64,000 nucleotides of DNA from IMG/VR virus record IMGVR_UViG_3300021197_001026, positions 1,048 through 65,047 of that record; one strand, written 5' to 3'. The position numbers were made by a program, and so were the translations under genes. Shown here one piece after another: positions 1-64,000 of the stretch. Below the pieces are notes generated by a model, which saw only the letters and a list, made by a program, of their open reading frames with translations, was not told where the DNA came from and ran no database searches. Positions within the stretch are counted from its first letter, which is position 1, and every line of letters begins with the position of its first letter. The stretch comes from a virus. Lineage: Duplodnaviria > Caudoviricetes.

Positions 1-524
1 AGATCGGGTTCACCCTTCAAGAAGGTATATGCCTCAACAAGGCTACCGTATAAAAGCGCATTCTCTGCGTTATCGCCCAGCCAGCTTGTGCCGTCAGAAG
101 ACACGGTGATTGATTGCGGCCTGTAAAAATAATGAAGCTCTACTGTTAAGTTACCGTTTGGGGTTGGCCCAACAATGAAAGTTGTGTCATCAAAGATCGC
201 GTAATACTTGGGTATCCCCGTGGTAGATGCTGTTGGATACGCTTGCCGTATGAAGTTCACATCCTTAAACAACAAGTACTCGTAACCACTGTTATCTACA
301 GCCAACGAGTAAGGCGACAAAAAGTCAGAAGGAGTTTCTAGATAGGTGTTTGATTGTGTCAGTGTACCCGTGACATTCTTCCTGAAATTAGGCAACTGAA
401 CAGATTTAAGAATCCGCTCCTCTGCTTGAGTAATTATCGTAGGAAGATTGGTAACAAGCGTTGTCTCGTTTGTCTCAAGGTAATCTTGTATCGCTGTCTT
501 CAGGGTTGTGAACGTCCACGCCAT
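1..524 (-). CDS. Virion head-tail adaptor/tail-tube-like protein, module A (3' end runs off window)
   Basis: Not in ORF track. Manual translation from ATG 524 gives MAWTFTTLKTAIQDYLE...AEERILKSVQLPNFRKNVTG...YYAIFDD, a clear homolog of 52825-53460. Confidence 0.75.
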   Translation of the reverse strand, partial: MAWTFTTLKTAIQDYLETNETTLVTNLPTIITQAEERILKSVQLPNFRKNVTGTLTQSNTYLETPSDFLSPYSLAVDNSGYEYLLFKDVNFIRQAYPTASTTGIPKYYAIFDDTTFIVGPTPNGNLTVELHYFYRPQSITVSSDGTSWLGDNAENALLYGSLVEAYTFLKGEPD

Positions 525-841
525 TAGCTTGTCACCACTGTAACGATACCGACGTGACCTGAACAATCTAAGCCAACTTGACCCACTGGATTGAAAGAAG
601 CCAGTATTCGGCTTTCATCTAACCCTCTGTCAGGTCTTGGATTTCTCAGTGCTCTAGGGTCATCAACCCGCACCTTACCTAACTGCAACTGTGGCTGATC
701 TGGATCAACAACATCCTTGCCTACCAAAAATCCTGTAGGTCGCTGGTTAACAATCTCAGGCACCAAGTCCTTGAGCGGATACCTGAACCCAGTCATGTCG
801 CAGTAACCGAAAGCGTACTTACCTCTAGTGTATGAACTCAA
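524..841 (-). CDS. Conserved late-region phage protein (homolog of 53457-53759)
   Basis: GKYAFGYCDMTGFRY...QPQL...DDPRALRNPRPDR aligns with the module B copy. The start is probably TTG 841, overlapping the upstream TGA. Confidence 0.75.
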   Translation of the reverse strand: MSSYTRGKYAFGYCDMTGFRYPLKDLVPEIVNQRPTGFLVGKDVVDPDQPQLQLGKVRVDDPRALRNPRPDRGLDESRILASFNPVGQVGLDCSGHVGIVTVVTS

Positions 842-1530
842 AACGAATACCCCCCAGGAGAAACGTACAATGACGCTTTGTTGCGATCCGAGTCTGAGGC
901 AAGCGTCCATTGCTCTTCGTAGTCAGCCTTTAGGGCTTGCGCTCTAGCACCCGCTGATGGGTACTTCATGCTTAACTGATAAGCTAAACCACTAACTAAG
1001 CAAGGCAAGAATCGAGCAGGAACATCTATGTTGTTCGCCGCTGAGTTGCCAGCATCCTCCACACGCTCCATGTAGTAATAACCAAACTGATAGGTCTCTT
1101 GGTCATCAGGTGTGGGCCACACATTGATTGTGATTGCGTCAGCGTTACGCTCGACGTAATACTGCAACGGCTTGCTTTGCGTGAGCTTGTTTGAAAGATT
1201 CGAGTACTGGCTTACAGAGATTCGAGTCATCGACTGGTCAAACTGCTGATTGACCTCACCTGCACTTGTCCTGACAAAAGCTTCGATAATGTCTAGAATC
1301 TTGCCATCTAGCGTGTACTGATTCGTTCCAGCGGTAAGTGCTTGTGTAGCAAAGTCTACAGACCAAAGGTTCAAGCCTCTGTTCTGCCACTCCAGCATCA
1401 TTAGGTTGAGGCTGCGTCTAGCGGTCTTATAGTCATACCCACTGCGAAGCTCTAAACCCGCCCGTTCAAATGCCTCTTCCAGTGAATCGGCAAGATCTAG
1501 GTTGAATGTAAACGTGCCGCTGGTAGCCAT
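838..1530 (-). CDS. Head-tail adaptor/connector protein, module A
   Basis: EEAFERAGLELRSGYDYKTARRSLNL...WQNRGLNLW. Lies downstream of MCP; homolog of 53762-54646. Function inferred from position. Confidence 0.65.
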   Translation of the reverse strand: MATSGTFTFNLDLADSLEEAFERAGLELRSGYDYKTARRSLNLMMLEWQNRGLNLWSVDFATQALTAGTNQYTLDGKILDIIEAFVRTSAGEVNQQFDQSMTRISVSQYSNLSNKLTQSKPLQYYVERNADAITINVWPTPDDQETYQFGYYYMERVEDAGNSAANNIDVPARFLPCLVSGLAYQLSMKYPSAGARAQALKADYEEQWTLASDSDRNKASLYVSPGGYSF

Positions 1531-1812
1531 CTAGATCATTCTTCCGCGAGTCTTACCCTTGATAGCTATCCCATCAATAGGCTTTGTTCTTGTCTTACCT
1601 CCGGCGCTCATGGAGGTAGAGCCAGCCGTAATTTTTTCCATGCGCTCCTTTTCAGCAGCTTCAGCGGCCTCCCTCTCTAGTCGCCGATCTTTCTTTTTAT
1701 CGCGCTGACGCTTCAGGTAACCACCCAGAGGGCTGATAGCAGCTAATGGCTCTTGAGCTATTAAACCACCCAAACCACCACCAAGTATTTGCCCTATCTC
1801 TTTCTTACCCAT
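1531..1812 (-). CDS. Small late protein with MSAGGK...GKTRGR C-terminus
   Basis: ORF tightly packed in the late operon. Confidence 0.65.
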   Translation of the reverse strand: MGKKEIGQILGGGLGGLIAQEPLAAISPLGGYLKRQRDKKKDRRLEREAAEAAEKERMEKITAGSTSMSAGGKTRTKPIDGIAIKGKTRGRMI

Positions 1813-1910
1813 TACGGCCTCCTAGCCTTTTGCTTCTTCTTAGAAACGCGCTTCTTCTTTGCTGGCGCATTCTTAATCTGTTTACCCATTTGCGCCCGAC
1901 TAATTGCCAT
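1812..1910 (-). CDS. 32-aa basic peptide MAISRAQMGKQIKNAPAKKKRVSKKKQKARRP
   Basis: Manual translation. It fills the gap exactly, with start and stop codons overlapping both neighbours. Confidence 0.7.
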   Translation of the reverse strand: MAISRAQMGKQIKNAPAKKKRVSKKKQKARRP

Positions 1911-2242
1911 CAGTCTCGACCAAACTTTTGTTTCTGTGACTTAGGTGGACTCTTAGTGCTACCACCCTTGCCAGACCAAAACACCTTATTCGCCCAGTAT
2001 GCGGCTGATGTCTTGCCCTTTTTGATATTCTTGCCGTGACGGGCTTTGAAGCTTTTACGCGCTTCTGCTGAATAATTATGCCCCATCTTCTGATCACCAA
2101 ACCGAATGATCTTCATCTTTTCGCCATCCCTAACAGCAACAACCGCCTTCTTAGACGGATGCTTTGGGGTGCGCTTTGGTTTGTTCAGTCCACTAAGACC
2201 AACCTTTTTTAGCCGGTTCTTCTCTGCATCGGTCAAACTCAT
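1910..2242 (-). CDS. Small Lys-rich protein (RFGD...F.ARH...A.YW), homolog of 56141-56425
   Basis: Conserved between modules A and B; ATGA overlap with the upstream gene. Confidence 0.75.
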   Translation of the reverse strand: MSLTDAEKNRLKKVGLSGLNKPKRTPKHPSKKAVVAVRDGEKMKIIRFGDQKMGHNYSAEARKSFKARHGKNIKKGKTSAAYWANKVFWSGKGGSTKSPPKSQKQKFGRD

Positions 2243-2493
2243 TTGCGATGCCTCGCTGTTTTCTTAGCTATCTTCTTGGGCTGCTTTGAGTGCTGCTTTC
2301 CCTTCTTGGTGTCTTCTCGTTTCTTCTTGGAAGTGGCAGCGTACTCCTTGTCTGATAGAGCCTTTCTAGCCTTCTTCGGGAGATACCTTTCACCTGTCGC
2401 CTTCTTGCCTTGGGTAGAGGGTTTACCAGACTTGGTTCCCCACTCCTGCTTTGTCCACTTCTTCAAGGACTTCTGGGACTTCTTGAGAGGCAT
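2239..2493 (-). CDS. Small Lys-rich protein
   Basis: LKKWTKQEW...RYLPKKAR resembles LKKWLKQNW...RCLPESKAR of 55594-55920. Confidence 0.7.
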   Translation of the reverse strand: MPLKKSQKSLKKWTKQEWGTKSGKPSTQGKKATGERYLPKKARKALSDKEYAATSKKKREDTKKGKQHSKQPKKIAKKTARHRK

Positions 2494-2684
2494 TAGTCTT
2501 TGTAGCCCCCGCCAGATTCCTTATAACGCTTAGCCAGCATCTGCGCTTTACGCGCAGACCACTGACCAGGCTTGCCGCCTTTACCACTAGCTTTGATTGA
2601 GTTGAACAGCCTCTTACGCAAAGCTGGCTTCGTGTAGTTGCCAGCTTCGTTTACTCGAGACTTGCTTTTCTTTTTCTCAGCCAT
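2493..2684 (-). CDS. Small basic protein (MAEKKKSKSRVNEAGNYTKP...WSARKAQ)
   Basis: ORF track entry trimmed to ATG 2684, just after the upstream stop. Confidence 0.7.
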   Translation of the reverse strand: MAEKKKSKSRVNEAGNYTKPALRKRLFNSIKASGKGGKPGQWSARKAQMLAKRYKESGGGYKD

Positions 2685-2685
2685 C

Positions 2686-3090
2686 TTAGAAGTGCTTACG
2701 CACCTGCATGATGATGCTATACACATCACCACTAGAGTGCCCTACAGTGGTAAACAATACGTCGCCGTTGACGCCAGAGCCTGCGTTGTTGGGTATGCCT
2801 GTAAAATCAGACAGATCCAACGTGTCAGCCCAGTCGGCGTTTAACTGCCAAGCAAGCACGTTAGTAGATGCATTAAAGAAGATCTTCACACCCATACCAA
2901 TGGTCGAGTAATAGATCTTCTGAATGCTTACCTTCGTACAAGCAGCGCCTGTCACAGGATCAGAGGCAAGCGCAGATACGTCAATTTTAGTAACTGCACT
3001 CTCGCCACTTCCATCGCTCACATTAGTGAATCGAAAGATAGCTGTGTTGCCATCGTCCTGTATGGTTTGAGTTGCTACTGCATCAGCCAT
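2686..3090 (-). CDS. Putative virion structural protein
   Basis: Beta-rich 134-aa ORF with GGAG RBS, in the cluster following MCP. Confidence 0.65.
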   Translation of the reverse strand: MADAVATQTIQDDGNTAIFRFTNVSDGSGESAVTKIDVSALASDPVTGAACTKVSIQKIYYSTIGMGVKIFFNASTNVLAWQLNADWADTLDLSDFTGIPNNAGSGVNGDVLFTTVGHSSGDVYSIIMQVRKHF

Positions 3091-3102
3091 ATCAAGCTCC
3101 TG

Positions 3103-3612
3103 TTACTGATCGGCAAATGCAGGCGCGGTTGTGCTCGTAACATTTCCGAAGATTTGATAGTTGGTAGTGTTCAAACCAACGATGGTTACATCAAATCCGG
3201 CAGGCACATTCAACTGTATGCTGCTGTTAGAGTTGCCATCAGAGAATACTGAACTCACCTCGTTACCATCCGTATCTAAGAAAGTAACACCGCCAATATA
3301 AAAGTTAGTGTTTCCTGGGGTGACGATGATTGCGTCAGTCGCATCAGCAGCGCCGCCAGCGTAAACAAAACGGAACACAGAACCGGCGATTGGCGCAGGT
3401 AAGGTGTAAGTGTTGTCTTGACCGCCATCTGGGACAAGTATGGTTCTGCCGCTATGCGTGGCATTAGTAATCGTAATATTGCCGTCAGCTAGGCTTACAG
3501 GGCCGTCACCAATAGTTGCAACCTCAGTAATCGCACCAGAGGTGCTGTCTTTGCTTACGGTTTTGAAGGTGCTTTCAGAGCGAACCGCACCAGTGAAAGT
3601 TGTAGTACCCAT
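3103..3612 (-). CDS. Putative capsid decoration/head fibre protein
   Basis: N-terminus MGTTTFTGAVRSE shared with 57073-57621; lies directly after MCP. Confidence 0.6.
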   Translation of the reverse strand: MGTTTFTGAVRSESTFKTVSKDSTSGAITEVATIGDGPVSLADGNITITNATHSGRTILVPDGGQDNTYTLPAPIAGSVFRFVYAGGAADATDAIIVTPGNTNFYIGGVTFLDTDGNEVSSVFSDGNSNSSIQLNVPAGFDVTIVGLNTTNYQIFGNVTSTTAPAFADQ

Positions 3613-3640
3613 TGTAGTCTCCTGTCTGGGTTAGTCCTTA

Positions 3641-3656
3641 TGTTCCACGTGGAACA
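3641..3656. promoter_or_regulatory. parS: parS-type palindrome TGTTCCACGTGGAACA
   Basis: Perfect intergenic 16-bp palindrome matching the bacterial chromosomal parS consensus TGTTNCACGTGNAACA. Confidence 0.7.
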
Positions 3657-3666
3657 ATCGGTCAGG

Positions 3667-3694
3667 AAAAAAGGTGGCCCCATAAGGAGCCACC
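3667..3694 (-). terminator. Intrinsic terminator after MCP-A
   Basis: GGTGGCTCC-TTAT-GGGGCCACC followed by T6 on the minus strand. Confidence 0.8.
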
Positions 3695-3705
3695 AATCCT
3701 TGACT

Positions 3706-4614
3706 CTAGCTAGAGCCTGGCGATCCGTAAATACCCAATGGGTCAGATACACCAAATGAGTAACGCTCACGCGCTTTATAGCGCACGTTACCTGTGTCGA
3801 AGTCACCGTCCATAGACGTTTCAAGCGGAGTACGCTCGAACATCTTCATACCATTCGGTACATCGGTGATCAAGAAGAAAGCATTGCTGTCAGTCAGGTA
3901 ATGATTGACGGCGTAACCTTCTGGGATCGCACCCATGTTACGGATGGCATTGATGTCGTTGTCAGCAGTGCCAACACGCTGAGTGGTTTCGAGCAGACGA
4001 TCTGCTGTAAACATCAAAGCGGGTGGTACGATCAAACGACGAGGACGTGCTGCAATCAGTAGACCTCGCTCATCAGTGAAAGCAGCGATCTCAATGATTG
4101 CATTTTCCAAAGATGTTTCGTTCAAGTCAGCGCCAGTAGATGGACGGTTGGCATTGGTGCCACCATTCACTAATGGATGCGAAGCGTTGAACAGGGTAAC
4201 ACCGTCTCCAGACTGGAAGCTGGTGAAGCCATTGTTCAGCGAGTTAGCTGCTTTGACTTGCTTCGTGTACGCCATAGCGCGAGAAAGCGCCTTGGTGTAA
4301 CGAGCCGAAAGAGAATCGTACAAATTGTCTTCCATCGCTTCCTCGGTGATCGCAAAGCCCATCGAAATGGTTTCGTGATTGTACCGAGCGGTGAAAGACT
4401 CTTGCGCTGAGTCATAGCTCGTTGCTGCACCTTCTGCCTTAACAGGAGCCGCTGCAAAGCCTGACAGCTTTACCTCTTCCTCGAATGAACGATCAGAGCT
4501 TTCTGTCTCATAAATGAGAGTGTGCTCGTCTTCGTATTTTTCGTACTCCAAACCAAACAGGGCGTTAAGCCCAGGCAGGAGTTCTTTAAGCATTTGCGCT
4601 CTTGAAATTGCCAT
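3706..4614 (-). CDS. Major capsid protein, module A
   Basis: 302 aa, MAISRAQMLKELLPGLNALFGLEY...GDFDTGNVRYKARERYSFG. Follows the scaffold gene and precedes a terminator. Confidence 0.9.
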   Translation of the reverse strand: MAISRAQMLKELLPGLNALFGLEYEKYEDEHTLIYETESSDRSFEEEVKLSGFAAAPVKAEGAATSYDSAQESFTARYNHETISMGFAITEEAMEDNLYDSLSARYTKALSRAMAYTKQVKAANSLNNGFTSFQSGDGVTLFNASHPLVNGGTNANRPSTGADLNETSLENAIIEIAAFTDERGLLIAARPRRLIVPPALMFTADRLLETTQRVGTADNDINAIRNMGAIPEGYAVNHYLTDSNAFFLITDVPNGMKMFERTPLETSMDGDFDTGNVRYKARERYSFGVSDPLGIYGSPGSS

Positions 4615-4627
4615 TGCCTAATTCTCC

Positions 4628-5215
4628 TTATACGCCGAGCTTGGTTTCGTAAGCGTGGCTCAAGGGCAGATAGGTAACGATGCAATCTGTGAATGCATCA
4701 CCTACGGTGCTTGATGGGCCATCTACGAAATCAACGACACGCAGTGGTAGTGTATTAGTCGTAGCGATAGAGCCGCCGTCTAGGGCGTTCTTGCTTCGAC
4801 CGATTGAGGTTGATCCAGCAGTGCTAACCGCTGAGATGTTGTTTCCAAGGCCGGTCTGAGCAATAGCCTCATCACCTTGCATACGGAACAACAACTTAGG
4901 ATCGTCAACAACGTAAGCAACGATATCGTCAGCAGCCGTAGATGCTGGGAATTGTTGGTTAAACGTCTTTTGGTTTGTTGATGGGTCTGTGTAAGCGCAG
5001 CCTACAAAGATACCAACAGTGCCAGCAGCAACAGAAGTTGTTACAGCGGCTTTTTCAACGGTGCCAGCAGCAACCAGCTTTACGAAATCACCATAAAAAA
5101 TAGCGGTAGCGTAAGCATTAGCGATCTTAATGTGACGAACTTTTCCCGTGAACGAGCCGCTCGCACTTAAAGTATCAACTGGTTCGGCACCCATAGGGGT
5201 AGCAACAGTAGCCAT
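4628..5215 (-). CDS. Putative capsid cement/stabilisation protein, module A
   Basis: Immediately upstream of MCP; homolog of 58661-59311. Confidence 0.6.
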   Translation of the reverse strand: MATVATPMGAEPVDTLSASGSFTGKVRHIKIANAYATAIFYGDFVKLVAAGTVEKAAVTTSVAAGTVGIFVGCAYTDPSTNQKTFNQQFPASTAADDIVAYVVDDPKLLFRMQGDEAIAQTGLGNNISAVSTAGSTSIGRSKNALDGGSIATTNTLPLRVVDFVDGPSSTVGDAFTDCIVTYLPLSHAYETKLGV

Positions 5216-5255
5216 AATGGCCTCCTAGTTAATAATAACTAACCCCTGCTAAGAG

Positions 5256-5708
5256 TTAGTTTCTTCCAAAAGTAGTCCTAGTGCTACGCTCTGGATTGAG
5301 CATAGGCATTCTAGGGTCGCTTTCTCTTAGGTAGTTGTTATCAACCGATGACATTTGGTTTTCCGCTATGTTCTGGAAATGTTGCGTTCTAGCAGCCATC
5401 GTTTCCTCTGGTGCTTTGCACAACAACAATCCACCAACCTCAATGTTGCCTTCAAACTGAGATCCGATATCGGAAGCCAGCATTAGTTCAGGATGGTCTT
5501 CAGCCTTTACGGGCGACCAACCTTCTCTGAACATTTTAGAAACATGGGTGTTGTCGGATTGACCAAGAAGCGATGTCTTAACCCACCGAAACACATAACC
5601 ATCTTGTGGCTCTGGGTCAGGCAGGATCGAGGCAGGCTTCCATGTGTCAGTCGGTCTTTCATCTACTTTACGAGAAGTTGATTTTCTTGGTGTGCGCTCT
5701 TCAGACAT
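5256..5708 (-). CDS. Conserved head-module protein
   Basis: W.P.S.L..P.P.DGY.FRW...REGW...VGGLLL; homolog of 59329-59814. Confidence 0.7.
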   Translation of the reverse strand: MSEERTPRKSTSRKVDERPTDTWKPASILPDPEPQDGYVFRWVKTSLLGQSDNTHVSKMFREGWSPVKAEDHPELMLASDIGSQFEGNIEVGGLLLCKAPEETMAARTQHFQNIAENQMSSVDNNYLRESDPRMPMLNPERSTRTTFGRN

Positions 5709-6751
5709 TACGAGGTCTCCTTTGCGAGTTGCCTCGCGTACTGTTCAGGGGTTAAACCCAACCTCTTAGCGAGAGAAAGCTGGGTGGACGTTAGCCGTAT
5801 TTTGCGCGGTTTAGCACCGTTGCTCCTTGCGGAGGGTGCCACCACCGTCGAGGGTTGATTAGCAGTCACGGATGCGTCACGCCCATATGTGTCGCCATTA
5901 TCCTGCCAATCATAGTCTGGGAAAGCTTGTCTCAGACGAGAATCAATCTGTCGGAAATACTCTTGGCTGTTAGGCTGGATGCCTCGCTTTATCAAAGCGG
6001 CATGTGTGCCATAAGCAAGGCTTGTCATTTCTTCAAAGCCATCCTGCATGAACCAAGAGTTCTTTTGCGCCCAACTTGCAGCTTCAGGATCTACCTGTGG
6101 CGGCTGTTGTTGAGCAACATTCTGTACAGCCTGTTCAGCAACTTGCTGCTGATACGACTGTTGTTCGTACTGCTCTCGTTGAGCTTGTTGAGATGCGACG
6201 TTTGTTTCGTATCTCTCGGCCTCATGTAGCTCTGCTTGCGCTCTTGTGAGGGTTTCTTGTGCAGATACTAGGTTATCAGTATCGCCCTCCTCATACGCCT
6301 TCTTGTAGCTATCACGGGCTTGTTGCAAAGAGAGTTCTGCGCGTTGCTTGATCTGAGCGACTAACGCTCCCTCACCACGATTGATCAGAGATTCCATCTC
6401 TTTATTCTTCGAGGCAAGCTGTTGAGCAACCCGCACAGCTTCTTCACGCATCTTTTCAGCGGCTTCGCGTTGTCGCCGCTCTTCGTGTTGTTCATAACGA
6501 AGCTTGTTGATTCGCTTTTGAACCTTTTCGCTGTAACCTTCTAGCTCATCATCGTCTTCATCATCAGATAACGCCTCAGACTTTGGAGGCCGACGATCTT
6601 CTGCGCTACGGTCATCAACGATTTCCAGTTCTATATCAGAGTCTGGTGACACTTCATCTCGGCTTTTACCGATCTGTGTACGGACGCCAAAGAACTTTTC
6701 CTCTGCGGAAGTTGCTTCAGGAGCTTCCGGCTCCATTTGTGCTTCACTCAT
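5708..6751 (-). CDS. Capsid scaffolding protein, module A
   Basis: Acidic coiled coil (YSEKVQKRINKL) with C-terminal LAKRLGLTPEQYA; homolog of 59811-60743. Confidence 0.7.
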   Translation of the reverse strand: MSEAQMEPEAPEATSAEEKFFGVRTQIGKSRDEVSPDSDIELEIVDDRSAEDRRPPKSEALSDDEDDDELEGYSEKVQKRINKLRYEQHEERRQREAAEKMREEAVRVAQQLASKNKEMESLINRGEGALVAQIKQRAELSLQQARDSYKKAYEEGDTDNLVSAQETLTRAQAELHEAERYETNVASQQAQREQYEQQSYQQQVAEQAVQNVAQQQPPQVDPEAASWAQKNSWFMQDGFEEMTSLAYGTHAALIKRGIQPNSQEYFRQIDSRLRQAFPDYDWQDNGDTYGRDASVTANQPSTVVAPSARSNGAKPRKIRLTSTQLSLAKRLGLTPEQYARQLAKETS

Positions 6752-7182
6752 ACCTTAATAATCCCCCTTGGATCTTCTACAGTGGCTTCAACAGAATCAT
6801 CGTTGATCAACCGAAACTCCTTACCATGCACCTTGAATCGGGTGCCTGAATAAGAACGCATAAGAATCCAGTCGCCTTCCTTACACAAAGCGCCGGAGGG
6901 GAATCGCTTAGGGTCATTATAAGCATCTGCTCCGAGCTTCAGAACCATGCCGACAATAGACCCTACCTCTTCGTCTTGCAGAGTTTTGGCAGCTTTTAAG
7001 ATGCCTCCCTCAGTCATTTCATCAGGCTCAGGTAGAGCGATTAACAGCTTATAACCTTTCGGTTCCGGCAACTGCTGCGCCGAGCGAGGCTCTTTGTCCT
7101 CGGTTACTGGATCTGGAGAAATCGATACCGATCCCACCTCACCTTGTGCTAATGCTTCAGACATTAGTATTACCTTCTGCAC
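6748..7182 (-). CDS. GroES-like co-chaperonin
   Basis: P.GYKLLI...TEGGIL...G.VLKLG.DAY...GDW...YSG...RLINDD, a Cpn10 pattern. Confidence 0.8.
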   Translation of the reverse strand: MQKVILMSEALAQGEVGSVSISPDPVTEDKEPRSAQQLPEPKGYKLLIALPEPDEMTEGGILKAAKTLQDEEVGSIVGMVLKLGADAYNDPKRFPSGALCKEGDWILMRSYSGTRFKVHGKEFRLINDDSVEATVEDPRGIIKV

Positions 7183-7225
7183 TGGAAAAAAGCGTCCAGA
7201 GTCGCTTGCACCGCTTCATGCGGCG

Positions 7226-7426
7226 TTATTCAGACTCGAATCTTGACTTCAAGTCTAAAATTTCTCGCTCAGCTAGGGCCAAACCTTCAATGATTCCGCA
7301 TACCTTTGCGTACTCGTTGAAGTCTTTGCATGCCCCGCCGCTTACATGATCTGCATACTCGTTCATTTGAACCCGTAAATGATCCCTCATGTAATCAAAC
7401 ACATTCTGAGAAGCGTTATTCATCAA
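7226..7426 (-). CDS. Small conserved protein after portal
   Basis: GACKDFNEY...G.I aligns with GGIKDMEHY...GEI of 61185-61382. Confidence 0.65.
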   Translation of the reverse strand: MMNNASQNVFDYMRDHLRVQMNEYADHVSGGACKDFNEYAKVCGIIEGLALAEREILDLKSRFESE

Positions 7427-9857
7427 ACACTTCTTTCGCTATCTGTATACCAGCCTTCAAACCTTCTACTTGGTCTTTAGATTCTTGCTCAGCAATCTTT
7501 ACACCAAGCCTTGCCTGCTCAATCTCTGCTTGTTGATCTAGACGTTGCTGATCAAGGTCTGCCCTAGCCATAGCCTTTTGAGCATCAAGCTGCAATCTGC
7601 CCATTTCGGACTGTGCCCTAGTCTGTGCTTCCATCTCTTTGATTTGCAACTCTTTTTGCTGCATCTGAATGATGGGATCTTGTGATTGCTGTTGCGCCTT
7701 CTGCTGTTGAGCCTGTTGCTGGTTAGAACCTTTCAACTGTTCAGCGGCTTGACCCGCCAATCTAGAGATTCTGAACTCAATATCTTCAGGCAGCGGCTCT
7801 CCAGGAGGTGGCAACTCGAATCCAAGCTGCTTTTCAATCTCAAGCCGGTACTGGAACGCCAAATGCTCTTGAACGTGGGCTGCAAGCTCTGCCATAGCCT
7901 TCTTGGCGTTAGGACTCTTGGACATGATCTCCATAACCTTGGGATCTTCTGCCATTGCCTTGTGCGCTTGGATGTGAGCTTCGTGATCTTGGTAGGCAAA
8001 CGCTTTAACAGGCTTACCGTTGATCATATTCATGTTTTCAGTGATCGGATCAGTCGGTTCTTGGTCGTCATCCGTTGGAACGATCTTATCTGCGTCCCGA
8101 ATGTTCAAGATTTCTAGCATTTGCCGGTGTAATAGCGGCATGTCGTACATTTCTGGCGCTTGTTGCGCTAATTGTAGTGCCGCTTGGTACTGCATGATGC
8201 GCTGAGCCATCGTTCCGGCGTTTGGATCGCTAACTGGGATGATATCTACCCGATCATCGAAGTCTTCAGCCACCATTGGCTTGTTTTCTTCGTCGTATGG
8301 GTACGATTCAGGCCCAAAATCACGCACAACGTTGGATAACAGCCGTAATTCACTACGCATAGAGGCATGTAGACGCGCTTGAACCGCACTCATCACCTTC
8401 ATAGAGCGTTCTAGTATCGCTAAGGTGGTGCCAACAGGTGCTTCAGCGTTCATATCCGCTGCTTTTACGTCTGCCGCCGACGCAAACCGTCTGCCTTCCT
8501 CAACAATGTCGCCCATAAGCTGATACAAAACAGTACTTGGCTCTTTGTAGGGCAGAAAACTGATGTTTTCTTTGATCGATCCACCCGGAACGTCCACATC
8601 TCGGAACTCACCAGGCATGATCGGGGTGTCATCACCCTTAATTCGTAAACCTCGAGCCTTCAAGCCACCTGGTAAGTTGGCAAGTGTGCCTGCATCAACC
8701 AGTTGACGGAGCAAAGAGGTAGCAGATTTCGCCAATCCACCAATCATGTGGATCAAACCAAACCCGTAGAAGCCTAAACCCGGCATATACTGGTAGTGAA
8801 CGAAGTGATCGCGCTTCATCTTGCGCTCATCGGTCTCATACCAGTTACGTCGTATTGACAGTATCGTGCGAGATGACAGATCAATCGACACCACATACGG
8901 CAACATGATGCCAGTAGGCTCACCTTTGTTCGTATCTTCAAACCCGACAAGATCTAGATCGACATTCATCTCTAAGATGGTGTGCCGGTAATCCATGTCG
9001 TAGTTGGCAGAGTCGCCGGTTAGCTCGTTGTACTTGCGCTCTATGTCATCGTAATCGGGGGCGGCTGCTGGTAACTCCACATCTAAGTAGAAACCTGCAA
9101 CTTGGAGCTTACGAATCTCATTTGCGCTGCGCTTCATCACATGTGTGTATCGCTCACACGTTGATAAGTCTGAGGCACCGTAACTAACAACGAAGTCTTC
9201 TGCCGGAACAAACATACTGCAAGGCCGACCCATGTTGGGATCGTAGTAAACCTTACGGAAAGCAGAACCTGCCAAAGGCAAAGAGAACAACATCCGTTCG
9301 GTTTCAGGCCGATACTCGGTCATCTTCTCGGTCAGCAGGTAGTTCAGATAGTCTTGAACTCGATTCGCTTGGTTTTCCTTGTCAGGGGTAATGGTGCCGA
9401 CCACTGAGGTCTTTACAGGCCCACCCGCTGGGAACAACTCTTGTATCGCCTGAGACTGAAACTTAATGACTGACTCGGTAAGCAGTGGATGAAACACACC
9501 ACAAGCGCCATCCCAAGGGGTGGTGCGGTCTTCATGCTTCAGCCCCAGCAGATCCAAACCTTCAATGTAGGTTCGTTCCCAGTCTGCACGACTTTCTTTG
9601 TCTGACTTGAAGGAGCCGACAAGCTCAGAGGCGATACCGTAAAGATCGCCCTCATCAATAAACTCAGCTAGGTTGGAGTCGTGGGACTCCGCACCCATTG
9701 GCACCATGTCTGGGTCAAAGTCGATGATCATCCCGCCGTCTTCGGTTTCTATAGATACCGCATCAGGATTAACAATCTCTATCTCTAGGTCAGGCTCATC
9801 GCCGGTTCCCTGAGAAAATATCGACTCTGGCGTAGCCAAAGGGCGGTCAATAGCCAT
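7416..9857 (-). CDS. Portal protein, module A (P22-like, long Q-rich C-terminal barrel)
   Basis: 813 aa, downstream of TerL; PGLGFYGFGLIH...LRQLVDAGTLANLP...PGEFRDVD. Confidence 0.88.
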   Translation of the reverse strand: MAIDRPLATPESIFSQGTGDEPDLEIEIVNPDAVSIETEDGGMIIDFDPDMVPMGAESHDSNLAEFIDEGDLYGIASELVGSFKSDKESRADWERTYIEGLDLLGLKHEDRTTPWDGACGVFHPLLTESVIKFQSQAIQELFPAGGPVKTSVVGTITPDKENQANRVQDYLNYLLTEKMTEYRPETERMLFSLPLAGSAFRKVYYDPNMGRPCSMFVPAEDFVVSYGASDLSTCERYTHVMKRSANEIRKLQVAGFYLDVELPAAAPDYDDIERKYNELTGDSANYDMDYRHTILEMNVDLDLVGFEDTNKGEPTGIMLPYVVSIDLSSRTILSIRRNWYETDERKMKRDHFVHYQYMPGLGFYGFGLIHMIGGLAKSATSLLRQLVDAGTLANLPGGLKARGLRIKGDDTPIMPGEFRDVDVPGGSIKENISFLPYKEPSTVLYQLMGDIVEEGRRFASAADVKAADMNAEAPVGTTLAILERSMKVMSAVQARLHASMRSELRLLSNVVRDFGPESYPYDEENKPMVAEDFDDRVDIIPVSDPNAGTMAQRIMQYQAALQLAQQAPEMYDMPLLHRQMLEILNIRDADKIVPTDDDQEPTDPITENMNMINGKPVKAFAYQDHEAHIQAHKAMAEDPKVMEIMSKSPNAKKAMAELAAHVQEHLAFQYRLEIEKQLGFELPPPGEPLPEDIEFRISRLAGQAAEQLKGSNQQQAQQQKAQQQSQDPIIQMQQKELQIKEMEAQTRAQSEMGRLQLDAQKAMARADLDQQRLDQQAEIEQARLGVKIAEQESKDQVEGLKAGIQIAKEVFDE

Positions 9858-10181
9858 CTATCCGTTCTTCGTGAACTTTTGAGGTCGGGCCGCACCAGAA
9901 CCACGGGCAACTGTATTGCCTCCTTCTCTCATCTGCACTCTAGCGACACCACCGTTAGCCATCATCTTTGGGCTAACCTTCATGCCGCCAGTTTTACCAC
10001 CAGCCTGCATTTTGCCAACACCATCAGCAGCAAAAGCGGGAACCATCTCACCGCCCTTTTTGACCATAGGCATCTTGCCACCAGCACTCATGCCTTTGGT
10101 TTTCATTTTGCCGCCAGCCATATAGCCTTTAGCTTTCATCTTGCCACCAGCTTGGTAGCCTTTAGTCTTTTTCTTCATCAT
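9858..10181 (-). CDS. Low-complexity basic protein with (M/Y)xAGGK repeats
   Basis: Repeats visible in the translation; counterpart of 55314-55586. Confidence 0.65.
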   Translation of the reverse strand: MMKKKTKGYQAGGKMKAKGYMAGGKMKTKGMSAGGKMPMVKKGGEMVPAFAADGVGKMQAGGKTGGMKVSPKMMANGGVARVQMREGGNTVARGSGAARPQKFTKNG

Positions 10182-10860
10182 CTTCTCCTGCGTAGAGATT
10201 ATCGAATACTTGATTCACATCTAACGTGTAATCCAAATCGGACTTACTGTAGTGAATGTGCTGGGATGGTCTGAAGTCTGGGGCACCTTCGCCTGTTTCA
10301 AACCATGCCGGATGTGTCACTCTAACCCTATTGTTAGGCAAAGCAACGATATTCCCCGTCCACTTACCAGCATCTAAAAGCTCCATCACATGACTCTGCT
10401 TGTGTTGTGCAGGGTCATCAGCTATCTCGTTGTCAGTGTAATCCACTGTGAACATATACCTAGCTGGATACATATCGCCATCGATCTTAGCAAGCCAGGG
10501 GCACGGCGTACAACGATCCAAGACATATACCGAATGCTCCCGCGAACTACAATCCCACGGTTGCGCTGCCCACGTTGGCATCGGCTCAGGCCACTCTTCT
10601 AGCGGAGTATCTGCTACTAGACCTGTGATCGGCATCCTTGCCCACATCGCACCGCCGTGTACGTTCGGCTCGTCATCGTCATCGTAGGTCTCGGCCCCAG
10701 TGAATATCATCTGGAAGCTCAAGCTACGACACGGCATTGTTGTTACAGCGACTGCCATCGCGTGTATGAACTCACCGTGATACTTGGCGTGGTTGTGGGT
10801 GTATTCCTTCCTTACCCAGCACTTGAAGTACGGGATATTGCTTTGCAGGAAAGCCATCAA
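10162..10860 (-). CDS. Conserved phage protein of unknown function (homolog of 54633-55310)
   Basis: HGGAMWARMPI...QPWDC...ADDPAQHKQSHV...GNIVALPNNRVRV. Confidence 0.8.
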   Translation of the reverse strand: MMAFLQSNIPYFKCWVRKEYTHNHAKYHGEFIHAMAVAVTTMPCRSLSFQMIFTGAETYDDDDEPNVHGGAMWARMPITGLVADTPLEEWPEPMPTWAAQPWDCSSREHSVYVLDRCTPCPWLAKIDGDMYPARYMFTVDYTDNEIADDPAQHKQSHVMELLDAGKWTGNIVALPNNRVRVTHPAWFETGEGAPDFRPSQHIHYSKSDLDYTLDVNQVFDNLYAGEDDEEKD

Positions 10861-11573
10861 ACAGCGTCCTTATAAAATTGTTTTTCCCATTCCTTGTGCC
10901 GTTTTATCGGCTCTTTGAAATAGTCCATGAATCGTGCCATATAAACCACAAAGTGGTTCAACCAACTCAGCGGTGCAGGCAACGGTCTCATGTAGTCCAG
11001 AAACAAAACCACCCTGTTACGGTTGGTCATGTTTACCGCCATGTGTTCGTAGGTGTCATCAAAGACAACAGTCTTGCCTTCTTCCCACCGATACTCTTGC
11101 TTGTTCACCACCAACACACAGCCTTTGCCTTCGGTTGGTATATCAAGACCTAGATGCACCCTGAGTATCCCACACCACGGGCCTTCGTGAGGCATCAACA
11201 TCTTTCTTGGCCCGATCACTGAGAAGTAGGCAGATATCAGATTCTTCTCGGCGTCTATGATCTTCATAGTCTCAGGGAACTCTTGGCAGTTCCGATCAAA
11301 GCGGATCTTGCCTGCCTTCAAGAAAAACATCTTCCACTTGTCATCGTTAGAGATGTATATCTGATCTGGGCTGATGGTCTGAAACGGCGCGAACTCATCT
11401 ATACGGTTCCGCATCTTCTCGAACTCTGCCCTGATCACATCGTAGTTTTGTTCTAGAACAGCGGTGACAGGGAAGTCTGCGTTATCAAAAAACACACGAT
11501 TGCCCTTCTTCGAGAATCTTCTAAACAATGGCCTAAAGGCTTTTTCGACAAGCCAGCCATTTACCTCAACCAT
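10857..11573 (-). CDS. Aspartyl/asparaginyl beta-hydroxylase family 2OG-Fe(II) dioxygenase (LpxO-like)
   Basis: AYFS...PHEGP..G.LRVHLGL...W.EG..VVFDDTYEH...RVVLFLD. Confidence 0.85.
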   Translation of the reverse strand: MVEVNGWLVEKAFRPLFRRFSKKGNRVFFDNADFPVTAVLEQNYDVIRAEFEKMRNRIDEFAPFQTISPDQIYISNDDKWKMFFLKAGKIRFDRNCQEFPETMKIIDAEKNLISAYFSVIGPRKMLMPHEGPWCGILRVHLGLDIPTEGKGCVLVVNKQEYRWEEGKTVVFDDTYEHMAVNMTNRNRVVLFLDYMRPLPAPLSWLNHFVVYMARFMDYFKEPIKRHKEWEKQFYKDAV

Positions 11574-13078
11574 CAGTAATAAGTGGCCCTTTTCGGATAG
11601 AACGGTTCGTCTTCTTCGTCTGAGTTGAGTCTCAAGAACCCGCCTTGCCGGAACCTGAGTAGTGCCTGTGTGGATGAATCCACAAGGTCATCGTGTTCAC
11701 CAGAAGGAAACGATGCAAACTCTTCGATCACCTCTTCGGCAAACCGTGTACCTGGTGCCCACACAATCCCTGACGCAAACAGGTCTGACACTGCGTTGAC
11801 CCTTGATATCTTGTCGTTGCCCCTAGACGGGGTGTATTCACCGACAGGTATACCCATAGCCCGTAATTCAAAGATCAACGGCATACCAGCAGCTTTGGCT
11901 TCCACAATACACGCATCGGGTTGCCAGTCTGTATAGAACTCTAGTGCCGTCTTTTTCAATTCAGGGAACTCTAACCGCTCTTTGTAGGCATCCAACAAGA
12001 TGATGTTGGGCTGCATTACGCCTTCAGAGTTGGGTTTGTAAAAAACCCCCCACGTTGTACACGCCGAGTAGTCGGCACGTTGTGTCTTTAGGAACGCTGT
12101 GTCCCAAGACTGAATAATAAACTCGCACGGCGGCGGGGTTGCGTCTTCCCATTCTTGCCACCACTCACGCTTAACTAGCGCACCCTCTTCTGAGGTTGGG
12201 TTTTGCTGATACTGGGCATTCCACTTCGGCGCAGGCAGTTCGTTCTGTAGAGCGGTTAACTCCTCTAAAGACCAGAACTCAGGCCACAATGCTTTGCCGG
12301 AAGGCATGATTGCGGGGAACTCAATGACTTCCCACTCATCTGTGCCTGCACGTTGAACAGAAGACTTGATGATCTGCCCCGTCAAATCCCGTTTGTGCCA
12401 TCGGGTCATCACTACAATGATCGCACCACCAGGCTGTAAACGCTGACGTGGGCCTGATGTGTACCAGTCATACACCCGATCAAAGACACCTGCGTCGGCA
12501 CTCTGGCCTTCCTGCTCAGAATGCGGGTCATCAATGATCAGCAGATCTGCACCTTTACCAGTGACCGCACCGCCAACACCAATAGCGAAGTATTCACCGT
12601 TCTTACTGGTGCTCCATCGACCAGCGGCTTTGCTATCGGATCGCAGTCCTAGATCAGGGAATACCATCTTGTAATCATCGCTGTCTACAAGGTTACGCAC
12701 CTTACGACCAAACCCCACAGATAACTCTGCGGTATGCGCGGTTTGAATGATCTTCTTCTCGGGATACTTGCCTAAAAACCAAGCAGGCAATAGATACGAA
12801 GCGAACTCTGATTTGGTATGCCGTGGAGGCATATTAACGATCAGACGCTTTAGTTCACCACTAGCAACGCGCTCAAAGGCGTTTGCCATAATCTTGTGGT
12901 GCCGTCCTTCAATGAACGCAGGCCACACATAGTTGGTGAAACCCATGAAGCTATCTCTAGCACGTTCTTTCTTTTCAGATTCTTCAAGGTCTTCAAGAAG
13001 CGAAAGGATCTCTTTCTGATCTTCTAATGGAAGATCTGGGAGCTTCTCTAAAAGCTTTGAGTCAATTCGTTTCGACAA
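11573..13078 (-). CDS. terL: Terminase large subunit
   Basis: Walker A MPPRHTKS, Walker B IIDDPH, MTRWH coupling motif, nuclease motifs SWDTA and HDDLVDS. Confidence 0.95.
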   Translation of the reverse strand: MSKRIDSKLLEKLPDLPLEDQKEILSLLEDLEESEKKERARDSFMGFTNYVWPAFIEGRHHKIMANAFERVASGELKRLIVNMPPRHTKSEFASYLLPAWFLGKYPEKKIIQTAHTAELSVGFGRKVRNLVDSDDYKMVFPDLGLRSDSKAAGRWSTSKNGEYFAIGVGGAVTGKGADLLIIDDPHSEQEGQSADAGVFDRVYDWYTSGPRQRLQPGGAIIVVMTRWHKRDLTGQIIKSSVQRAGTDEWEVIEFPAIMPSGKALWPEFWSLEELTALQNELPAPKWNAQYQQNPTSEEGALVKREWWQEWEDATPPPCEFIIQSWDTAFLKTQRADYSACTTWGVFYKPNSEGVMQPNIILLDAYKERLEFPELKKTALEFYTDWQPDACIVEAKAAGMPLIFELRAMGIPVGEYTPSRGNDKISRVNAVSDLFASGIVWAPGTRFAEEVIEEFASFPSGEHDDLVDSSTQALLRFRQGGFLRLNSDEEDEPFYPKRATYY

Positions 13079-13087
13079 GTTCGCTCC

Positions 13088-13139
13088 ATAGAACGCTTTC
13101 GATAGATGGCTCTCTATAGAACGCTTTCTATAGATGGCT
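13088..13139. repeat. Two 24-bp direct repeats (28-bp period) upstream of terL
   Basis: ATAGAACGCTTTCGATAGATGGCT and ATAGAACGCTTTCTATAGATGGCT. Confidence 0.85.
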
Positions 13140-13526
13140 TTCGTTAAATAGCTATCTCGGCACCGACCACCTAAAGGTGCCGTATTACGTTCAACCTGTA
13201 GAACGTTCTATGTCAACTATAGGAGAGTTTAGCAGACTGAGGCACTTGACAAAGATTGTCAACAATAAGTGAAAATTTTTAGAAATTTTTTTTGGGGCTG
13301 GGACTCCTAGGCCTTTATCTGAGAATAAAAGGGTAGGTTGCATGTTGCACGTTATACTCTCAGGGAAAAAAGGGGTAATCGCTTGAGTGTTTTACTATGT
13401 ATGTATATATGCATGCGCATGCGCGTACAGGGGGGTGGGGGTGTCGTTGCTTGCCAGGGCGTCAGGGAAAAGCGCCCTTAGTCTAATGGTTGTGATTCGT
13501 TCGTCGCTAGATGTTAACCGTTACAC

Positions 13527-13991
13527 TTAATGCAGTGGCTCGCCATCGCTCTGACTATTCTTGTTAGCCTCGGCCAGTCTGCGCTCTATCTCTTCTGCTA
13601 CTTCTTCTGGCGATCTATCAGCAGTCTCGACAACTTGTTTATCGCTAAACATGGCAACCGTCCGGCCTAGCAATTGTGCAGCCTGTAATTGTGCCGGTGT
13701 TGGCTCGTCGCCCGTTTTAGGATCGATACCGTCCTCTACCCAAGCCCTTAACTTATTCGTTACCAACTGCCTATCGTTCACGGCGACTCGGGCGATAGCA
13801 GCGGTTTTCTGCTGGGTTATAGCGTCCACCCTTGCGGAAACCTTGGGGTTCTTCATCAACCGACTCGCCTCACTGTGAACCGTCGATGCCTTGCCAGTGC
13901 TATTGAATGCTTCCCTATATGCCGTCGATTGATCGCTACCCCCAGCGATCAACTGGCAGAACCGCTCTTGCTTGCTTGTGAGTTTATCCAT
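13527..13991 (-). CDS. terS: Terminase small subunit
   Basis: LTSKQERFCQ...AY..A...ASRLMKNPKVSARV HTH pattern; upstream of terL. Confidence 0.8.
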   Translation of the reverse strand: MDKLTSKQERFCQLIAGGSDQSTAYREAFNSTGKASTVHSEASRLMKNPKVSARVDAITQQKTAAIARVAVNDRQLVTNKLRAWVEDGIDPKTGDEPTPAQLQAAQLLGRTVAMFSDKQVVETADRSPEEVAEEIERRLAEANKNSQSDGEPLH

Positions 13992-14133
13992 TGCATCGAA
14001 TCGCCCTATATAGTGGCACCTATCCTATGGCCCCAGATCACCCCAGAACAGACCACGACTAACGACCCATATTAGTGGCAAGTCGTGCAAACTACCCCCA
14101 AATAGCCCAAACCGTGCAAATTATTTTCGCTCG

Positions 14134-14146
14134 TAAGTTATTGATT
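14134..14146 (-). promoter_or_regulatory. IHF-binding consensus site
   Basis: AATCAATAACTTA matches WATCAANNNNTTR, in the AT-rich divergent intergenic region. Confidence 0.55.
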
Positions 14147-14229
14147 CGTAACGATAAACAAAATTAATTCAAATTATTTTGCTGTGGGGTGTTGCACATT
14201 GCATGTTCGTTGTGGTCTCTTAAATGCCA

Positions 14230-14570
14230 ACGGCGACGGGGAGCCGACTGAATCCCGCCACCTAACACGGTGTAAGCGAGTCCCGAAACGGGCAGCGCTG
14301 CCAAGGTGAGACTACTAGCCGGTCAAAGGTGCTAGGGCAGGATAGGCGAAGAGCTATGCAGATCGTCCCGCAACGGGCATATCGATAGCGAGTATTTGAG
14401 GTCAACTACGGACGGAACGAGGCCAACAAGATTAGCGACACCTGCACCGCATTACAGCGGACAGACTAAAGCGATGGTGAACCCGTAGGGTTGAACATCT
14501 AGTGAAGTAAGACCCGGACGGGCAACACTGCTAGATGGCCCGAAAGACTGGCATCGCCCAACATCTGTAA
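14230..14570 (+). ncRNA. Putative large structured non-coding RNA, family unknown
   Basis: No ORF of 60 aa or more. Nested stems (GCGATG/CATCGC, CATCTAG/CTAGATG) and three copies of a GWCCCG-loop-CGGGCA hairpin. Confidence 0.55.
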
Positions 14571-14654
14571 AAGTAATGGTTTATCAGAGCGCACTGGCAA
14601 TCGGGCTAGTGCTTTCGAGTAAACCAACAAGCAAACCACAACGGAGAAAATCCA

Positions 14655-14795
14655 ATGGAACTAAACGACCACGCAGCATTTGAAAACCTAATGATCGAGA
14701 ACGAAATCGAGACCGCAGGTCTCACAGATCTAGTCGAGGCGAAGGTAATACCAACCGAGGAACTCGACCGAATACTCAACGAGCTTGGAGTGTAA
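14655..14795 (+). CDS. 46-aa acidic early protein (MELNDHAAFENLMIENE...)
   Basis: Manual translation; GGAGA RBS; first ORF of the + strand cluster. Confidence 0.7.
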   Translation: MELNDHAAFENLMIENEIETAGLTDLVEAKVIPTEELDRILNELGV

Positions 14796-14797
14796 AC

Positions 14798-15004
14798 ATG
14801 GCGACACAGACAACCGAGCAGCAATTCGTTCATTCAACCGACCAAGAGTTTCAAGCATTCATGGGCGAAAAGTTGAACCAAATGATCGAAAACGTTCTGC
14901 ACGATGCCCTAGTGGAAAAGGGCTGGAATGTTCACGCCGTGGCTGGCTGGAAAGCGAGCTTCGATGTGACGTTCATTCAGGAAACCTTTGAAGACGAGGA
15001 GTGA
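14798..15004 (+). CDS. Hypothetical early protein
   Basis: GGAG RBS; adjacent to the previous ORF. Confidence 0.65.
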   Translation: MATQTTEQQFVHSTDQEFQAFMGEKLNQMIENVLHDALVEKGWNVHAVAGWKASFDVTFIQETFEDEE

Positions 15005-15064
15005 TTGATTGAACAAAGCGCATTCACTGAGTGCGCTTGATTGAATCAATAACTAGGAAAACTA

Positions 15065-15316
15065 ATGACCTACGAAGTAGTGACAACAGCCCGAACCTAT
15101 GCCGGATACCTGAACTCAACCGAGTATCGAGTGCGAATCGAGAAAGATACCGAGCGTTTCTATGTCCTCAAGTACATAGATAACAAACACATCGGCACGA
15201 CTCGCATATCGATTGTTGAGCGCGGCGAAGAGGAGGCTCTGAGAAGAGCGCGAAAGTATGTAGACCTGTTCATTTCAGTATGCAGCAACTGGAACTATCG
15301 AAGATCCCCTAAGTAA
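15065..15316 (+). CDS. Hypothetical early protein
   Basis: AGGA RBS; ends 1 nt before the ribozyme. Confidence 0.6.
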   Translation: MTYEVVTTARTYAGYLNSTEYRVRIEKDTERFYVLKYIDNKHIGTTRISIVERGEEEALRRARKYVDLFISVCSNWNYRRSPK

Positions 15317-15377
15317 CTGTCGAAACCGCTCCGGCGGTCTGTATCGATTGGCCCCGATGCACTGATGAGACAGGCCA
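15317..15377 (+). ncRNA. Type II hammerhead ribozyme
   Basis: CTGTC-GAAA-CCGC(TCCG)GCGG-TC-TGTATCG(ATTGGCCC)CGATGCA-CTGATGA-GACAG. All core nucleotides and three stems are present; predicted GUC cleavage after 15339. Confidence 0.92.
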
Positions 15378-15407
15378 CCGAATTCTAAAACCAACGGAGA
15401 AAATCCT

Positions 15408-16343
15408 ATGAAAAAACAAGCAAACAAATTCGATCAGATCACCGAGACGATCATCAAACAGATGGAGACCCACGGCACCAACTGGACAAAACCATTCACC
15501 GATGGGCAAGGAGGCTTGCCGCGCCGAGCATTCGATGGGCGCAAGATGTACCGAGGCATCAACATCCTGATGCTGGGCTTGTGTGGCGGCTACTGGGCTA
15601 CCTATGACCGATGGCAGCAAGAGGGCTACCAAGTTCGCAAGGGCGAGAAATCCAGCACCGTGTATTTTTGGGCAGAACGGAAGAAAGAAGACCCAGAGAC
15701 CAAGGAAGAGGTGAAGTTCTGGGTGTTCAACTCCTACAATGTTTTCTCTGCCGATCAGCTAGAGGTGGCTGGCTTGGCATGTATGCGACGAGTCAAGGGC
15801 ACCAAGAAGAAAGAGCAGTTCATCAGCAAGGCATGGGTGAACCCTAACCCCACCGAGTTCAATGATGAGACCGAGATAGTCCAGGCCGCAGATGAATGGA
15901 TCGAGGCAACAGGTGCCGACGTGCGCCACAGTGCGAAGGGTGCAGCGTACTACTCACACGCCGACTTCATCCACATGCCGAACCGTGAGCTATTCCTTGG
16001 CAGCGAGACTGCCGACCCGACGCATTGCTACTACTCAACATTCCTTCACGAACTAACACACTGGACGGGTGCCTCGCACCGACTGAGCCGTGAGAAGGGT
16101 CACAAGTTTGGCGACAAGAAGTATGCATTCGAGGAGCTTGTTGCTGAGCTAGGCGCAGCGTTTCAGTGTGCTTTGCTAGGCATCTCGATGGAACCGAAGC
16201 CAGATCATGCCGAGTATCTCGCCAACTGGTTGACCTGTTTGAAAGAGCAGCCCAAGGCAATCTACAAGGCCGCATCACTGGCGCAGCAGGCGGTGGACTA
16301 CATCGACAAGTGCCAACCTATCAATCAAGAGGAGGCCGCATAA
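15408..16343 (+). CDS. ardC: ArdC-like antirestriction/ssDNA-binding protein with zincin-like domain
   Basis: W.KPF...YRGINIL.L...WATY..W...G.QVRKGEKS...Y.VF; HELTHWTG; YAFEELVAELGAAF; HAEYL.NW. Confidence 0.9.
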   Translation: MKKQANKFDQITETIIKQMETHGTNWTKPFTDGQGGLPRRAFDGRKMYRGINILMLGLCGGYWATYDRWQQEGYQVRKGEKSSTVYFWAERKKEDPETKEEVKFWVFNSYNVFSADQLEVAGLACMRRVKGTKKKEQFISKAWVNPNPTEFNDETEIVQAADEWIEATGADVRHSAKGAAYYSHADFIHMPNRELFLGSETADPTHCYYSTFLHELTHWTGASHRLSREKGHKFGDKKYAFEELVAELGAAFQCALLGISMEPKPDHAEYLANWLTCLKEQPKAIYKAASLAQQAVDYIDKCQPINQEEAA

Positions 16344-16363
16344 GCGGCCCCAAGGGAGAACCG

Positions 16364-16576
16364 ATGAACATAGAAGTCAAGACGTTAGAAAACACGACCA
16401 ACAAACTGATTCATGCAGCAGCTAATGAGATGACACCCAAGCAAAAGGTTTTGCTCAGCATCGAAATACACCGCACCGCTAACCGATGGGTGCAGGCATA
16501 TCACGCAGGGCACTGTAACTGGACTACCGCGAAGGATAACACAGTGACCCTCGACGAAATCATTTTGGATATCTAG
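16364..16576 (+). CDS. Hypothetical protein
   Basis: Start trimmed to the ATG after a GGAG RBS. Confidence 0.55.
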   Translation: MNIEVKTLENTTNKLIHAAANEMTPKQKVLLSIEIHRTANRWVQAYHAGHCNWTTAKDNTVTLDEIILDI

Positions 16577-16587
16577 GAGAAAACAAC

Positions 16588-16848
16588 ATGAAAGAGAAGA
16601 TCAAATCCCTGACCTTGAAGGACTTGGTAGACATCGTTGAGCAGACGATAGATCACTACGATCTAACCCTGCCAGATTCATATCAAGTCAGGCTAGACCT
16701 ACTCAGAGAACTAGCCAACGATCCAAACATACACCCCGCGAGACCTAACGAATTAGATTTCCGCAGATTCGATGTGCTCACTGATTACGTGCAAGACCAG
16801 ATCATCGATCAACAAATTGACCGAGTTGTTACGACTCGTTGCTCGTGA
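16588..16848 (+). CDS. Hypothetical protein
   Basis: AGGAG RBS. Confidence 0.6.
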   Translation: MKEKIKSLTLKDLVDIVEQTIDHYDLTLPDSYQVRLDLLRELANDPNIHPARPNELDFRRFDVLTDYVQDQIIDQQIDRVVTTRCS

Positions 16849-16880
16849 TACGTTATACTAAACACACAACAGGAGATCCA

Positions 16881-17162
16881 ATGATGGACTACAAGACAAG
16901 ACGATTCTTTCGAGACCTAACGCGAGGACTGAAGATCTTCGCAGCATTCATGTCGAAGATGGCAGCAGCGATTCTATTGCTATTCGTTGGCGTGTTCTTC
17001 ACCCACTACGCATTCACCACCACAAGCATCGATGACCTGCGCTTTGGTGTGCTGGCTATGAAGTTCATGGGCCTTGCGTTCTGTTCTATCTCAGCAGGCG
17101 TGATGTTCATAGCAGTGCGTGATTTCAATGAGGACGGACGATTCTACTTTGGAGGGCGATAG
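16881..17162 (+). CDS. Hypothetical membrane protein (2 TM)
   Basis: AGGAG RBS before ATG 16881; two hydrophobic segments. Confidence 0.6.
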   Translation: MMDYKTRRFFRDLTRGLKIFAAFMSKMAAAILLLFVGVFFTHYAFTTTSIDDLRFGVLAMKFMGLAFCSISAGVMFIAVRDFNEDGRFYFGGR

Positions 17163-17164
17163 CT

Positions 17165-17542
17165 ATGAATTATCAACAATGGAATGCAGATGATCGACTC
17201 TGCAAAACTTTCAAGGATGACTGTGTTGTGAGATCACTCAGCATTGTGCTGGGCAAACGCTACTCCACAACATTCTATGACCTCATGGGGATTGGTCAGA
17301 TCTTGGGTGCCTTTCCTAACCATGACAAGGTTTGGATCTGGTATGCCGAAGAGCAAGGGCTGGTCAAACGTAAGCCGCCCCGCGATGACAACGGCAAGCT
17401 GATCAAGCTCAAGGACTGGAACTTCGAGGGCGTGGCTATCGTGCGTAATAGCGGTCACCTGACGGCAGTCGAGCACGGCTACCTGATCGATACATGGGAC
17501 TGCCGCTATCGCCCAGTCAACAGCTACTGGGAGGCAATCTGA
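17165..17542 (+). CDS. Conserved phage protein, possibly papain-like fold (DCVVR...H...DTWD)
   Basis: Cys/His/Asp motif spacing; GGAGG RBS. Confidence 0.55.
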   Translation: MNYQQWNADDRLCKTFKDDCVVRSLSIVLGKRYSTTFYDLMGIGQILGAFPNHDKVWIWYAEEQGLVKRKPPRDDNGKLIKLKDWNFEGVAIVRNSGHLTAVEHGYLIDTWDCRYRPVNSYWEAI

Positions 17543-17724
17543 TGGATAACTACTCAGCCGTAGGCATTGTTAAAGGGTTCATCGAGGCCGATGAGACCAA
17601 GGTGATCGAGGCTTGGCAACACCTAGTCGATACCGGCTTTGCTTGGCAGCTAATCGCAGCGCAGGCAATAGAACCTTGGGCCATACAGAACCTGTTCGAT
17701 GCAGGAGTTATCACTGCAAAATAA
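17542..17724 (+). CDS. Hypothetical protein (AWQHLVDTG.AWQL)
   Basis: TGATG overlap; GGAGG RBS. Confidence 0.6.
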   Translation: MDNYSAVGIVKGFIEADETKVIEAWQHLVDTGFAWQLIAAQAIEPWAIQNLFDAGVITAK

Positions 17725-17751
17725 TTTCACAAACCAACAGGAGAAATCCAA

Positions 17752-18117
17752 ATGACTAACCAAATCAAACAATACCTTATCGACAGTATCACCTTGTGCG
17801 GATACACCGACCCAGACGGCAACCCATACAACGAAGAAGGCATGAGCGATAGCGAGAAGATCGTCGCCGCCAAGCTTAACTTCGAGTCAGAGATGGGCTG
17901 GTTGATCGAGAGATCAGGACAGCACAAGGCTTGCGTCGATTGGTTGTCTGGCCTGTGCAGCACTATGAACATCGCCTTCTCATACACAGACATCATCGAC
18001 CTAGCCCGACGTACTGGTGGACTCAAGGAAGGCGACAGCGAGAAGCGTGAGGACTACATCTGCGAGAACTACTTCCCCTTCATGGCAACCAAGTTGCTGC
18101 AACTGTTCAACAAATAG
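17752..18117 (+). CDS. Hypothetical protein
   Basis: AGGAG RBS within the shared early leader motif. Confidence 0.7.
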   Translation: MTNQIKQYLIDSITLCGYTDPDGNPYNEEGMSDSEKIVAAKLNFESEMGWLIERSGQHKACVDWLSGLCSTMNIAFSYTDIIDLARRTGGLKEGDSEKREDYICENYFPFMATKLLQLFNK

Positions 18118-18128
18118 GAGATCCCGAT

Positions 18129-18509
18129 ATGGAAGAGATAAAAGCTCACAGGCCAACGATGTGGCCTAAAGAGTCCAAGTGGTATGAGTTGCACTACCTT
18201 TTGCATCACATAGGTTATGGCAACAGCGACACTGCTATCAGGGTGAGAGAGTCTGACGTTGGAGGCAGGTTCTCTTACTCAATGAAAAACAATCTCAGGG
18301 AGTGGGTTCATAACCAGAACCTTGCCTGTGCCCGGTATCACGCACAATACCGAATCGGGGCGCAGTGGGAACATGAAAGGGAGTTCCTTCCAAAAGAGAA
18401 GGGACGGGTCTGTGGCCCTGAGCATGACCTGCTGCCTGATGGAGAGGAGCTGGCTGTCGTTGTTTGGAAGTACGACATGGACGAATGGTTTGAAACACCC
18501 AACACATAA
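18129..18509 (+). CDS. Hypothetical protein
   Basis: AGGAG RBS. Confidence 0.6.
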   Translation: MEEIKAHRPTMWPKESKWYELHYLLHHIGYGNSDTAIRVRESDVGGRFSYSMKNNLREWVHNQNLACARYHAQYRIGAQWEHEREFLPKEKGRVCGPEHDLLPDGEELAVVVWKYDMDEWFETPNT

Positions 18510-18519
18510 GGAGAACCCA

Positions 18520-18927
18520 ATGAGCAAATTAGAAGTAGCTGAAATGGATCTTAGCAACTTGACCGATGTGCAGCTTGACGTGATTCGTATGCTCACTTTG
18601 GCTGCCGAGGAACACTTCGACCGGCTGGGTGAGCGCAGCGAGTTTGCTGCTAAAAAAGATCGCGCACATAGGTTCGCAGTTCAAACTTTCACGCTGGCAA
18701 GTCGTATACGGAAAGAGAAAGAAGAAAGGGCGCTCGATTGGATCTATCAAGAAACTCTCAAGGGAGAAGAGGCAGAAGGCCACTGGCCTTGCCATAAATT
18801 TTCTGACATAGATTCAGACCACGGGCCATGCACAGGCTATGAGATCGAAGATCTAGGCATCACGATCTATACCTATGTCAATGATGACACCCGCATATCA
18901 GTTCACAGAGAGGAGGCGAAGAAATGA
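18520..18927 (+). CDS. Hypothetical protein (MSKLEVAEMDL...)
   Basis: Start trimmed to the ATG after AAGGAG. Confidence 0.6.
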   Translation: MSKLEVAEMDLSNLTDVQLDVIRMLTLAAEEHFDRLGERSEFAAKKDRAHRFAVQTFTLASRIRKEKEERALDWIYQETLKGEEAEGHWPCHKFSDIDSDHGPCTGYEIEDLGITIYTYVNDDTRISVHREEAKK

Positions 18928-19166
18928 GCAACGTGACCCCAACCAAAATCAAGACCCACGCAAACCTGAGTGAGATGTTACTCAAGGCAGGCATAGCAGA
19001 TTCGAGAGTGCCGGACTTACGCCGCGCACTTATCGATGTCCACAAGGCGTACTGCGACCTCGATCCGTGGGGCCGCAAGGACTTCAAGAAACTTTGCGGT
19101 GATCGCAAATTCCATGAGGTGCTGGCGCTGATTGCGTCAGTTGAAGACCTAAACACTGATCTATAA
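18924..19166 (+). CDS. Hypothetical protein
   Basis: ATGA overlap; GGAGG RBS. Confidence 0.6.
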   Translation: MSNVTPTKIKTHANLSEMLLKAGIADSRVPDLRRALIDVHKAYCDLDPWGRKDFKKLCGDRKFHEVLALIASVEDLNTDL

Positions 19167-19179
19167 ACAGGAGAATCTA

Positions 19180-19872
19180 ATGAGTGAATTGAAAGTACTA
19201 GTTGCTTGCGAGACGAGCGGCACCGTGAGAGATGCGTTTTATATGGCAGGCCACGATGCGTGGTCTTGCGACATCCTACCAGCAGACACCCCAACCAACC
19301 GACACATCCAAGCAGACGTTCGAGAGGTGCTGAAGATGGAGCAATGGGATCTGTTGATGGTTGCTCATCCACCTTGTACCAGACTCTGCAACAGCGGAGT
19401 CAGATGGCTACACAAAGCACCACCTGACCGAACACTAGAGTCCATGTGGTCTGAGCTTGATGAAGGCGCTGCGCTCTTTCGAGAACTACTAGATGCCGAC
19501 GTGCCACTGATTGCCGTTGAGAATCCAGTCATGCACAAGTATGCGAAGGAGCGCATATGGGGTAAGGGATGGGAGAAGAAGTCAAAGAACGATGGGCAGT
19601 TCATCCAGACCAGTGTGCAGCCCTATGAGTTTGCGGCATCCATCGACGCCGAGGACAACGTGACAAAGCGCACTTGCCTTTGGTTGAAGGGACTGCCACC
19701 ACTACAACCCACCAGCACCCTAACCCGTGAGACGGCAAGGGATGACATCCACAAGGCACCACCATCCAAAGATCGCTGGAAGATACGCAGCAAGTTCCAC
19801 AAGGGACTGGCTGAAGCAATGGCAGATCAATGGGGTGGCGATTACTTAATCAACAAGGAGGTAGCAGCTTGA
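19180..19872 (+). CDS. Short phage C5-cytosine DNA methyltransferase-like protein
   Basis: VLVACE.SG.VR.AF, SCD, catalytic-like HPPCT, ENP, K.TCLWL, RSK...G.A.AMA.QWG. Confidence 0.75.
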   Translation: MSELKVLVACETSGTVRDAFYMAGHDAWSCDILPADTPTNRHIQADVREVLKMEQWDLLMVAHPPCTRLCNSGVRWLHKAPPDRTLESMWSELDEGAALFRELLDADVPLIAVENPVMHKYAKERIWGKGWEKKSKNDGQFIQTSVQPYEFAASIDAEDNVTKRTCLWLKGLPPLQPTSTLTRETARDDIHKAPPSKDRWKIRSKFHKGLAEAMADQWGGDYLINKEVAA

Positions 19873-20090
19873 ACAAGATAATACTGACCAACGAGCAATG
19901 GGTTGAGATGTGCGGAAACCTTACCGTGATCTTAGCTGAAGAGTACGGCGATGGCGGTCTCGATACAGAGATCGCTGACAACGGCGATGAGCACTACACC
20001 GACGAGTCGCAAGAACGATTCAACCTATATAACGACGAGGCAGATTCGATTATGCACCGACTTGGTTTTAGTCAGGAGGTAGCAGCGTGA
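19869..20090 (+). CDS. Hypothetical acidic protein
   Basis: TTGA overlap after AAGGAGG. Confidence 0.55.
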   Translation: MNKIILTNEQWVEMCGNLTVILAEEYGDGGLDTEIADNGDEHYTDESQERFNLYNDEADSIMHRLGFSQEVAA

Positions 20091-20431
20091 TCGCAGAAGC
20101 AACAACCAAAGCGAAAGCTACAAGCAGATCAGTGCGGGTGTGGATCGAAGGCAACAAGCTGATCAAGGCAGGCTTTCTGCCTGACACCCCGTACCAAATC
20201 ACACACCGACGCAGCAGCGTCACCCTTGAACTAAGCGAGGATGGAGAGCGACGAGTCACCAAGGCAACACGCAACGGCAAACCCAGGCCGATCATTGACC
20301 TGCACGACTCGAAGATCGCGGCAGCATTCCCCGCTGGAACCGAGGTGGTGGTGCGCTACTACGATGGCGTCATCATCTTCTCGAAAAAACCCAACCAAAA
20401 TAATGTTGCACTGGAGGAAAGCAACGCATAA
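20087..20431 (+). CDS. Tandem AbrB/SymE-like swapped-hairpin protein
   Basis: Two related units, RVWIEG..L..AGF and PIIDL...F..G..V.V....G.I. Confidence 0.5.
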   Translation: MIAEATTKAKATSRSVRVWIEGNKLIKAGFLPDTPYQITHRRSSVTLELSEDGERRVTKATRNGKPRPIIDLHDSKIAAAFPAGTEVVVRYYDGVIIFSKKPNQNNVALEESNA

Positions 20432-20475
20432 AGTAATAGGCCACAACCCACATATCACAACAAATAGGAGAACCT

Positions 20476-21162
20476 GTGAAGACCGAAACCAAACAAGAAC
20501 TGCGTGAGCAACTGGATTCAGCTAACGAGAAGTTGATCGACACTGAACGTCGCCTGAGAGATTCAGAGACTCAAAGAGAATCGACACGAAAAAGATTCGT
20601 TGAGAAGCGTGAGCGTGTTGAGGAACTGGAGGCTCTGTTAGGCATCGAGAACCATGATCCAGACTTGGTAGACAAGTACAAGATCGTCCACCCAGACAAT
20701 GCTTGGTGGATGGAGTACTCCGATGCGTACATCACCATCAACACGCATGGCGAAGAGTCTGAACACCATGTAGGCCGGAAGCAGCGTGTCTGCACGATCC
20801 CGATTCCCAATCTTAACCTTTCAGCCAACTGGCATCACAAAGTGCCGAGGATTCGTGTATGGCAGGATGGAGAATGGCAGTATGTTGAGTCTGATGCTTG
20901 GGCGCTGGTCAGCGAAGACGACAAGGGGCAGGTGTGGGAGAGACCTAGTGTCGAGATCGGTGAACGTACCTACCCATCTGACACTGTTCTGGTTGAGACA
21001 CGCGAGCAATTCTATGCCCGTAAAAGGGTGGAGACCAACGAGCACATCGCTCTGTTACTCGATACCGCCCGAAGCATTACCGATCTGTATTCCAAGATTG
21101 GAGGCTGGCCTGACAACGAGGTCACTGTCGATGTCGAGATCAACAACATTCAGGACATTTAG
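20476..21162 (+). CDS. Hypothetical protein with N-terminal coiled coil, directly upstream of tasA
   Basis: AGGAG RBS, GTG start; ends 10 nt before the Tas gene. Confidence 0.65.
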   Translation: MKTETKQELREQLDSANEKLIDTERRLRDSETQRESTRKRFVEKRERVEELEALLGIENHDPDLVDKYKIVHPDNAWWMEYSDAYITINTHGEESEHHVGRKQRVCTIPIPNLNLSANWHHKVPRIRVWQDGEWQYVESDAWALVSEDDKGQVWERPSVEIGERTYPSDTVLVETREQFYARKRVETNEHIALLLDTARSITDLYSKIGGWPDNEVTVDVEINNIQDI

Positions 21163-21171
21163 GAGATTAAG

Positions 21172-22041
21172 ATGACCGAACAATCAATCCAAAACTCTAT
21201 GCTCAAGGCTTCTGTAAACGGGTTCTACTCAATGCAGAAAACGCGCATTCGAGTCGGTAACAATGTCGTTGCCAACTTCAAGATCAAGCTAGGCCAAGAA
21301 CCTAGCGCATCTGAAGATACGCTGGACGCAGACGCAAAGCTGTTGCTGGCGAACCTTCGAGTCAGCTATAAGAAGATCACGGACGGGGTTGTCAAACTCA
21401 ACCCCCGCAAGTTCAAGCAAGACGGCCTGATCTCAGAGTACAGCGAGCTTGCATTGCTCAAGCAGTACTTCGATCTGGTAGAGACAGAAGAGACTGCGCT
21501 CAAGCAGATCACCTACACCGTCAAGCAGTTCCCCATCTATCAAGCATTCCTTGAAGAGGTGAAGGGCGTGGGGCCAACGATGGCAGCGGTGATCATCTCA
21601 GGCTTTGATATCCACAAGGCGCAATATGCGTCCTCCCTATGGGCATATGCTGGTCTTGATGTGGTTGGCGACAAGGGCAGATCAAGGATCAAGGAACACC
21701 TAGTCGATCAGACCTACATCGATGCCGATGGCAAAGAGCAGACCAAGAAAGGTATCTCTTTCAATCCCTTTATGAAGACCAAACTAATTGGTGTGCTTGG
21801 ATCGTCGTTCGTCAAGACCAACGGTAAGTACCGTGAGATCTACGACAACTACAAGCACCGCATCACCAACATGCCTGCCCATGCTGAGAAGACCAAGGGG
21901 CACCTCAACAACATGGCGATACGCTACACAGTGAAGCGGTTCCTTGTGGATCTCTATATCGCATGGCGCACGTTAGAGGGACTGCCGGTTGCGGATGAAT
22001 ACTCAAAGGGCAAGCTTGGGATCGATCACAAGGTTGCTTGA
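21172..22041 (+). CDS. tasA: TIGR-associated (Tas) Nop-domain RNA-binding protein, nuclease-less TasA type (IS110/Nop5 related)
   Basis: Coiled coil, then FL..VKGVGPTMAAVIIS...SSLWAYAGL...FNP.MKT...H...A.RY.VK.FL.DL...WR. No N-terminal RuvC (DEDD) or HNH domain seen. The stop codon overlaps the first repeat of a 36-nt array. Confidence 0.87.
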   Translation: MTEQSIQNSMLKASVNGFYSMQKTRIRVGNNVVANFKIKLGQEPSASEDTLDADAKLLLANLRVSYKKITDGVVKLNPRKFKQDGLISEYSELALLKQYFDLVETEETALKQITYTVKQFPIYQAFLEEVKGVGPTMAAVIISGFDIHKAQYASSLWAYAGLDVVGDKGRSRIKEHLVDQTYIDADGKEQTKKGISFNPFMKTKLIGVLGSSFVKTNGKYREIYDNYKHRITNMPAHAEKTKGHLNNMAIRYTVKRFLVDLYIAWRTLEGLPVADEYSKGKLGIDHKVA

Positions 22042-22657
22042 GCCACCAAACGGGAGAAAACCAAGACTACTAAGCGAGCCACTTCGGGCTAGAAAACCAC
22101 AAAACTGAAGCGAGCCATACATCGAGAGGAAACCATCACGAAGAAGCGAGCCAGACTCGAGGAGAAAACCACGCACCTAAAGCGAGCCAGACTTCGCAAG
22201 AAAACCAGAGCAATCAAGCGAGTCATTATAGTAGAGCGACACAGGCCGAGTAAGCGAGCCAATGGAGATGAGAAAACCACATTAGCAAAGCGAGCCGTAA
22301 CCGACGAGAAAACCAAAGGGAGTTAGTGAGCCAGCAAGACGTAGAAAACCAATTGAGGTAAGCGAGCCATAGATTTATAGCAAACCAACACCTCTAAGCG
22401 AATCAAAAAGGAGAAGCAGACCATTCACATGGAGTGAGTCACTGGAACGAAGCAATCCAATTGGGCTTAGCGAGCCAACGGAGATGAGAGAACCACATTA
22501 ATAAAGCGAGCCATTATAAATGAGTAACCCACGCAGCTTTAGCGAGTCATGTGAAAGTAGAAACCCAGTTTTTCAAAGCGAGTCATCATATGCAAGCAAC
22601 CCACAATCATAGAGTGAGCCTGGACAGAAAAGTAAACCACTTACGGGGAGCGAGACA
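22037..22657 (+). repeat. TIGR (tandem interspaced guide RNA) array: 17 x 36-nt dual-spacer units plus a terminal repeat
   Basis: The edge repeat (consensus AGCGAGCCA) recurs every 36 nt from 22037 to 22649 (18 copies). The loop repeat (consensus AGAAAACCA) lies 18 nt after each. Each unit has two variable 9-nt spacers. Confidence 0.93.
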
Positions 22658-22665
22658 CAGTGGAA

Positions 22666-22974
22666 ATGGAACAAGTAATCGAACAACTCGAAGATCTAAT
22701 CGCACGTTGGGAGCAAGCGTCAGAGCACTTTGTCAGTGCAGACACTAGCTTCAAAGCGTGGGAAGCGAGCAGTAAGAAAGCCCTTATGGATCAAGGGTGT
22801 AGCGCAGCCAAGGCTGAGATACAGGTACGCAGTGACCCAGAATGGGAAAGCTATTACCTCAACGTGCAGCGGTGCAACATTGCAGTCGAGAAGAAGAAGA
22901 AGCAGATCAATGTCTGTCAGCTTCGTTTCGATGCAGCCCGTACCGCTAGAGCAGATGCAAGGAGGATCGTATGA
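22666..22974 (+). CDS. Hypothetical helical protein
   Basis: Starts right after the last TIGR repeat; ATGA-coupled to the next gene. Confidence 0.65.
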   Translation: MEQVIEQLEDLIARWEQASEHFVSADTSFKAWEASSKKALMDQGCSAAKAEIQVRSDPEWESYYLNVQRCNIAVEKKKKQINVCQLRFDAARTARADARRIV

Positions 22975-23219
22975 GCAGTCAGTTTGTGCATGACATGATC
23001 GGGAAGCTTGCCAAGATAGAGAAGGTGAGCGAGATCCAAGAAATGCTTCATAATATGGCGACCTTAATGGTTGCTTATCCTGATGCGTCCGAAGATCAGT
23101 CCAAGCAATGGCAAGACACCCTAAACTCGTGTCGTGTAGAGCTACGACGCAGGCACAGATCATCAGCGGTACGTCTTGCGCCCAACAAGGGTACATTTCA
23201 CGCCCAAAAAAAGGAGTAA
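22971..23219 (+). CDS. Hypothetical protein
   Basis: AGGAGG RBS. Confidence 0.6.
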   Translation: MSSQFVHDMIGKLAKIEKVSEIQEMLHNMATLMVAYPDASEDQSKQWQDTLNSCRVELRRRHRSSAVRLAPNKGTFHAQKKE

Positions 23220-23222
23220 TTT

Positions 23223-23516
23223 ATGCTAGATCGAGGCGATGCAGACAAGTACTTACCTAATTGCCCGTGGAATCAACCTGATGCGACCATGTGTTCAAAG
23301 CATCCCGACATAGCGATGAACGAAGTCGAGGATGAAGATGAGAATGGCAAGTACAGCTTCATGTTCTGTGAAGTGTGCGTTGCATTAGAAGATAACGAGA
23401 TTGGCAACCTTCATTGTGAAGTTTGCTTTGGTAATGAGTTGGAGTACGACAACGGCAAAGGCTTCTACTGCTTACGTTGTGAGATGCACCACGGTGTGTT
23501 CGTTGAAGAGCTATAA
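23223..23516 (+). CDS. Cys-rich putative zinc-ribbon protein
   Basis: Two CEVC motifs and CLRC; AAGGAG RBS. Confidence 0.6.
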   Translation: MLDRGDADKYLPNCPWNQPDATMCSKHPDIAMNEVEDEDENGKYSFMFCEVCVALEDNEIGNLHCEVCFGNELEYDNGKGFYCLRCEMHHGVFVEEL

Positions 23517-23541
23517 ATTAAAAGTAAACAGGAGAATCTAA

Positions 23542-23760
23542 ATGAGTAAATTAAAAACACAGTACATTCAGATGACCAACGAAGAGATAGCTTTGCTGTC
23601 TACCCTCATGCGAATGAGCGGAGATGACCCGAGGGTTCATGGGTTAATCGGTACTTGCTTCTGGTCTCATGCCCACTCGAAGGATGAGGAGTCTAAACTG
23701 AAGAGCCTATGGACAAGCATTGAAGAAAAACTGGCTGAGTTTTCTAAGGATGAAGCATGA
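23542..23760 (+). CDS. Hypothetical protein
   Basis: AGGAG RBS; leader nearly identical to that of 19180. Confidence 0.6.
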   Translation: MSKLKTQYIQMTNEEIALLSTLMRMSGDDPRVHGLIGTCFWSHAHSKDEESKLKSLWTSIEEKLAEFSKDEA

Positions 23761-23984
23761 CAATCATGGAAGACGTTGAAGAGATGGTTGTGCTTGCTGC
23801 CGAGATTCTTGATGCAAAGCCTAAAGGCAACTATGAGATCGTGATTATGTACCGCGATCCCGACATCGATCAGTCTTGGCAGACCAAGACCTATCGAGAT
23901 GTTTCGATAGCAGACATTCAATCTCTTGATGAGATCGCCAACAACATAGAAATCGGCGGCATGTCAGTCAAGAAGATACGTTAA
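23757..23984 (+). CDS. Hypothetical protein
   Basis: ATGA overlap. Confidence 0.55.
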   Translation: MTIMEDVEEMVVLAAEILDAKPKGNYEIVIMYRDPDIDQSWQTKTYRDVSIADIQSLDEIANNIEIGGMSVKKIR

Positions 23985-24129
23985 GAACGAGGGCTTGGAT
24001 ACGTCAGGTGAGTGCTGGCATCAGGCGTAGCTTTGTCTCCGTGGCAAAGCCTCCATTCGAGAAATAGATGAGATGAACAGGTGGCCCTAATAATCACTAG
24101 CCTAATCTCATCAACCAGCACACCCAAAT

Positions 24130-24171
24130 AAAAAAGCCCCCGCAAGCAGAAGGAGGCAGCTTGCGAGGGCT
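24130..24171 (-). terminator. Intrinsic terminator of the primase-helicase operon
   Basis: AGCCCTCGCAAGC...GCTTGCGGGGGCT followed by a T run on the minus strand. Confidence 0.7.
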
Positions 24172-24245
24172 ACGGGTCAGCGAATCGTCAAGGAGATATT
24201 TCGCTGATCGGATTGTCTCAGACGCTATCGGATTTGCAAGTCCTT

Positions 24246-24722
24246 CTAATCGTTAGTAATTCCTATGTAGTTCTTATCTAAAGCCTGCATCGCTAGGCGA
24301 AACACGGGGATTTCTTCCTCAACTAATGGCAAGTCCTTTGCTATTACAGACATCACCATAACCGTTTCATCCTCACCTACAGCGTCCTCGATCACCCGAC
24401 CAGTGTCTCTCAGCCGCAACAAGCCGTAGTTGTAGTTGCTCTTCTGGAATCGACCAGAAGATGTCGCATGCATATCTACAGTCTTTACAAAAACCCCAGC
24501 ATCAACAAACACTTGCAGCATGTACTCAGCCGCCTTGTGTTCAAGGCTTGTGATCTTATCGGCAAGCAACATGCGATCTATTTCAAGTTGATCCACCACC
24601 CTGGCTTTTGATATCGCATCACCTTCGTCCTTCTCGAGCACGACCTTGTGCTTCTCATGGATCTTGGGGTTGCCGACATCGTTTACCTTGGTGTCAGATG
24701 TCCCACTCGTCTTCTGTTTCAT
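24246..24722 (-). CDS. Hypothetical protein
   Basis: Overlaps the helicase 3' end; GAGG RBS. Confidence 0.65.
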   Translation of the reverse strand: MKQKTSGTSDTKVNDVGNPKIHEKHKVVLEKDEGDAISKARVVDQLEIDRMLLADKITSLEHKAAEYMLQVFVDAGVFVKTVDMHATSSGRFQKSNYNYGLLRLRDTGRVIEDAVGEDETVMVMSVIAKDLPLVEEEIPVFRLAMQALDKNYIGITND

Positions 24723-26469
24723 TGAAGTTCCTCACTGATCGAACAGGATTGTTTGCAGCTTCTTCCCATTCAACGAAATCTTTATACCGTCCCGTCACTG
24801 GATCATAGGTTAGCTTCGAGCTACCGACTGATCCGATCCATTTGAACCTACACTTCCACGAATGCACCTCGATGTGCTCGCCTAGCCGATGCACCGTGAT
24901 GCCACAGTCTGCCTTGGCAAACCAAGCCGCGCTACCACTGATGTGATTGCCATTCGGTATCGGCATCTTGCCCTGATCATTGGCTCTCATCTTTGCGGGA
25001 TGCGCGATGAACCAGATGTGTAGGTCACAAGACCGAGCGAACTGCACCATGCGTGTCAGCATCTCACTGATTGCTTGGTGTTCATGCTCCGTGCTGCCTT
25101 GAGCTATGTAATTGTACGGATCTATCACCAGACCACGGCAACCCAATCGCATCACTGCTTGCTTGGTTCTATCGATGATCGAGTCAATCGTTGCAGCCTC
25201 GCCATCCTTCGAGTCAAGGAAAGCAAAGTGATCATTGACCCAACCCTTAGCCTCCTTCATTTCTGTCTGACTCATGCGCTGCGTATTGCCCTTGAAGAAT
25301 GGCTTTCGCGCCCTCTTCTCACTAAGCTTAATGATGTGCAACGGGGGCGGGTTCTCGAAACTGGCGATAGCGAACTTCCAATCGTGCTGCTCTGCCAGAT
25401 TGACAAGCACCGCATCAATGAACTCGCTTTTACCTGAGCCAGGAAGGCCGGTGACCACAGTCAATTGCCCCTGCAAGACAGTGTAAACGTCATCGAGACC
25501 CTCGAACCCAGTGCTCTTGCCCTCCATCAGGCCGCGCTCGTACAGGAAGTTAACGTCTTCAGCGTAGTCATCTGCACTGTACACACCGACCAGTGGTGTT
25601 GGAGATGCAGACTCAACCAGATCCGCTAGATAATCAGCGCCATGCTCGATTAGCGCATCGTTGGCGTCCTTGCAGCCCTCTGGCAGGTCTAAGTGATAGC
25701 ACTTGGCCCTACCTACACGCCGCATTATCTCCTCACCAAGAGCCTCTCCTGGCTCGTCAGCATCCATAGCAAGAACTATTTTGTCAGCCTGCTCGAAGAC
25801 AGATTTCGCATGCCATAGGTATGCAAACTTTCTGTCCTCTTCAGGATCGACCCTGCGGTTACTTACTTTCTGTGGTGCCCCGTTGGGCACAGACACGATA
25901 AGGCAATCTTCACGATCACCCAGTGCATCGCTGATTGCACAACAATCAAACTCACCCTCAGTAATCACGACGGTTGTGTGTGCTTCAGTAGCCGACTCTA
26001 TGTTCCACAGGGTTTGAGCCGAGCCATCTTGGATGAAATGCTTGCCCTCAACAGATCGCCACTTGATCGCCTCGTTGTTCTGATATGCGAAGCCGACAGC
26101 AGCAACATCACCAGCACCGTGGAAGTAGTGGCTACCACCCACGACCTTGAGGTGCCTGATCCGATCAGGATCAATACCTCTGCTGCGAAGATAGTTGTCG
26201 GCAATGAGGTGATCGCTTTGCTTTGGCAGGCTAATCGCCTTCACCTTGGGTGGTGGATCTATATCGAAATCGCTCACTGGCTTTTCTCTCACCTTACCGC
26301 TGATCTCACAGTGCCAGCACTTGTATAGCACCCCATCCGAAACCACATCCACATCGAGCGTCTTTTCGTTTTTTTTCTTACGCTCTGGACTACACATCGG
26401 GCACACATGACGGCCCTCACCTTGACTTGTTACGAAATACTCAAAGTCGCTATCGCTCATTAGGTTCAT
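24694..26469 (-). CDS. Bifunctional primase-helicase (T7 gp4/Twinkle-like)
   Basis: Zn finger CPMC...CWHC; TOPRIM ITEGEFD, SVPNGA, D.DEPG, KDAND; Walker A GLPGSGKS; IDPYN; AHPAK. Confidence 0.93.
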   Translation of the reverse strand: MNLMSDSDFEYFVTSQGEGRHVCPMCSPERKKKNEKTLDVDVVSDGVLYKCWHCEISGKVREKPVSDFDIDPPPKVKAISLPKQSDHLIADNYLRSRGIDPDRIRHLKVVGGSHYFHGAGDVAAVGFAYQNNEAIKWRSVEGKHFIQDGSAQTLWNIESATEAHTTVVITEGEFDCCAISDALGDREDCLIVSVPNGAPQKVSNRRVDPEEDRKFAYLWHAKSVFEQADKIVLAMDADEPGEALGEEIMRRVGRAKCYHLDLPEGCKDANDALIEHGADYLADLVESASPTPLVGVYSADDYAEDVNFLYERGLMEGKSTGFEGLDDVYTVLQGQLTVVTGLPGSGKSEFIDAVLVNLAEQHDWKFAIASFENPPPLHIIKLSEKRARKPFFKGNTQRMSQTEMKEAKGWVNDHFAFLDSKDGEAATIDSIIDRTKQAVMRLGCRGLVIDPYNYIAQGSTEHEHQAISEMLTRMVQFARSCDLHIWFIAHPAKMRANDQGKMPIPNGNHISGSAAWFAKADCGITVHRLGEHIEVHSWKCRFKWIGSVGSSKLTYDPVTGRYKDFVEWEEAANNPVRSVRNFNETEDEWDI

Positions 26470-26566
26470 CCTGCCTCCTTGTGAACCGTATTACTTTGTG
26501 GTAAATCTATAGAACGCCATCGATGAGAACGTTCTCTCCAACGTTAAGTTGGATCGACAGCAATCG

Positions 26567-26839
26567 TTATCGATAGCCTTCTATGATCAACCGTTTGAAC
26601 TCCTTGACACCATCATTCGCTGCCTTCTTCCTCCTTACTCCTGTATCTTCTAGCGCCACCATGTAAGTGATCCTGATGAACTCGGAAGCTATTTCCTCCG
26701 AGATTCCGAATCGACCACACACATCCCAGACTTCATTCTTCAACAGCCAAAGCAGAGCATCCTCTCTAACCTGCTGATCTTTGTCTGCTAGGTCTTTGAT
26801 GGTTTGCTCCATCATCTTTATCGCTAGTACATCACCCTG
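26567..26839 (-). CDS. Hypothetical protein (start uncertain)
   Basis: 3' part of ORF 26567-26935, between rusA and the primase. Confidence 0.5.
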   Translation of the reverse strand, partial: QGDVLAIKMMEQTIKDLADKDQQVREDALLWLLKNEVWDVCGRFGISEEIASEFIRITYMVALEDTGVRRKKAANDGVKEFKRLIIEGYR

Positions 26840-27182
26840 CAATTCTTTCAACACAGATCTCTGATCGAGGGTTCTCTTTGTCCAGGCCATGATATATGTG
26901 CTTCTCTTTGACCTGCCTGTCGTTCGTATAAGCAAAGCCTTCGAGACAATCTAGTATCACCGACTCATCTAGGTCTGGTCTTCGAGTGCGGTAGTAGATC
27001 TTCATCGTCACCTTCACATCACCATCGAGTAGCTCATCCAGCTTTGGGCATTGCTTCTTGAACGCATCAACATAGTCCAAAGCCTTCTTGCTTTTAATGA
27101 ATCTGGATCGCCCTGCAATGGTGACTAGCTTGCGTGAGTTAGCTTTCGATGCAGGTTCTCCGTATATTGTGGCTTCAAACAT
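26832..27182 (-). CDS. rusA: RusA-like Holliday junction resolvase
   Basis: I.GEP.SK.N...RPDLD...ILD.L.G..Y.NDRQV...K.NPR.EI; start trimmed to MFEATI. Confidence 0.85.
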   Translation of the reverse strand: MFEATIYGEPASKANSRKLVTIAGRSRFIKSKKALDYVDAFKKQCPKLDELLDGDVKVTMKIYYRTRRPDLDESVILDCLEGFAYTNDRQVKEKHIYHGLDKENPRSEICVERIAG

Positions 27183-27219
27183 GTTGCACATAATGCACAG
27201 TTTCGTTATTCTGTGCAAC
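27183..27219. promoter_or_regulatory. Overlapping sigma70-like promoters on opposite strands inside an inverted repeat
   Basis: + strand TTGCAC-N17-TATTCT (27184-27212); - strand TTGCAC-N17-CATTAT (27218-27190). Confidence 0.6.
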
Positions 27220-27311
27220 CAGAAGGAGGTTGCTTATGAGCAAGATCGGAAACTTAATCTTGGAATTAGAGGAGCGTGGTGACATGTTCTTCTGTGAGGA
27301 GCGTAGGACTT

Positions 27312-27650
27312 ATGAGTTTAGAAATCGAACGGAACGTAGACATGAAGGTGAGACCCAGTGGAGAACCACTGCCAACAATACCTTGGGACAACATGTTTTT
27401 GAAGGATGCGGTAGACATTACCGTCGGGGAAGAAGAACTGTCGCGGCGATTATCCGCAGTGCGAAGCGCCTACAAAAGGTGGCAAGACCGTCAAACAAGT
27501 CCCGATCAGAAAGAGTTTCACATCGGCAAGCTCGTCAAGGATGGGGTCACCGTGGTGCGGGTCTACTGCAAGAAAGGCCCATCAAGAGATGAGGATAACG
27601 AATCATCACAATCTCAGCACACCGATAGTCAAAGCCCTATCGAAGGATGA
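27312..27650 (+). CDS. Small putative DNA-binding protein (MSLEIERNV...IPWDNM...D)
   Basis: AGGA before ATG 27312; resembles the recurrent phage IEK.IP...PF..M..GD family. Confidence 0.55.
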   Translation: MSLEIERNVDMKVRPSGEPLPTIPWDNMFLKDAVDITVGEEELSRRLSAVRSAYKRWQDRQTSPDQKEFHIGKLVKDGVTVVRVYCKKGPSRDEDNESSQSQHTDSQSPIEG

Positions 27651-28470
27651 GTACACCCGTGGTGCAAGTCATCGATCCATAACTCAACTGATCGATAGCC
27701 CACGCATTCGCATCTTGCGAGAGCGGCACTGGGACGATCTGACTGAGGACATATCTGACAGGATGTGGAGCGTCTTGGGCACGGCTGTACACAAGGTGTT
27801 TGAGGATCACACTGGCGACGATGTGATCAGTGAAGAGCGCCTGTTTGTAGAGATTGATGGGTGGGTGATCAGTGGTGCCATTGACTTGCAAGACAGTGAA
27901 GGCCCGATTGATTACAAGTGTACTTCTGTTTGGTCTGTCATCCACGACAAGATCGAATGGGAGAATCAACTTAACGCCTATGCGTGGCTGATGCGTCATG
28001 CCAAGAATCGTATATCTAAGCGACTGAGAATCGTGGCGGTGATGCGTGATTGGAATAGACGCGAGTCGCAGAACAATGCGAGCTATCCCCCTGCGCCGAT
28101 TCAAACACTTGAGATCAAGATGTGGACTGATGAGCAGCAGGATCAGTACATGCAGAACCGCATCGGGCTGCATCAGTACGCTGAGCAGGCAAGCTTTGCA
28201 GAAGAAAAGCTACCCCTATGCACTGACGCAGAGCGTTGGACTAGGCCGACCACCTATGCAATCAAGAAGCGAGCCACACCCAAGAGCAAGCCTGCTAAGA
28301 AGGCTTTGCGGGTGTTCAAGACTATGGATGATGCTGAGAAGTTCATATCGGAGAGGCATGACAATGGTGTGTACCACGAAATAGAAACCCGAAAGGGTCT
28401 GCACACTCGATGTGACCAGGACTGGTGCCGTGTTGCAGAGTTCTGTGAGCAATGGAAGGACAACCAATGA
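27589..28470 (+). CDS. PD-(D/E)XK (RecB/Cas4-like) exonuclease
   Basis: S.TQL...LGTAVH...E.RL...ISGAIDL...DYK...W..QLN.YAWL, with a C-terminal Cys cluster. Confidence 0.85.
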   Translation: MRITNHHNLSTPIVKALSKDEYTRGASHRSITQLIDSPRIRILRERHWDDLTEDISDRMWSVLGTAVHKVFEDHTGDDVISEERLFVEIDGWVISGAIDLQDSEGPIDYKCTSVWSVIHDKIEWENQLNAYAWLMRHAKNRISKRLRIVAVMRDWNRRESQNNASYPPAPIQTLEIKMWTDEQQDQYMQNRIGLHQYAEQASFAEEKLPLCTDAERWTRPTTYAIKKRATPKSKPAKKALRVFKTMDDAEKFISERHDNGVYHEIETRKGLHTRCDQDWCRVAEFCEQWKDNQ

Positions 28471-28748
28471 TCGAAAATGATCGCACTGTTTTTGAAAAGA
28501 TGATTGGTATATGGGCTATCACCCGCATACCAGCACTAAGAATGACCCCTCACGGTGGTGAGGTTGGATTCTTTTGGGTCAAAGGGCCGATCACAAAGAT
28601 GCCGTTCAAGGCATTTGAAGATATGGCTGCAATTGAGATGGTGAATTTAATAGAGAAGGAGATAGACAAACATTATGGCGTCAACGCAAAACAATTCAGA
28701 GCCGACTTTCGCGGATATATGGGAGACCCTTTCAGCAGTCAGCGTTGA
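28467..28748 (+). CDS. Hypothetical protein
   Basis: ATGA overlap with the exonuclease. Confidence 0.5.
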   Translation: MIENDRTVFEKMIGIWAITRIPALRMTPHGGEVGFFWVKGPITKMPFKAFEDMAAIEMVNLIEKEIDKHYGVNAKQFRADFRGYMGDPFSSQR

Positions 28749-29385
28749 GCAGTATGTCGAAACCAAGATGGGTCTACGCTACCTATCATGGGCACACGGC
28801 TGGATGACACTGATGGAGCACTACCCCAGTGCCATTATGGACTTTCCAATAAACGAGGTGCATGAAGACGGAAGCATTACCGTCCACTGCTCGATAGTGA
28901 TTGGCAAACTGGCACGGCACATGTGGTTGCCGGTTATGAATAACAAGAACCAGGCCATCATACGGCCCAATGCAAGGGACATCAGTGACGCAAAGATGCG
29001 TTGTCTTGTGAAGTGCATGGCTTTGTTTGGGCTTGGGATGTACGTCTACGCTGGTGAGGATCTGCCTCAGAAAGAACAGCCCGTCGCAGAGGTTAAGCCA
29101 GAGCCTGCCGCAAAGAAACCTACACCTAAAAAGAAAGAGCCACCTTCTGATGAACCAGTGGAGGATTATTCTAAAAAGGAATCTGCTGAGTTGTTCCGTG
29201 AACTGTGGACTGGATGGATCAAGGTTGAAGACACAGAAGCTTCCATGAAAAGCCTGTACCGATCCAATCAGGGCACCATTACAACAATTCAGAATCATCA
29301 ACCTGAGATCTTTGAAGAGATCAAGAAGGCATTCAATGACCGTAAGCGAGAGATCGCTAATCAAAACCAAGAAGGAGAAGGCTAA
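28675..29385 (+). CDS. sak: Sak (Rad52-like) single-strand annealing protein
   Basis: L.YLSWA.AW...LPVM...N...MRCLVK..ALFGLG.YVYAGEDLP. Confidence 0.88.
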   Translation: MASTQNNSEPTFADIWETLSAVSVEQYVETKMGLRYLSWAHGWMTLMEHYPSAIMDFPINEVHEDGSITVHCSIVIGKLARHMWLPVMNNKNQAIIRPNARDISDAKMRCLVKCMALFGLGMYVYAGEDLPQKEQPVAEVKPEPAAKKPTPKKKEPPSDEPVEDYSKKESAELFRELWTGWIKVEDTEASMKSLYRSNQGTITTIQNHQPEIFEEIKKAFNDRKREIANQNQEGEG

Positions 29386-29717
29386 TGCCTGATTATTCAC
29401 AAGCTGAGAAGTCCAAAGGGACACTGTATAACGAGGGCGAGAAGCGTAAGAGCGACAAGGCACCGCACTTCCGTGGCTTCCTAAAGGTCACACGCGAGCA
29501 GGCAAAGCAGATAGCTGCTCAGTTCAAGGCTGACGCCACCCGTTCTGAGTATGACATTCGAGTCGCCTGTTGGAAGAACCAAGGTGACAATGGTGTTTAC
29601 CTGTCTCTTGCGAGCGAGACTATGCCGCCTGATGGTGCCCCAGCAGCAGCGCCTCCACCGCCACAACCTAAGCCACAGGAAGGCTTTGATGATTTCGAGG
29701 ACGATATACCTTTTTAG
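29385..29717 (+). CDS. Putative single-stranded DNA-binding protein
   Basis: K.SDKAP.FRG...W...YLSL with an acidic DDIPF tail; follows Sak. Confidence 0.7.
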   Translation: MPDYSQAEKSKGTLYNEGEKRKSDKAPHFRGFLKVTREQAKQIAAQFKADATRSEYDIRVACWKNQGDNGVYLSLASETMPPDGAPAAAPPPPQPKPQEGFDDFEDDIPF

Positions 29718-30040
29718 GTAGGCCTCAGATCCACGCAGCTTTCGGAACTGAGGCCTTTAAGCTTCACCGTAATGACGCCCCAAGCACCAGTGTTGATGCT
29801 GCTAATGCTCTAGATACTACAAGGCTTGAGGAGTTGGTGTTCGACGTGATCGAAACATGTGGTTTGCGCGGAGCAATAAGTGATGATGTGCGAGCAGCCC
29901 TGCCTGGGTTGCCGTACTCATCTGTTACCGCTCGTTACAAGAGTCTTGCGGAGAAAGGGATGATTAAATACTCGGGTGACAAACGTCAGGGTCAAAGCGG
30001 AAGGGGGCAGAGAGTGATGATCGCTGCTAATCTAGCATGA
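29717..30040 (+). CDS. Winged-HTH-like protein; conserved-looking N-terminal part lacks a start codon
   Basis: Frame open from 29693: FGTEAFKLHRNDAPSTSVDAA...YSSVTARY..L.EKG. The first start codon is TTG 29834. Confidence 0.55.
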   Translation, partial: GRPQIHAAFGTEAFKLHRNDAPSTSVDAANALDTTRLEELVFDVIETCGLRGAISDDVRAALPGLPYSSVTARYKSLAEKGMIKYSGDKRQGQSGRGQRVMIAANLA

Positions 30041-30222
30041 AGGCGGTAGTTTTCATGGCCTTGTTGGCAGTGTCAGCATTCGCATATGCTCATGTACATC
30101 AATGGGTTCTTGTGGATTCTTTTGAGAATGAGCAAGGGATCAAGACATGCCAGTGGGTGTGTGATTACTCAGGGCAAAAGTACTTCATTGAGACAACCAA
30201 CTGTTGGAATCCGAACGATTAA
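30037..30222 (+). CDS. Small secreted Cys-containing protein
   Basis: Signal peptide MKAVVFMALLAVSAFAYA; ATGA overlap. Confidence 0.55.
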   Translation: MKAVVFMALLAVSAFAYAHVHQWVLVDSFENEQGIKTCQWVCDYSGQKYFIETTNCWNPND

Positions 30223-30224
30223 GA

Positions 30225-30329
30225 ATGAAGATCAGCCGCGAAGAGATGAAGGTAGGCATACTGATTGGTGCAGGCATTGTGGTTGCCATCAATCTACTGT
30301 CCTTCCTACTCACTCTATTGATAGGTTGA
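30225..30329 (+). CDS. 34-aa single-TM peptide MKISREEMKVGILIGAGIVVAINLLSFLLTLLIG
   Basis: Manual translation; starts 2 nt after the previous stop. Confidence 0.5.
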   Translation: MKISREEMKVGILIGAGIVVAINLLSFLLTLLIG

Positions 30330-30413
30330 GTTTTTATGTATGGTGGTTTTAGGGCTAGGCGACAAACACACGCTTTCCTGCACGTTCCCCGTCCGTGTGC
30401 CCGAAGTACGGGG

Positions 30414-33400
30414 CTACTCTGCCCTACCTATGACCTCGTTATATCGTGCGTTGAATCTGTCGTAAGCCGCTTTCTTCTTGGCTTGAAGCTCTTCTTCCTG
30501 CTCCGCATACATCTTTGCAGATGCAGGGTTTTCTGCTGCTGTCGCTCTCAGTCTTCTTAACTGTTTGTTGATCAAACGTATTCTCTTGTCTGTCGATTTG
30601 ATCAGAGCGGTCATCGATAACATTGGCCTGTTATCTTCTATGTACTTTCGACGTTTTGCCAGGTCATCCAAGACATCTATCTGATTGTCTATTTGCAGAA
30701 CCTTGGTTCGTCTGTCATAGAAATCTGTTTGGCTAGTACGGTGATCTACTTCACCAGCAATCCTTCTTAGGAACGGCACATCGTTAACTGATATGTCTTC
30801 ATCGTTAGTAAGCTTGCGGAATGCCTCCACTGTTCTCAAGCCAGTGGCCCCAGCGCCACCTAGTGCGTAATTAAACAGGTGTTGAAGCTTGTCAGGTGAG
30901 AAATCTAGGGTTCCTGGCACTGATTCGTTTCCACCAGTAAGTCCATTCATAATCTTGGCAGCAGCCTTAAATCCAGCGAATGTAGAATCTTTTGAAAGCT
31001 GACTGAGCGGTTGCTCTACGCCGTAAGGAACCTGCTCTGAATACACAGGAGCGCCAAAGAAGTTCTCGTTGGACAGTATCTCTAAGAATGGCTGACCGAC
31101 AGTTGGTGATCCAGTCTTTGCCAGCATAGTCGTAAAGTCTTTAGATTCAGATATACCAATAGGGTTGAACGATCCAAGCAACGCCTTAGTAACAAGTGTT
31201 GCGGCTTCTTCTGGTGACTTAGAACCAGACATCATCTCTTGAATGTTTGCACCCAGTACATGAAAGGCGTTATATCCGTAAGGCAACGGTATGGTGTGAT
31301 AGTCCTTACCGTTATCCTTCATAATCACTATGTTTCTTTCTTTCACATAGTTGGGAATGTTTGCGTAGTAAGACTCACCATTGTCATCTTCATCGCTCAT
31401 CTCTTCTGCAAGAGCGGCTAACAATGCGCCAGACCCCACCATACTAGCGACCATGCCCTGCTTGATTCTTGATGAGTTTGGATCAAACACATTCAGCCCA
31501 CGGGCGAAGTTCATCGTTCCCTGTACAGAAGCATTGAAGAACAGGTACAAGCTGTTCAGTAGCTGTCCTTGATCACCTGATCGATTGAAGTTTACCGTAA
31601 GGTTTTTAGCAAGCGTTGCAGCTTTTGCTATGGCCTCTTCTCTTGAGAAACCATTCTCAATGAACTCATCTCTAGCTGCCTTGAACGAAGCAAATCGCAC
31701 ACCGTTTTCAACGGCTGCGTTAGTGTCTTCAACAAGGTCTCGAATGCTTTCGTATCTGCTTCTGAAGTTACCTGAGAACGTGCCTTTTGCCATCTCAATC
31801 ATGTTGTCGATGGTAGCTTTTTGCTCTTCAGGTGCTCTGCTGTGGAACCAATCTGCCTTTGCACCAGCCGTGATGTACTCATCGTAATCTTTACGCTGCT
31901 GATCTGTCTGCTTGTCGCTACCCCTGAAGCCTCGATAGAACGCTCTAATCGATGGCATTGTGTCTTTGATTACTTTGCTGACGATACGGGTGTCCATAGC
32001 TTTACCATCAGCCATGCTCTGTTCGCCAATGATATTGTAGACCGCTGTCTGAATATCTCGCGCAAAGTTGCCGACAACAAACTCAGGGTTCAATGATGTG
32101 TTAACAGTGGATAGGAATCTGTTGACGTTACCTAGAGCCTGTACAATCTTGCTGCTGTTAGACGCATCAAGGTTAAGCAAAGCCTTACGCAGGTTATCGT
32201 CTTTTATATCTATTGCTACCTGTTCGCCGTTTATCTTCACGCCAAACATCTCTCTAGGCAGCTTCATGCCTTCTTTTAGAATGACCTTTTTAACGTACAG
32301 CTTACGCTCTGATTCTGGTGTGCCAGGAGGAATCTTCTGCACTCTCTGTCCTGTTGGCAGATAGGTATACACAGACTCAAGCATGCGCTGATAGTTTGGA
32401 TTGTCCTGATCGTACACTTCCCATGCAGCAGAGTTAGGGTTGTCTTTAGCTAGTCTGTAAAGACGCTCACCGAACTCCTTATTCTTTGCGGATCGAGCGA
32501 TAGCTCGCTCCCTATCAGCAAGCACAGTCGCTAAAGGTGAATCAGCAGCCGTTGCCCTGCCCAAAGCTTTGCGAGCCTCTGCACCCTCGATGCTCATCTT
32601 TCCTGATGAGCCAGATGTTGGTGACAGAAACTGAGTTGAGAAATCATCCTCGATCTCTTTGCCACGCAGAGGCACATAGTATTTGTAGAACCCGCTCAAA
32701 AGCTTTTGATCTTCTTTTGAGTACAGCCCACCTTCAGTGTTGGTGTCGATAGTGCCTTTGACTATGTTGTCTATACGTCCTGCAAGATTCTGTAACACCT
32801 TGGCACGTTGATTACCGCCAGACCATTCGCCTGTCTTGTCGTTCCACTTCAAGCCGTACTCATTCAGCATCCGATTAGCGACATACTCATTCGTCAGACG
32901 CACCTCTTGACCATCAACGACAATGCTTCCAGCACCACCATCAGGTATTGCATCGTTTATCTGGGCAATACGTTTATTGCGCTCTAGTGCATGGCGTAAT
33001 ATCAAGAAGTCATCTAGCTCCTTGATCGCTTCACCTGTGGTTTTCTGAGTGTTGGCTGCTGCTATCTCATCAACAAGCGGCTGAACCTCATCTCTCTTGA
33101 ATACCCTTCCTCGCTCACCGATCTTGCCTGCTATTGATTCTTCACCCATGTAGGCAGAATCAAGCGCAGCTATTGGTTCTTGGCCCAAAGCCTTTCTGGC
33201 CTTATTGATTGCAGCTTCTATCTTCTTCAGTCCGATAAACTTATCAGCAACATTGAAGATGAATCTGTCGCCGCGAGTCATTACTGGTGTTTCAAAAGAA
33301 CTGTACTCGTTGTCTGGAAGGCCTTGCTCTGCCCTACTGATAACAGGTGGCTTGATGTTCCCGTCGATATTTTCCTGAGTGATTGGGTCTTGATCAGCAG

Positions 33401-36218
33401 CCTTAGCTATGTTGGAAAGCGTTCTGTCAGCCTTGTTTACCTTGAAGTCAGCGTCTTGATCCGCTCGCTTGTCATTAAAGTCATCCCTTGACCCCTGATT
33501 ATTCAACGCATCAGAGTCAGCAAACACAGTGTCAAACTGCTCATTGCCAGGAGGCGCATTTATTACTACCCCTTGGGATCTCAACTCATCTAGCGTCTGC
33601 TCTATTACTTCAACTTCACCATCACGATCAATCACCGTTGTAGCAGCAATCTCTCGAGATGCAGGTTGTTGCATAAGTCTCTGAGCAGCCGTCATCTTTG
33701 TGGTTGCTGGTGTCGTTACAGGTTGTGCCTCAACTACAGCAACAGGGTCACGCACGGGTGATGGGTTTAGTACTCGACCACCACTATCGATGACAGACTG
33801 ATCAATGAGTTCTTGCTTTAACTTCTGAAGCTTCTTTTCACTGAGAGGAGACTGATCTACCAACCCAGAGGCTTGCCGTATACGCTCTATACTTGCGTCA
33901 TTGAAGTCTTGTACAGCTTGTTTGACTGAGCGGAACTGCTCACGGGTGAAGGGCTTGGGGGTAAAGAAGTTCTTTGGCAGCTTGGTTGGCTGATCAAATT
34001 TGGGCAGTGCGCGGATCTGAAAGTATAAAAGCTCACGCTCTGATTGCGTCATCTTGCCAAGGTCTCGCTTACCAACGAAAGCCTTTGCGATAGACTTAAC
34101 TTCGTTTGAGTTGACCTTCGCATCTATGTTCTTGTTATCTAAAAGGTTTTGTATTTCTTTAGCAGCTTTGCCACCTTCTAAATCGACTAGCCCTCTGGGC
34201 ACAGGGCCAGTTCCAATAGCTTGATTTTGTCTGTTGGCAAAGTACCTAGCGTCATCAAGGCTTTTGAATTTAACCTTGGCGTCAGGGCTGAACCCTTCCT
34301 TAATGCTTTGCGCTCGCTCTCTTTGATTCTGTGGGCGAAACGCACTTGTCACTCCGTCCGTTGATGTGACAACAGGCTCGCCCTTTTTGTTGCGGCCTAC
34401 AGTGTAGCTCTCTGATTCTGTTCTAGCCTTTACTTGAATGCCGATCAGGTTATCCATTTGCTCTGGCGTCAGGATTGATGCTGCTTCCTCAGAGGTAAAC
34501 GTGTCAGTCTTTGGTAACCCATTGATGTCCCTGACATTGTTCAGCCTTACAGAGGCAGGCAGATCTGATTGATCTATTGTCGTTCGACCAGTGCGATTCA
34601 GTATCTGCTCGTATGTTGAGTCTTCTGGGAAACTAACAATGTTGCCTTCCGAGTCCTTAGCTACATAGGTGGTGCCAGCGGCCTCATTCAATGCCTTTGC
34701 AGAGAATGTGTTTGCTTCAGGTTGGATAATTCGGCTATGCAATGTTCTCAGCTTAGCAGCTTGATCCTTATCGTAGGACTGAGGTGCCATGTCCATCGCA
34801 TCAGTAGCTTGATCTCTGATGTTTCTATCTATGATCTTGGTGTTTAGTCCATCAACAAGCGAAAGAGCGTCAGACCTTCTTACGGGTTTGCCGTAGTTCT
34901 TGTCAGAACCAGACTCAAACACCTGAAACAATTGAGCGCCTTCAGGGTTTGGCACCTCACGCATCTCAAACTTTCCTGCCTTTGGAAAGTATGGCCCCAT
35001 TACGTTAACAATCTGCTGTGTGTAACTGACATCGGGAGATCGAGGGTTATCTACAGCAGAAGGATCTCGCTTCTCAGCCTCCTGCCTCCGTATCTCTACC
35101 TCTTCAATAGCAGCTAACCGCAGTCTTTCTTGCTCTAATGCAGCCAAGTCTTGCTCGTTCTGAGCCTCTAAAGCTAATTGCTCTACCGCTTGGTTAGCTC
35201 TAGCTAAAGCTTCTGCCTGAACACGTTCGTTCTCGGCAAGCTCCGCTTCAAACTCGATACCGTCAGCAACCTCAACCCCTTGCTGCTGTTCATCTAATGC
35301 CTTCTGATTATTTACCGACTCGACTGATCTACGACCAGCAGCAGATGTCACCACAAGATCAGCAAGCGCACCTACAGCGCCACCTACAGTCAGGTCATCT
35401 AGGAATGACTCACCGACTTGTAAGTTCTCGTTATAGAAGCCTTGTTCTATAAGATCTTGCGCTATACCGACAGAAGTTTCTGTGATTGCTTCAACACTGC
35501 CTGTTCCAGCAGCACTCTTTAACTGATCGATGACCTTGCTTTTAACCTTATCATCAGCAGCTTTTCTTATATTGCGAAACAAGCGCATTGGAGTTGCCAA
35601 CTCAGCAAGACCAAGGGCCGCGCTAGACATTATCGCGGCATCTTCTGTAGCCTGGTCTACATTGATACCTGCATCCCTAGCTGCCTGTATACGTTGAGCT
35701 TGTTCACCCGTATTGAAACCTACACCAAGACCGGCGACACCACCGACTTCAACGCCTTTGAGCGCCTTACCACCTGCACCTGCAACGCGAGCAAGAACAC
35801 CTGGGGTCAAGAAGGTTGCAAGAGAGCCAAGACCTTCACCTACTTTAGTGGTGAACGCATCTTGATATTGCTCGTCTGGAGCTAGGAAGCTTTGATTGAC
35901 GGCCTTGCGGCCTTCTCTGGCGAGTCGTACTAGCTCGTTCTCCTCACCTGTATCGATGAGGTTTTCAAGGCCAAAGTAGTTTGTGGTTGCGTCAGCAAGC
36001 TCTGCAATACCTTCAGCAGATGATAAGAACCCAGAAGCAAATCCTCTGGGCACAGCCTTAATAAACTCACCCGTTTGATCGAGGATTGAATCTTCTTCAG
36101 CTACGGGTGCTCCGTAGTATTCAGAAAATATATTATCAAGCTCGGCCTCTGTCGGAGGGGTTTCCCCCGTAAGGCTAAGCGTCCTACCTAAAGGGTCAGT
36201 GACCGTAAATGTTGGCAT
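30414..36218 (-). CDS. Large internal virion/ejection protein with C-terminal LPD38-like domain
   Basis: 1934 aa, last late gene; NLTVNFNRSG...LYLFFNASVQG...IPLPYGYN...F.GAPV. Confidence 0.75.
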   Translation of the reverse strand: MPTFTVTDPLGRTLSLTGETPPTEAELDNIFSEYYGAPVAEEDSILDQTGEFIKAVPRGFASGFLSSAEGIAELADATTNYFGLENLIDTGEENELVRLAREGRKAVNQSFLAPDEQYQDAFTTKVGEGLGSLATFLTPGVLARVAGAGGKALKGVEVGGVAGLGVGFNTGEQAQRIQAARDAGINVDQATEDAAIMSSAALGLAELATPMRLFRNIRKAADDKVKSKVIDQLKSAAGTGSVEAITETSVGIAQDLIEQGFYNENLQVGESFLDDLTVGGAVGALADLVVTSAAGRRSVESVNNQKALDEQQQGVEVADGIEFEAELAENERVQAEALARANQAVEQLALEAQNEQDLAALEQERLRLAAIEEVEIRRQEAEKRDPSAVDNPRSPDVSYTQQIVNVMGPYFPKAGKFEMREVPNPEGAQLFQVFESGSDKNYGKPVRRSDALSLVDGLNTKIIDRNIRDQATDAMDMAPQSYDKDQAAKLRTLHSRIIQPEANTFSAKALNEAAGTTYVAKDSEGNIVSFPEDSTYEQILNRTGRTTIDQSDLPASVRLNNVRDINGLPKTDTFTSEEAASILTPEQMDNLIGIQVKARTESESYTVGRNKKGEPVVTSTDGVTSAFRPQNQRERAQSIKEGFSPDAKVKFKSLDDARYFANRQNQAIGTGPVPRGLVDLEGGKAAKEIQNLLDNKNIDAKVNSNEVKSIAKAFVGKRDLGKMTQSERELLYFQIRALPKFDQPTKLPKNFFTPKPFTREQFRSVKQAVQDFNDASIERIRQASGLVDQSPLSEKKLQKLKQELIDQSVIDSGGRVLNPSPVRDPVAVVEAQPVTTPATTKMTAAQRLMQQPASREIAATTVIDRDGEVEVIEQTLDELRSQGVVINAPPGNEQFDTVFADSDALNNQGSRDDFNDKRADQDADFKVNKADRTLSNIAKAADQDPITQENIDGNIKPPVISRAEQGLPDNEYSSFETPVMTRGDRFIFNVADKFIGLKKIEAAINKARKALGQEPIAALDSAYMGEESIAGKIGERGRVFKRDEVQPLVDEIAAANTQKTTGEAIKELDDFLILRHALERNKRIAQINDAIPDGGAGSIVVDGQEVRLTNEYVANRMLNEYGLKWNDKTGEWSGGNQRAKVLQNLAGRIDNIVKGTIDTNTEGGLYSKEDQKLLSGFYKYYVPLRGKEIEDDFSTQFLSPTSGSSGKMSIEGAEARKALGRATAADSPLATVLADRERAIARSAKNKEFGERLYRLAKDNPNSAAWEVYDQDNPNYQRMLESVYTYLPTGQRVQKIPPGTPESERKLYVKKVILKEGMKLPREMFGVKINGEQVAIDIKDDNLRKALLNLDASNSSKIVQALGNVNRFLSTVNTSLNPEFVVGNFARDIQTAVYNIIGEQSMADGKAMDTRIVSKVIKDTMPSIRAFYRGFRGSDKQTDQQRKDYDEYITAGAKADWFHSRAPEEQKATIDNMIEMAKGTFSGNFRSRYESIRDLVEDTNAAVENGVRFASFKAARDEFIENGFSREEAIAKAATLAKNLTVNFNRSGDQGQLLNSLYLFFNASVQGTMNFARGLNVFDPNSSRIKQGMVASMVGSGALLAALAEEMSDEDDNGESYYANIPNYVKERNIVIMKDNGKDYHTIPLPYGYNAFHVLGANIQEMMSGSKSPEEAATLVTKALLGSFNPIGISESKDFTTMLAKTGSPTVGQPFLEILSNENFFGAPVYSEQVPYGVEQPLSQLSKDSTFAGFKAAAKIMNGLTGGNESVPGTLDFSPDKLQHLFNYALGGAGATGLRTVEAFRKLTNDEDISVNDVPFLRRIAGEVDHRTSQTDFYDRRTKVLQIDNQIDVLDDLAKRRKYIEDNRPMLSMTALIKSTDKRIRLINKQLRRLRATAAENPASAKMYAEQEEELQAKKKAAYDRFNARYNEVIGRAE

Positions 36219-38951
36219 TTAAGGAGATTCCGATACGCTATAACCACCTATGCTTTTAGGTGCTGAAGCAGGTTCTTTAACAGTATCAACGCCCTCGAAC
36301 CCAACACCAAGCCTTGCCGCTAACTCAGAAGCTGTTCTGTTGTATAGCGCAAGAAGACCGTTTGCTCCCAAAGACTGGACAGTCATTTCATCAAGATTTC
36401 TGAGGTATTCTTTTGCTCCATCTAAAGCTGCGGTTCTTAAAAGGTTCTGCTGCTTTTTCTCATCTCTTTCATCTCTGGCTCTTTGCAGAGTTCCATCCTG
36501 CTCTAACTTAGCTATCGCTAAATCATAAGCTGCGCCTTGCTGGAACGCAGCCTTCTCGGCTTGCGCCTGAGTAAGACCGAAGTCCTTCATGGCATTAACT
36601 TCAACAGTCAAAGCTTTTATCTCATCCTCGCTTTCACTCAAAGATTTTTGATAAGCAGCATCTATTTGAGATTTCTTCAGTCCCATCTGAGCGGCTTGCT
36701 GTCTAGACTTCAACGCTCTTCGCTCTGCGTTGCTTGCTGCAACAGCCTTTGCGGCTCCACTGAGACCAGAACTTAAATCGCCCTTGGCAATACCAGCACC
36801 CAAGGCAAGAAGTGCCTGACTGCCTCGCTCTCTGCTCAGCGCCTCCATCTCTGGTCTCATTTGATCTTCGTATTCTTGGATCAATGTTGAGTAATCTAGC
36901 CCAGGTCGCTGTCGATCACGGATAGCGTCAGCAAGAGTATTTGATTTATTTAATGCGTTAAGAGCGCCAGAACCTTCTCCTGTCAGAGCAGTCTTGTAAT
37001 CAGCGATCCTTTGGTCAAGACCACTAAGAAGGGTTGAGCCTGTGCCCTGAACGGATTTACCAGCGGCACCGTCTCTGTTGGTATCCTTCTGGTCTACTGA
37101 AGTTGATCTATCTGATGCACTTGAAGCTGTGTCTGGTCTACCGGCGAGGTCAACAACCTCTGGATCAACAGCAGTTCCTGTCTCCACACCCCTTTTAGCA
37201 TCAACCTGAACAGCACTAGACTGGTTGTTGGCTATATCAATTAAGTTCTCTGCCATGTTAAAGCGAGGGCTACCCACGCCAGGTATTTCTATTCCAGCAG
37301 CTTCAAAAGCAGCGGCTAATGGGCCTGCCGTTTGTGGAGTTATGTCGCTTTGTATGCTCCCAAATTCTTCTCTATAAGAAGGCAAGGCTGTACGTTCGCC
37401 CATTGTTAAAGGCTCGCCTCTTTCTGCTTTAGCGACGATATCTTGATATGCAGACATCCTACTATCCGAAAGATCATAGTCTATGCTTTTAGCCCCCGAT
37501 GCCCCCATACCAGACCTGACTACTCCGTATGGCCCCCTACTCCTTACTGGTCGTCGCTGACTGGCAAAGGCTTTCTGTTCTTCCGTTAGCTCTGGGCCAG
37601 CCATCATCTGATTGATTCTGTCTACAATACTCATGCTTTCTTCTGACTGAGTAAAATCACCAACAGCAGGGCTTGCTTCTCTTCCACGCCTAGCTTCAGA
37701 TCCAGCGATCAACTGTTCTATCAACGCAGTATCTTGTGGTGCTGGCGCATCGAATGTTCCTACGGCAGGACTTGGTTCTCTGTTACGTCTTTCTTCAGAA
37801 CCAGCAATCAACTCTTCTATTAAGGCATTGTTTATTGTCGGGGGGGCATCGAATGTGCCTACTGCTGCACCCGCCTCTTGATTACGCCGCGCTTGAGATT
37901 CTGCGACTAGTTGCGCTGCCAAGGCAGAGTTATCAACCGCTGGCGGGGCGCTGACTGGAGCAGACCCATCAACGCTAGATGGAGGTAGCATATCTGAACC
38001 AAGCAGATTACCTACGTCACGTCGGCCTGTAGCTGGAGGTGGTGCAAGCGAAGTGTTAATTGCTTGTCTATATGAAGCAAAGTCAGGCATGGCGAAGTCA
38101 GGCATGGCAAAGCCTGCTTGAGCGACAGGACTCGCTGGGGTAGACCTTAGAGATTGTATCTGAGCTTGCAAGGCATCTGCCGTTCCCTCTGGGGCACTAC
38201 CTATTCCTCTTTGTGAGGGCATTGGCATTTCGTCAGGAACATTTGGCAGTGTCTGAGACTGTGCCATCTCTCTAGTGGTGAAGCCGACTTGAGGAGATAA
38301 CAGATCATCTGTTGTTCTTGGTTCAATAAACTCCATACCTGCTGGGATATTTCCCTGTTGTCTTGCAAAGATGTCAGCATATGCATCTTGACTGTAAGCA
38401 TCAGGCTGCATAGTCGCTTCCATAGTCCCTAGCGTCGGCAAACCAAGCTGAGCCATCTGCGACTCATTAAGCTCTAGCCTACGAATCTCTTGTGCAATCT
38501 GCTCATCAGTCAAACCTTGCGCCCTTAACTCTGCAAGTCTTGGGTCATCAACGAAGGGAGTGGCGCTACCATTAGCCATCTGAACTACACCACCCGCATA
38601 CATACCCATAGGAGGCTGCTGCATCGGCATCTGTGGAGGCATTTGTGGAGGCATACCTTGCTGCATTCCCTGCGGAGGCATACCTTGTGGCGGCATAGAT
38701 GGCGCACCAGCAAGCGCCTGCATCTCAGGCTGCGGGGCACCCATAGCAGCAATACCCTGCTGCATCACCTGATCCTTCACAGTGCCTTGATTCTCTTGTC
38801 GTTTCTGAAACCGTTGACGCATGTCACCACGCCGCTGTATCTCGGATACGACTAAAAACTGTGGAACTTGTCCTGTAGGCTGCTTGGCTTCCTTCTGTAA
38901 GGCTTGATCAGGCAAGCCTTTGATCATGTCTTCGATTTCTAATATGTTCAC
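36219..38951 (-). CDS. Internal virion/ejection protein
   Basis: 910 aa, Q/P/A-rich with MxxGG motifs; position. Confidence 0.65.
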   Translation of the reverse strand: MNILEIEDMIKGLPDQALQKEAKQPTGQVPQFLVVSEIQRRGDMRQRFQKRQENQGTVKDQVMQQGIAAMGAPQPEMQALAGAPSMPPQGMPPQGMQQGMPPQMPPQMPMQQPPMGMYAGGVVQMANGSATPFVDDPRLAELRAQGLTDEQIAQEIRRLELNESQMAQLGLPTLGTMEATMQPDAYSQDAYADIFARQQGNIPAGMEFIEPRTTDDLLSPQVGFTTREMAQSQTLPNVPDEMPMPSQRGIGSAPEGTADALQAQIQSLRSTPASPVAQAGFAMPDFAMPDFASYRQAINTSLAPPPATGRRDVGNLLGSDMLPPSSVDGSAPVSAPPAVDNSALAAQLVAESQARRNQEAGAAVGTFDAPPTINNALIEELIAGSEERRNREPSPAVGTFDAPAPQDTALIEQLIAGSEARRGREASPAVGDFTQSEESMSIVDRINQMMAGPELTEEQKAFASQRRPVRSRGPYGVVRSGMGASGAKSIDYDLSDSRMSAYQDIVAKAERGEPLTMGERTALPSYREEFGSIQSDITPQTAGPLAAAFEAAGIEIPGVGSPRFNMAENLIDIANNQSSAVQVDAKRGVETGTAVDPEVVDLAGRPDTASSASDRSTSVDQKDTNRDGAAGKSVQGTGSTLLSGLDQRIADYKTALTGEGSGALNALNKSNTLADAIRDRQRPGLDYSTLIQEYEDQMRPEMEALSRERGSQALLALGAGIAKGDLSSGLSGAAKAVAASNAERRALKSRQQAAQMGLKKSQIDAAYQKSLSESEDEIKALTVEVNAMKDFGLTQAQAEKAAFQQGAAYDLAIAKLEQDGTLQRARDERDEKKQQNLLRTAALDGAKEYLRNLDEMTVQSLGANGLLALYNRTASELAARLGVGFEGVDTVKEPASAPKSIGGYSVSESP

Positions 38952-38953
38952 TA

Positions 38954-40741
38954 TCAGCCTCTCATGGCGTTATACAGACCTACACCGCCGATACCGGCAC
39001 CAAGCAACTGTTGTGTATCACTTGGGCCACCGAATGTAGCTGTTGATGTGCCTGGTGTAACAGGTAGTCCCTGAAGCATCTGGCTAAAGAATGCAAGCTG
39101 CTCTCTTGGGAACGCTTGTTGTCGCAAGAAGTCTTGATAACCCAAGTCGAGGCCACGCTGTTGAGAACCTCTTCTGATCTCGCCAGCCGCCTGCAAGTTA
39201 CGCAACCGCTCGAAAGCCATACGCTGCTCATCAGTGCCTAGCTGACCAAGAAGCCTTGAAGCATCAAGCTGTTGGCCTCTTGTTGCACGATCAGCATCCA
39301 TACCAGCAAACCCAAGACGGGCGCGTGTTTCTGCAAGCTGGGCGTTCTCTGCTCTTGCTCGCATACGAGCTTCATTTTCAGCCTGATTAACACGCTCTTG
39401 AATTTCTTGTGCGCTAAGACCAAGCCTTGCAGCTTCTTGTCTAGCAGACTCTTGAGCTTGGAATACAGCACGGTTTTCTTGTTGCTGTGCCAAACGCATC
39501 TGTTCGTTCTGGCTGAACTGATCCTGCTGGAATCGCTCTTGTGCTTGCCTTGCAGCGTCTTCCTGCTGTTGTGCAGTCATTCCCATCTCGGCAGCACGTT
39601 GTCTTGCTTGCTCTGCTGCTTGGAACGCTTGCTGCTGGAACTGCTCGCGTTGTGCCGCAACATCAGCGGTCTGACCAAATGCAGACTGACGGAACTGTTC
39701 CTGAGCTTGTCGTGCTGCATCAGCTTGTTGCTGGGCTGTCATGCCCATTTCAGCGGCACGTTGTTTCGCTTGTTCGCCTGCCTGATAAGCCGACTGACTG
39801 AACGCTTCACGTTGCTGCTGAGCCTGATCTAGCTGACCAGCAGCAGTCAAACCATACTGAGCTTCTTGCAGTCTAGCTGCACGGTCAGCCTCAAATGCTT
39901 GTTGTGCTTGATCAAACGCTGCTTGACCACCTCGAGTTTGTATGTCGGCAAGCTGCTGACCCAAGTTGCGCTCTCGTTCTGACTGCATGATCGCTTCACG
40001 ATAACCACCAAGACCACCTGATGAGGCTGCTTGTTGCGATATGTTTGCCCCTTGGATGTCAGACTGGCGTTGAGCTTCTCGTTTTTCTATGTCCGTCACC
40101 AACTGCTGGTACGGGTTCATATAAGATTCTAGTGTTGCAGGATCAGCGATGGTGCCTGCTTGAAAGCCTGAGCCTAAGTCCATCTCACCTGTGTATTGAG
40201 ACTGTATGTCTCTAGCTTGATATCCAGGATCAAACGTGCCTGCTTGATAGCCACTTTCTAGCGGCCCCATATCAAAACCTGACTGACGCTCTCTGGCCTG
40301 ATAACCAGGGTCAAAGGTTCCGGCCTGATATCCAACACCACGCTGACCAGCATTATACCCTTGGCCTAAGAAGTCGGCCTGATAACCACTGCCAATATCA
40401 CCCGCCTGATATCCTGAGTACTGCATCGGAGGTCTAAACCCACTAGCGATATCCATACCCATACCGACATCTTGAAAGCCCACATTAGCGGCGATGTTCG
40501 ATGCGTCAGTGATCTGTTGTGGAGTACCTGCCTGAGCCATCTCAGCCATACCTTGCATGCCGTACTGCTCAAAGGGATCGAACTCAGCAATACGTTGACC
40601 AGGAAACGCCTCATAAGGGCGAGTTGATTCGTATACAGTTCTACCTAGCAGTTCCTGAAAAAATGGTTCTGCATACTCAGGAAGATTTGTTTGTGTTACT
40701 ACGCTCTCTTGAACGCCACCGCCGCCACCACCTTTACTCAT
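38954..40741 (-). CDS. DNA ejection/pilot-like protein with internal repeats
   Basis: MSKGGGGG...TNLPEYA.P, YMNPYQQ, GYQAGTFDPGYQAR twice, QRAAEMGMTAQQQ twice. Confidence 0.65.
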   Translation of the reverse strand: MSKGGGGGGVQESVVTQTNLPEYAEPFFQELLGRTVYESTRPYEAFPGQRIAEFDPFEQYGMQGMAEMAQAGTPQQITDASNIAANVGFQDVGMGMDIASGFRPPMQYSGYQAGDIGSGYQADFLGQGYNAGQRGVGYQAGTFDPGYQARERQSGFDMGPLESGYQAGTFDPGYQARDIQSQYTGEMDLGSGFQAGTIADPATLESYMNPYQQLVTDIEKREAQRQSDIQGANISQQAASSGGLGGYREAIMQSERERNLGQQLADIQTRGGQAAFDQAQQAFEADRAARLQEAQYGLTAAGQLDQAQQQREAFSQSAYQAGEQAKQRAAEMGMTAQQQADAARQAQEQFRQSAFGQTADVAAQREQFQQQAFQAAEQARQRAAEMGMTAQQQEDAARQAQERFQQDQFSQNEQMRLAQQQENRAVFQAQESARQEAARLGLSAQEIQERVNQAENEARMRARAENAQLAETRARLGFAGMDADRATRGQQLDASRLLGQLGTDEQRMAFERLRNLQAAGEIRRGSQQRGLDLGYQDFLRQQAFPREQLAFFSQMLQGLPVTPGTSTATFGGPSDTQQLLGAGIGGVGLYNAMRG

Positions 40742-41249
40742 CGTCAAAACTCCTTTCGTAGACCACATACGACCTAGAAAAACCATCTTGCTCAAGCCAC
40801 TTCCAGAAACCCATTCGGGCCGTAGCTTCTATACCTGAGCAACCGTTATCTTTACCCCAATCCTTAAATCTTTCCAGCATATCCCAGACCCAATCATTGA
40901 ATCTGTCGCCGCCTAGAAACTGCACAACAACCATTCGCTTCTCTGGATATTGAATAATCTCAGTGGTGCCAACGCCATCTATGTTGTGAGCTTCATCAAA
41001 TGCAACCCACAACTGCTGGTTGCCGTTCAGAATCGACGCATACAAGAACTCCATGTTCCATCGACCTTGAGACCTCTTCACCGCTCTAGCCAACTGATCC
41101 CTGACATCAGGCCAAAGGCTGTTCAGGTAGTTGGTAGGCACCATTGTGATGGTGTGAGTTATCTCTCTAGGCAAGTCTTTCCGAGAAACCTTTGGCTCTC
41201 TAGAAATGTCTTCTATTCTGCTTGCGTCAAACTCTAGTAGGCTGCTCAT
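40734..41249 (-). CDS. GNAT-like virion assembly protein
   Basis: QLWVA...T.I..YP...FLGG...GCSGIEATAR.G. Confidence 0.55.
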   Translation of the reverse strand: MSSLLEFDASRIEDISREPKVSRKDLPREITHTITMVPTNYLNSLWPDVRDQLARAVKRSQGRWNMEFLYASILNGNQQLWVAFDEAHNIDGVGTTEIIQYPEKRMVVVQFLGGDRFNDWVWDMLERFKDWGKDNGCSGIEATARMGFWKWLEQDGFSRSYVVYERSFDDE

Positions 41250-43261
41250 GCTGGCAATGCACCTCCGGCTTTAGCACCCAGCGGTGCAGGTTGTTGCATG
41301 GTTCCTGTTCGATCTTGGCGAACACGATCCATCATCCCCTCTAACTCTTGAACACCAGAGTTTGTATCGCCATCACCTATGCCAGAAACGACATCAGCAG
41401 GGACAATGAACTCACCAGGAGACACAGCTACGGGTTGTTGATCACCGATCATGCCTGGCACCTGATCATCCATACCTTTGCCTTCGCCTTGAATGACACC
41501 TTCTTTCTGTGAATTAGGTACAACAGACTCAAGCACCTGTGACCTAAGCATTTGGAATGCCTCAGAACCGAACTCATCAATGAATCGGTTAATCACAATC
41601 TCTGCTTGCTCTTCAGGCAATCTGCCAAGTAGCGCCATAGATACTTGCTCAATGAGCATCATTGCAGCCGACTGATCCATCTGACCAGTGGTGTCACCAC
41701 CTTCCTGCATGCCATACCTAGAGCCATACGTCTGAGCCATAACTTCATCGAAGTAATCTTGACCGCCTCTGCCTTCTTCTTCGTATTTGTCCACAACGTT
41801 TTGCGCGGCTTTGCGCTTTCTTGTTGAAGCAGACTTTCTATCAAGTATTTCTTGAGCAGCTTGTACGTTCGCAGGAAGAGACCTAGCGCCAGCCATGCCG
41901 CCACCCTTACCAACAGCGCCAATCCCTTGATATAAAGATGGGTCTATAGGCATTCCAGCACCAGGTATTCCTGCATTTGCGCTACCAGCTTTAACCGCTT
42001 CTAAAGCAGCGTCTGACTCAGCTTCTGTTGGCTGTCTGAAGTAACTAATCTCAGGCTGAAACCCAGGTCTAGCGCCAACAAGCTCTTCTGGCTTAATCAC
42101 CTCTGGCCCTCGAAGCCTAGACTGCCGCCCTGCTGGAGCACCGAATCCACCCATAGTGCCGACATTCCCAAGGTTTACTCCTCGAATCTCTCCTGGGCCA
42201 CCCTCTCTCATTTGAACAGGTTGTCTGCCCATCATTTGTAGTTCTGCGTGACGGCGCTGGAAGTCATCTGGGTTTATAGAGGTGATACCACCGCCCATCA
42301 TTCCGTAATCACGTCCGTATTCCTTGGAGTAATCAATGCCGTAGTCAGATCCAGCTTGTCGGATAGACGCATCGACAATGCCTTGAGCATCTCGAAGGTC
42401 TTGCTCCTTCTCTGCTGCTCGCTCACCGTACATACGATCCATTTCTTCCTGCTGCCTGAACGCAGCACGTTGACCTTCGCCTATAGCGATAGGTGCTGCT
42501 GCCATTGGATTCAAAAGACCTTTTGCTGTCGCTCCTAAACCTTCTGCAACACCACCCTCAGTTCCTGGAAAAACCCCAGCGGGTTGCTTGCCTCGAATAA
42601 CGTCTAGGGGAGTCATAGATGAAGCACCCGCTTGGGCATCGGTTAGAGCTTTTGTTGCTGTTGTGGCATCTACACTTGCAGGGAGTTGTGAAAGGGCGTC
42701 AGCAGTAAGTGTGCCTTTAGCGCCTATTTGCGCCCCAGAGACCGCTGCATCTGCCGCCTTTGTTGCATCTGCCGCTGCTTTAGCTGCCTGATCAACACCA
42801 GCAAGAGCTTTTGCTCCAGTCTCGAAAGCCTTACCAATCCCGAAGCCCGTGAGTCCAGATATCAGACCCTCTTTAATGTCGCCAGTCACTGCCGTAGTAG
42901 CTAGACCAGAACCAATTGCGCTCGCGGCGGGAGCAGATAAACCTGCAAGCGTACCAGCAAGGCCGGTTCCAGCAGCAGCCCCTGCACCAACAGTGCCCAA
43001 GCCCAATGCGCCAGCGCCAGAAGCAAGCGCCCCTGTGATGGTGCTACCGAACATGCTACCCAGCAGTGGAGCGAGGAAAGGCAAGAAAGCCTCCGGCTGT
43101 CCTGTCATCGGGTTGGTTGTGAGTTGCCCTGTGGGCGACAGAGAGGCTATACCAGCCACCTCTATCGGGTTCATGTGAACCATCATGCTGTCGCCGTATC
43201 GGCCTTGCTGGGCCATCTGCTGCGCCATAGGCTGCATTGGGAACATGTTTGGATTGTTCAT
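41246..43261 (-). CDS. Internal virion/ejection protein
   Basis: GRYGDSMMVHM...LTTNP.TG.PEAF, a G/A-rich hydrophobic stretch, C-terminal G.G..D...GEFIVPADVV. Confidence 0.7.
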   Translation of the reverse strand: MNNPNMFPMQPMAQQMAQQGRYGDSMMVHMNPIEVAGIASLSPTGQLTTNPMTGQPEAFLPFLAPLLGSMFGSTITGALASGAGALGLGTVGAGAAAGTGLAGTLAGLSAPAASAIGSGLATTAVTGDIKEGLISGLTGFGIGKAFETGAKALAGVDQAAKAAADATKAADAAVSGAQIGAKGTLTADALSQLPASVDATTATKALTDAQAGASSMTPLDVIRGKQPAGVFPGTEGGVAEGLGATAKGLLNPMAAAPIAIGEGQRAAFRQQEEMDRMYGERAAEKEQDLRDAQGIVDASIRQAGSDYGIDYSKEYGRDYGMMGGGITSINPDDFQRRHAELQMMGRQPVQMREGGPGEIRGVNLGNVGTMGGFGAPAGRQSRLRGPEVIKPEELVGARPGFQPEISYFRQPTEAESDAALEAVKAGSANAGIPGAGMPIDPSLYQGIGAVGKGGGMAGARSLPANVQAAQEILDRKSASTRKRKAAQNVVDKYEEEGRGGQDYFDEVMAQTYGSRYGMQEGGDTTGQMDQSAAMMLIEQVSMALLGRLPEEQAEIVINRFIDEFGSEAFQMLRSQVLESVVPNSQKEGVIQGEGKGMDDQVPGMIGDQQPVAVSPGEFIVPADVVSGIGDGDTNSGVQELEGMMDRVRQDRTGTMQQPAPLGAKAGGALPA

Positions 43262-43590
43262 TAGCTGGTCTCCACTCCAAAGAGGTTAAAGCTTACATTG
43301 GCGGCACTGGCGTAAACCTTAACCACATCTGCTTGAGAAAGGCACATCCCGATCACAACCGTTCTAGAGGTGGTTGCTGCGAGAGCTTCATCGAAAAATA
43401 TAAATTGCTTGTCATCTGCTGACGCACCACCCACATGGATGCTCACCCTGAACGTGATAGCAGATCCGCTTCGGTTGCATATCACCAGTGAACTTACTGT
43501 GGTCTGGGCTAGATTAGGTGTCGTGTACAACGTGGTCGTTGTCGTTGCTGATACATCAACTTGACCAAGTACCTTGATAACGTCTGTCAC
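43261..43590 (-). CDS. Small tail-associated structural protein
   Basis: Beta-rich; TTLYT.P motif; position. Confidence 0.6.
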   Translation of the reverse strand: MTDVIKVLGQVDVSATTTTTLYTTPNLAQTTVSSLVICNRSGSAITFRVSIHVGGASADDKQFIFFDEALAATTSRTVVIGMCLSQADVVKVYASAANVSFNLFGVETS

Positions 43591-43781
43591 GATGCACCCA
43601 TCAACAAGAACTGGAACCTACGCATGGCAAGCGATCCCGTCTTGTCACCTTGAGTCTTGGCTTGAATCACATCGTTTTCGATCTGATCCATAGCTTGTTC
43701 GATTGTTCTACGAGTGATTGCCTCATTACCGACATCGTATTCTGGGGCAGGCACCGGCAGTGGATTCTGTCTAGTCGCCAT
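43587..43781 (-). CDS. Small tail-associated protein
   Basis: LPVPAPEYD motif; coupled to the nozzle gene. Confidence 0.55.
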   Translation of the reverse strand: MATRQNPLPVPAPEYDVGNEAITRRTIEQAMDQIENDVIQAKTQGDKTGSLAMRRFQFLLMGAS

Positions 43782-45637
43782 TACCGTCTACCGTCCTGTC
43801 TCATATCAAATCGCAGATCACCTAGTCGCCATCCAAAGCCAGAACCTGTGCTTTCAACCCGAACAACGGCATGCCTAGCTCGAGTCCTTATGTTTGATTG
43901 CGTGGTGCTAGGTGTAACAGTCGCAGTAGCTTGTGTTGTTGGGGTCTCTAAGGGGAAGTTGCTGCCCTTAATGGTGAAGTCGATTGACGCATCTTCTGTA
44001 GTTCCGCTGAACTTAAAGTCAGGGATGATCCTGCTGATCATCATAAAGCGATCACCTTCAGCAATCTCAAGATCACCTGACTCTACAAACGCAGTCATGG
44101 CTGATCCGTCATCATCGAATCCAGTTTCTTGGTTGTACAGGTAATTAGCATCTGTCACCCCAGTATTCACAGATGACGCGATAGGGTTCGAGGCTTGCGA
44201 GTAACCCATCCATGCGCCCCGATCCAACGTCCCAACAGCCCAAAGATTCTCTGCGTAATTGTACGATACATAGTTCGTAATCTCTGTGTCGCCTGTACCC
44301 ACTGGGTAGAACCATATGACCTCTGAGAAGTCATTGTTCTCGGCAGCAAACACCTTGAACGCTTGGCCCTTGTTGAGATTAGAAAAGACATGCTCTTTTA
44401 CGCTACACGGCAGTGGCTGGACTGACCCGTTGTAGACATAAAAACCACCTGAATCCATGAAGTAGACCGAACCTCTAGCGTTTACCGCTGCGTTAGGTGA
44501 GATCATAGATATGTCAGTGCTTAGCGTTGCAAACTGGAATGTGAACGGGGCACCTACAAATCGCATTGAGTGAAGGCTGACATCTGTAAACACAAGGATC
44601 TCTTGCCTTGTTTGAACAGCACCAACGATCTGGGAGCCGGAGTTTATTCGTACACCACCAGCAGTGTTTGTTGCTGTTGGCGTCCAGTCAGCAGCGTTCT
44701 CTTGATCTGAGAAGCGTATAAACAATGGATCAATGTTGGATGAGCCAATCGGGTTAGTGCCAAACGCTATAACGTGTTGATCTATATCAGAAACTAAAAC
44801 CTGCAACGCAACGGTTGGCACATTAGATGCGCTGCCCAAAGCTGTGGCGTTGATCGCTCTAGCACCAGTACCAGAAGACTCGTCCCAGTAGAAGATGCCG
44901 CCACCCCTGATGTTGAAGATCAAGTCCTCACCAAAGTTATCCTGACTAATCAAGCGCAACTGACCGGCAGCAGCAACACTGCTAGAGCTACCCCAAGTGC
45001 CAGAACCCCATGTGCCAGCACCCCAGCCAGTGCCTTGAACAAACGTGTTCAGACCTGTATTGATCTGATACGCAGCCACTGTTGAGCTACCACCGTTGCC
45101 ACTGTCGCTTGCGTTGGCGGTCACAGTCGCACCACTAGTATCTTTCGCCACGATGGTGAAGGTGTTTGTCGTGGGCACAGAAGCAATTTGATACTCCTGA
45201 TTTAAGACCGATGCGATTACATTACCGCCCAAAGATGCTGCATCAGAGAAGGTAACGAAGTCATTGACCACTGCACCGTGTGCAGTCTCAGTGACGGTGA
45301 TAGTTGAGGAACCATTAGTAGCTGCAAAGGTCGCGTCACCCGCGCTAGTGGTCAGCCTGATCGGTGTGACATCGTTGTATCCAGAGCCTTCTGCTACATA
45401 GAACTTTAGATTGGTGCCAATCCCAATGTAGTTTATTGATTCGAGCGAAGCCCAGTGATGAAGTGATCGGCACACACCAAGAAAGCTTTGATCAGAGTAC
45501 TTAGTCCAACCGCCAATCTTTTCTACTCGGCCTTGCCTGAACCTGATCTTGTCAGAGTCAAACCAGCCAGCATCGGCTGTGTATTCGGTGCCTTCTTTGT
45601 TAACGCCTGGGGCGAACTGTACCTTCGCCAGCGTCAT
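43781..45637 (-). CDS. Tail nozzle/DNA-stabilisation protein (P22 gp10-like)
   Basis: PGVNKE.T...W.D.DK.RFRQG..EKIGGW...IRFSDQE...GWRLG..R.D...DGRR. Confidence 0.7.
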   Translation of the reverse strand: MTLAKVQFAPGVNKEGTEYTADAGWFDSDKIRFRQGRVEKIGGWTKYSDQSFLGVCRSLHHWASLESINYIGIGTNLKFYVAEGSGYNDVTPIRLTTSAGDATFAATNGSSTITVTETAHGAVVNDFVTFSDAASLGGNVIASVLNQEYQIASVPTTNTFTIVAKDTSGATVTANASDSGNGGSSTVAAYQINTGLNTFVQGTGWGAGTWGSGTWGSSSSVAAAGQLRLISQDNFGEDLIFNIRGGGIFYWDESSGTGARAINATALGSASNVPTVALQVLVSDIDQHVIAFGTNPIGSSNIDPLFIRFSDQENAADWTPTATNTAGGVRINSGSQIVGAVQTRQEILVFTDVSLHSMRFVGAPFTFQFATLSTDISMISPNAAVNARGSVYFMDSGGFYVYNGSVQPLPCSVKEHVFSNLNKGQAFKVFAAENNDFSEVIWFYPVGTGDTEITNYVSYNYAENLWAVGTLDRGAWMGYSQASNPIASSVNTGVTDANYLYNQETGFDDDGSAMTAFVESGDLEIAEGDRFMMISRIIPDFKFSGTTEDASIDFTIKGSNFPLETPTTQATATVTPSTTQSNIRTRARHAVVRVESTGSGFGWRLGDLRFDMRQDGRR

Positions 45638-46552
45638 TTAGTATTGACCAATCAACGAAGCTAACCCTACAGGGCCACCCGTTGCCTTACCGACGTTCAT
45701 CGTTGGCCTGACGTTTGGCCTCCCACCAGCTTGCCCCATCTGCATCGCTTGATATCTGGGTGATTGAGTTATTTCTCCCATTAAGCTTTTTGTCCTACTG
45801 CCTGGCCCTTGAGTCTGAAACATCGGTCTTTCCGGCAAACCTTGAGTCAATCTTGGCGGTGGGTTGTTGCCAAAAAACGGGGCGCTTTCCACAGCGTCCA
45901 TAAATAAGTCGGATACTTGAACATTAGGTGTAGGCGAAAGTGTAGGTCTTGGAGTTGGATAAAGATCAAGGTTTGGAGGTTGAGAAGGTGAAGGTGCTAA
46001 TCTTGAAAACCCACCACCTGTCCTTGATGACAGTTCCTCTTGACGAATTCTTGCTTGTTCAGGTGTTAATCCCGATGGCAGTCCAGTGACCGTGCCATAT
46101 GTGGGTGGCGGTAAAGACTTCCCAAGGGTGGGGTCTGGATTCCTGTTATAATAATCTACCACAGCTTGCGACTCTGGATTGAAAGTCCTTGCCCCACCTT
46201 TAGAGCCGCCTTTGCCAGAACTCGTCTGAACAGGAAACCCTGTAGCAGGATCAATCTGTCTTTGACTTATTGCTGGCTGTCTAGATAAGAAATCACCCAA
46301 CCCTGTTGGGCCTTGCATCCCACCATAACGATTTGGCGGTTGACTGTAAGGATTTCTCGGCATTGGATATCTGGGTTGTGGACTAGGAAATCTGCGAGGC
46401 ATGTTTCTTCCGTAGTCATAATTATCAGGAACCGTGCCTCTTCCAGCAGGAATCTGACTTCTTAAAACACCCCCTCTAGTAGGAAACCCTGTACTAGGAA
46501 CAACATTCCCACCGCCTTTTGATCCCGCTGTTCCAGGAGTGCTTTTAGCCAT
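45638..46552 (-). CDS. Pro/Gly-rich disordered protein
   Basis: 304-aa low-complexity ORF that exactly fills the operon gap. Confidence 0.55.
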   Translation of the reverse strand: MAKSTPGTAGSKGGGNVVPSTGFPTRGGVLRSQIPAGRGTVPDNYDYGRNMPRRFPSPQPRYPMPRNPYSQPPNRYGGMQGPTGLGDFLSRQPAISQRQIDPATGFPVQTSSGKGGSKGGARTFNPESQAVVDYYNRNPDPTLGKSLPPPTYGTVTGLPSGLTPEQARIRQEELSSRTGGGFSRLAPSPSQPPNLDLYPTPRPTLSPTPNVQVSDLFMDAVESAPFFGNNPPPRLTQGLPERPMFQTQGPGSRTKSLMGEITQSPRYQAMQMGQAGGRPNVRPTMNVGKATGGPVGLASLIGQY

Positions 46553-46971
46553 TATGCATATTCTCCAGATCTAATCATTTCGGTCACCCTCACAGCCCTC
46601 ATGCCTACTTGTTTCGCCCACTTGCTGTCCATAAATTCATCAGCAGCTATATCGAACTGTTCGCGTGACATAGCCTCAAGAGCCTTTACAAAACCACGCA
46701 ATCTGGTCAGACCAAGGTTGAAACACATATCAATCATTGCATCCTGACGCGCTTCGTTGATGCCGTTGAACCAGAAGTATGTGTCGGCAAGCTCGCTTTT
46801 TACTCGCGCTACATCATTCGCCAACAAGTATTCGATCTCATCGTCAGATAGCCCAAGGCCAGACTCTGAGATATTTCTGCCGACACCTATGGTTTCATAC
46901 CCAGCACTGCACATATAAACTTTAGACCTGACGCCTTCATGGCGTTTGATCATTTCAACAAGCTTGCTCAT
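46552..46971 (-). CDS. Endolysin, GH24 (T4-like) lysozyme
   Basis: HEG.R...Y.C.AG..TIGVGRN...M.FNLG...A.E..DS.W..QVG.RA. Confidence 0.9.
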   Translation of the reverse strand: MSKLVEMIKRHEGVRSKVYMCSAGYETIGVGRNISESGLGLSDDEIEYLLANDVARVKSELADTYFWFNGINEARQDAMIDMCFNLGLTRLRGFVKALEAMSREQFDIAADEFMDSKWAKQVGMRAVRVTEMIRSGEYA

Positions 46972-47354
46972 TACTTCTCCCGTGCCACGGAATTAACCTT
47001 CTCGTAGGAGCGCATAGCGCCCAATCCGAGCATACCCATCATAACGGGCACAAGAAGCGTTGTATCCACTTCTGGCACATCTACCCAGATACTAATTATG
47101 TTGGCAATGATGGTGTTGTAGAGTAGGCCCAGCGCACAGATCCAACCGATGGCAGGTCGCCACCCAGCAACAAACAAGCTCTTGTGTGCCGCTTCCATCT
47201 TATTGATTTCAAGCTGGCCCTTGAGTGCCTCATGCGAGTGTCTTTCACTCATCGTCGCTATCTCATGGGCTAAAGCGTTCTTCTGGTCTTTGTCTTCTAT
47301 GAACTTGTCCAGCAGCCCAGTGACCGGCCCAACGAGCGATGCAACAATACTCAT
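46971..47354 (-). CDS. Holin (3TM/GTA-holin-like)
   Basis: FVAGWRPAIGW...GMLGLGAMRSYEK; adjacent to the lysozyme. Confidence 0.8.
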   Translation of the reverse strand: MSIVASLVGPVTGLLDKFIEDKDQKNALAHEIATMSERHSHEALKGQLEINKMEAAHKSLFVAGWRPAIGWICALGLLYNTIIANIISIWVDVPEVDTTLLVPVMMGMLGLGAMRSYEKVNSVAREK

Positions 47355-47357
47355 AAT

Positions 47358-47693
47358 CTATTTCCTATTTGACCATGCTTGTGCGCCAAAAAACGCAGCT
47401 AGGATGCCTGCAACACTCACAAAATAAACTGCTGCCATATCGCCCAAAATAGATGCAGCTTGATTCATCCCAAAGAACTCACTGACAACCACAAGGCTTG
47501 GATAGAGCAACATGCCCCATAGCGCAAACCAACTCATAGCACGTTGAGCGTCTGCTCGTTCATGCCGTAATCGTAGTTCTTGTAGCTCTCTGCTAGTTTG
47601 TAGCTCTTCGTCAGTAACAATGCCATCACCATCCGCATCGTATTCGGCGTATTCAGAACCTTCTTGTAGCTTCTTTGCTGCCATATCAGTCAT
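47358..47693 (-). CDS. Membrane protein with EF-hand-like loop
   Basis: DADGDGIVTDEE followed by two TM segments. Confidence 0.65.
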   Translation of the reverse strand: MTDMAAKKLQEGSEYAEYDADGDGIVTDEELQTSRELQELRLRHERADAQRAMSWFALWGMLLYPSLVVVSEFFGMNQAASILGDMAAVYFVSVAGILAAFFGAQAWSNRK

Positions 47694-47901
47694 AGAATTT
47701 TATGTTTGGCCTGACTTTAACAGGGATACAGTAGGCTGTAATGTTTTGCTGATTGTTCAACCGCTTGCCTTCTACAGGCTTGATAGTTCCCTGCTCTAGC
47801 CAATAAGCAAATTGATTGCACCTGTGGATGTTACGGAAGTGAAACTGGCCCGCGACTTGTTCGCCTTCGACCAGCATAACTAGCAGGAACGCCATTATCA
47901 T
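47686..47901 (-). CDS. Hypothetical protein
   Basis: Overlapping ORF in the late operon. Confidence 0.55.
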   Translation of the reverse strand: MIMAFLLVMLVEGEQVAGQFHFRNIHRCNQFAYWLEQGTIKPVEGKRLNNQQNITAYCIPVKVRPNIKFYD

Positions 47902-48362
47902 CCGAATATCTTAATGATTAACACTATGGCCCCAACCGCTATTGACCCCCCAATCAGGAGCGTCGTTCCTCCTACTAAAATCTGGCTGATAAGAATAGCA
48001 CGCGCTTTTTTCTTTCGAGCTAACATAGCTATGTGCCTCTGTCGTGCTTCTTCCTGTTCTTTTTTGGCCCTTTTGAAATCCTCCAAGAGCTTCGGGTCGG
48101 CAACCAAAAGCAAGTCATTTACGCTTTGCCAATGCCTCTCATACTGCCTACGAAGCATTTGTATTTTGAGGATGTCATTTTGGCTAAGAGCCTTGAACGT
48201 AGAGTTTTTACGGTCTACTTCAAACGTGTTAAGGGCTTCTCCAAAGTCGGAGATCAGTCCCATCGCCTGCTGCACGCCCGAACCTGTTTCGTTAACCTGT
48301 TGAATTACTTGGTTAATTTGGTTTAGCAGCAACCCCGCCGCTGCAACAGATTCGATCACCAT
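47898..48362 (-). CDS. Hypothetical protein with C-terminal TM
   Basis: 154-aa ORF in the operon. Confidence 0.6.
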   Translation of the reverse strand: MVIESVAAAGLLLNQINQVIQQVNETGSGVQQAMGLISDFGEALNTFEVDRKNSTFKALSQNDILKIQMLRRQYERHWQSVNDLLLVADPKLLEDFKRAKKEQEEARQRHIAMLARKKKARAILISQILVGGTTLLIGGSIAVGAIVLIIKIFG

Positions 48363-48372
48363 AGGACTTACC

Positions 48373-48555
48373 TCACATAAATTGCGGTAAAGCTACAGCT
48401 ACAATCACTGTGACGTAGACCCCCCAAATCATCATTTCGAGACGATCAAATCGTTTGCTGCCAGAAGCGAGGCGCTTTTCGATAGCTTCGTAGCGCACGG
48501 TACACTCTCGCTCATGCGCTTCAATTTGCGCTATGGCTTTCTCAGTGGGTGTCAC
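48373..48555 (-). CDS. Small coiled-coil plus TM protein (HERECTVRY)
   Basis: Haemolysin-XhlA-like layout. Confidence 0.6.
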   Translation of the reverse strand: MTPTEKAIAQIEAHERECTVRYEAIEKRLASGSKRFDRLEMMIWGVYVTVIVAVALPQFM

Positions 48556-48785
48556 TGAACCGCTACTTCTGCTTCTGACTCTTCATCTTCAGCAGGCTTA
48601 ACTGCATTGATAATAGCGTCACCGTAAGCATTCAGTACGACTTGACGCTCGTTGATCTGCATTTGCAAACGTGCGATTTCTTGCCGGATCTCAGCAACAC
48701 GCGCAACGTGCATCTGGGTCTCAACGGTCAGGTCTGACACGTTATGCTCTTCGTCGTTAATGACAATCTTTTGTTCTTCGCTCAT
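48552..48785 (-). CDS. Small coiled-coil protein, possible tail-fibre chaperone
   Basis: TAATG coupling at 48785. Confidence 0.55.
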   Translation of the reverse strand: MSEEQKIVINDEEHNVSDLTVETQMHVARVAEIRQEIARLQMQINERQVVLNAYGDAIINAVKPAEDEESEAEVAVQ

Positions 48786-49108
48786 TACCAAGGTACTCCG
48801 TTAGCCGTGGCTGGTGTAATTTGCTCGTCAATGTTAGCTTGCAGTCCTGCTTCGACAGTATCTTTGCCAACGTCAGCCTGAACCCATCCAATCACATCAG
48901 CTTCGGTCAAATCGTCGTAAGCGATATAGCCTGACGCCGTGGGATCAGGCGTGAAGCTACACGTCCCGTAAGTATGAGCGCGGAAGGAATCGTCACCGTC
49001 TATCTGCTCTGCATTGCATACCCAGTGAGCGACGACGACAGCGCCGTTCATATTTTCGGGTAGTAGGTCTCGTTCTAAAGTCGATATGACCCAAGTGAAA
49101 GTAGCCAT
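48785..49108 (-). CDS. Tail-fibre-associated protein
   Basis: W.I..LER...HW...YIAYDDLTEADVIGWV...GVPW; follows the tail fibre. Confidence 0.65.
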   Translation of the reverse strand: MATFTWVISTLERDLLPENMNGAVVVAHWVCNAEQIDGDDSFRAHTYGTCSFTPDPTASGYIAYDDLTEADVIGWVQADVGKDTVEAGLQANIDEQITPATANGVPW

Positions 49109-51387
49109 TAGTTATTCTCCAGTGTTTGTACTTTAGCCTCTAAGGTTTCAATGCGGGTCATAGCTTCTTGCAAGGCTTTAGTCACCTTCCACATCATCTG
49201 CGCTTCATTGACACCAATGCGTTCTTCAACGGCTGCTTTAGCCTCTGTAACTACTTCACCGTCCTCGCCAAGAACTTCTTCTACCGCGTCAGCTTGCTCT
49301 TGAAATACATTAACTAAATCAGGGCAATGCTCTTGAATCTGCTGTGCGATAACGCCAATCTTTACAGGTGAGTCATCTGCCTCATCCTTATAGCGGTAGT
49401 CAACAATCTCCCATGCCTTAACGCAATTCCACTCATTGTCTGTGTGAATCGTAATATCTTTCTTAGCATTTCGGTCAGACAGGTTGACGTTATTACCTGA
49501 ATAATTAAGTACGCCTCCGTTTGAGTAAACACCAAATTTTGCTCCCGTTGTGGAAGTGCAGTATATAAAATGATTGTCTGTGCCGTTAGGGTTTACCGAA
49601 GTGTAATCAATAGCAAGTCCGTAAGGACTCCCAGTGCTGTTGTTAATGCGTTGTGTCCAATGAGCAGATACGGTTTGCAAAACTTGAAGTTTTGCTGATG
49701 AACTGCTCAAAATTGATGTTGTGTTAATTAGTAGCCGCTGGCTGGAGTCTATGTGCATGCTTTCTGAGGCGTTGGTATAAAACCTCATGGTATTATCACT
49801 ATGCTTGTACTGGATCAATCCAGCATACTGAGCCGTAGAGCCTGATGCATTTGAGTCAGCAAAAGCAACGTGACCGAAGCCGTTTGCATCATTCGTATCA
49901 TCTGAAAACAGTGTTAAAGTATTTGCCTCAGCGCCAGAACCTATTACTACATGTTTTCCACTAAGCGAATTAAAAGCTGCTGGGTTACTGTTGCCAATAC
50001 CCACGTTGCCACTTGAGTCGATGCGCATGCGTTCGCTCGTGGAGCTAGTACCAGTCTGGAAAATCATCAGACCGTTGCCTGACGTGCCTATAACTGCGCT
50101 ACCGCCAGACATGCCCATGAAGAATTCAGCATCTGTAACATCTGTTTCATGGATATTTATAACTGGCTTAGTGTTAGCTAGTTCAAGGATGCCAACAGCC
50201 GAACCTGAGAACTTTGCTGCTTGGGGGCTAGTGGTGCCGATGCCGACGTTGCCCGAATTCAAAGTCATGGTTTCGGTTTCTGTGCCGCCCGCAATCGTGA
50301 AGAAGCGTAACTGCCCGTCCTCCGTGCCGTCAGAAGCATCGGTGATTTTTGCGCTTATGAAGCCATAGCGAACGTCTTGTGTGTTGTCATTGCGACCTTC
50401 AAAGTCTATTTGACCAATAACATCTGCATCAGCAGGGTTGGCTGAGAATCTGTACATACGCAGATTGGGGCCAGAGTTGTCATCGGTGTCTGTGCTTATA
50501 AGAGATAAATTGTCTGTGTTGTCAGCAACCGTAATCGTAGCGCCAGCAGAAGACGTAATAGCACCATCCACTTGCAGCGTAGAAGCCATATCCACAGCAC
50601 CATCAATATCCACGACATCCAGATTAGTTGTGCCGTCAACGTCTATATCGCCTGAGATGTCTAAGCTGGCAAACACAGAAGTGCCTGTCGCGGTCACAGT
50701 GCCTGATACGTCAGCGTTACCGTTGATGTCTATGAGCGTCGCAGTCAGATCAATCTCATCTGTAGCACCTAGCGCCAAGACAGTCGCGCTTGAGCCTTGT
50801 ATGAACTGGCTCGCATCGTTGAACATAATCTTGTTGGTGCTATTAAGCGTTAGGCCAGAACCGTCTGTGTGCGTGAGCGTAGTATCGCCATCTGCGCCAA
50901 ACGTGATGACTGCGCTGTCAGAGGTAAACGTCAGGTCATCGTCAATGAACAAATCAGGCACAGACAGGTCTTGGAGAGCATCTACCATCGCGCCACCAGA
51001 GCCTGCGCCGTCACTGTAAATCGCTTTGGTCTGACCATTAGCGATAGTAACGGTGGCACCAGAGCCTTGTTTAATGATGATCGACTGTGATCCGCTGGTT
51101 GCGTTCTCAATAAACCAGAGCTTGCTGACCGTGTTTGGCCCTATAGTGATGGTGCAAGTTGAATCAAGAGTGCCAGTGTATTTGAGGAAGAGACTGCGGC
51201 CCGGATCAGTAGACCCATCAGCAATAGTAGTAGTATGAGTATCAGCATTCGTCGTAATAGCTTCGGTGCCAAAACTAAATGCCTCTGCAATCAACTCAAG
51301 GTTGGTGTTTGTACTGGTGCCCCATGTACCTGCCTCATCGCCAGTAGATATCTCTTTCAGGCGTAAATCGTTAACGTAAGTTGCCAT
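49108..51387 (-). CDS. Tail fibre with C-terminal intramolecular chaperone (peptidase S74-like)
   Basis: GTWG..TNTNL N-terminus, GNVGIG repeats, SDRNAKKDI...GVIAQ, terminal coiled coil. Confidence 0.85.
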   Translation of the reverse strand: MATYVNDLRLKEISTGDEAGTWGTSTNTNLELIAEAFSFGTEAITTNADTHTTTIADGSTDPGRSLFLKYTGTLDSTCTITIGPNTVSKLWFIENATSGSQSIIIKQGSGATVTIANGQTKAIYSDGAGSGGAMVDALQDLSVPDLFIDDDLTFTSDSAVITFGADGDTTLTHTDGSGLTLNSTNKIMFNDASQFIQGSSATVLALGATDEIDLTATLIDINGNADVSGTVTATGTSVFASLDISGDIDVDGTTNLDVVDIDGAVDMASTLQVDGAITSSAGATITVADNTDNLSLISTDTDDNSGPNLRMYRFSANPADADVIGQIDFEGRNDNTQDVRYGFISAKITDASDGTEDGQLRFFTIAGGTETETMTLNSGNVGIGTTSPQAAKFSGSAVGILELANTKPVINIHETDVTDAEFFMGMSGGSAVIGTSGNGLMIFQTGTSSTSERMRIDSSGNVGIGNSNPAAFNSLSGKHVVIGSGAEANTLTLFSDDTNDANGFGHVAFADSNASGSTAQYAGLIQYKHSDNTMRFYTNASESMHIDSSQRLLINTTSILSSSSAKLQVLQTVSAHWTQRINNSTGSPYGLAIDYTSVNPNGTDNHFIYCTSTTGAKFGVYSNGGVLNYSGNNVNLSDRNAKKDITIHTDNEWNCVKAWEIVDYRYKDEADDSPVKIGVIAQQIQEHCPDLVNVFQEQADAVEEVLGEDGEVVTEAKAAVEERIGVNEAQMMWKVTKALQEAMTRIETLEAKVQTLENN

Positions 51388-51525
51388 TTATCTTCTCCGA
51401 CTTTTAGTCTTAGGCTTTGGCTTCTTCATAGACGCCACATGCTTCTTGAGCGTTTCAGCTTGCTTCTTGTGTGTCTTAGAGGCTTTCTCTAATCCCTTAA
51501 TAACTTTCTTGACCCTGCGTACCAT
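51388..51525 (-). CDS. Small basic peptide (MVRRVKKVIKGLEKASKTH...)
   Basis: TAATG coupling at 51525. Confidence 0.55.
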   Translation of the reverse strand: MVRRVKKVIKGLEKASKTHKKQAETLKKHVASMKKPKPKTKSRRR

Positions 51526-52094
51526 TACGCTACCTCTTCCCAATTCGGTGTTTGACTGTCGGTGACAGCAGTCCAACTTGGTGTTTGACTATCCGTTATA
51601 GTACCCCAGTTGGGGTCTTGGCCATCATTTATGATGCCATAAACAAGGAAATACCCTATCGCTCCTGTCGCTGAAACACCCGTGACAGAAACGTTTGCAT
51701 CTGCTGCAACGGCAACATTTCCAACAACAGAGTCACCTTGGACTCCAGTGATAGAAACATTTGCCGTACCCGTAACTGTAACCGAGCCAACGGCTCCAGT
51801 GCCAACAATGCCAGTAACACTAGCATTCGCATCAGCGGATACAGTAACCGTTCCGACAGATCCAGTTCCAACCACGCCTGTGACAGAAACGTCGACACCC
51901 GTCCCTTGGACGATTGTGACTGACCCGATTGCCCCTGTGCCAGAAACGCCTGTGACAGTGGCATTTGCGTCTGCGCTGACTGTGACAGTCGTAACCGCGC
52001 CAGTGCCTGCAACACCCGTGACTTCAACAGGAATTGCTTCATTCCAAGCGCCTTGGCCCCAAGTGCCTCTGCCCCAGCCCGTGACATTAGCCAT
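51525..52094 (-). CDS. Virion structural protein with V.VTGV..TG.VG repeats
   Basis: GWG..TWG..AW N-terminus and repeated beta motifs. Confidence 0.7.
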   Translation of the reverse strand: MANVTGWGRGTWGQGAWNEAIPVEVTGVAGTGAVTTVTVSADANATVTGVSGTGAIGSVTIVQGTGVDVSVTGVVGTGSVGTVTVSADANASVTGIVGTGAVGSVTVTGTANVSITGVQGDSVVGNVAVAADANVSVTGVSATGAIGYFLVYGIINDGQDPNWGTITDSQTPSWTAVTDSQTPNWEEVA

Positions 52095-52097
52095 TCC

Positions 52098-52529
52098 CTA
52101 TGCGATGCGAATAATCGCATTCGATGCATCTGCTGCTGGAAACTGCACGGTGAAATCCCCTGAACTGGAGGACTTATCAGCACCAAAATCCAAAGCACAT
52201 ACCGCAGGATCACCGGAAGCACTGTCATTGAAGATCAATGCTCCACGCGCGGTTAACGTGCTAGAGCTAAACGTTAAATCAGAAAAGTCTGTTATGGCAG
52301 TAGTCCCATCGTTGCTAGGATCAACACGAGTGAGTGATGCACCTTTCGCGGTGTAGCCTGTACCAGATATTTCGTTCGACGTGGTATATGCCGTAGTACC
52401 TGCGCCTAAAGAGGCAGAGCTTGTGTACAACGCAAGATTGAAGGTGCTACCACCCGTATTTTTAAAATTGTGAACAGCTTCTAAAATTTCTTTTTTGAAG
52501 GTAGTACACATTGCTGTCGTTATCGCCAT
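52098..52529 (-). CDS. Virion (tail) structural protein
   Basis: MAITTAMC.TFK.E.L...H.F...LALYT...LDFG.DK...FP.A....AIIRIA. Confidence 0.7.
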   Translation of the reverse strand: MAITTAMCTTFKKEILEAVHNFKNTGGSTFNLALYTSSASLGAGTTAYTTSNEISGTGYTAKGASLTRVDPSNDGTTAITDFSDLTFSSSTLTARGALIFNDSASGDPAVCALDFGADKSSSSGDFTVQFPAADASNAIIRIA

Positions 52530-52822
52530 TACAGACTCCTAATTATGTTTGCCATGTCAGCGTGCCCTTGTTTTTCTAGCTCTGCAATCAAGGTCGTCCT
52601 ATCGCTTTTTATCGCCTCTTTGATGTAAAAAACCGCCGTTGCTTGTACCGATTCTTTGAAAGCCTCTGCCTGTTGCGCAATCAAAGGATGGCAGTTACCG
52701 CCAACGCTCACAATCCTATCCGCCGCAGCTTTCGCCCAAAACTCAGGGTCGTGTCCTTTGTCTTGTGTAGTTGCCACTACAACGCTACCAACCTCAAGAC
52801 TTGATGCCTCAAACAAAGCCAA
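52529..52822 (-). CDS. Conserved hypothetical protein
   Basis: Operon ORF with TTG start. Confidence 0.6.
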   Translation of the reverse strand: MALFEASSLEVGSVVVATTQDKGHDPEFWAKAAADRIVSVGGNCHPLIAQQAEAFKESVQATAVFYIKEAIKSDRTTLIAELEKQGHADMANIIRSL

Positions 52823-52824
52823 GT

Positions 52825-53460
52825 TTACCCCCTAGCAATGTCATATCGGTATTCATCTCTAGAACCGTAACCTTCGCCCAAAGCCTTGAGTGACGCGACA
52901 GCTTGCGAGAACCGTTGTTCGTATTGAGCCGCTTCTTCTGGATTTTTCAAGAAGGTAGCAGCCTCTACGAGCGTGCCATACAGCAAAGCATCAGGAGCAT
53001 TATCGGACAACCAAGTGGTGCTTGTGCCGGAAGTAGTGGTCAAAGACGCAGGGCGGTACTTGTAGTGCAACTCGAACGCATAGTCAGACGCAGGCGTTGG
53101 TGCTAGCAAAAAAGTATTGTCGTCGAACAGGGCGTAGTACTGCGTAGGACCAGTGGTATTAGCGTTTGGCGTGTATTGCCGAATAAACGTCGTATGTTTG
53201 AATAAAGGATAGGTGTACACGCTATCAATGATCAAAGCCAAGCTGTACGACGCTAAAAAGTCTGACGGCGTAGCTAGATAAGGAAAACCTGTGGTTGCGT
53301 TACCAGTCACGTTTTTGCGAAAAACTGGTAAAGAAACGTTTTTTAGTATTCGTTCTTCGGCTTCTTCAATAAACGTGTCTAATCCTGCAACAAAAGTCGT
53401 TTCAGCGGTTTCGCAGTAGTCTTGTACCGCAGATTTGAGAGTAGCTAAAGTAAAACTCAT
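52825..53460 (-). CDS. Head-tail adaptor/tail-tube-like protein, module B
   Basis: Homolog of 1-524. Confidence 0.7.
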   Translation of the reverse strand: MSFTLATLKSAVQDYCETAETTFVAGLDTFIEEAEERILKNVSLPVFRKNVTGNATTGFPYLATPSDFLASYSLALIIDSVYTYPLFKHTTFIRQYTPNANTTGPTQYYALFDDNTFLLAPTPASDYAFELHYKYRPASLTTTSGTSTTWLSDNAPDALLYGTLVEAATFLKNPEEAAQYEQRFSQAVASLKALGEGYGSRDEYRYDIARG

Positions 53461-53759
53461 GTCGTCACCACCGTTACTTCACCAACAAGTCCAGAAGCTT
53501 TTACAGGCACAAAAGGGTTGATCCCGACAACCGGAACGCCAACCGACACAACCATTGGCTCGACTCGGTCTGGTCGAGGGTTTTTCAAAGCTTGCGGGTC
53601 GTCGACCCTTGGCAAAGGCAAAAGTTGCGGCTGTTTTGGCTCAAACTCATCAAACCCTACAAGACTACCGTTCCATTCTTTACGCATGCGATTGAGCTTG
53701 TAGCGAAAACCAGAGCGATCTGAGATACCGTAAGCGTTTTTACCTGATGCAAACCCCAT
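53457..53759 (-). CDS. Conserved late protein, module B
   Basis: Homolog of 524-841. Confidence 0.7.
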   Translation of the reverse strand: MGFASGKNAYGISDRSGFRYKLNRMRKEWNGSLVGFDEFEPKQPQLLPLPRVDDPQALKNPRPDRVEPMVVSVGVPVVGINPFVPVKASGLVGEVTVVTT

Positions 53760-53761
53760 GG

Positions 53762-54646
53762 CTACGCTCCGTATCTATACGTGGGAGGTGATATCTTGAA
53801 GGACGCACGATCTCGGTCCTCCTCCATGGCGCGTATCATCTCTTCTTCATAAACTGCTTTTAGCATCGTCATCATCTGTGGATTTTTTTTCATCGACAGG
53901 TAATAAGCTAGTCCCGCCGCTAAACACGGGTAAAAACGAAACGGCACATCCACGGTATTCGTGAAGGCGTCTGCGTCTTCGATCCGAGTCAGACGATTGA
54001 ACTTCAGTATGTCCGTGCTGTTGTCCGGCACCGGCCAAATTTTCAGTACCGGGGTAATTTGCCTATCAAGAAAAAATTGATTAGGTCGGCCCGTCTGCGT
54101 TTTGGTAGGTATGTTCAAAAACTCTGATCGACTCAAACGGTCAATCGCAAAATCTGTGCCGTCACGGGTTACGACCGTTGACAATATGTCAATCGTGGAT
54201 TGCACGTCCGATAGATCTTGAACAGCCGAAACAGTGGTAGTGGCGGCGCTGGTGCCTCCCGTAATCGTTTCACCGTTAGAGAAAGTACCGACCGGGATCG
54301 TTGTGGCCACAGAGGTAGTTGTAGGCTTACTAGTGATTGACGCCGTGGCGGCGCTGGTGCCCCCAGTTATCGTCTCTCCGACCGTAAAACTAGCGGAAGC
54401 ACCGACTGACAAAGTGAGAGTTCCCGCCGGGTATTCGCTAACACCCGACGCAACCGTGATAGAGGTTTGATCAATCGTCCACTGATTCAGGCCCCTGTTT
54501 GCCCAATCAGCAAACAACAAGTTCATAGATCTTTTTGCCGTTTTCAGGTCGTAGCCGGTCCTAAGCTCTAGTCCGCAACGCTCAAACGCTTCTTCAATGT
54601 ACTCGGCTACATCAATCTCAAAATTTTTGCTGCTACTCGTTGTCAT
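53762..54646 (-). CDS. Head-tail adaptor, module B, with ~70-aa insertion
   Basis: Homolog of 838-1530; the insertion contains GETITGGTSAAT twice. Confidence 0.65.
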   Translation of the reverse strand: MTTSSSKNFEIDVAEYIEEAFERCGLELRTGYDLKTAKRSMNLLFADWANRGLNQWTIDQTSITVASGVSEYPAGTLTLSVGASASFTVGETITGGTSAATASITSKPTTTSVATTIPVGTFSNGETITGGTSAATTTVSAVQDLSDVQSTIDILSTVVTRDGTDFAIDRLSRSEFLNIPTKTQTGRPNQFFLDRQITPVLKIWPVPDNSTDILKFNRLTRIEDADAFTNTVDVPFRFYPCLAAGLAYYLSMKKNPQMMTMLKAVYEEEMIRAMEEDRDRASFKISPPTYRYGA

Positions 54647-55310
54647 TGTATAAGTTATCGAATACACGGTTCACATCAAGCACGTAGTCTAAATCAGACT
54701 TCGAGTAATGTATGTGCGCCGAAGGCTTAAAATCTGGAGCGCCTGTACCCGTTTCAAACCATGCTGGGTGCGTTACTCGTACCCGGTTGTTTGGTAATGC
54801 AACGATGTTACCTGTCCACTCCCCCGCATCTAAAAGTTGCAGCACGTGACTTTGTTTGTGCTGTGCTGGGTCATCCGCAATTTCACTCTCAGTATAGTCT
54901 ACTGTGAAAAGGTATTTCGCTGGATACATTTCTCCAGCAATTTTTGCCATCCAAGGGCATGGCGTTGCACGATCTAAGACATAAACAGCGTGATAGTGAG
55001 AAGAACAATCCCAAGGCTGGGCGTCATGTACCGCCATCGGCGCGGGCCATTCTTCCAACGGGATGTCCGCAACAAGAGCGGTGATCGGCATTCTTGCCCA
55101 CATCGCTCCTCCGTGTACGGTGTCCTCTTCTTCACCATCGGCCTCTATGCCCGTAAAGATCATCTGAAAACTCAGGCATCTGCAAGGCATCGTTGTGACG
55201 CCTATGGCCATGGCGTGTAAAAACTCGCCATGATATCCCTCGTGATTATGTGTAAATTCTTTTCGCACCCAGCACTTAAAGTGCGGAATGTTAGATTGAA
55301 GGTATGGCAT
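54633..55310 (-). CDS. Conserved phage protein of unknown function
   Basis: Close homolog of 10162-10860. Confidence 0.8.
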   Translation of the reverse strand: MPYLQSNIPHFKCWVRKEFTHNHEGYHGEFLHAMAIGVTTMPCRCLSFQMIFTGIEADGEEEDTVHGGAMWARMPITALVADIPLEEWPAPMAVHDAQPWDCSSHYHAVYVLDRATPCPWMAKIAGEMYPAKYLFTVDYTESEIADDPAQHKQSHVLQLLDAGEWTGNIVALPNNRVRVTHPAWFETGTGAPDFKPSAHIHYSKSDLDYVLDVNRVFDNLYNDNE

Positions 55311-55313
55311 ATT

Positions 55314-55586
55314 TTATTTGCTTACCTTACCACCTTGGCGATAGCCCTTAGATTTCATTTTGGACACCTTGCCGCCATTTTTCATGCCCTTGGACTTCAT
55401 CATGGCACCGCCATTTTTCATGCCCTTGGACTTCATCATGGCACCGCCATTTTTCATGCCTTTAGACTTCATCATGGCACCACCGTTGGCCATACCCTTG
55501 CTTTTCATCGCAGGCGCTTTTTTAGTGGCTTTTTTCTTAGCTGTTTTCTTTTTTGGGGCACCGTTGCCCAGATTTACGACAGACAT
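55314..55586 (-). CDS. Basic protein with 12-aa tandem repeats (AMMKSKGMKNGG)
   Basis: 36-bp in-frame tandem repeats at about 55372-55510. Confidence 0.7.
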   Translation of the reverse strand: MSVVNLGNGAPKKKTAKKKATKKAPAMKSKGMANGGAMMKSKGMKNGGAMMKSKGMKNGGAMMKSKGMKNGGKVSKMKSKGYRQGGKVSK

Positions 55587-55593
55587 ATATACC

Positions 55594-55920
55594 TCACAGG
55601 TACTTAGTTTTCTTTCTGCGGTTCTCTAGTACAGCCCCGCACCCTCTAGCAATTTCTTGTCGGACCTCTCCGCCCGCGTTCATGTTTTTGACCGTCGCCC
55701 GCTTGGTGTTTTTGACAACGGTCTTGCCTTTTTTGCCTTCCCTTTTCTTCTTGCGTGCAGTCGCGGCTCTCTCTGCTTTCGTCAAAGATCGTGCCTTGGA
55801 CTCAGGCAAACAGCGATCTGGCATTTTCTTATCCGGGGACGTGCCACATTTGCCGACAATATTTCCTTCGCTGTCGATACGAACCCAGTTTTGTTTCAAC
55901 CACTTTTTTAATTCACCCAT
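55594..55920 (-). CDS. Small Lys-rich protein
   Basis: Related to 2239-2493; MNAGG and ARGCG motifs. Confidence 0.7.
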   Translation of the reverse strand: MGELKKWLKQNWVRIDSEGNIVGKCGTSPDKKMPDRCLPESKARSLTKAERAATARKKKREGKKGKTVVKNTKRATVKNMNAGGEVRQEIARGCGAVLENRRKKTKYL

Positions 55921-56147
55921 CAGCGACCTTTTCTTTTGCCGCCTTTAGACTTTTTGGCGTAGTTGGGATCTTTGCAATACTTACTTGCAGCAAGATTGGC
56001 GTAAGCAGACGGATAAGTATCAAACGTTCGCTTCGCCCAAGCTTTACCTTCCGGGCAAATCTTACTGCCTTTGCTTTTTTTGGACGCTGCACCACCTTTC
56101 CGGTAGTAACTAAGCCCTTTTGGCATACTAGCTCGTGTCATTACCAT
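55920..56147 (-). CDS. Small basic protein (YPSAYAN)
   Basis: Coupled ORF. Confidence 0.65.
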   Translation of the reverse strand: MVMTRASMPKGLSYYRKGGAASKKSKGSKICPEGKAWAKRTFDTYPSAYANLAASKYCKDPNYAKKSKGGKRKGR

Positions 56148-56425
56148 GCCTTACAAGACCAATATCTTGCCGAAAATTTATCTTTTGCCGTATCACACTT
56201 GTGCCTAGCGCGAAAATTAGCCCGTCTGCCGGGCTGATCTTTTTTGATCGACATCTTCGGATCACCAAACCTAACCAGCTTGATTTCACTACCTTTTTTA
56301 GCAAGAACAGCACTTTTCTTGGTCTTACCGGGCGTTCTTTTTGGCTTGTTAAAACCAGCAAACGTCTCACCACGGTATTTGATGCGACCAGATGGAAGTC
56401 TTTTAGCGTCCTTGGTTGTTGCCAT
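56141..56425 (-). CDS. Small Lys-rich protein (RFGD)
   Basis: Homolog of 1910-2242. Confidence 0.75.
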   Translation of the reverse strand: MATTKDAKRLPSGRIKYRGETFAGFNKPKRTPGKTKKSAVLAKKGSEIKLVRFGDPKMSIKKDQPGRRANFRARHKCDTAKDKFSARYWSCKAW

Positions 56426-56442
56426 TCAAAAGTTCCTTATAC

Positions 56443-57060
56443 CTAAGCATGAAAAACTGTCAGGGTTAAAAAAGAAGACACGGTGTATTGCAAATAAATC
56501 CCATCCGTAAACAAGATGCCGTTTTCCGGGATTACTACATCACGCGTTGCGGTTGCAGAGGCGACAGAACTGATCTTCATTAGACTCGTTCCAGCAGTGG
56601 AGGTATTAATAAAATCAATAGTCCCCGCCGTCGCGGTGCTAGTAAGGAAAGCGCCTTTCAAACGTGATCTACCCGAAAACACAATGCTTGAGGAATCCGC
56701 ACTGATACCGGCCTTTACGTTGCCCGCTGGGTCACCGACCGCTGTAATAGACGTGATCGTCAGAAAAAACTTTGAACTAGTGGCAACGCCTGCGTTTGCG
56801 CCAGTAAGAGACTCTGTCTGCGCGGTACCATTTATATCAGTGCCTACGATGGTGAAAGATATTTCATCATCATCTCCAGCCGAAGTAATAGTGACCTTAC
56901 GGGCATTGCTCAACGTTACAGATCCGCCGTCAGCCAAAGCTCCGCCGATAGTGAGTGCGGCGTTGTTTCCAACAGCGGCATCCGCAGAAATACCGTTGTC
57001 ATCCGCCGCCAGAGTGTCTGCGGTTATGGTGACCGCAATTACATCAGAAGCTCCAGACAT
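56443..57060 (-). CDS. Putative virion structural protein
   Basis: T/A/G-rich beta protein in the cluster following MCP. Confidence 0.65.
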   Translation of the reverse strand: MSGASDVIAVTITADTLAADDNGISADAAVGNNAALTIGGALADGGSVTLSNARKVTITSAGDDDEISFTIVGTDINGTAQTESLTGANAGVATSSKFFLTITSITAVGDPAGNVKAGISADSSSIVFSGRSRLKGAFLTSTATAGTIDFINTSTAGTSLMKISSVASATATRDVVIPENGILFTDGIYLQYTVSSFLTLTVFHA

Positions 57061-57072
57061 AACGTTCTCCTA

Positions 57073-57621
57073 TTACGCGATCTGCACGTATTCAATAATG
57101 AACGTAAAAGAACCCGCAGTGGTTGCATCAACAGTATTCGTGATGTTGCAGAAAATAGTCCTTTCAGTATCTGTATATTGAACAGAAGCAGGAGCGGTAG
57201 TGCCGCTTTGCGTCTGAGCAACTAAAGTAGTCGTTGTAACGTTGTGTACGACAACAGTTGTGCCGCCGTCCAAAATCTCATCAGTCACCGCCGCAACAAT
57301 CTGTGCGCCAGAAGAAGATGTACCAACTTCATAACCAATGTCACCCGTACCAATAACTGGTGCAGTGTCGCAGAAGATCTTAATGTCGGTAATAATCGTG
57401 TTTGCAGGCTGCGTGAACTGACCAATGGTCGGACTGTCACCCGCCGTAGTGTTGACCGTTACACCTGTAGCAAAGCCAACGTGCTTCACATATTTGTTTG
57501 TAACGATGCCAGTAGAAGCTGTGTTCGCTACCGTTGTGAAAGCGCCGGTTGTTGCATTTTTAGAGACAACTTGAAAGCCGCCTTCGGAACGCACTGGTCC
57601 TGTAAAAGTTGTATTCGCCAT
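57073..57621 (-). CDS. Putative capsid decoration/head fibre protein, module B
   Basis: MANTTFTGPVRSE N-terminus as in 3103-3612. Confidence 0.6.
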   Translation of the reverse strand: MANTTFTGPVRSEGGFQVVSKNATTGAFTTVANTASTGIVTNKYVKHVGFATGVTVNTTAGDSPTIGQFTQPANTIITDIKIFCDTAPVIGTGDIGYEVGTSSSGAQIVAAVTDEILDGGTTVVVHNVTTTTLVAQTQSGTTAPASVQYTDTERTIFCNITNTVDATTAGSFTFIIEYVQIA

Positions 57622-57688
57622 GAGTATCTCCTGTCTTGGCTAGTGTCAGGCGCGGTATGCACCTGTCAGGGATTGTTTGAATATACAC

Positions 57689-57723
57689 AAAAAAGAAAGG
57701 GGCAACAATGTGCCCCTTCTTTT
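57689..57723 (-). terminator. Intrinsic (bidirectional-looking) terminator after MCP-B
   Basis: AAAAGAAGGGGCA-CATTGT-TGCCCCTTTCTTTTTT. Confidence 0.8.
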
Positions 57724-57741
57724 CCACAAGTTTTTACAAAC

Positions 57742-58647
57742 TTATGCGCCGGGAGTTCCGATAACGGATCTCCAATCAGAAACGCCAAACGAGTAACGTT
57801 CACGCGCTTTAAAGCGCATGTTACCCGTATCAAAGTCGCCTTCCATCGCAGTTTTGATGGGGGTTCTTTGAAACAGCTTGAAGCCGTTTGGTGCGTCTGT
57901 CTTGACGAAGAACGCGTCTGTGTCCGTCAGGAAGTGGTTTACAACCGCTCCTTCGGGCAGCATGCCCATAGACTTCAGCGCGTTGGTGTCATTGTCGGCA
58001 GTGCCGGGACGCAGTGCTGAGTTCAAAACTCGCTCTGCAATAAACTGCAATTCTTTTGGAATGATTAACTTCATTCCGCGAACAGCAATTTTTAAGCCCC
58101 GCTCATCGGTAAAGCCAGCAATATCAATCAACATCTGCTCTAGAGACGTTTCATTGAGATCGGAGGCAGTGGCCAGTACGTTCGTCTGATCTCCCGAAAT
58201 AGACGGGTGATCTGCTGCACACAAAGCCGAACCGTCACCGATTGGGCTACCAGTGCTGAACGCATTGTTCAGTACGCTAGCCGCACGGATCTGCTTGGTT
58301 TGTGACATAGAACGCGCCAGCGCACGAGTATACCGTGCAGCCAACTTGTCATAGAGGTTATCTTCGATAGCTTCCTCGGTGATTGAAAAAGCCAACGCTA
58401 TTGTCTCGTGCGAATATCGTGCAGTGTATGTTTCCTGCGCGGAATCGAATGAGATTGCGCCGCCTTCTGATTTCACAGGGGCAGTACCAAAGCCCGAAAG
58501 CATGACTTCTTCTTCAAACGCGCGGTCTGAAGTTTCTTCGTCAAATATTTCGGCGTGTTCCTGATCGTAACGATCATATTCCAGCCCGAACAATGCATTT
58601 AGTCCGGGTTCTAGCTCTTTCGCTAATTGAGCGCGAGTAATAGCCAT
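57742..58647 (-). CDS. Major capsid protein, module B
   Basis: Collinear diverged homolog of 3706-4614. Confidence 0.9.
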   Translation of the reverse strand: MAITRAQLAKELEPGLNALFGLEYDRYDQEHAEIFDEETSDRAFEEEVMLSGFGTAPVKSEGGAISFDSAQETYTARYSHETIALAFSITEEAIEDNLYDKLAARYTRALARSMSQTKQIRAASVLNNAFSTGSPIGDGSALCAADHPSISGDQTNVLATASDLNETSLEQMLIDIAGFTDERGLKIAVRGMKLIIPKELQFIAERVLNSALRPGTADNDTNALKSMGMLPEGAVVNHFLTDTDAFFVKTDAPNGFKLFQRTPIKTAMEGDFDTGNMRFKARERYSFGVSDWRSVIGTPGA

Positions 58648-58660
58648 TTAGATTCTCCCG

Positions 58661-59311
58661 TTAAATGCCAGTTGTGGTGGCAGTGGTTTGTGAATCGAAA
58701 CGCGCATTCGGAGAGTTGTAGTGTGCATTAATTCGCACAATCAACGGAATACCGGCTGCTGTAAAATCACTGTTGGCGTCGTCATCGACGATACCCATGA
58801 TCTTCAGCGGCAGTGTAGCCGTAGTTGCGATTGTAGACACACCCAACGCTGAGTTTGAGCGTCCGGTATCCGTGCTGCCGGTCCGTGCTGACGTACCAAG
58901 GCTTGCGTTAGCAAAGACTGCGGTCAGAGCGGTTGCTCTAGACGTAATCGTTGCATCGGTCGCTACTTGGAAAGTTTGCATTGGATTATCTGCAACGAGT
59001 GCTTTGACAGGAAAATTCGTGTCAACGCTCACGCTGTTAGATCCGGGCCAATAGTTTATAAAGACGGGCTTTTTCGATACAGAATCTACATATTCAACAC
59101 CCATCAACACACCTAGCGCAGCCGTTGTACCACCGTCAGTGGCACCAGCTTGATCGATCACACCAGCAGCCGTAGGTACTACGATGCTGAATTGAAAGAT
59201 AGCGTTAGTGTTGTTGCTAGCAATCTCATATTGAGTAATGCCGGTTGAATTAGCAGAAGCTCCTACCAATCCGATAGGTCGAAGCCCGTAAGCGGTTTCT
59301 TGATTTGCCAT
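58661..59311 (-). CDS. Putative capsid cement protein, module B
   Basis: Homolog of 4628-5215. Confidence 0.6.
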   Translation of the reverse strand: MANQETAYGLRPIGLVGASANSTGITQYEIASNNTNAIFQFSIVVPTAAGVIDQAGATDGGTTAALGVLMGVEYVDSVSKKPVFINYWPGSNSVSVDTNFPVKALVADNPMQTFQVATDATITSRATALTAVFANASLGTSARTGSTDTGRSNSALGVSTIATTATLPLKIMGIVDDDANSDFTAAGIPLIVRINAHYNSPNARFDSQTTATTTGI

Positions 59312-59328
59312 GTTTTGCTCCTAAAAGC

Positions 59329-59814
59329 TTACTTACGAGGACCACCAAAAGTTACACGGGATTGACGTTCTGGTTTGTCAATCACCATAGTTGAGTGTGC
59401 ATTCTCGCGAAGAACGTCCGTTTCAATAGCTTCAATTTGATCTGCATTCTTTCTTTCAAAATATTCAGTTCGTTCTGCAACCGTTTCCAACGGGATTCTT
59501 GCCAGAAGCAACCCGCCAACACCAAACACGCCTTCATATTTCCCTGATTCAATAGTAGGTGCCTCAAAATCCGGGTATTCATCGCGTCGAACAAGCTCAT
59601 AGCCCTCTCGCATACGAGAAGAAATATTCGTCCTGTCCTCAAATCCACGTACTTCCGCACGTATCCAACGATGTTTGAACCCTTCTGGCGCAGGGGGCGC
59701 GTCTAGTTTAGACGGTGGACTCCACGGTTTTCTTTTTACCTGTGTAGCCCGTGATGATTTAGCGCGGGAAGTTCTCTTGATAGCATCAATTTCATCTTGT
59801 TGATTATCCGTCAT
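59329..59814 (-). CDS. Conserved head-module protein, module B
   Basis: Homolog of 5256-5708. Confidence 0.7.
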   Translation of the reverse strand: MTDNQQDEIDAIKRTSRAKSSRATQVKRKPWSPPSKLDAPPAPEGFKHRWIRAEVRGFEDRTNISSRMREGYELVRRDEYPDFEAPTIESGKYEGVFGVGGLLLARIPLETVAERTEYFERKNADQIEAIETDVLRENAHSTMVIDKPERQSRVTFGGPRK

Positions 59815-60743
59815 TGTCCTTCCTTCACGTATTTCGCGTACTCTTCGAGTGGCACTCCCAATCTTTTGGCAATCGTTACTTGGCTCGGGGAGAGACGAAC
59901 CTTTTTGCCGCGTCCTGATGAAGACTTTCCACGGGATACACCCGCTACAGACTGACCAGAACGATTATTTCGCGACACTTCCACCGATTCATCTGGGAAT
60001 CTATGCGGGAAAGCATCTTTCATTCGTGAATCTAGCGCATCATAGTAATCATTACTAGAGGGGTCAAACCCTTCTTCCTGCACTAATTTCTTGTGTAATC
60101 CAAACGCCGCAAACGTCATCGCGTCGTCTGTACCAAACCATTCGTTTTTTGAAGCCCAATCCTCTGCCTTGGGGTCTGGGGCAGCTTGAGTGGGAGCCGG
60201 AACGTATTGTTGCTGCTCTTCTTGCTGCTGCACGTATGCCTGCTGCTGGGCAGCTTGTGCTTCTCGTTGCGCTTTAGCTTGCGCATGCTTGTCCGCAGCA
60301 ATGCTTAGTTGAGCAATTCGCTCTTGCGCCGACATTTGGCGATCTACATCACCTGTTTCAATTGCGCTTTTAAGCTCTTCTTTTGCCCTTGTTTGCTCAG
60401 AAACAACACGATGACCGTATTCTGCCAGATAATTCTGGTCTAGATTTTGGAGTCGTTGCTTTACGTTCGTGTTTTCACTTTGCACCGTTTGTGCGTAACG
60501 GAGTGCTTCTTCTCTTTCGCGCTCCGCTTCTTTTGCACGCTTGGTAAGTTGGTTTATGCGTTTTTGAACACTTTGACTGTACTTTTCATGTTCGTCATCG
60601 TCTTCAACCTGCGCAACCTGTTCTTCCGTTGCCCCCGCCTGCGCAGGCGCTTCAATCTCTACTTCTTGCGCTTCTTCATCAAAATCTAAATCCACTTGGC
60701 CGTCATCGGCCTCATGGGCAGCTTTTCCTTCACTCATCTGCAT
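59811..60743 (-). CDS. Scaffolding protein, module B
   Basis: YSQSVQKRINQL...IAKRLGVPLEEYAK. Confidence 0.7.
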   Translation of the reverse strand: MQMSEGKAAHEADDGQVDLDFDEEAQEVEIEAPAQAGATEEQVAQVEDDDEHEKYSQSVQKRINQLTKRAKEAEREREEALRYAQTVQSENTNVKQRLQNLDQNYLAEYGHRVVSEQTRAKEELKSAIETGDVDRQMSAQERIAQLSIAADKHAQAKAQREAQAAQQQAYVQQQEEQQQYVPAPTQAAPDPKAEDWASKNEWFGTDDAMTFAAFGLHKKLVQEEGFDPSSNDYYDALDSRMKDAFPHRFPDESVEVSRNNRSGQSVAGVSRGKSSSGRGKKVRLSPSQVTIAKRLGVPLEEYAKYVKEGQ

Positions 60744-60748
60744 GTCCC

Positions 60749-61195
60749 TCAGTTATGGTGTAAATCATCAGGGTCAAGAATTGTGGCTAGAATCTCATCA
60801 TCATTGAGAATCCTAACCTCACTGCCAAACCTAGCAGCGTCTTCATCATTCAAACGAAACCGTGAGCCAGCGTAGCGAGCAAAAATCACCCACTGCTTCT
60901 CTTGGCACCACGCCCCGTTTGGAAATCTTTTGCCGTCGTATGCATCAGGACCCAGACGAAGCACCAACCCTACGTTTGTTTGAATTGCATCTTCTTCTAG
61001 TGTCTTGGTGTTGAGAATAATACCGCCCTTACTACGCGTTCTGCCTTTGAAAGGCAGCAGTAATACACGCCAGCCAGTAGGCTGGGGTAATCTATCTATA
61101 ATTGCAGCGTCTATAAGAGTGGGATCAAGTACGCGCTCCTCTTCAGGAACGTATGCTTTGGAAATATCCAAAGGCTTTGTCGCATCAGTCATCAA
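60749..61195 (-). CDS. GroES-like co-chaperonin, module B
   Basis: PTGWRVL...KGGII...YAGSRF...RILNDDEILA. Confidence 0.8.
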   Translation of the reverse strand: MMTDATKPLDISKAYVPEEERVLDPTLIDAAIIDRLPQPTGWRVLLLPFKGRTRSKGGIILNTKTLEEDAIQTNVGLVLRLGPDAYDGKRFPNGAWCQEKQWVIFARYAGSRFRLNDEDAARFGSEVRILNDDEILATILDPDDLHHN

Positions 61196-61382
61196 ATGAT
61201 TCCTGTCTGTCTAGCATTTCAGAAAGTTCTACAAGCATGTAATCGCAAGCGCGAATCTCGCCCATACACTCTCTGTAATGTTCCATGTCTTTTATCCCGC
61301 CTTCCGACAAAAGTGCCGTAATTTGGGCCTTGCGATCTAGCAGCGTCCTACGAACAAACTGCACAATATCGATACCGTCCAA
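61185..61382 (-). CDS. Small conserved protein, module B
   Basis: Homolog of 7226-7426. Confidence 0.65.
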   Translation of the reverse strand: MDGIDIVQFVRRTLLDRKAQITALLSEGGIKDMEHYRECMGEIRACDYMLVELSEMLDRQESFDD

Positions 61383-61448
61383 TCAAGTATCCTCAATGTC
61401 TGACGATATCGGATATTGTCGCTTCTTTATCGCAAGAAATCAAACACC

Positions 61449-61652
61449 CTATGCACTCGTGAAGCGTGATCCCCGCTCTGCTGCACCCATGCCTCGTTTC
61501 TTGCCGGTGGTGACCTTAGCAAACATCGTATCCGGAGTTGGCTCTTCGATGGTTTGTGCGTAAGGAATGCTGCCTTGTCCTTGGATTTCGGCTTTGCCTA
61601 CAGGCTTGGGCGGCTCTTTGATCGGCCCACCCATGATTTTTACTCTGCTCAT
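61449..61652 (-). CDS. Small late protein (RGMGAA.RG..F)
   Basis: ATGA overlap with the portal stop. Confidence 0.6.
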   Translation of the reverse strand: MSRVKIMGGPIKEPPKPVGKAEIQGQGSIPYAQTIEEPTPDTMFAKVTTGKKRGMGAAERGSRFTSA

Positions 61653-64000
61653 ACATCACCTCGTTGTTGTTTCAATAGTTCACGCTGCATACCGGCGTCG
61701 ATGCGAGCAGCCGTCTGCGTTTCTTGGCTTTGCAAGCGTTGTTGGAACTGTGCCTCACGCTGGGCAAGTTTTTCTCTTTCAAACTGTAGCTCTTGCTGCT
61801 CCATCGCCATGTCGTTCTGCTCTTGCTGAGACTTCAATTGCAACTCTTGCTGCTTGAGTTGTATCAAAGGATCTGGCCCCTGCGGTTGACCGGCTTGCTG
61901 GATTTGTTTGCCTAAATCAACCAACTGCTGAGTGCCCTGCGCCACAAACTGAGCAACCATCATCTGGTACGGCTGATTCGTTGCGGAATCTGTCAACGTC
62001 ACATTTGGATTCTGCTGCATAAACGCTTGTTCTGCTTGCTCCTCCGCTTGTAACTGGATGTGGTTCAGTAGGTGTTTTTGTATCGATAGCTGTACATTAG
62101 GCATTTGAGAGGCCATACCGCCCGTCACAAACAACAAATGTGATTGCATGTGTGCGGCATGGTCTTGACCCTTGAAAGCCTGTAAAGCCGTGTTTTCAAG
62201 CGTATCGATGTTTTCTTGTGCAGGATCTTTCGGCCCAATTTCATTCGGGGTATCCGCTCGCAAGATCATGTCCGAGTTTTTTACGCCCAAGGCGTCATAC
62301 ACTCGGCGGTATACTTCTGGGATGTTGTGGATGTCCGGAGCCTGCATGGCCATCTGTAGCTCTGTCTGAGCCAAAGCAATGCGCTGGCTTTGAGAAAAGA
62401 TATTCGGGTCCGAAACGGGCAACACGTCTACCCTTTCATCAAAATCCTCTGCTTTAACCGTCGATTCAGCCCCCGGCACCTCATAAGGATACACAGGCGG
62501 CAAACTCTCTTTCATCACGCGCGCCAAGATCTTGAATTCAATCTTCATGGCGTAATGCAATCGCTTATGCACGGCGCTCATTACGCGCGTGCCTTGCTCA
62601 ATCATAGCGATGGTGGTGCCGACAGCCGCGTTGGGGTTGGCATCGCCCACCTTCATGTCAGTAATCGTCGCGAACCGTTGCCCTGCGTCCACCACAAAGC
62701 CCAGTAGCTGGAAAAGCGTGCCGTCTGGACCTTTAAACGGCAAAGGCATCAAACTGTCTCTAATCTGCCCTCCGGGCGCGTCAACGTCTCTAAATTCACC
62801 CGGCTGTAGGGGTGAATCGTCGTCCCTGATCCGCAGGCCGCGTGCCTTGAAGCCAGCAGGTAAGTTAGAAAGCGTTCCTGCATCAATCAATTGACGTAGT
62901 GCAGCAGTCGCGGTGCGCGATAAACCACCTATGGTATGGATCAAACCAAGGCCGTAAAAGCCAAATCCCGGCAAAAACTTGTAATGCACAAAGTACTGAA
63001 TCTTGTTCGTGAGAGGATCTTCTTCCTCATAGTTGCGCCGAATCGACAATACTTTGCTGTTTTCTTCGCTGATTGTGACGATATAGGGCACTTTGATCCC
63101 GGTTTCTTCGCCTTCTTCATCTTTGTTTTCGTAACCGGGTAAGTCCAAATCCGCATGAAACTCAAGCAAAGTGCAGTCGTAATCGATATTTGACGCACTC
63201 ATGCCGTCAATATAGTCAGTTTCTTGGGAAATGCTGTCCGTGTTGGGCTGAGAAGGCAGCACAGGCACGTCACGATAGAATCCGCTGACTTGCTGTTTGC
63301 GCAGGTCGTTCATCGATATGCGGACCACGTGCGTTATGCAGGGGCATGTTTGCAGGTCTGAAGTCTCGTAAGGCACCACCAAGTGCTCTGCTGGTACAAA
63401 CTTGCTGACAGGACGGCCCAGTGCGTCGTCAAAGTATACTTTCTTGAAAGTGCTGCCCGCCAAAGGCAAATTAAACAGCATCTGATCAAATTCTGGCGTG
63501 TATTCCTCCATCACGTTAGTGATGTAGTAATTCATAAAATTCTTTACGCGTGTGGCCTGCTCAGATTTAGCATGTGTGGTTGACCCAAGCACCGTGGTTC
63601 TAACCGGACCATCCGCAGGCAGTAGCTCATTGAAGGCTTGTGCTTGGAACTGCACTGCCGCTTCAGCAAGCAAAGGGTGCGTGACGCCTGTAGCGCCTCT
63701 AAAAGGCTCTGTACGCTCTTCGTAGTTGAAACCTAATAGCTCTAGGCCGTCAGAGTATGCCTCCTCCCAATCGTGTCTGGAGGCCCTGTTGGCGCTGTAT
63801 TGGTCCATCAGGTCGTTGGCTACTTCAGCCAACTCTGATTCGTCCATAAACTCAGCAAGGTTATCGAAAAAGTCGTCTTCACGATCTTTGTTTCGCAGCG
63901 GGTCAAAGTCAAAAGTGACACCACCATCTTCGTCCTGCGTGATCTCAACGCCTTCAATGCTCATCGCTGCATTGGTTTCAAGACCGCTTGGTAGCGCCTC
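61649..64000 (-). CDS. Portal protein, module B (5' end outside window)
   Basis: Homolog of 7416-9857; the frame stays open to 64000. Confidence 0.88.
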   Translation of the reverse strand, partial: EALPSGLETNAAMSIEGVEITQDEDGGVTFDFDPLRNKDREDDFFDNLAEFMDESELAEVANDLMDQYSANRASRHDWEEAYSDGLELLGFNYEERTEPFRGATGVTHPLLAEAAVQFQAQAFNELLPADGPVRTTVLGSTTHAKSEQATRVKNFMNYYITNVMEEYTPEFDQMLFNLPLAGSTFKKVYFDDALGRPVSKFVPAEHLVVPYETSDLQTCPCITHVVRISMNDLRKQQVSGFYRDVPVLPSQPNTDSISQETDYIDGMSASNIDYDCTLLEFHADLDLPGYENKDEEGEETGIKVPYIVTISEENSKVLSIRRNYEEEDPLTNKIQYFVHYKFLPGFGFYGLGLIHTIGGLSRTATAALRQLIDAGTLSNLPAGFKARGLRIRDDDSPLQPGEFRDVDAPGGQIRDSLMPLPFKGPDGTLFQLLGFVVDAGQRFATITDMKVGDANPNAAVGTTIAMIEQGTRVMSAVHKRLHYAMKIEFKILARVMKESLPPVYPYEVPGAESTVKAEDFDERVDVLPVSDPNIFSQSQRIALAQTELQMAMQAPDIHNIPEVYRRVYDALGVKNSDMILRADTPNEIGPKDPAQENIDTLENTALQAFKGQDHAAHMQSHLLFVTGGMASQMPNVQLSIQKHLLNHIQLQAEEQAEQAFMQQNPNVTLTDSATNQPYQMMVAQFVAQGTQQLVDLGKQIQQAGQPQGPDPLIQLKQQELQLKSQQEQNDMAMEQQELQFEREKLAQREAQFQQRLQSQETQTAARIDAGMQRELLKQQRGDV

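Follow-up and report, generated by a model that had tools for sequence, protein, structure and literature searches.

A probable dual-repeat TIGR-TasA system in an uncultured marine tailed phage and the turnover of its guide units

Results

The tasA gene and its repeat array

The window, the whole stretch of 64,000 nt that was analysed here, originates from an uncultured tailed phage and carries on its + strand the gene tasA, encoding a solo-Nop TIGR-associated protein, followed without a gap by an array of short alternating repeats and spacers (Table 1).

Table 1. Features at the tasA locus, in window coordinates
Feature	Position	Strand	Basis or remark
228-aa ORF upstream of tasA, family unassigned by Pfam/PHROG	20476..21162	+	Frequent, not constant neighbour
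tasA, 289-aa solo-Nop TIGR-associated protein	21172..22041	+	ORF call, homology, fold
TIGR dual-repeat array, 17 units of exactly 36 nt	22037..22648	+	Parse of the sequence, pattern scan
First edge repeat CTTGAGCCA, 5′-truncated	22037..22045	+	Overlaps the tasA stop codon
Unit 7 (ATGGAGATG / CATTAGCAA)	22253..22288	+	Paralogue of unit 13
Unit 13 (ACGGAGATG / CATTAATAA)	22469..22504	+	Paralogue of unit 7
Unit 15 (TGTGAAAGT / GTTTTTCAA)	22541..22576	+	Single in the window
Terminal edge repeat AGCGAGACA, full length, one mismatch	22649..22657	+	Closes unit 17
104-aa ORF downstream	22660..22974	+	Begins 3 nt past the terminal repeat

A sequence-only reading of this DNA had described a 289-aa ORF whose stop codon is part of the first repeat, and this arrangement was recovered, with the TGA of tasA at 22039-22041. 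Each unit opens with the edge repeat AGCGAGCCA and 9-nt spacer A, and the loop repeat AGAAAACCA and 9-nt spacer B follow. An independent parse reproduced the 17 units at an exact 36-nt period without indels, plus the terminal repeat, and agreed letter for letter with all 17 spacer A/B pairs given before.

The consensus is found exactly in 8 of the 16 full internal edge repeats and in 7 of the 17 loop repeats. Columns of the repeats carry 1.1-2.0 bits of information, except for the third (0.4 bits) and sixth (0.9 bits) positions of the loop, and spacer columns carry 0.0-0.7 bits. Allowing up to 3 mismatches, the 64-kb window has 14 occurrences of the pattern AGCGAGCCA-N9-AGAAAACCA, each inside the array and on the + strand; 0.08 occurrences are expected from 100 shuffles, none of which reached 14. 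Tandem Repeats Finder reported the array as two fragments only, with a period of 36. All six frames of the array are interrupted by 5-14 stops, and the translated 12-aa peptide repeat that had been set against the TIGR interpretation was not borne out.

In the 271 internal units compared, which come from the window and 17 related arrays, AG opens and CCA closes each of the two repeats, and repeat position 8 is C in 269 or 270 units. A possible extra edge pair, C3-G6, is preserved in 269 units, and the A-rich centre of the loop repeat is the most variable portion. Box D of the array is AG, as opposed to UG in TasR. The spacers are purine-rich.

The array starts with a truncated repeat, as is typical, and ends with a full repeat containing one mismatch, 3 nt ahead of the next ORF. 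TIGR arrays typically end in a truncated repeat and a terminator (Faure 2025, PMC12045711); this feature, typical and not defining, is lacking here. With the 104-aa ORF starting so close behind it, the array lacks a terminator of its own. Between 14000 and 25000 the + strand shows no terminator-like site, and a promoter-like site was likewise not found on this strand.

A CRISPR-Cas identity was ruled out, since the array consists of two alternating 9-nt repeats with 9-nt spacers and not of single 25-36-nt repeats, and no cas family was found by Pfam and PHROGs among the scanned neighbours of tasA.

TasA is a nuclease-free Nop-fold protein

TasA consists of N-terminal and central helices (residues 2-39, 53-70 and 90-117) and a Nop-type RNA-binding domain from about residue 120. 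The RNA-binding motif quoted earlier is present in the protein as KGVGPTMAAVIISGFDIHKAQYASSLWAYAGLD. In phmmer searches against the PDB, TasA matched TasR (9mty_A, E 1e-13) and TasH (21kl_A, E 4.8e-7), and a profile of 42 TasA homologues gave 2.8e-29 and 9.3e-20, respectively. The family comprises 2672 cluster representatives at E<=0.001; it is large and under constraint.

An AF2 model of TasA (pLDDT 89.3, pTM 0.84) was compared with the PDB by Foldseek. The 10 best matches were TasH or TasR chains (E 7.6e-9 to 5.5e-7), followed by the IS621 and ISCro4 recombinases (E 4.8e-4 to 2.6e-3), and Nop56/58, Prp31 and Nop5 were weak (E 0.46-0.86). The Nop fold expected from the sequence was supported, with TasR and TasH as the nearest structures. 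An identity as box C/D snoRNP protein (Nop5, Nop56/58) was discarded on account of these weak fold matches and of 9-nt repeats without a K-turn.

In the AF2 model, residues 1-120 form three long helices and nothing else. The helix at residues 14-33 aligns to TasR residues 120-139, just ahead of the coiled-coil/Nop region of TasR, which begins at about residue 145; the nuclease of TasR is N-terminal and precedes the part aligned with TasA. Pfam detected no nuclease family in TasA. The absence of RuvC and HNH domains, proposed from the sequence, agrees with this purely helical N-terminus. Together with the homology and fold shared with TasR and TasH, with the dual-repeat array and with the varying spacers between kept repeats in related arrays (see below), it supports the earlier assignment to TIGR-Tas of the TasA type.

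TasA is predicted to form a symmetric coiled-coil homodimer through helices 6-39 and 89-119. The predicted dimer reached an ipSAE of 0.77 compared with 0.00 for the best control, a score that may only mirror likeness to already solved Tas dimers. Three runs shared >=95% of contacts, with partner pLDDT of 80-84. Of 30 proteins solved as pairs, 20 attained the mark that the TasA dimer passed, as did 1 of 23 solved as single chains.

At the C-terminus, TasA carries the pair Y277 and H286. Y277, which aligns with the Tyr of TasH, is kept in 41 of 42 TasA sequences and H286 in 30 of 42, most of the others having the His shifted by one residue. The catalytic H296 of TasH comes after the aligned 'EKLG', and H286 of TasA falls 2 residues past its position. 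The Tyr/His pair for tigRNA processing therefore appears conserved in TasA, and the corresponding activity is a prediction from the alignment.

Genomic context and phage affiliation

The phage terminase is 59.7% identical to that of Pelagibacter phage HTVC027P, and the capsid protein is 73.2% identical to those of phages named for Synechococcus and Planktothrix and 65% to that of HTVC023P. The genome has a G+C content of 49%, and the stretch occurs in seawater or marine metagenome runs from at least 9 studies in addition to its possible source. None of the listed runs containing it is recorded as RNA, which carries no weight for or against expression.

Further upstream in the + strand block around tasA lie genes for ArdC and a DNA methyltransferase, as would suit an early or counter-defence region. 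Among the 10 neighbouring ORFs, no ParB-like or nuclease family was found by Pfam and PHROGs. By tblastn, 7 of about 17 relatives with sufficient upstream sequence have a match to the 228-aa ORF immediately before tasA; in L143 and L144, the closest relatives, blastn gave none. In the relatives L002-L024, neither a homologue of the 104-aa ORF at the same place nor any conserved downstream gene was present. A constant partner gene of tasA was not seen among the relatives.

Repeats are kept and spacers renewed among related arrays

An adjoining array is present in 22 of 23 related IMG/VR loci. The closer relatives (81-96% TasA identity) combine the edge repeat AGCGAG[C/T]CA with the loop repeat AGAAAACCA, and three of the four loci at 67-68% TasA identity have AACGAGTCA with AGTCACCCA, L017 being the exception. 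In this latter clade both repeats are altered, yet the ends A[A/G]...[C/T]CA are kept. Judged from these sequences, the repeats covary with the TasA clade.

Across the arrays compared, which keep the same repeats, 296 units yielded 173 distinct spacer pairs and 132 families. L143 and L144 likewise keep the repeats and differ in their spacers. The overlap of stop codon and first repeat is shared by these two loci and by the relatives with an array beginning at the tasA stop, and the terminal edge repeat by L014, L143 and L144.

Turnover of units is concentrated in the tasA-proximal third of the array. Units 7 and 13 of the window differ at 3 of 18 spacer positions. Contigs from two other studies carry unit 15 as a perfect tandem duplication (joint 22576->22541, back by 36), and units 19 and 20 of L144 form a tandem pair of the unit 15 type that are 2 mismatches apart. 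Units that are retained hardly change: L014 and L024 differ at 0 of 72 spacer positions versus 21% of fourfold sites in tasA, and the best-match histogram peaks at 0 mismatches. We do not claim purifying selection on the spacers, since L144 is a mosaic (99.2-99.3% identity in the array and downstream, 95-97% in tasA) and recombination can explain their conservation.

Searches for guide targets

The 17 guides, joined either as A+rc(B) or as rc(B)+A and allowing gaps of 0-2, were searched on both strands of the phage genome of 65,047 bp. No site with up to 2 mismatches was found; there were 3 sites at 3 mismatches and 48 at 4, where about 4.5 and 48 are expected by arithmetic. The 173 guides were also compared with DNA of this phage and its relatives (259,740 bases); they had 10 sites with 2 mismatches and 156 with 3, where shuffled guides had 6-10 and 149-155. 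The guides match the phage's own 65-kb genome no better than chance and are not self-targeting.

Within the guide set, tiling of targets amounted to one 8-nt overlap (shuffles 0-1), no 4-mer was prominently enriched in the spacers, and the differences between variant guides had no period of 3 that would indicate codon periodicity. 'SD...ATG' arrangements were weakly elevated in the guides (6 versus 2.5 +/- 1.6 in shuffled ones).

The sequence-only reading had suggested looking for targets with the joined 18-mers. For four guide families this was done in viral and prokaryotic collections using A+rc(B), a joint order that we inferred from the published text, and only chance-like matches and no target were obtained. 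Unit 2 had 4 matches at 3 unrelated loci in the viral collection (reverse order, 0) and 24 matches over unrelated taxa in 185,579 species genomes, about 17 being expected by arithmetic. The family 2 guide, absent from the window, had 26 matches at about 10 unrelated loci, the family 3 guide (unit 6) had 6 matches at 3 unrelated loci, and units 7/13 taken as a degenerate pattern had 58.

Unit 13, matching exactly, and a unit 7/13 hybrid share one site, which encodes the motif NGDVING and lies in T7-like genes for head-to-tail joining on 3 independent marine viral contigs. This portal gene was rejected as a target: unit 13 has 5 other independent exact matches, the exact matches of unit 7 fall outside portal genes, and no further guide matches those contigs beyond chance. 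A search for more portal loci of the NGDVING type returned only the query itself.

Discussion

A guide-carrying system in a marine phage

We interpret the locus as a dual-repeat TIGR-TasA system of an uncultured marine tailed phage, a relative of the pelagiphages HTVC023P and HTVC027P, in which it would belong to an accessory and probably early operon on the + strand. We assign this interpretation a probability of roughly 0.87. Points that speak against it are the offset of the His by two residues from that of TasH, AG in place of the UG of TasR as box D, and the full terminal repeat that no terminator-like site follows.

The members of the TIGR-Tas family pair their tandem spacers with both DNA strands and do so independently of a PAM. 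By analogy, spacer A of each tigRNA from this array would pair with one strand and spacer B with the other, defining an 18-bp site without a PAM. Upstream of this step, tasA and the array are probably co-transcribed within a longer transcript, as the + strand showed neither a promoter- nor a terminator-like site and the array is followed within 3 nt by another ORF. TasA would dimerise symmetrically by its N-terminal and central helices, as its likeness to solved Tas dimers suggests, and, if it acts like SpTasH, would hold the pre-tigRNA by the AG...CCA ends common to both repeats. Y277 and H286 would then cut within each edge repeat and release 17 tigRNAs of 36 nt, again following SpTasH. The nuclease-free complex could bind its site and block transcription or replication without cutting, as shown for the stem-loop protein MbTasA; repression has been demonstrated only for stem-loop TasA and dead TasR (Xu 2026, 10.64898/2026.09.09.750476).

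The targets are probably foreign DNA rather than the phage itself, whose 65-kb genome is free of sites with up to 2 mismatches. Between the two kinds of foreign DNA we lean towards other mobile elements over host genes, because guide units turn over fast between near-identical phages and because variant guide pairs coexist in one array. This preference is drawn entirely from array dynamics. The proposal of the sequence-only reading, that the phage produces 17 binders early in infection and thereby silences host genes or blocks competing phages, finds no support in any of our results.

A different division of labour would be that TasA and its tigRNA only locate a site, to which a separate effector is recruited; this effector, encoded by the upstream ORF or supplied by host or phage as a nuclease or ParB-like partner, would destroy the target or move it elsewhere. 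Operons of tasA with a ParB-like gene have been described (Faure 2025, PMC12045711), and the 228-aa ORF lies directly upstream of tasA here and in the 7 relatives mentioned above. However, this ORF is inconstant and gave no blastn match in L143 and L144, no downstream gene is conserved in L002-L024, and the 10 scanned neighbour ORFs are devoid of ParB-like or nuclease families, with ArdC and the methyltransferase located further upstream. We consider a separate effector unlikely. Far less probable is a timing switch of the life cycle in which the guides repress promoters of the phage itself. Regulation of the viral life cycle has been named as a possible role (Xu 2026, 10.64898/2026.09.09.750476), and guide 11 resembles a ribosome-binding site followed by ATG, with a site at 3 mismatches at the start of the upstream ORF (window 20463) and one at 2 mismatches at the tasA start of L002. 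Against this stand the lack of any site with up to 2 mismatches in the 65-kb genome, the numbers at 3 and 4 mismatches, which equal expectation, and the real guides themselves, which on 260 kb of DNA from this phage and its relatives performed no better than shuffled ones.

The least probable explanation, already contradicted by the data, is a decayed IS110-family transposase next to an unrelated satellite or translated 12-aa repeat without guide function. Pfam Transposase_20 does match TasA below threshold (E 0.0017, 19.1 bits, cut-off 21.3), PHROG 4285 is labelled 'transposase', and so is the homologue in phage phiRSL1. Yet TasA has no DEDD/RuvC-like domain, IS621 ranks below every Tas structure in Foldseek, the array is open in no frame, its repeats are kept and its spacers vary across 22 of 23 relatives, and the 2672 representatives at E<=0.001 belong to a family under constraint.

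Renewal of the guide repertoire

Returning to the interpretation as a TIGR-TasA system, the array comparison permits a tentative suggestion. The lineage may illustrate how TIGR guides are renewed without adaptation genes, by loss, gain and re-assortment of whole units, chiefly those in the third of the array nearest to tasA, and by tandem duplication followed by point divergence. Retained guides would stay nearly unchanged despite a divergence of about 30% at tasA fourfold sites, and both spacers may be selected to be purine-rich. If this route were general, TIGR repertoires would represent inherited, recombining 'germline' sets of guides, unlike the encounter records of CRISPR.

A compact and very regular dual-repeat TasA system of an abundant marine phage group, with many natural array variants, provides study material. 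The gain of spacers and their natural targets, which are called open questions in the TIGR-Tas papers, could be addressed in this lineage, for which the comparison already gives turnover at the level of units, one tandem duplication and the absence of self-targets.

Comparison with known systems

TIGR-Tas systems were first described in 2025 (Faure 2025, PMC12045711). Meanwhile 20,096 tas loci have been reported and 4,126 dual-repeat arrays catalogued, with TasA as the commonest effector (Xu 2026, 10.64898/2026.09.09.750476). The locus studied here is ordinary for TIGR-Tas; new is the detail on unit turnover and duplication that the array comparison provides.

The IS110/IS621 bridge-RNA recombinases have a related Nop-like RNA-binding domain (Foldseek E 4.8e-4); in Pfam searches, only their C-terminal part, Transposase_20, matches TasA, below the cut-off. 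These recombinases possess a DEDD catalytic domain, use a single bridge RNA and carry out DNA recombination, all of which the system in the window lacks.

The closest homologue in a cultured phage is ORF034 of Ralstonia phage phiRSL1, annotated as 'transposase' (34.2% identity, 97% of the query covered). The next 1.4 kb hold no annotated gene and read as a degenerate array of the AGTGAG.C / AGTCACCC type, in which Tandem Repeats Finder detected nothing. Unlike the array in the window, that of phiRSL1, a jumbo phage of a soil bacterium, has irregular unit lengths and weak repeats.

The stem-loop proteins MbTasA, PlTasA and BlTasA are nuclease-free, as is TasA of the window. MbTasA binds target DNA and reversibly represses transcription (Xu 2026, 10.64898/2026.09.09.750476). 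Stem-loop TasA uses hairpin-framed guides and has no Tyr/His processing loop (Xu 2026, 10.64898/2026.09.09.750476; preprint 10.64898/2026.08.11.744272), whereas the locus in the window has plain dual repeats and the Tyr/His pair.

TaTIGR-TasR from a Thermoproteota archaeon (PDB 9mty) is the best sequence match among solved structures, with an rmsd of 3.2 over 267 columns. It shares repeats ending in CCA, an A-rich loop and the extra G-C pair of the edge repeat, and the array anatomy agrees with that published for the TasR tigRNA (Faure 2025, PMC12045711). TasR differs in having UG as box D and an active RuvC domain, which precedes the region aligned from TasA residue 14 onward.

SpTIGR-TasH of Salicola phage CGphi29 (PDB 9w03, 9w04, 21kl; PMC13421893) is also phage-encoded and combines a dual-repeat array with a Nop fold. 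TasA resembles SpTasH in fold (Foldseek E 7.6e-9) and profile (E 9.3e-20), their C-terminal Tyr/His regions align, and by tblastn the CGphi29 record is 25.6% identical to TasA. SpTasH has an N-terminal HNH nuclease and cuts DNA, in contrast to the solely helical N-terminus of TasA, and SpTIGR spacers total 16 nt (Faure 2025, PMC12045711) compared with 18 nt here.

FpTIGR-TasA of Flavonifractor plautii differs from the system in the window, which resides in a marine phage operon, begins its array on the tasA stop codon, is without a terminator and has AG as box D. As published, it matches the system in the window in combining a solo-Nop Tas protein with a dual-repeat array of 9+9-nt spacers and a 36-nt unit, and its TasA is reported to pull down 36-nt RNAs (Faure 2025, PMC12045711).

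Organization of the locus

Our independent parse of the array, which begins within the end of tasA, returned 17 units with a period of exactly 36 nt and no indels, just as the sequence-only reading had described; all 17 spacer pairs listed there were identical to ours, and the stop codon of the gene was likewise located inside the first repeat. Each unit is composed of the edge repeat AGCGAGCCA, a 9-nt spacer A, the loop repeat AGAAAACCA and a 9-nt spacer B, with the exact consensus present in 8 of the 16 full edge repeats and 7 of the 17 loop repeats. The two-repeat pattern, searched with up to three mismatches, occurs 14 times in the window and always within the array, whereas shuffles predict 0.08 matches. 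A translated 12-aa peptide repeat, the alternative raised earlier, is not seen: because there are 5 to 14 stops in each of the six frames, the array is not a translated repeat.

Window coordinates of the tasA-array locus and of genes in the same strand block
Feature	Position	Strand	Remarks
tasA ORF	21172-22041	+	289 aa
First edge repeat, 5′-truncated, CTTGAGCCA	22037-22045	+	contains TGA stop of tasA
17-unit array	starts at 22037	+	period exactly 36 nt, no indels
Terminal edge repeat AGCGAGACA	22649-22657	+	
ArdC-type anti-restriction protein	15408-16343	+	Pfam ArdcN and MPTase-PolyVal; same + strand block as tasA
DNA methyltransferase	19180-19872	+	same + strand block as tasA

The genome is a single contig of 65,047 bp with 49% G+C. 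Pelagibacter phage HTVC027P has a terminase 59.7% identical to the one encoded here, and the capsid protein shares 73.2% identity with phages named for Synechococcus and Planktothrix and 65% with HTVC023P. Series of ORFs of similar sizes are located at both window ends (1-9857 and 52825-64000). Just upstream of the ArdC-like gene, positions 15318-15379 (+) match the Rfam family Hammerhead_II with 36.5 bits, short of the gathering score of 37 (E 0.00015).

On the + strand between 14000 and 25000, neither a sigma-70-like promoter nor a terminator-like site was found, and the following ORF begins 3 nt past the terminal repeat; hence the array is embedded in an operon. It thereby departs from the "typical" TIGR array, which according to a passage of Faure 2025 (PMC12045711) ends with a terminator. 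The flanking genes are not conserved among relatives: the upstream 228-aa ORF is present in 7 of about 17 loci with sufficient upstream sequence, the downstream genes recur in no related locus, and Pfam and PHROG searches found no ParB-like gene or other recognisable partner among the neighbouring ORFs. In the closest metagenome contigs (L143 and L144), elsewhere 95-99% identical to the window phage, the gene immediately upstream of tasA (20505-21160) is replaced or has diverged past blastn detection, and this position looks like a variable slot adjoining the system.

Protein architecture and predicted dimer

In Pfam, the sole match of TasA was Transposase_20, below threshold, and PHROG 4285, labelled "transposase", matched at 1.2e-32. 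Among solved structures, only TasR (9mty, E 1e-13) and TasH (E 4.8e-7), both nuclease-bearing Tas relatives, matched by sequence, and a profile of 42 homologues strengthened these matches to 2.8e-29 and 9.3e-20, respectively. An AlphaFold2 model built on the same 42-homologue alignment reached pLDDT 89.3 and pTM 0.84. When it was compared with the PDB by Foldseek, TasH and TasR chains filled the top 10, the recombinases IS621 and ISCro4 came next, and Nop56/58, Prp31 and Nop5 appeared only at E 0.46-0.86.

In the model, residues 1-120 form three long helices and beta structure is absent, and helix 14-33 aligns with TasR residues 120-139, immediately ahead of the coiled-coil/Nop region of that protein. 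The protein therefore lacks a RuvC or HNH domain, in agreement with the sequence-only reading, and its architecture is of the TasA type.

A TasA homodimer was predicted with an ipSAE of 0.77 versus 0.00 for the best control, with a symmetric interface of helices 6-39 and 89-119; three runs had at least 95% of contacts in common, at a partner pLDDT of 80-84. Of proteins solved as pairs, 20 of 30 scored this well, as did 1 of 23 solved as single chains. Since Tas dimers have already been solved, the predicted dimer shows a likeness to them rather than proof of binding. At the C-terminus, Y277 is found in 41/42 homologues and H286 in 30/42, with a histidine one residue off in most of the remaining ones. 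Both residues align with the TasH region that holds the processing residue H296, although the histidine of TasA lies two residues later.

Relatives of TasA

The TasA family is large, as judged by sequence matches: 695 proteins at E<=1e-5 among 90%-identity clusters, with the 120 of these that were listed being mostly 285-290 aa long and many coming from ocean surveys, and 2672 representatives of 50%-identity clusters at E<=0.001. The latter include many proteins of 330-700 aa that align to the query in two or three separate segments. The alignments often break close to query residue 166, a pattern suggestive of insertions at a single site in the Nop domain of the long members.

The best cultured-phage match is ORF034 of Ralstonia phage phiRSL1 (34% identity, annotated "transposase"), followed by a Microcystis phage, Salicola phage CGphi29 (the source of SpTasH) and two archaeal viruses. 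In phiRSL1, ORF034 is followed by 1.4 kb without an annotated gene (L001 4985-6409; record 14218-15642). This region has the look of a degenerate TIGR-like array whose units vary irregularly in length; no array was detected in it by Tandem Repeats Finder.

Closer relatives are encoded by 23 IMG/VR contigs (67-96% identity to TasA), 22 of which carry an array directly or shortly downstream. At 81-96% identity the two repeats are the same as in the window, and at 67-68% they are AACGAGTCA and AGTCACCCA in three of four contigs; in the fourth (L017), no array was found in the first 360 nt downstream.

Array dynamics

The window array and 17 related arrays together hold 296 units with 173 distinct spacer pairs in 132 families, 66 of which are shared by two or more loci. 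When arrays are compared, the distances from each unit to its best match are bimodally distributed, units having either a counterpart with 0-2 mismatches or no counterpart at all. Even between phages with 2-15% divergence at tasA fourfold sites, the best match was at least 9 mismatches away for 308 of 513 units.

Two metagenome contigs carry a near-identical tasA (26 and 33 differences per 870 nt), and their arrays are collinear with units 6-17 of the window array, numbered from the tasA end, and differ between units 1 and 6. In L144, unit 3 is absent and five other units lie in the unit 1-6 region, three of which are also found, with 0-1 mismatch, in arrays that are more distant. Because L144 is a mosaic in its levels of identity, for which recombination can account, purifying selection on spacers is not claimed.

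Repeats become more degenerate along the arrays: the first quarter has 0.56 mismatches per unit and the last quarter 1.41 (Spearman 0.20, p 7e-4, n=271). Unit 15, single in the window, is perfectly duplicated in tandem in contigs from two further studies (joint 22576->22541) and in L144 forms a tandem pair with 2 mismatches between copies; in the X8 piece, one of those with the perfect duplicate, the remaining 8 differences all lie downstream of the array. Across the set there are 10 distinct pairs of within-array paralogues, one of them being units 7 and 13 of the window. Titles and abstract openings yielded no literature on the growth of TIGR arrays by duplication.

In the window array (22037-22657) and the arrays of L002-L024, the related IMG/VR contigs, spacers are purine-rich as RNA, with 61% A+G in spacer A and 63% in spacer B; the + strand of the genome has about 48%. 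Their C content is 16-18%, and the last spacer position avoids C (3-4%). Selection for stable short RNA-DNA hybrids is one possible reason for this bias, which the passages of Faure 2025 and Xu 2026 leave unmentioned (the word "purine" occurs 0 times in the latter).

Search for targets

We infer that a target reads spacer A and then the reverse complement of spacer B on one strand, a layout derived from the 8-nt 3′ overhang and the "C - 5 rule" in passages of Faure 2025 (PMC12045711) and from a passage on the "3′ unpaired segment" (PMC13421893). With purine-rich spacers, such a target would read as a purine-rich 9-mer followed by a pyrimidine-rich one. As this layout is only inferred, both spacer orders were tested locally. 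In either order, the window guides had no target in their own genome, and 173 lineage guides did not outperform shuffled guides on 260 kb of DNA from this phage and its relatives. The count of near-self matches at 3-4 mismatches equalled the arithmetic expectation, and this chance level speaks against targets in homologues of the phage's own genes. A viral collection scanned with four guide families and species genomes scanned with one guide gave few matches, at scattered, unrelated loci; no natural target came out of these scans.

One lead was the T7-like head-to-tail joining gene, in which an exact unit 13 match and a unit 7/13 hybrid match were found in three independent contigs from uncultured marine podoviruses (L106 5130-5147, L111 3615-3632, L072 6452-6469). 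It was set aside: unit 13 has five further independent exact matches, the exact unit 7 sequence is absent from such genes, and no other guide matches those contigs. The matched site, with the motif NGDVING, is conserved in these genes, and with these data the match is indistinguishable from chance. The target form of guide 11 resembles a ribosome-binding site followed by ATG, with its nearest sites at the start of the ORF upstream of tasA (20463-20480, 3 mismatches) and at the tasA start of the related contig L002 (3128-3146, 2 mismatches, gap 1); neither goes beyond chance expectation.

Comparison with known systems

TIGR arrays, TasA, TasH and TasR, 36-nt tigRNAs and tandem-spacer targeting are defined in passages of Faure 2025 (PMC12045711), which describe TasA function and spacer origin as unknown. 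Xu 2026 (bioRxiv 10.64898/2026.09.09.750476) reports 6,685 arrays, 4,126 of them dual-repeat, out of 20,096 tas loci, as well as DNA binding and transcription repression by one stem-loop TasA and by dead TasR proteins, and leaves natural targets and spacer acquisition open. In titles and abstract openings, we found no literature on a marine-phage TIGR-Tas locus of this sort. By analogy with these relatives, the system would bind foreign DNA under RNA guidance without cleaving it.

Across 271 internal units of the window array and 17 related arrays, both repeats start with AG and end with CCA, and the penultimate C is retained in 269 or 270 units. In the loop repeat, the central four bases are rich in A and vary most; in the edge repeat, a possible additional C3-G6 pair is retained in 269/271, and the most variable position is C7 (to T in 37/271), where wobble pairing with G2 would still be possible. 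This matches the anatomy of the TasR tigRNA in passages of Faure 2025 (PMC12045711), where both repeats are bounded by box D and box C, the loop repeat is A-rich and resembles a tetraloop, and the edge repeat has one more G-C pair, except that box D is AG here and UG in TasR. The same source states that box motifs may diverge yet covary between the two repeats, as is observed here. Together with the sequence and fold matches to TasR and TasH, the helical N-terminus and the regular array, which uphold the earlier assignment to TIGR-Tas of the TasA type, we conclude that the locus is a genuine dual-repeat TIGR-TasA system, very regular and new as a member of a kind already known.
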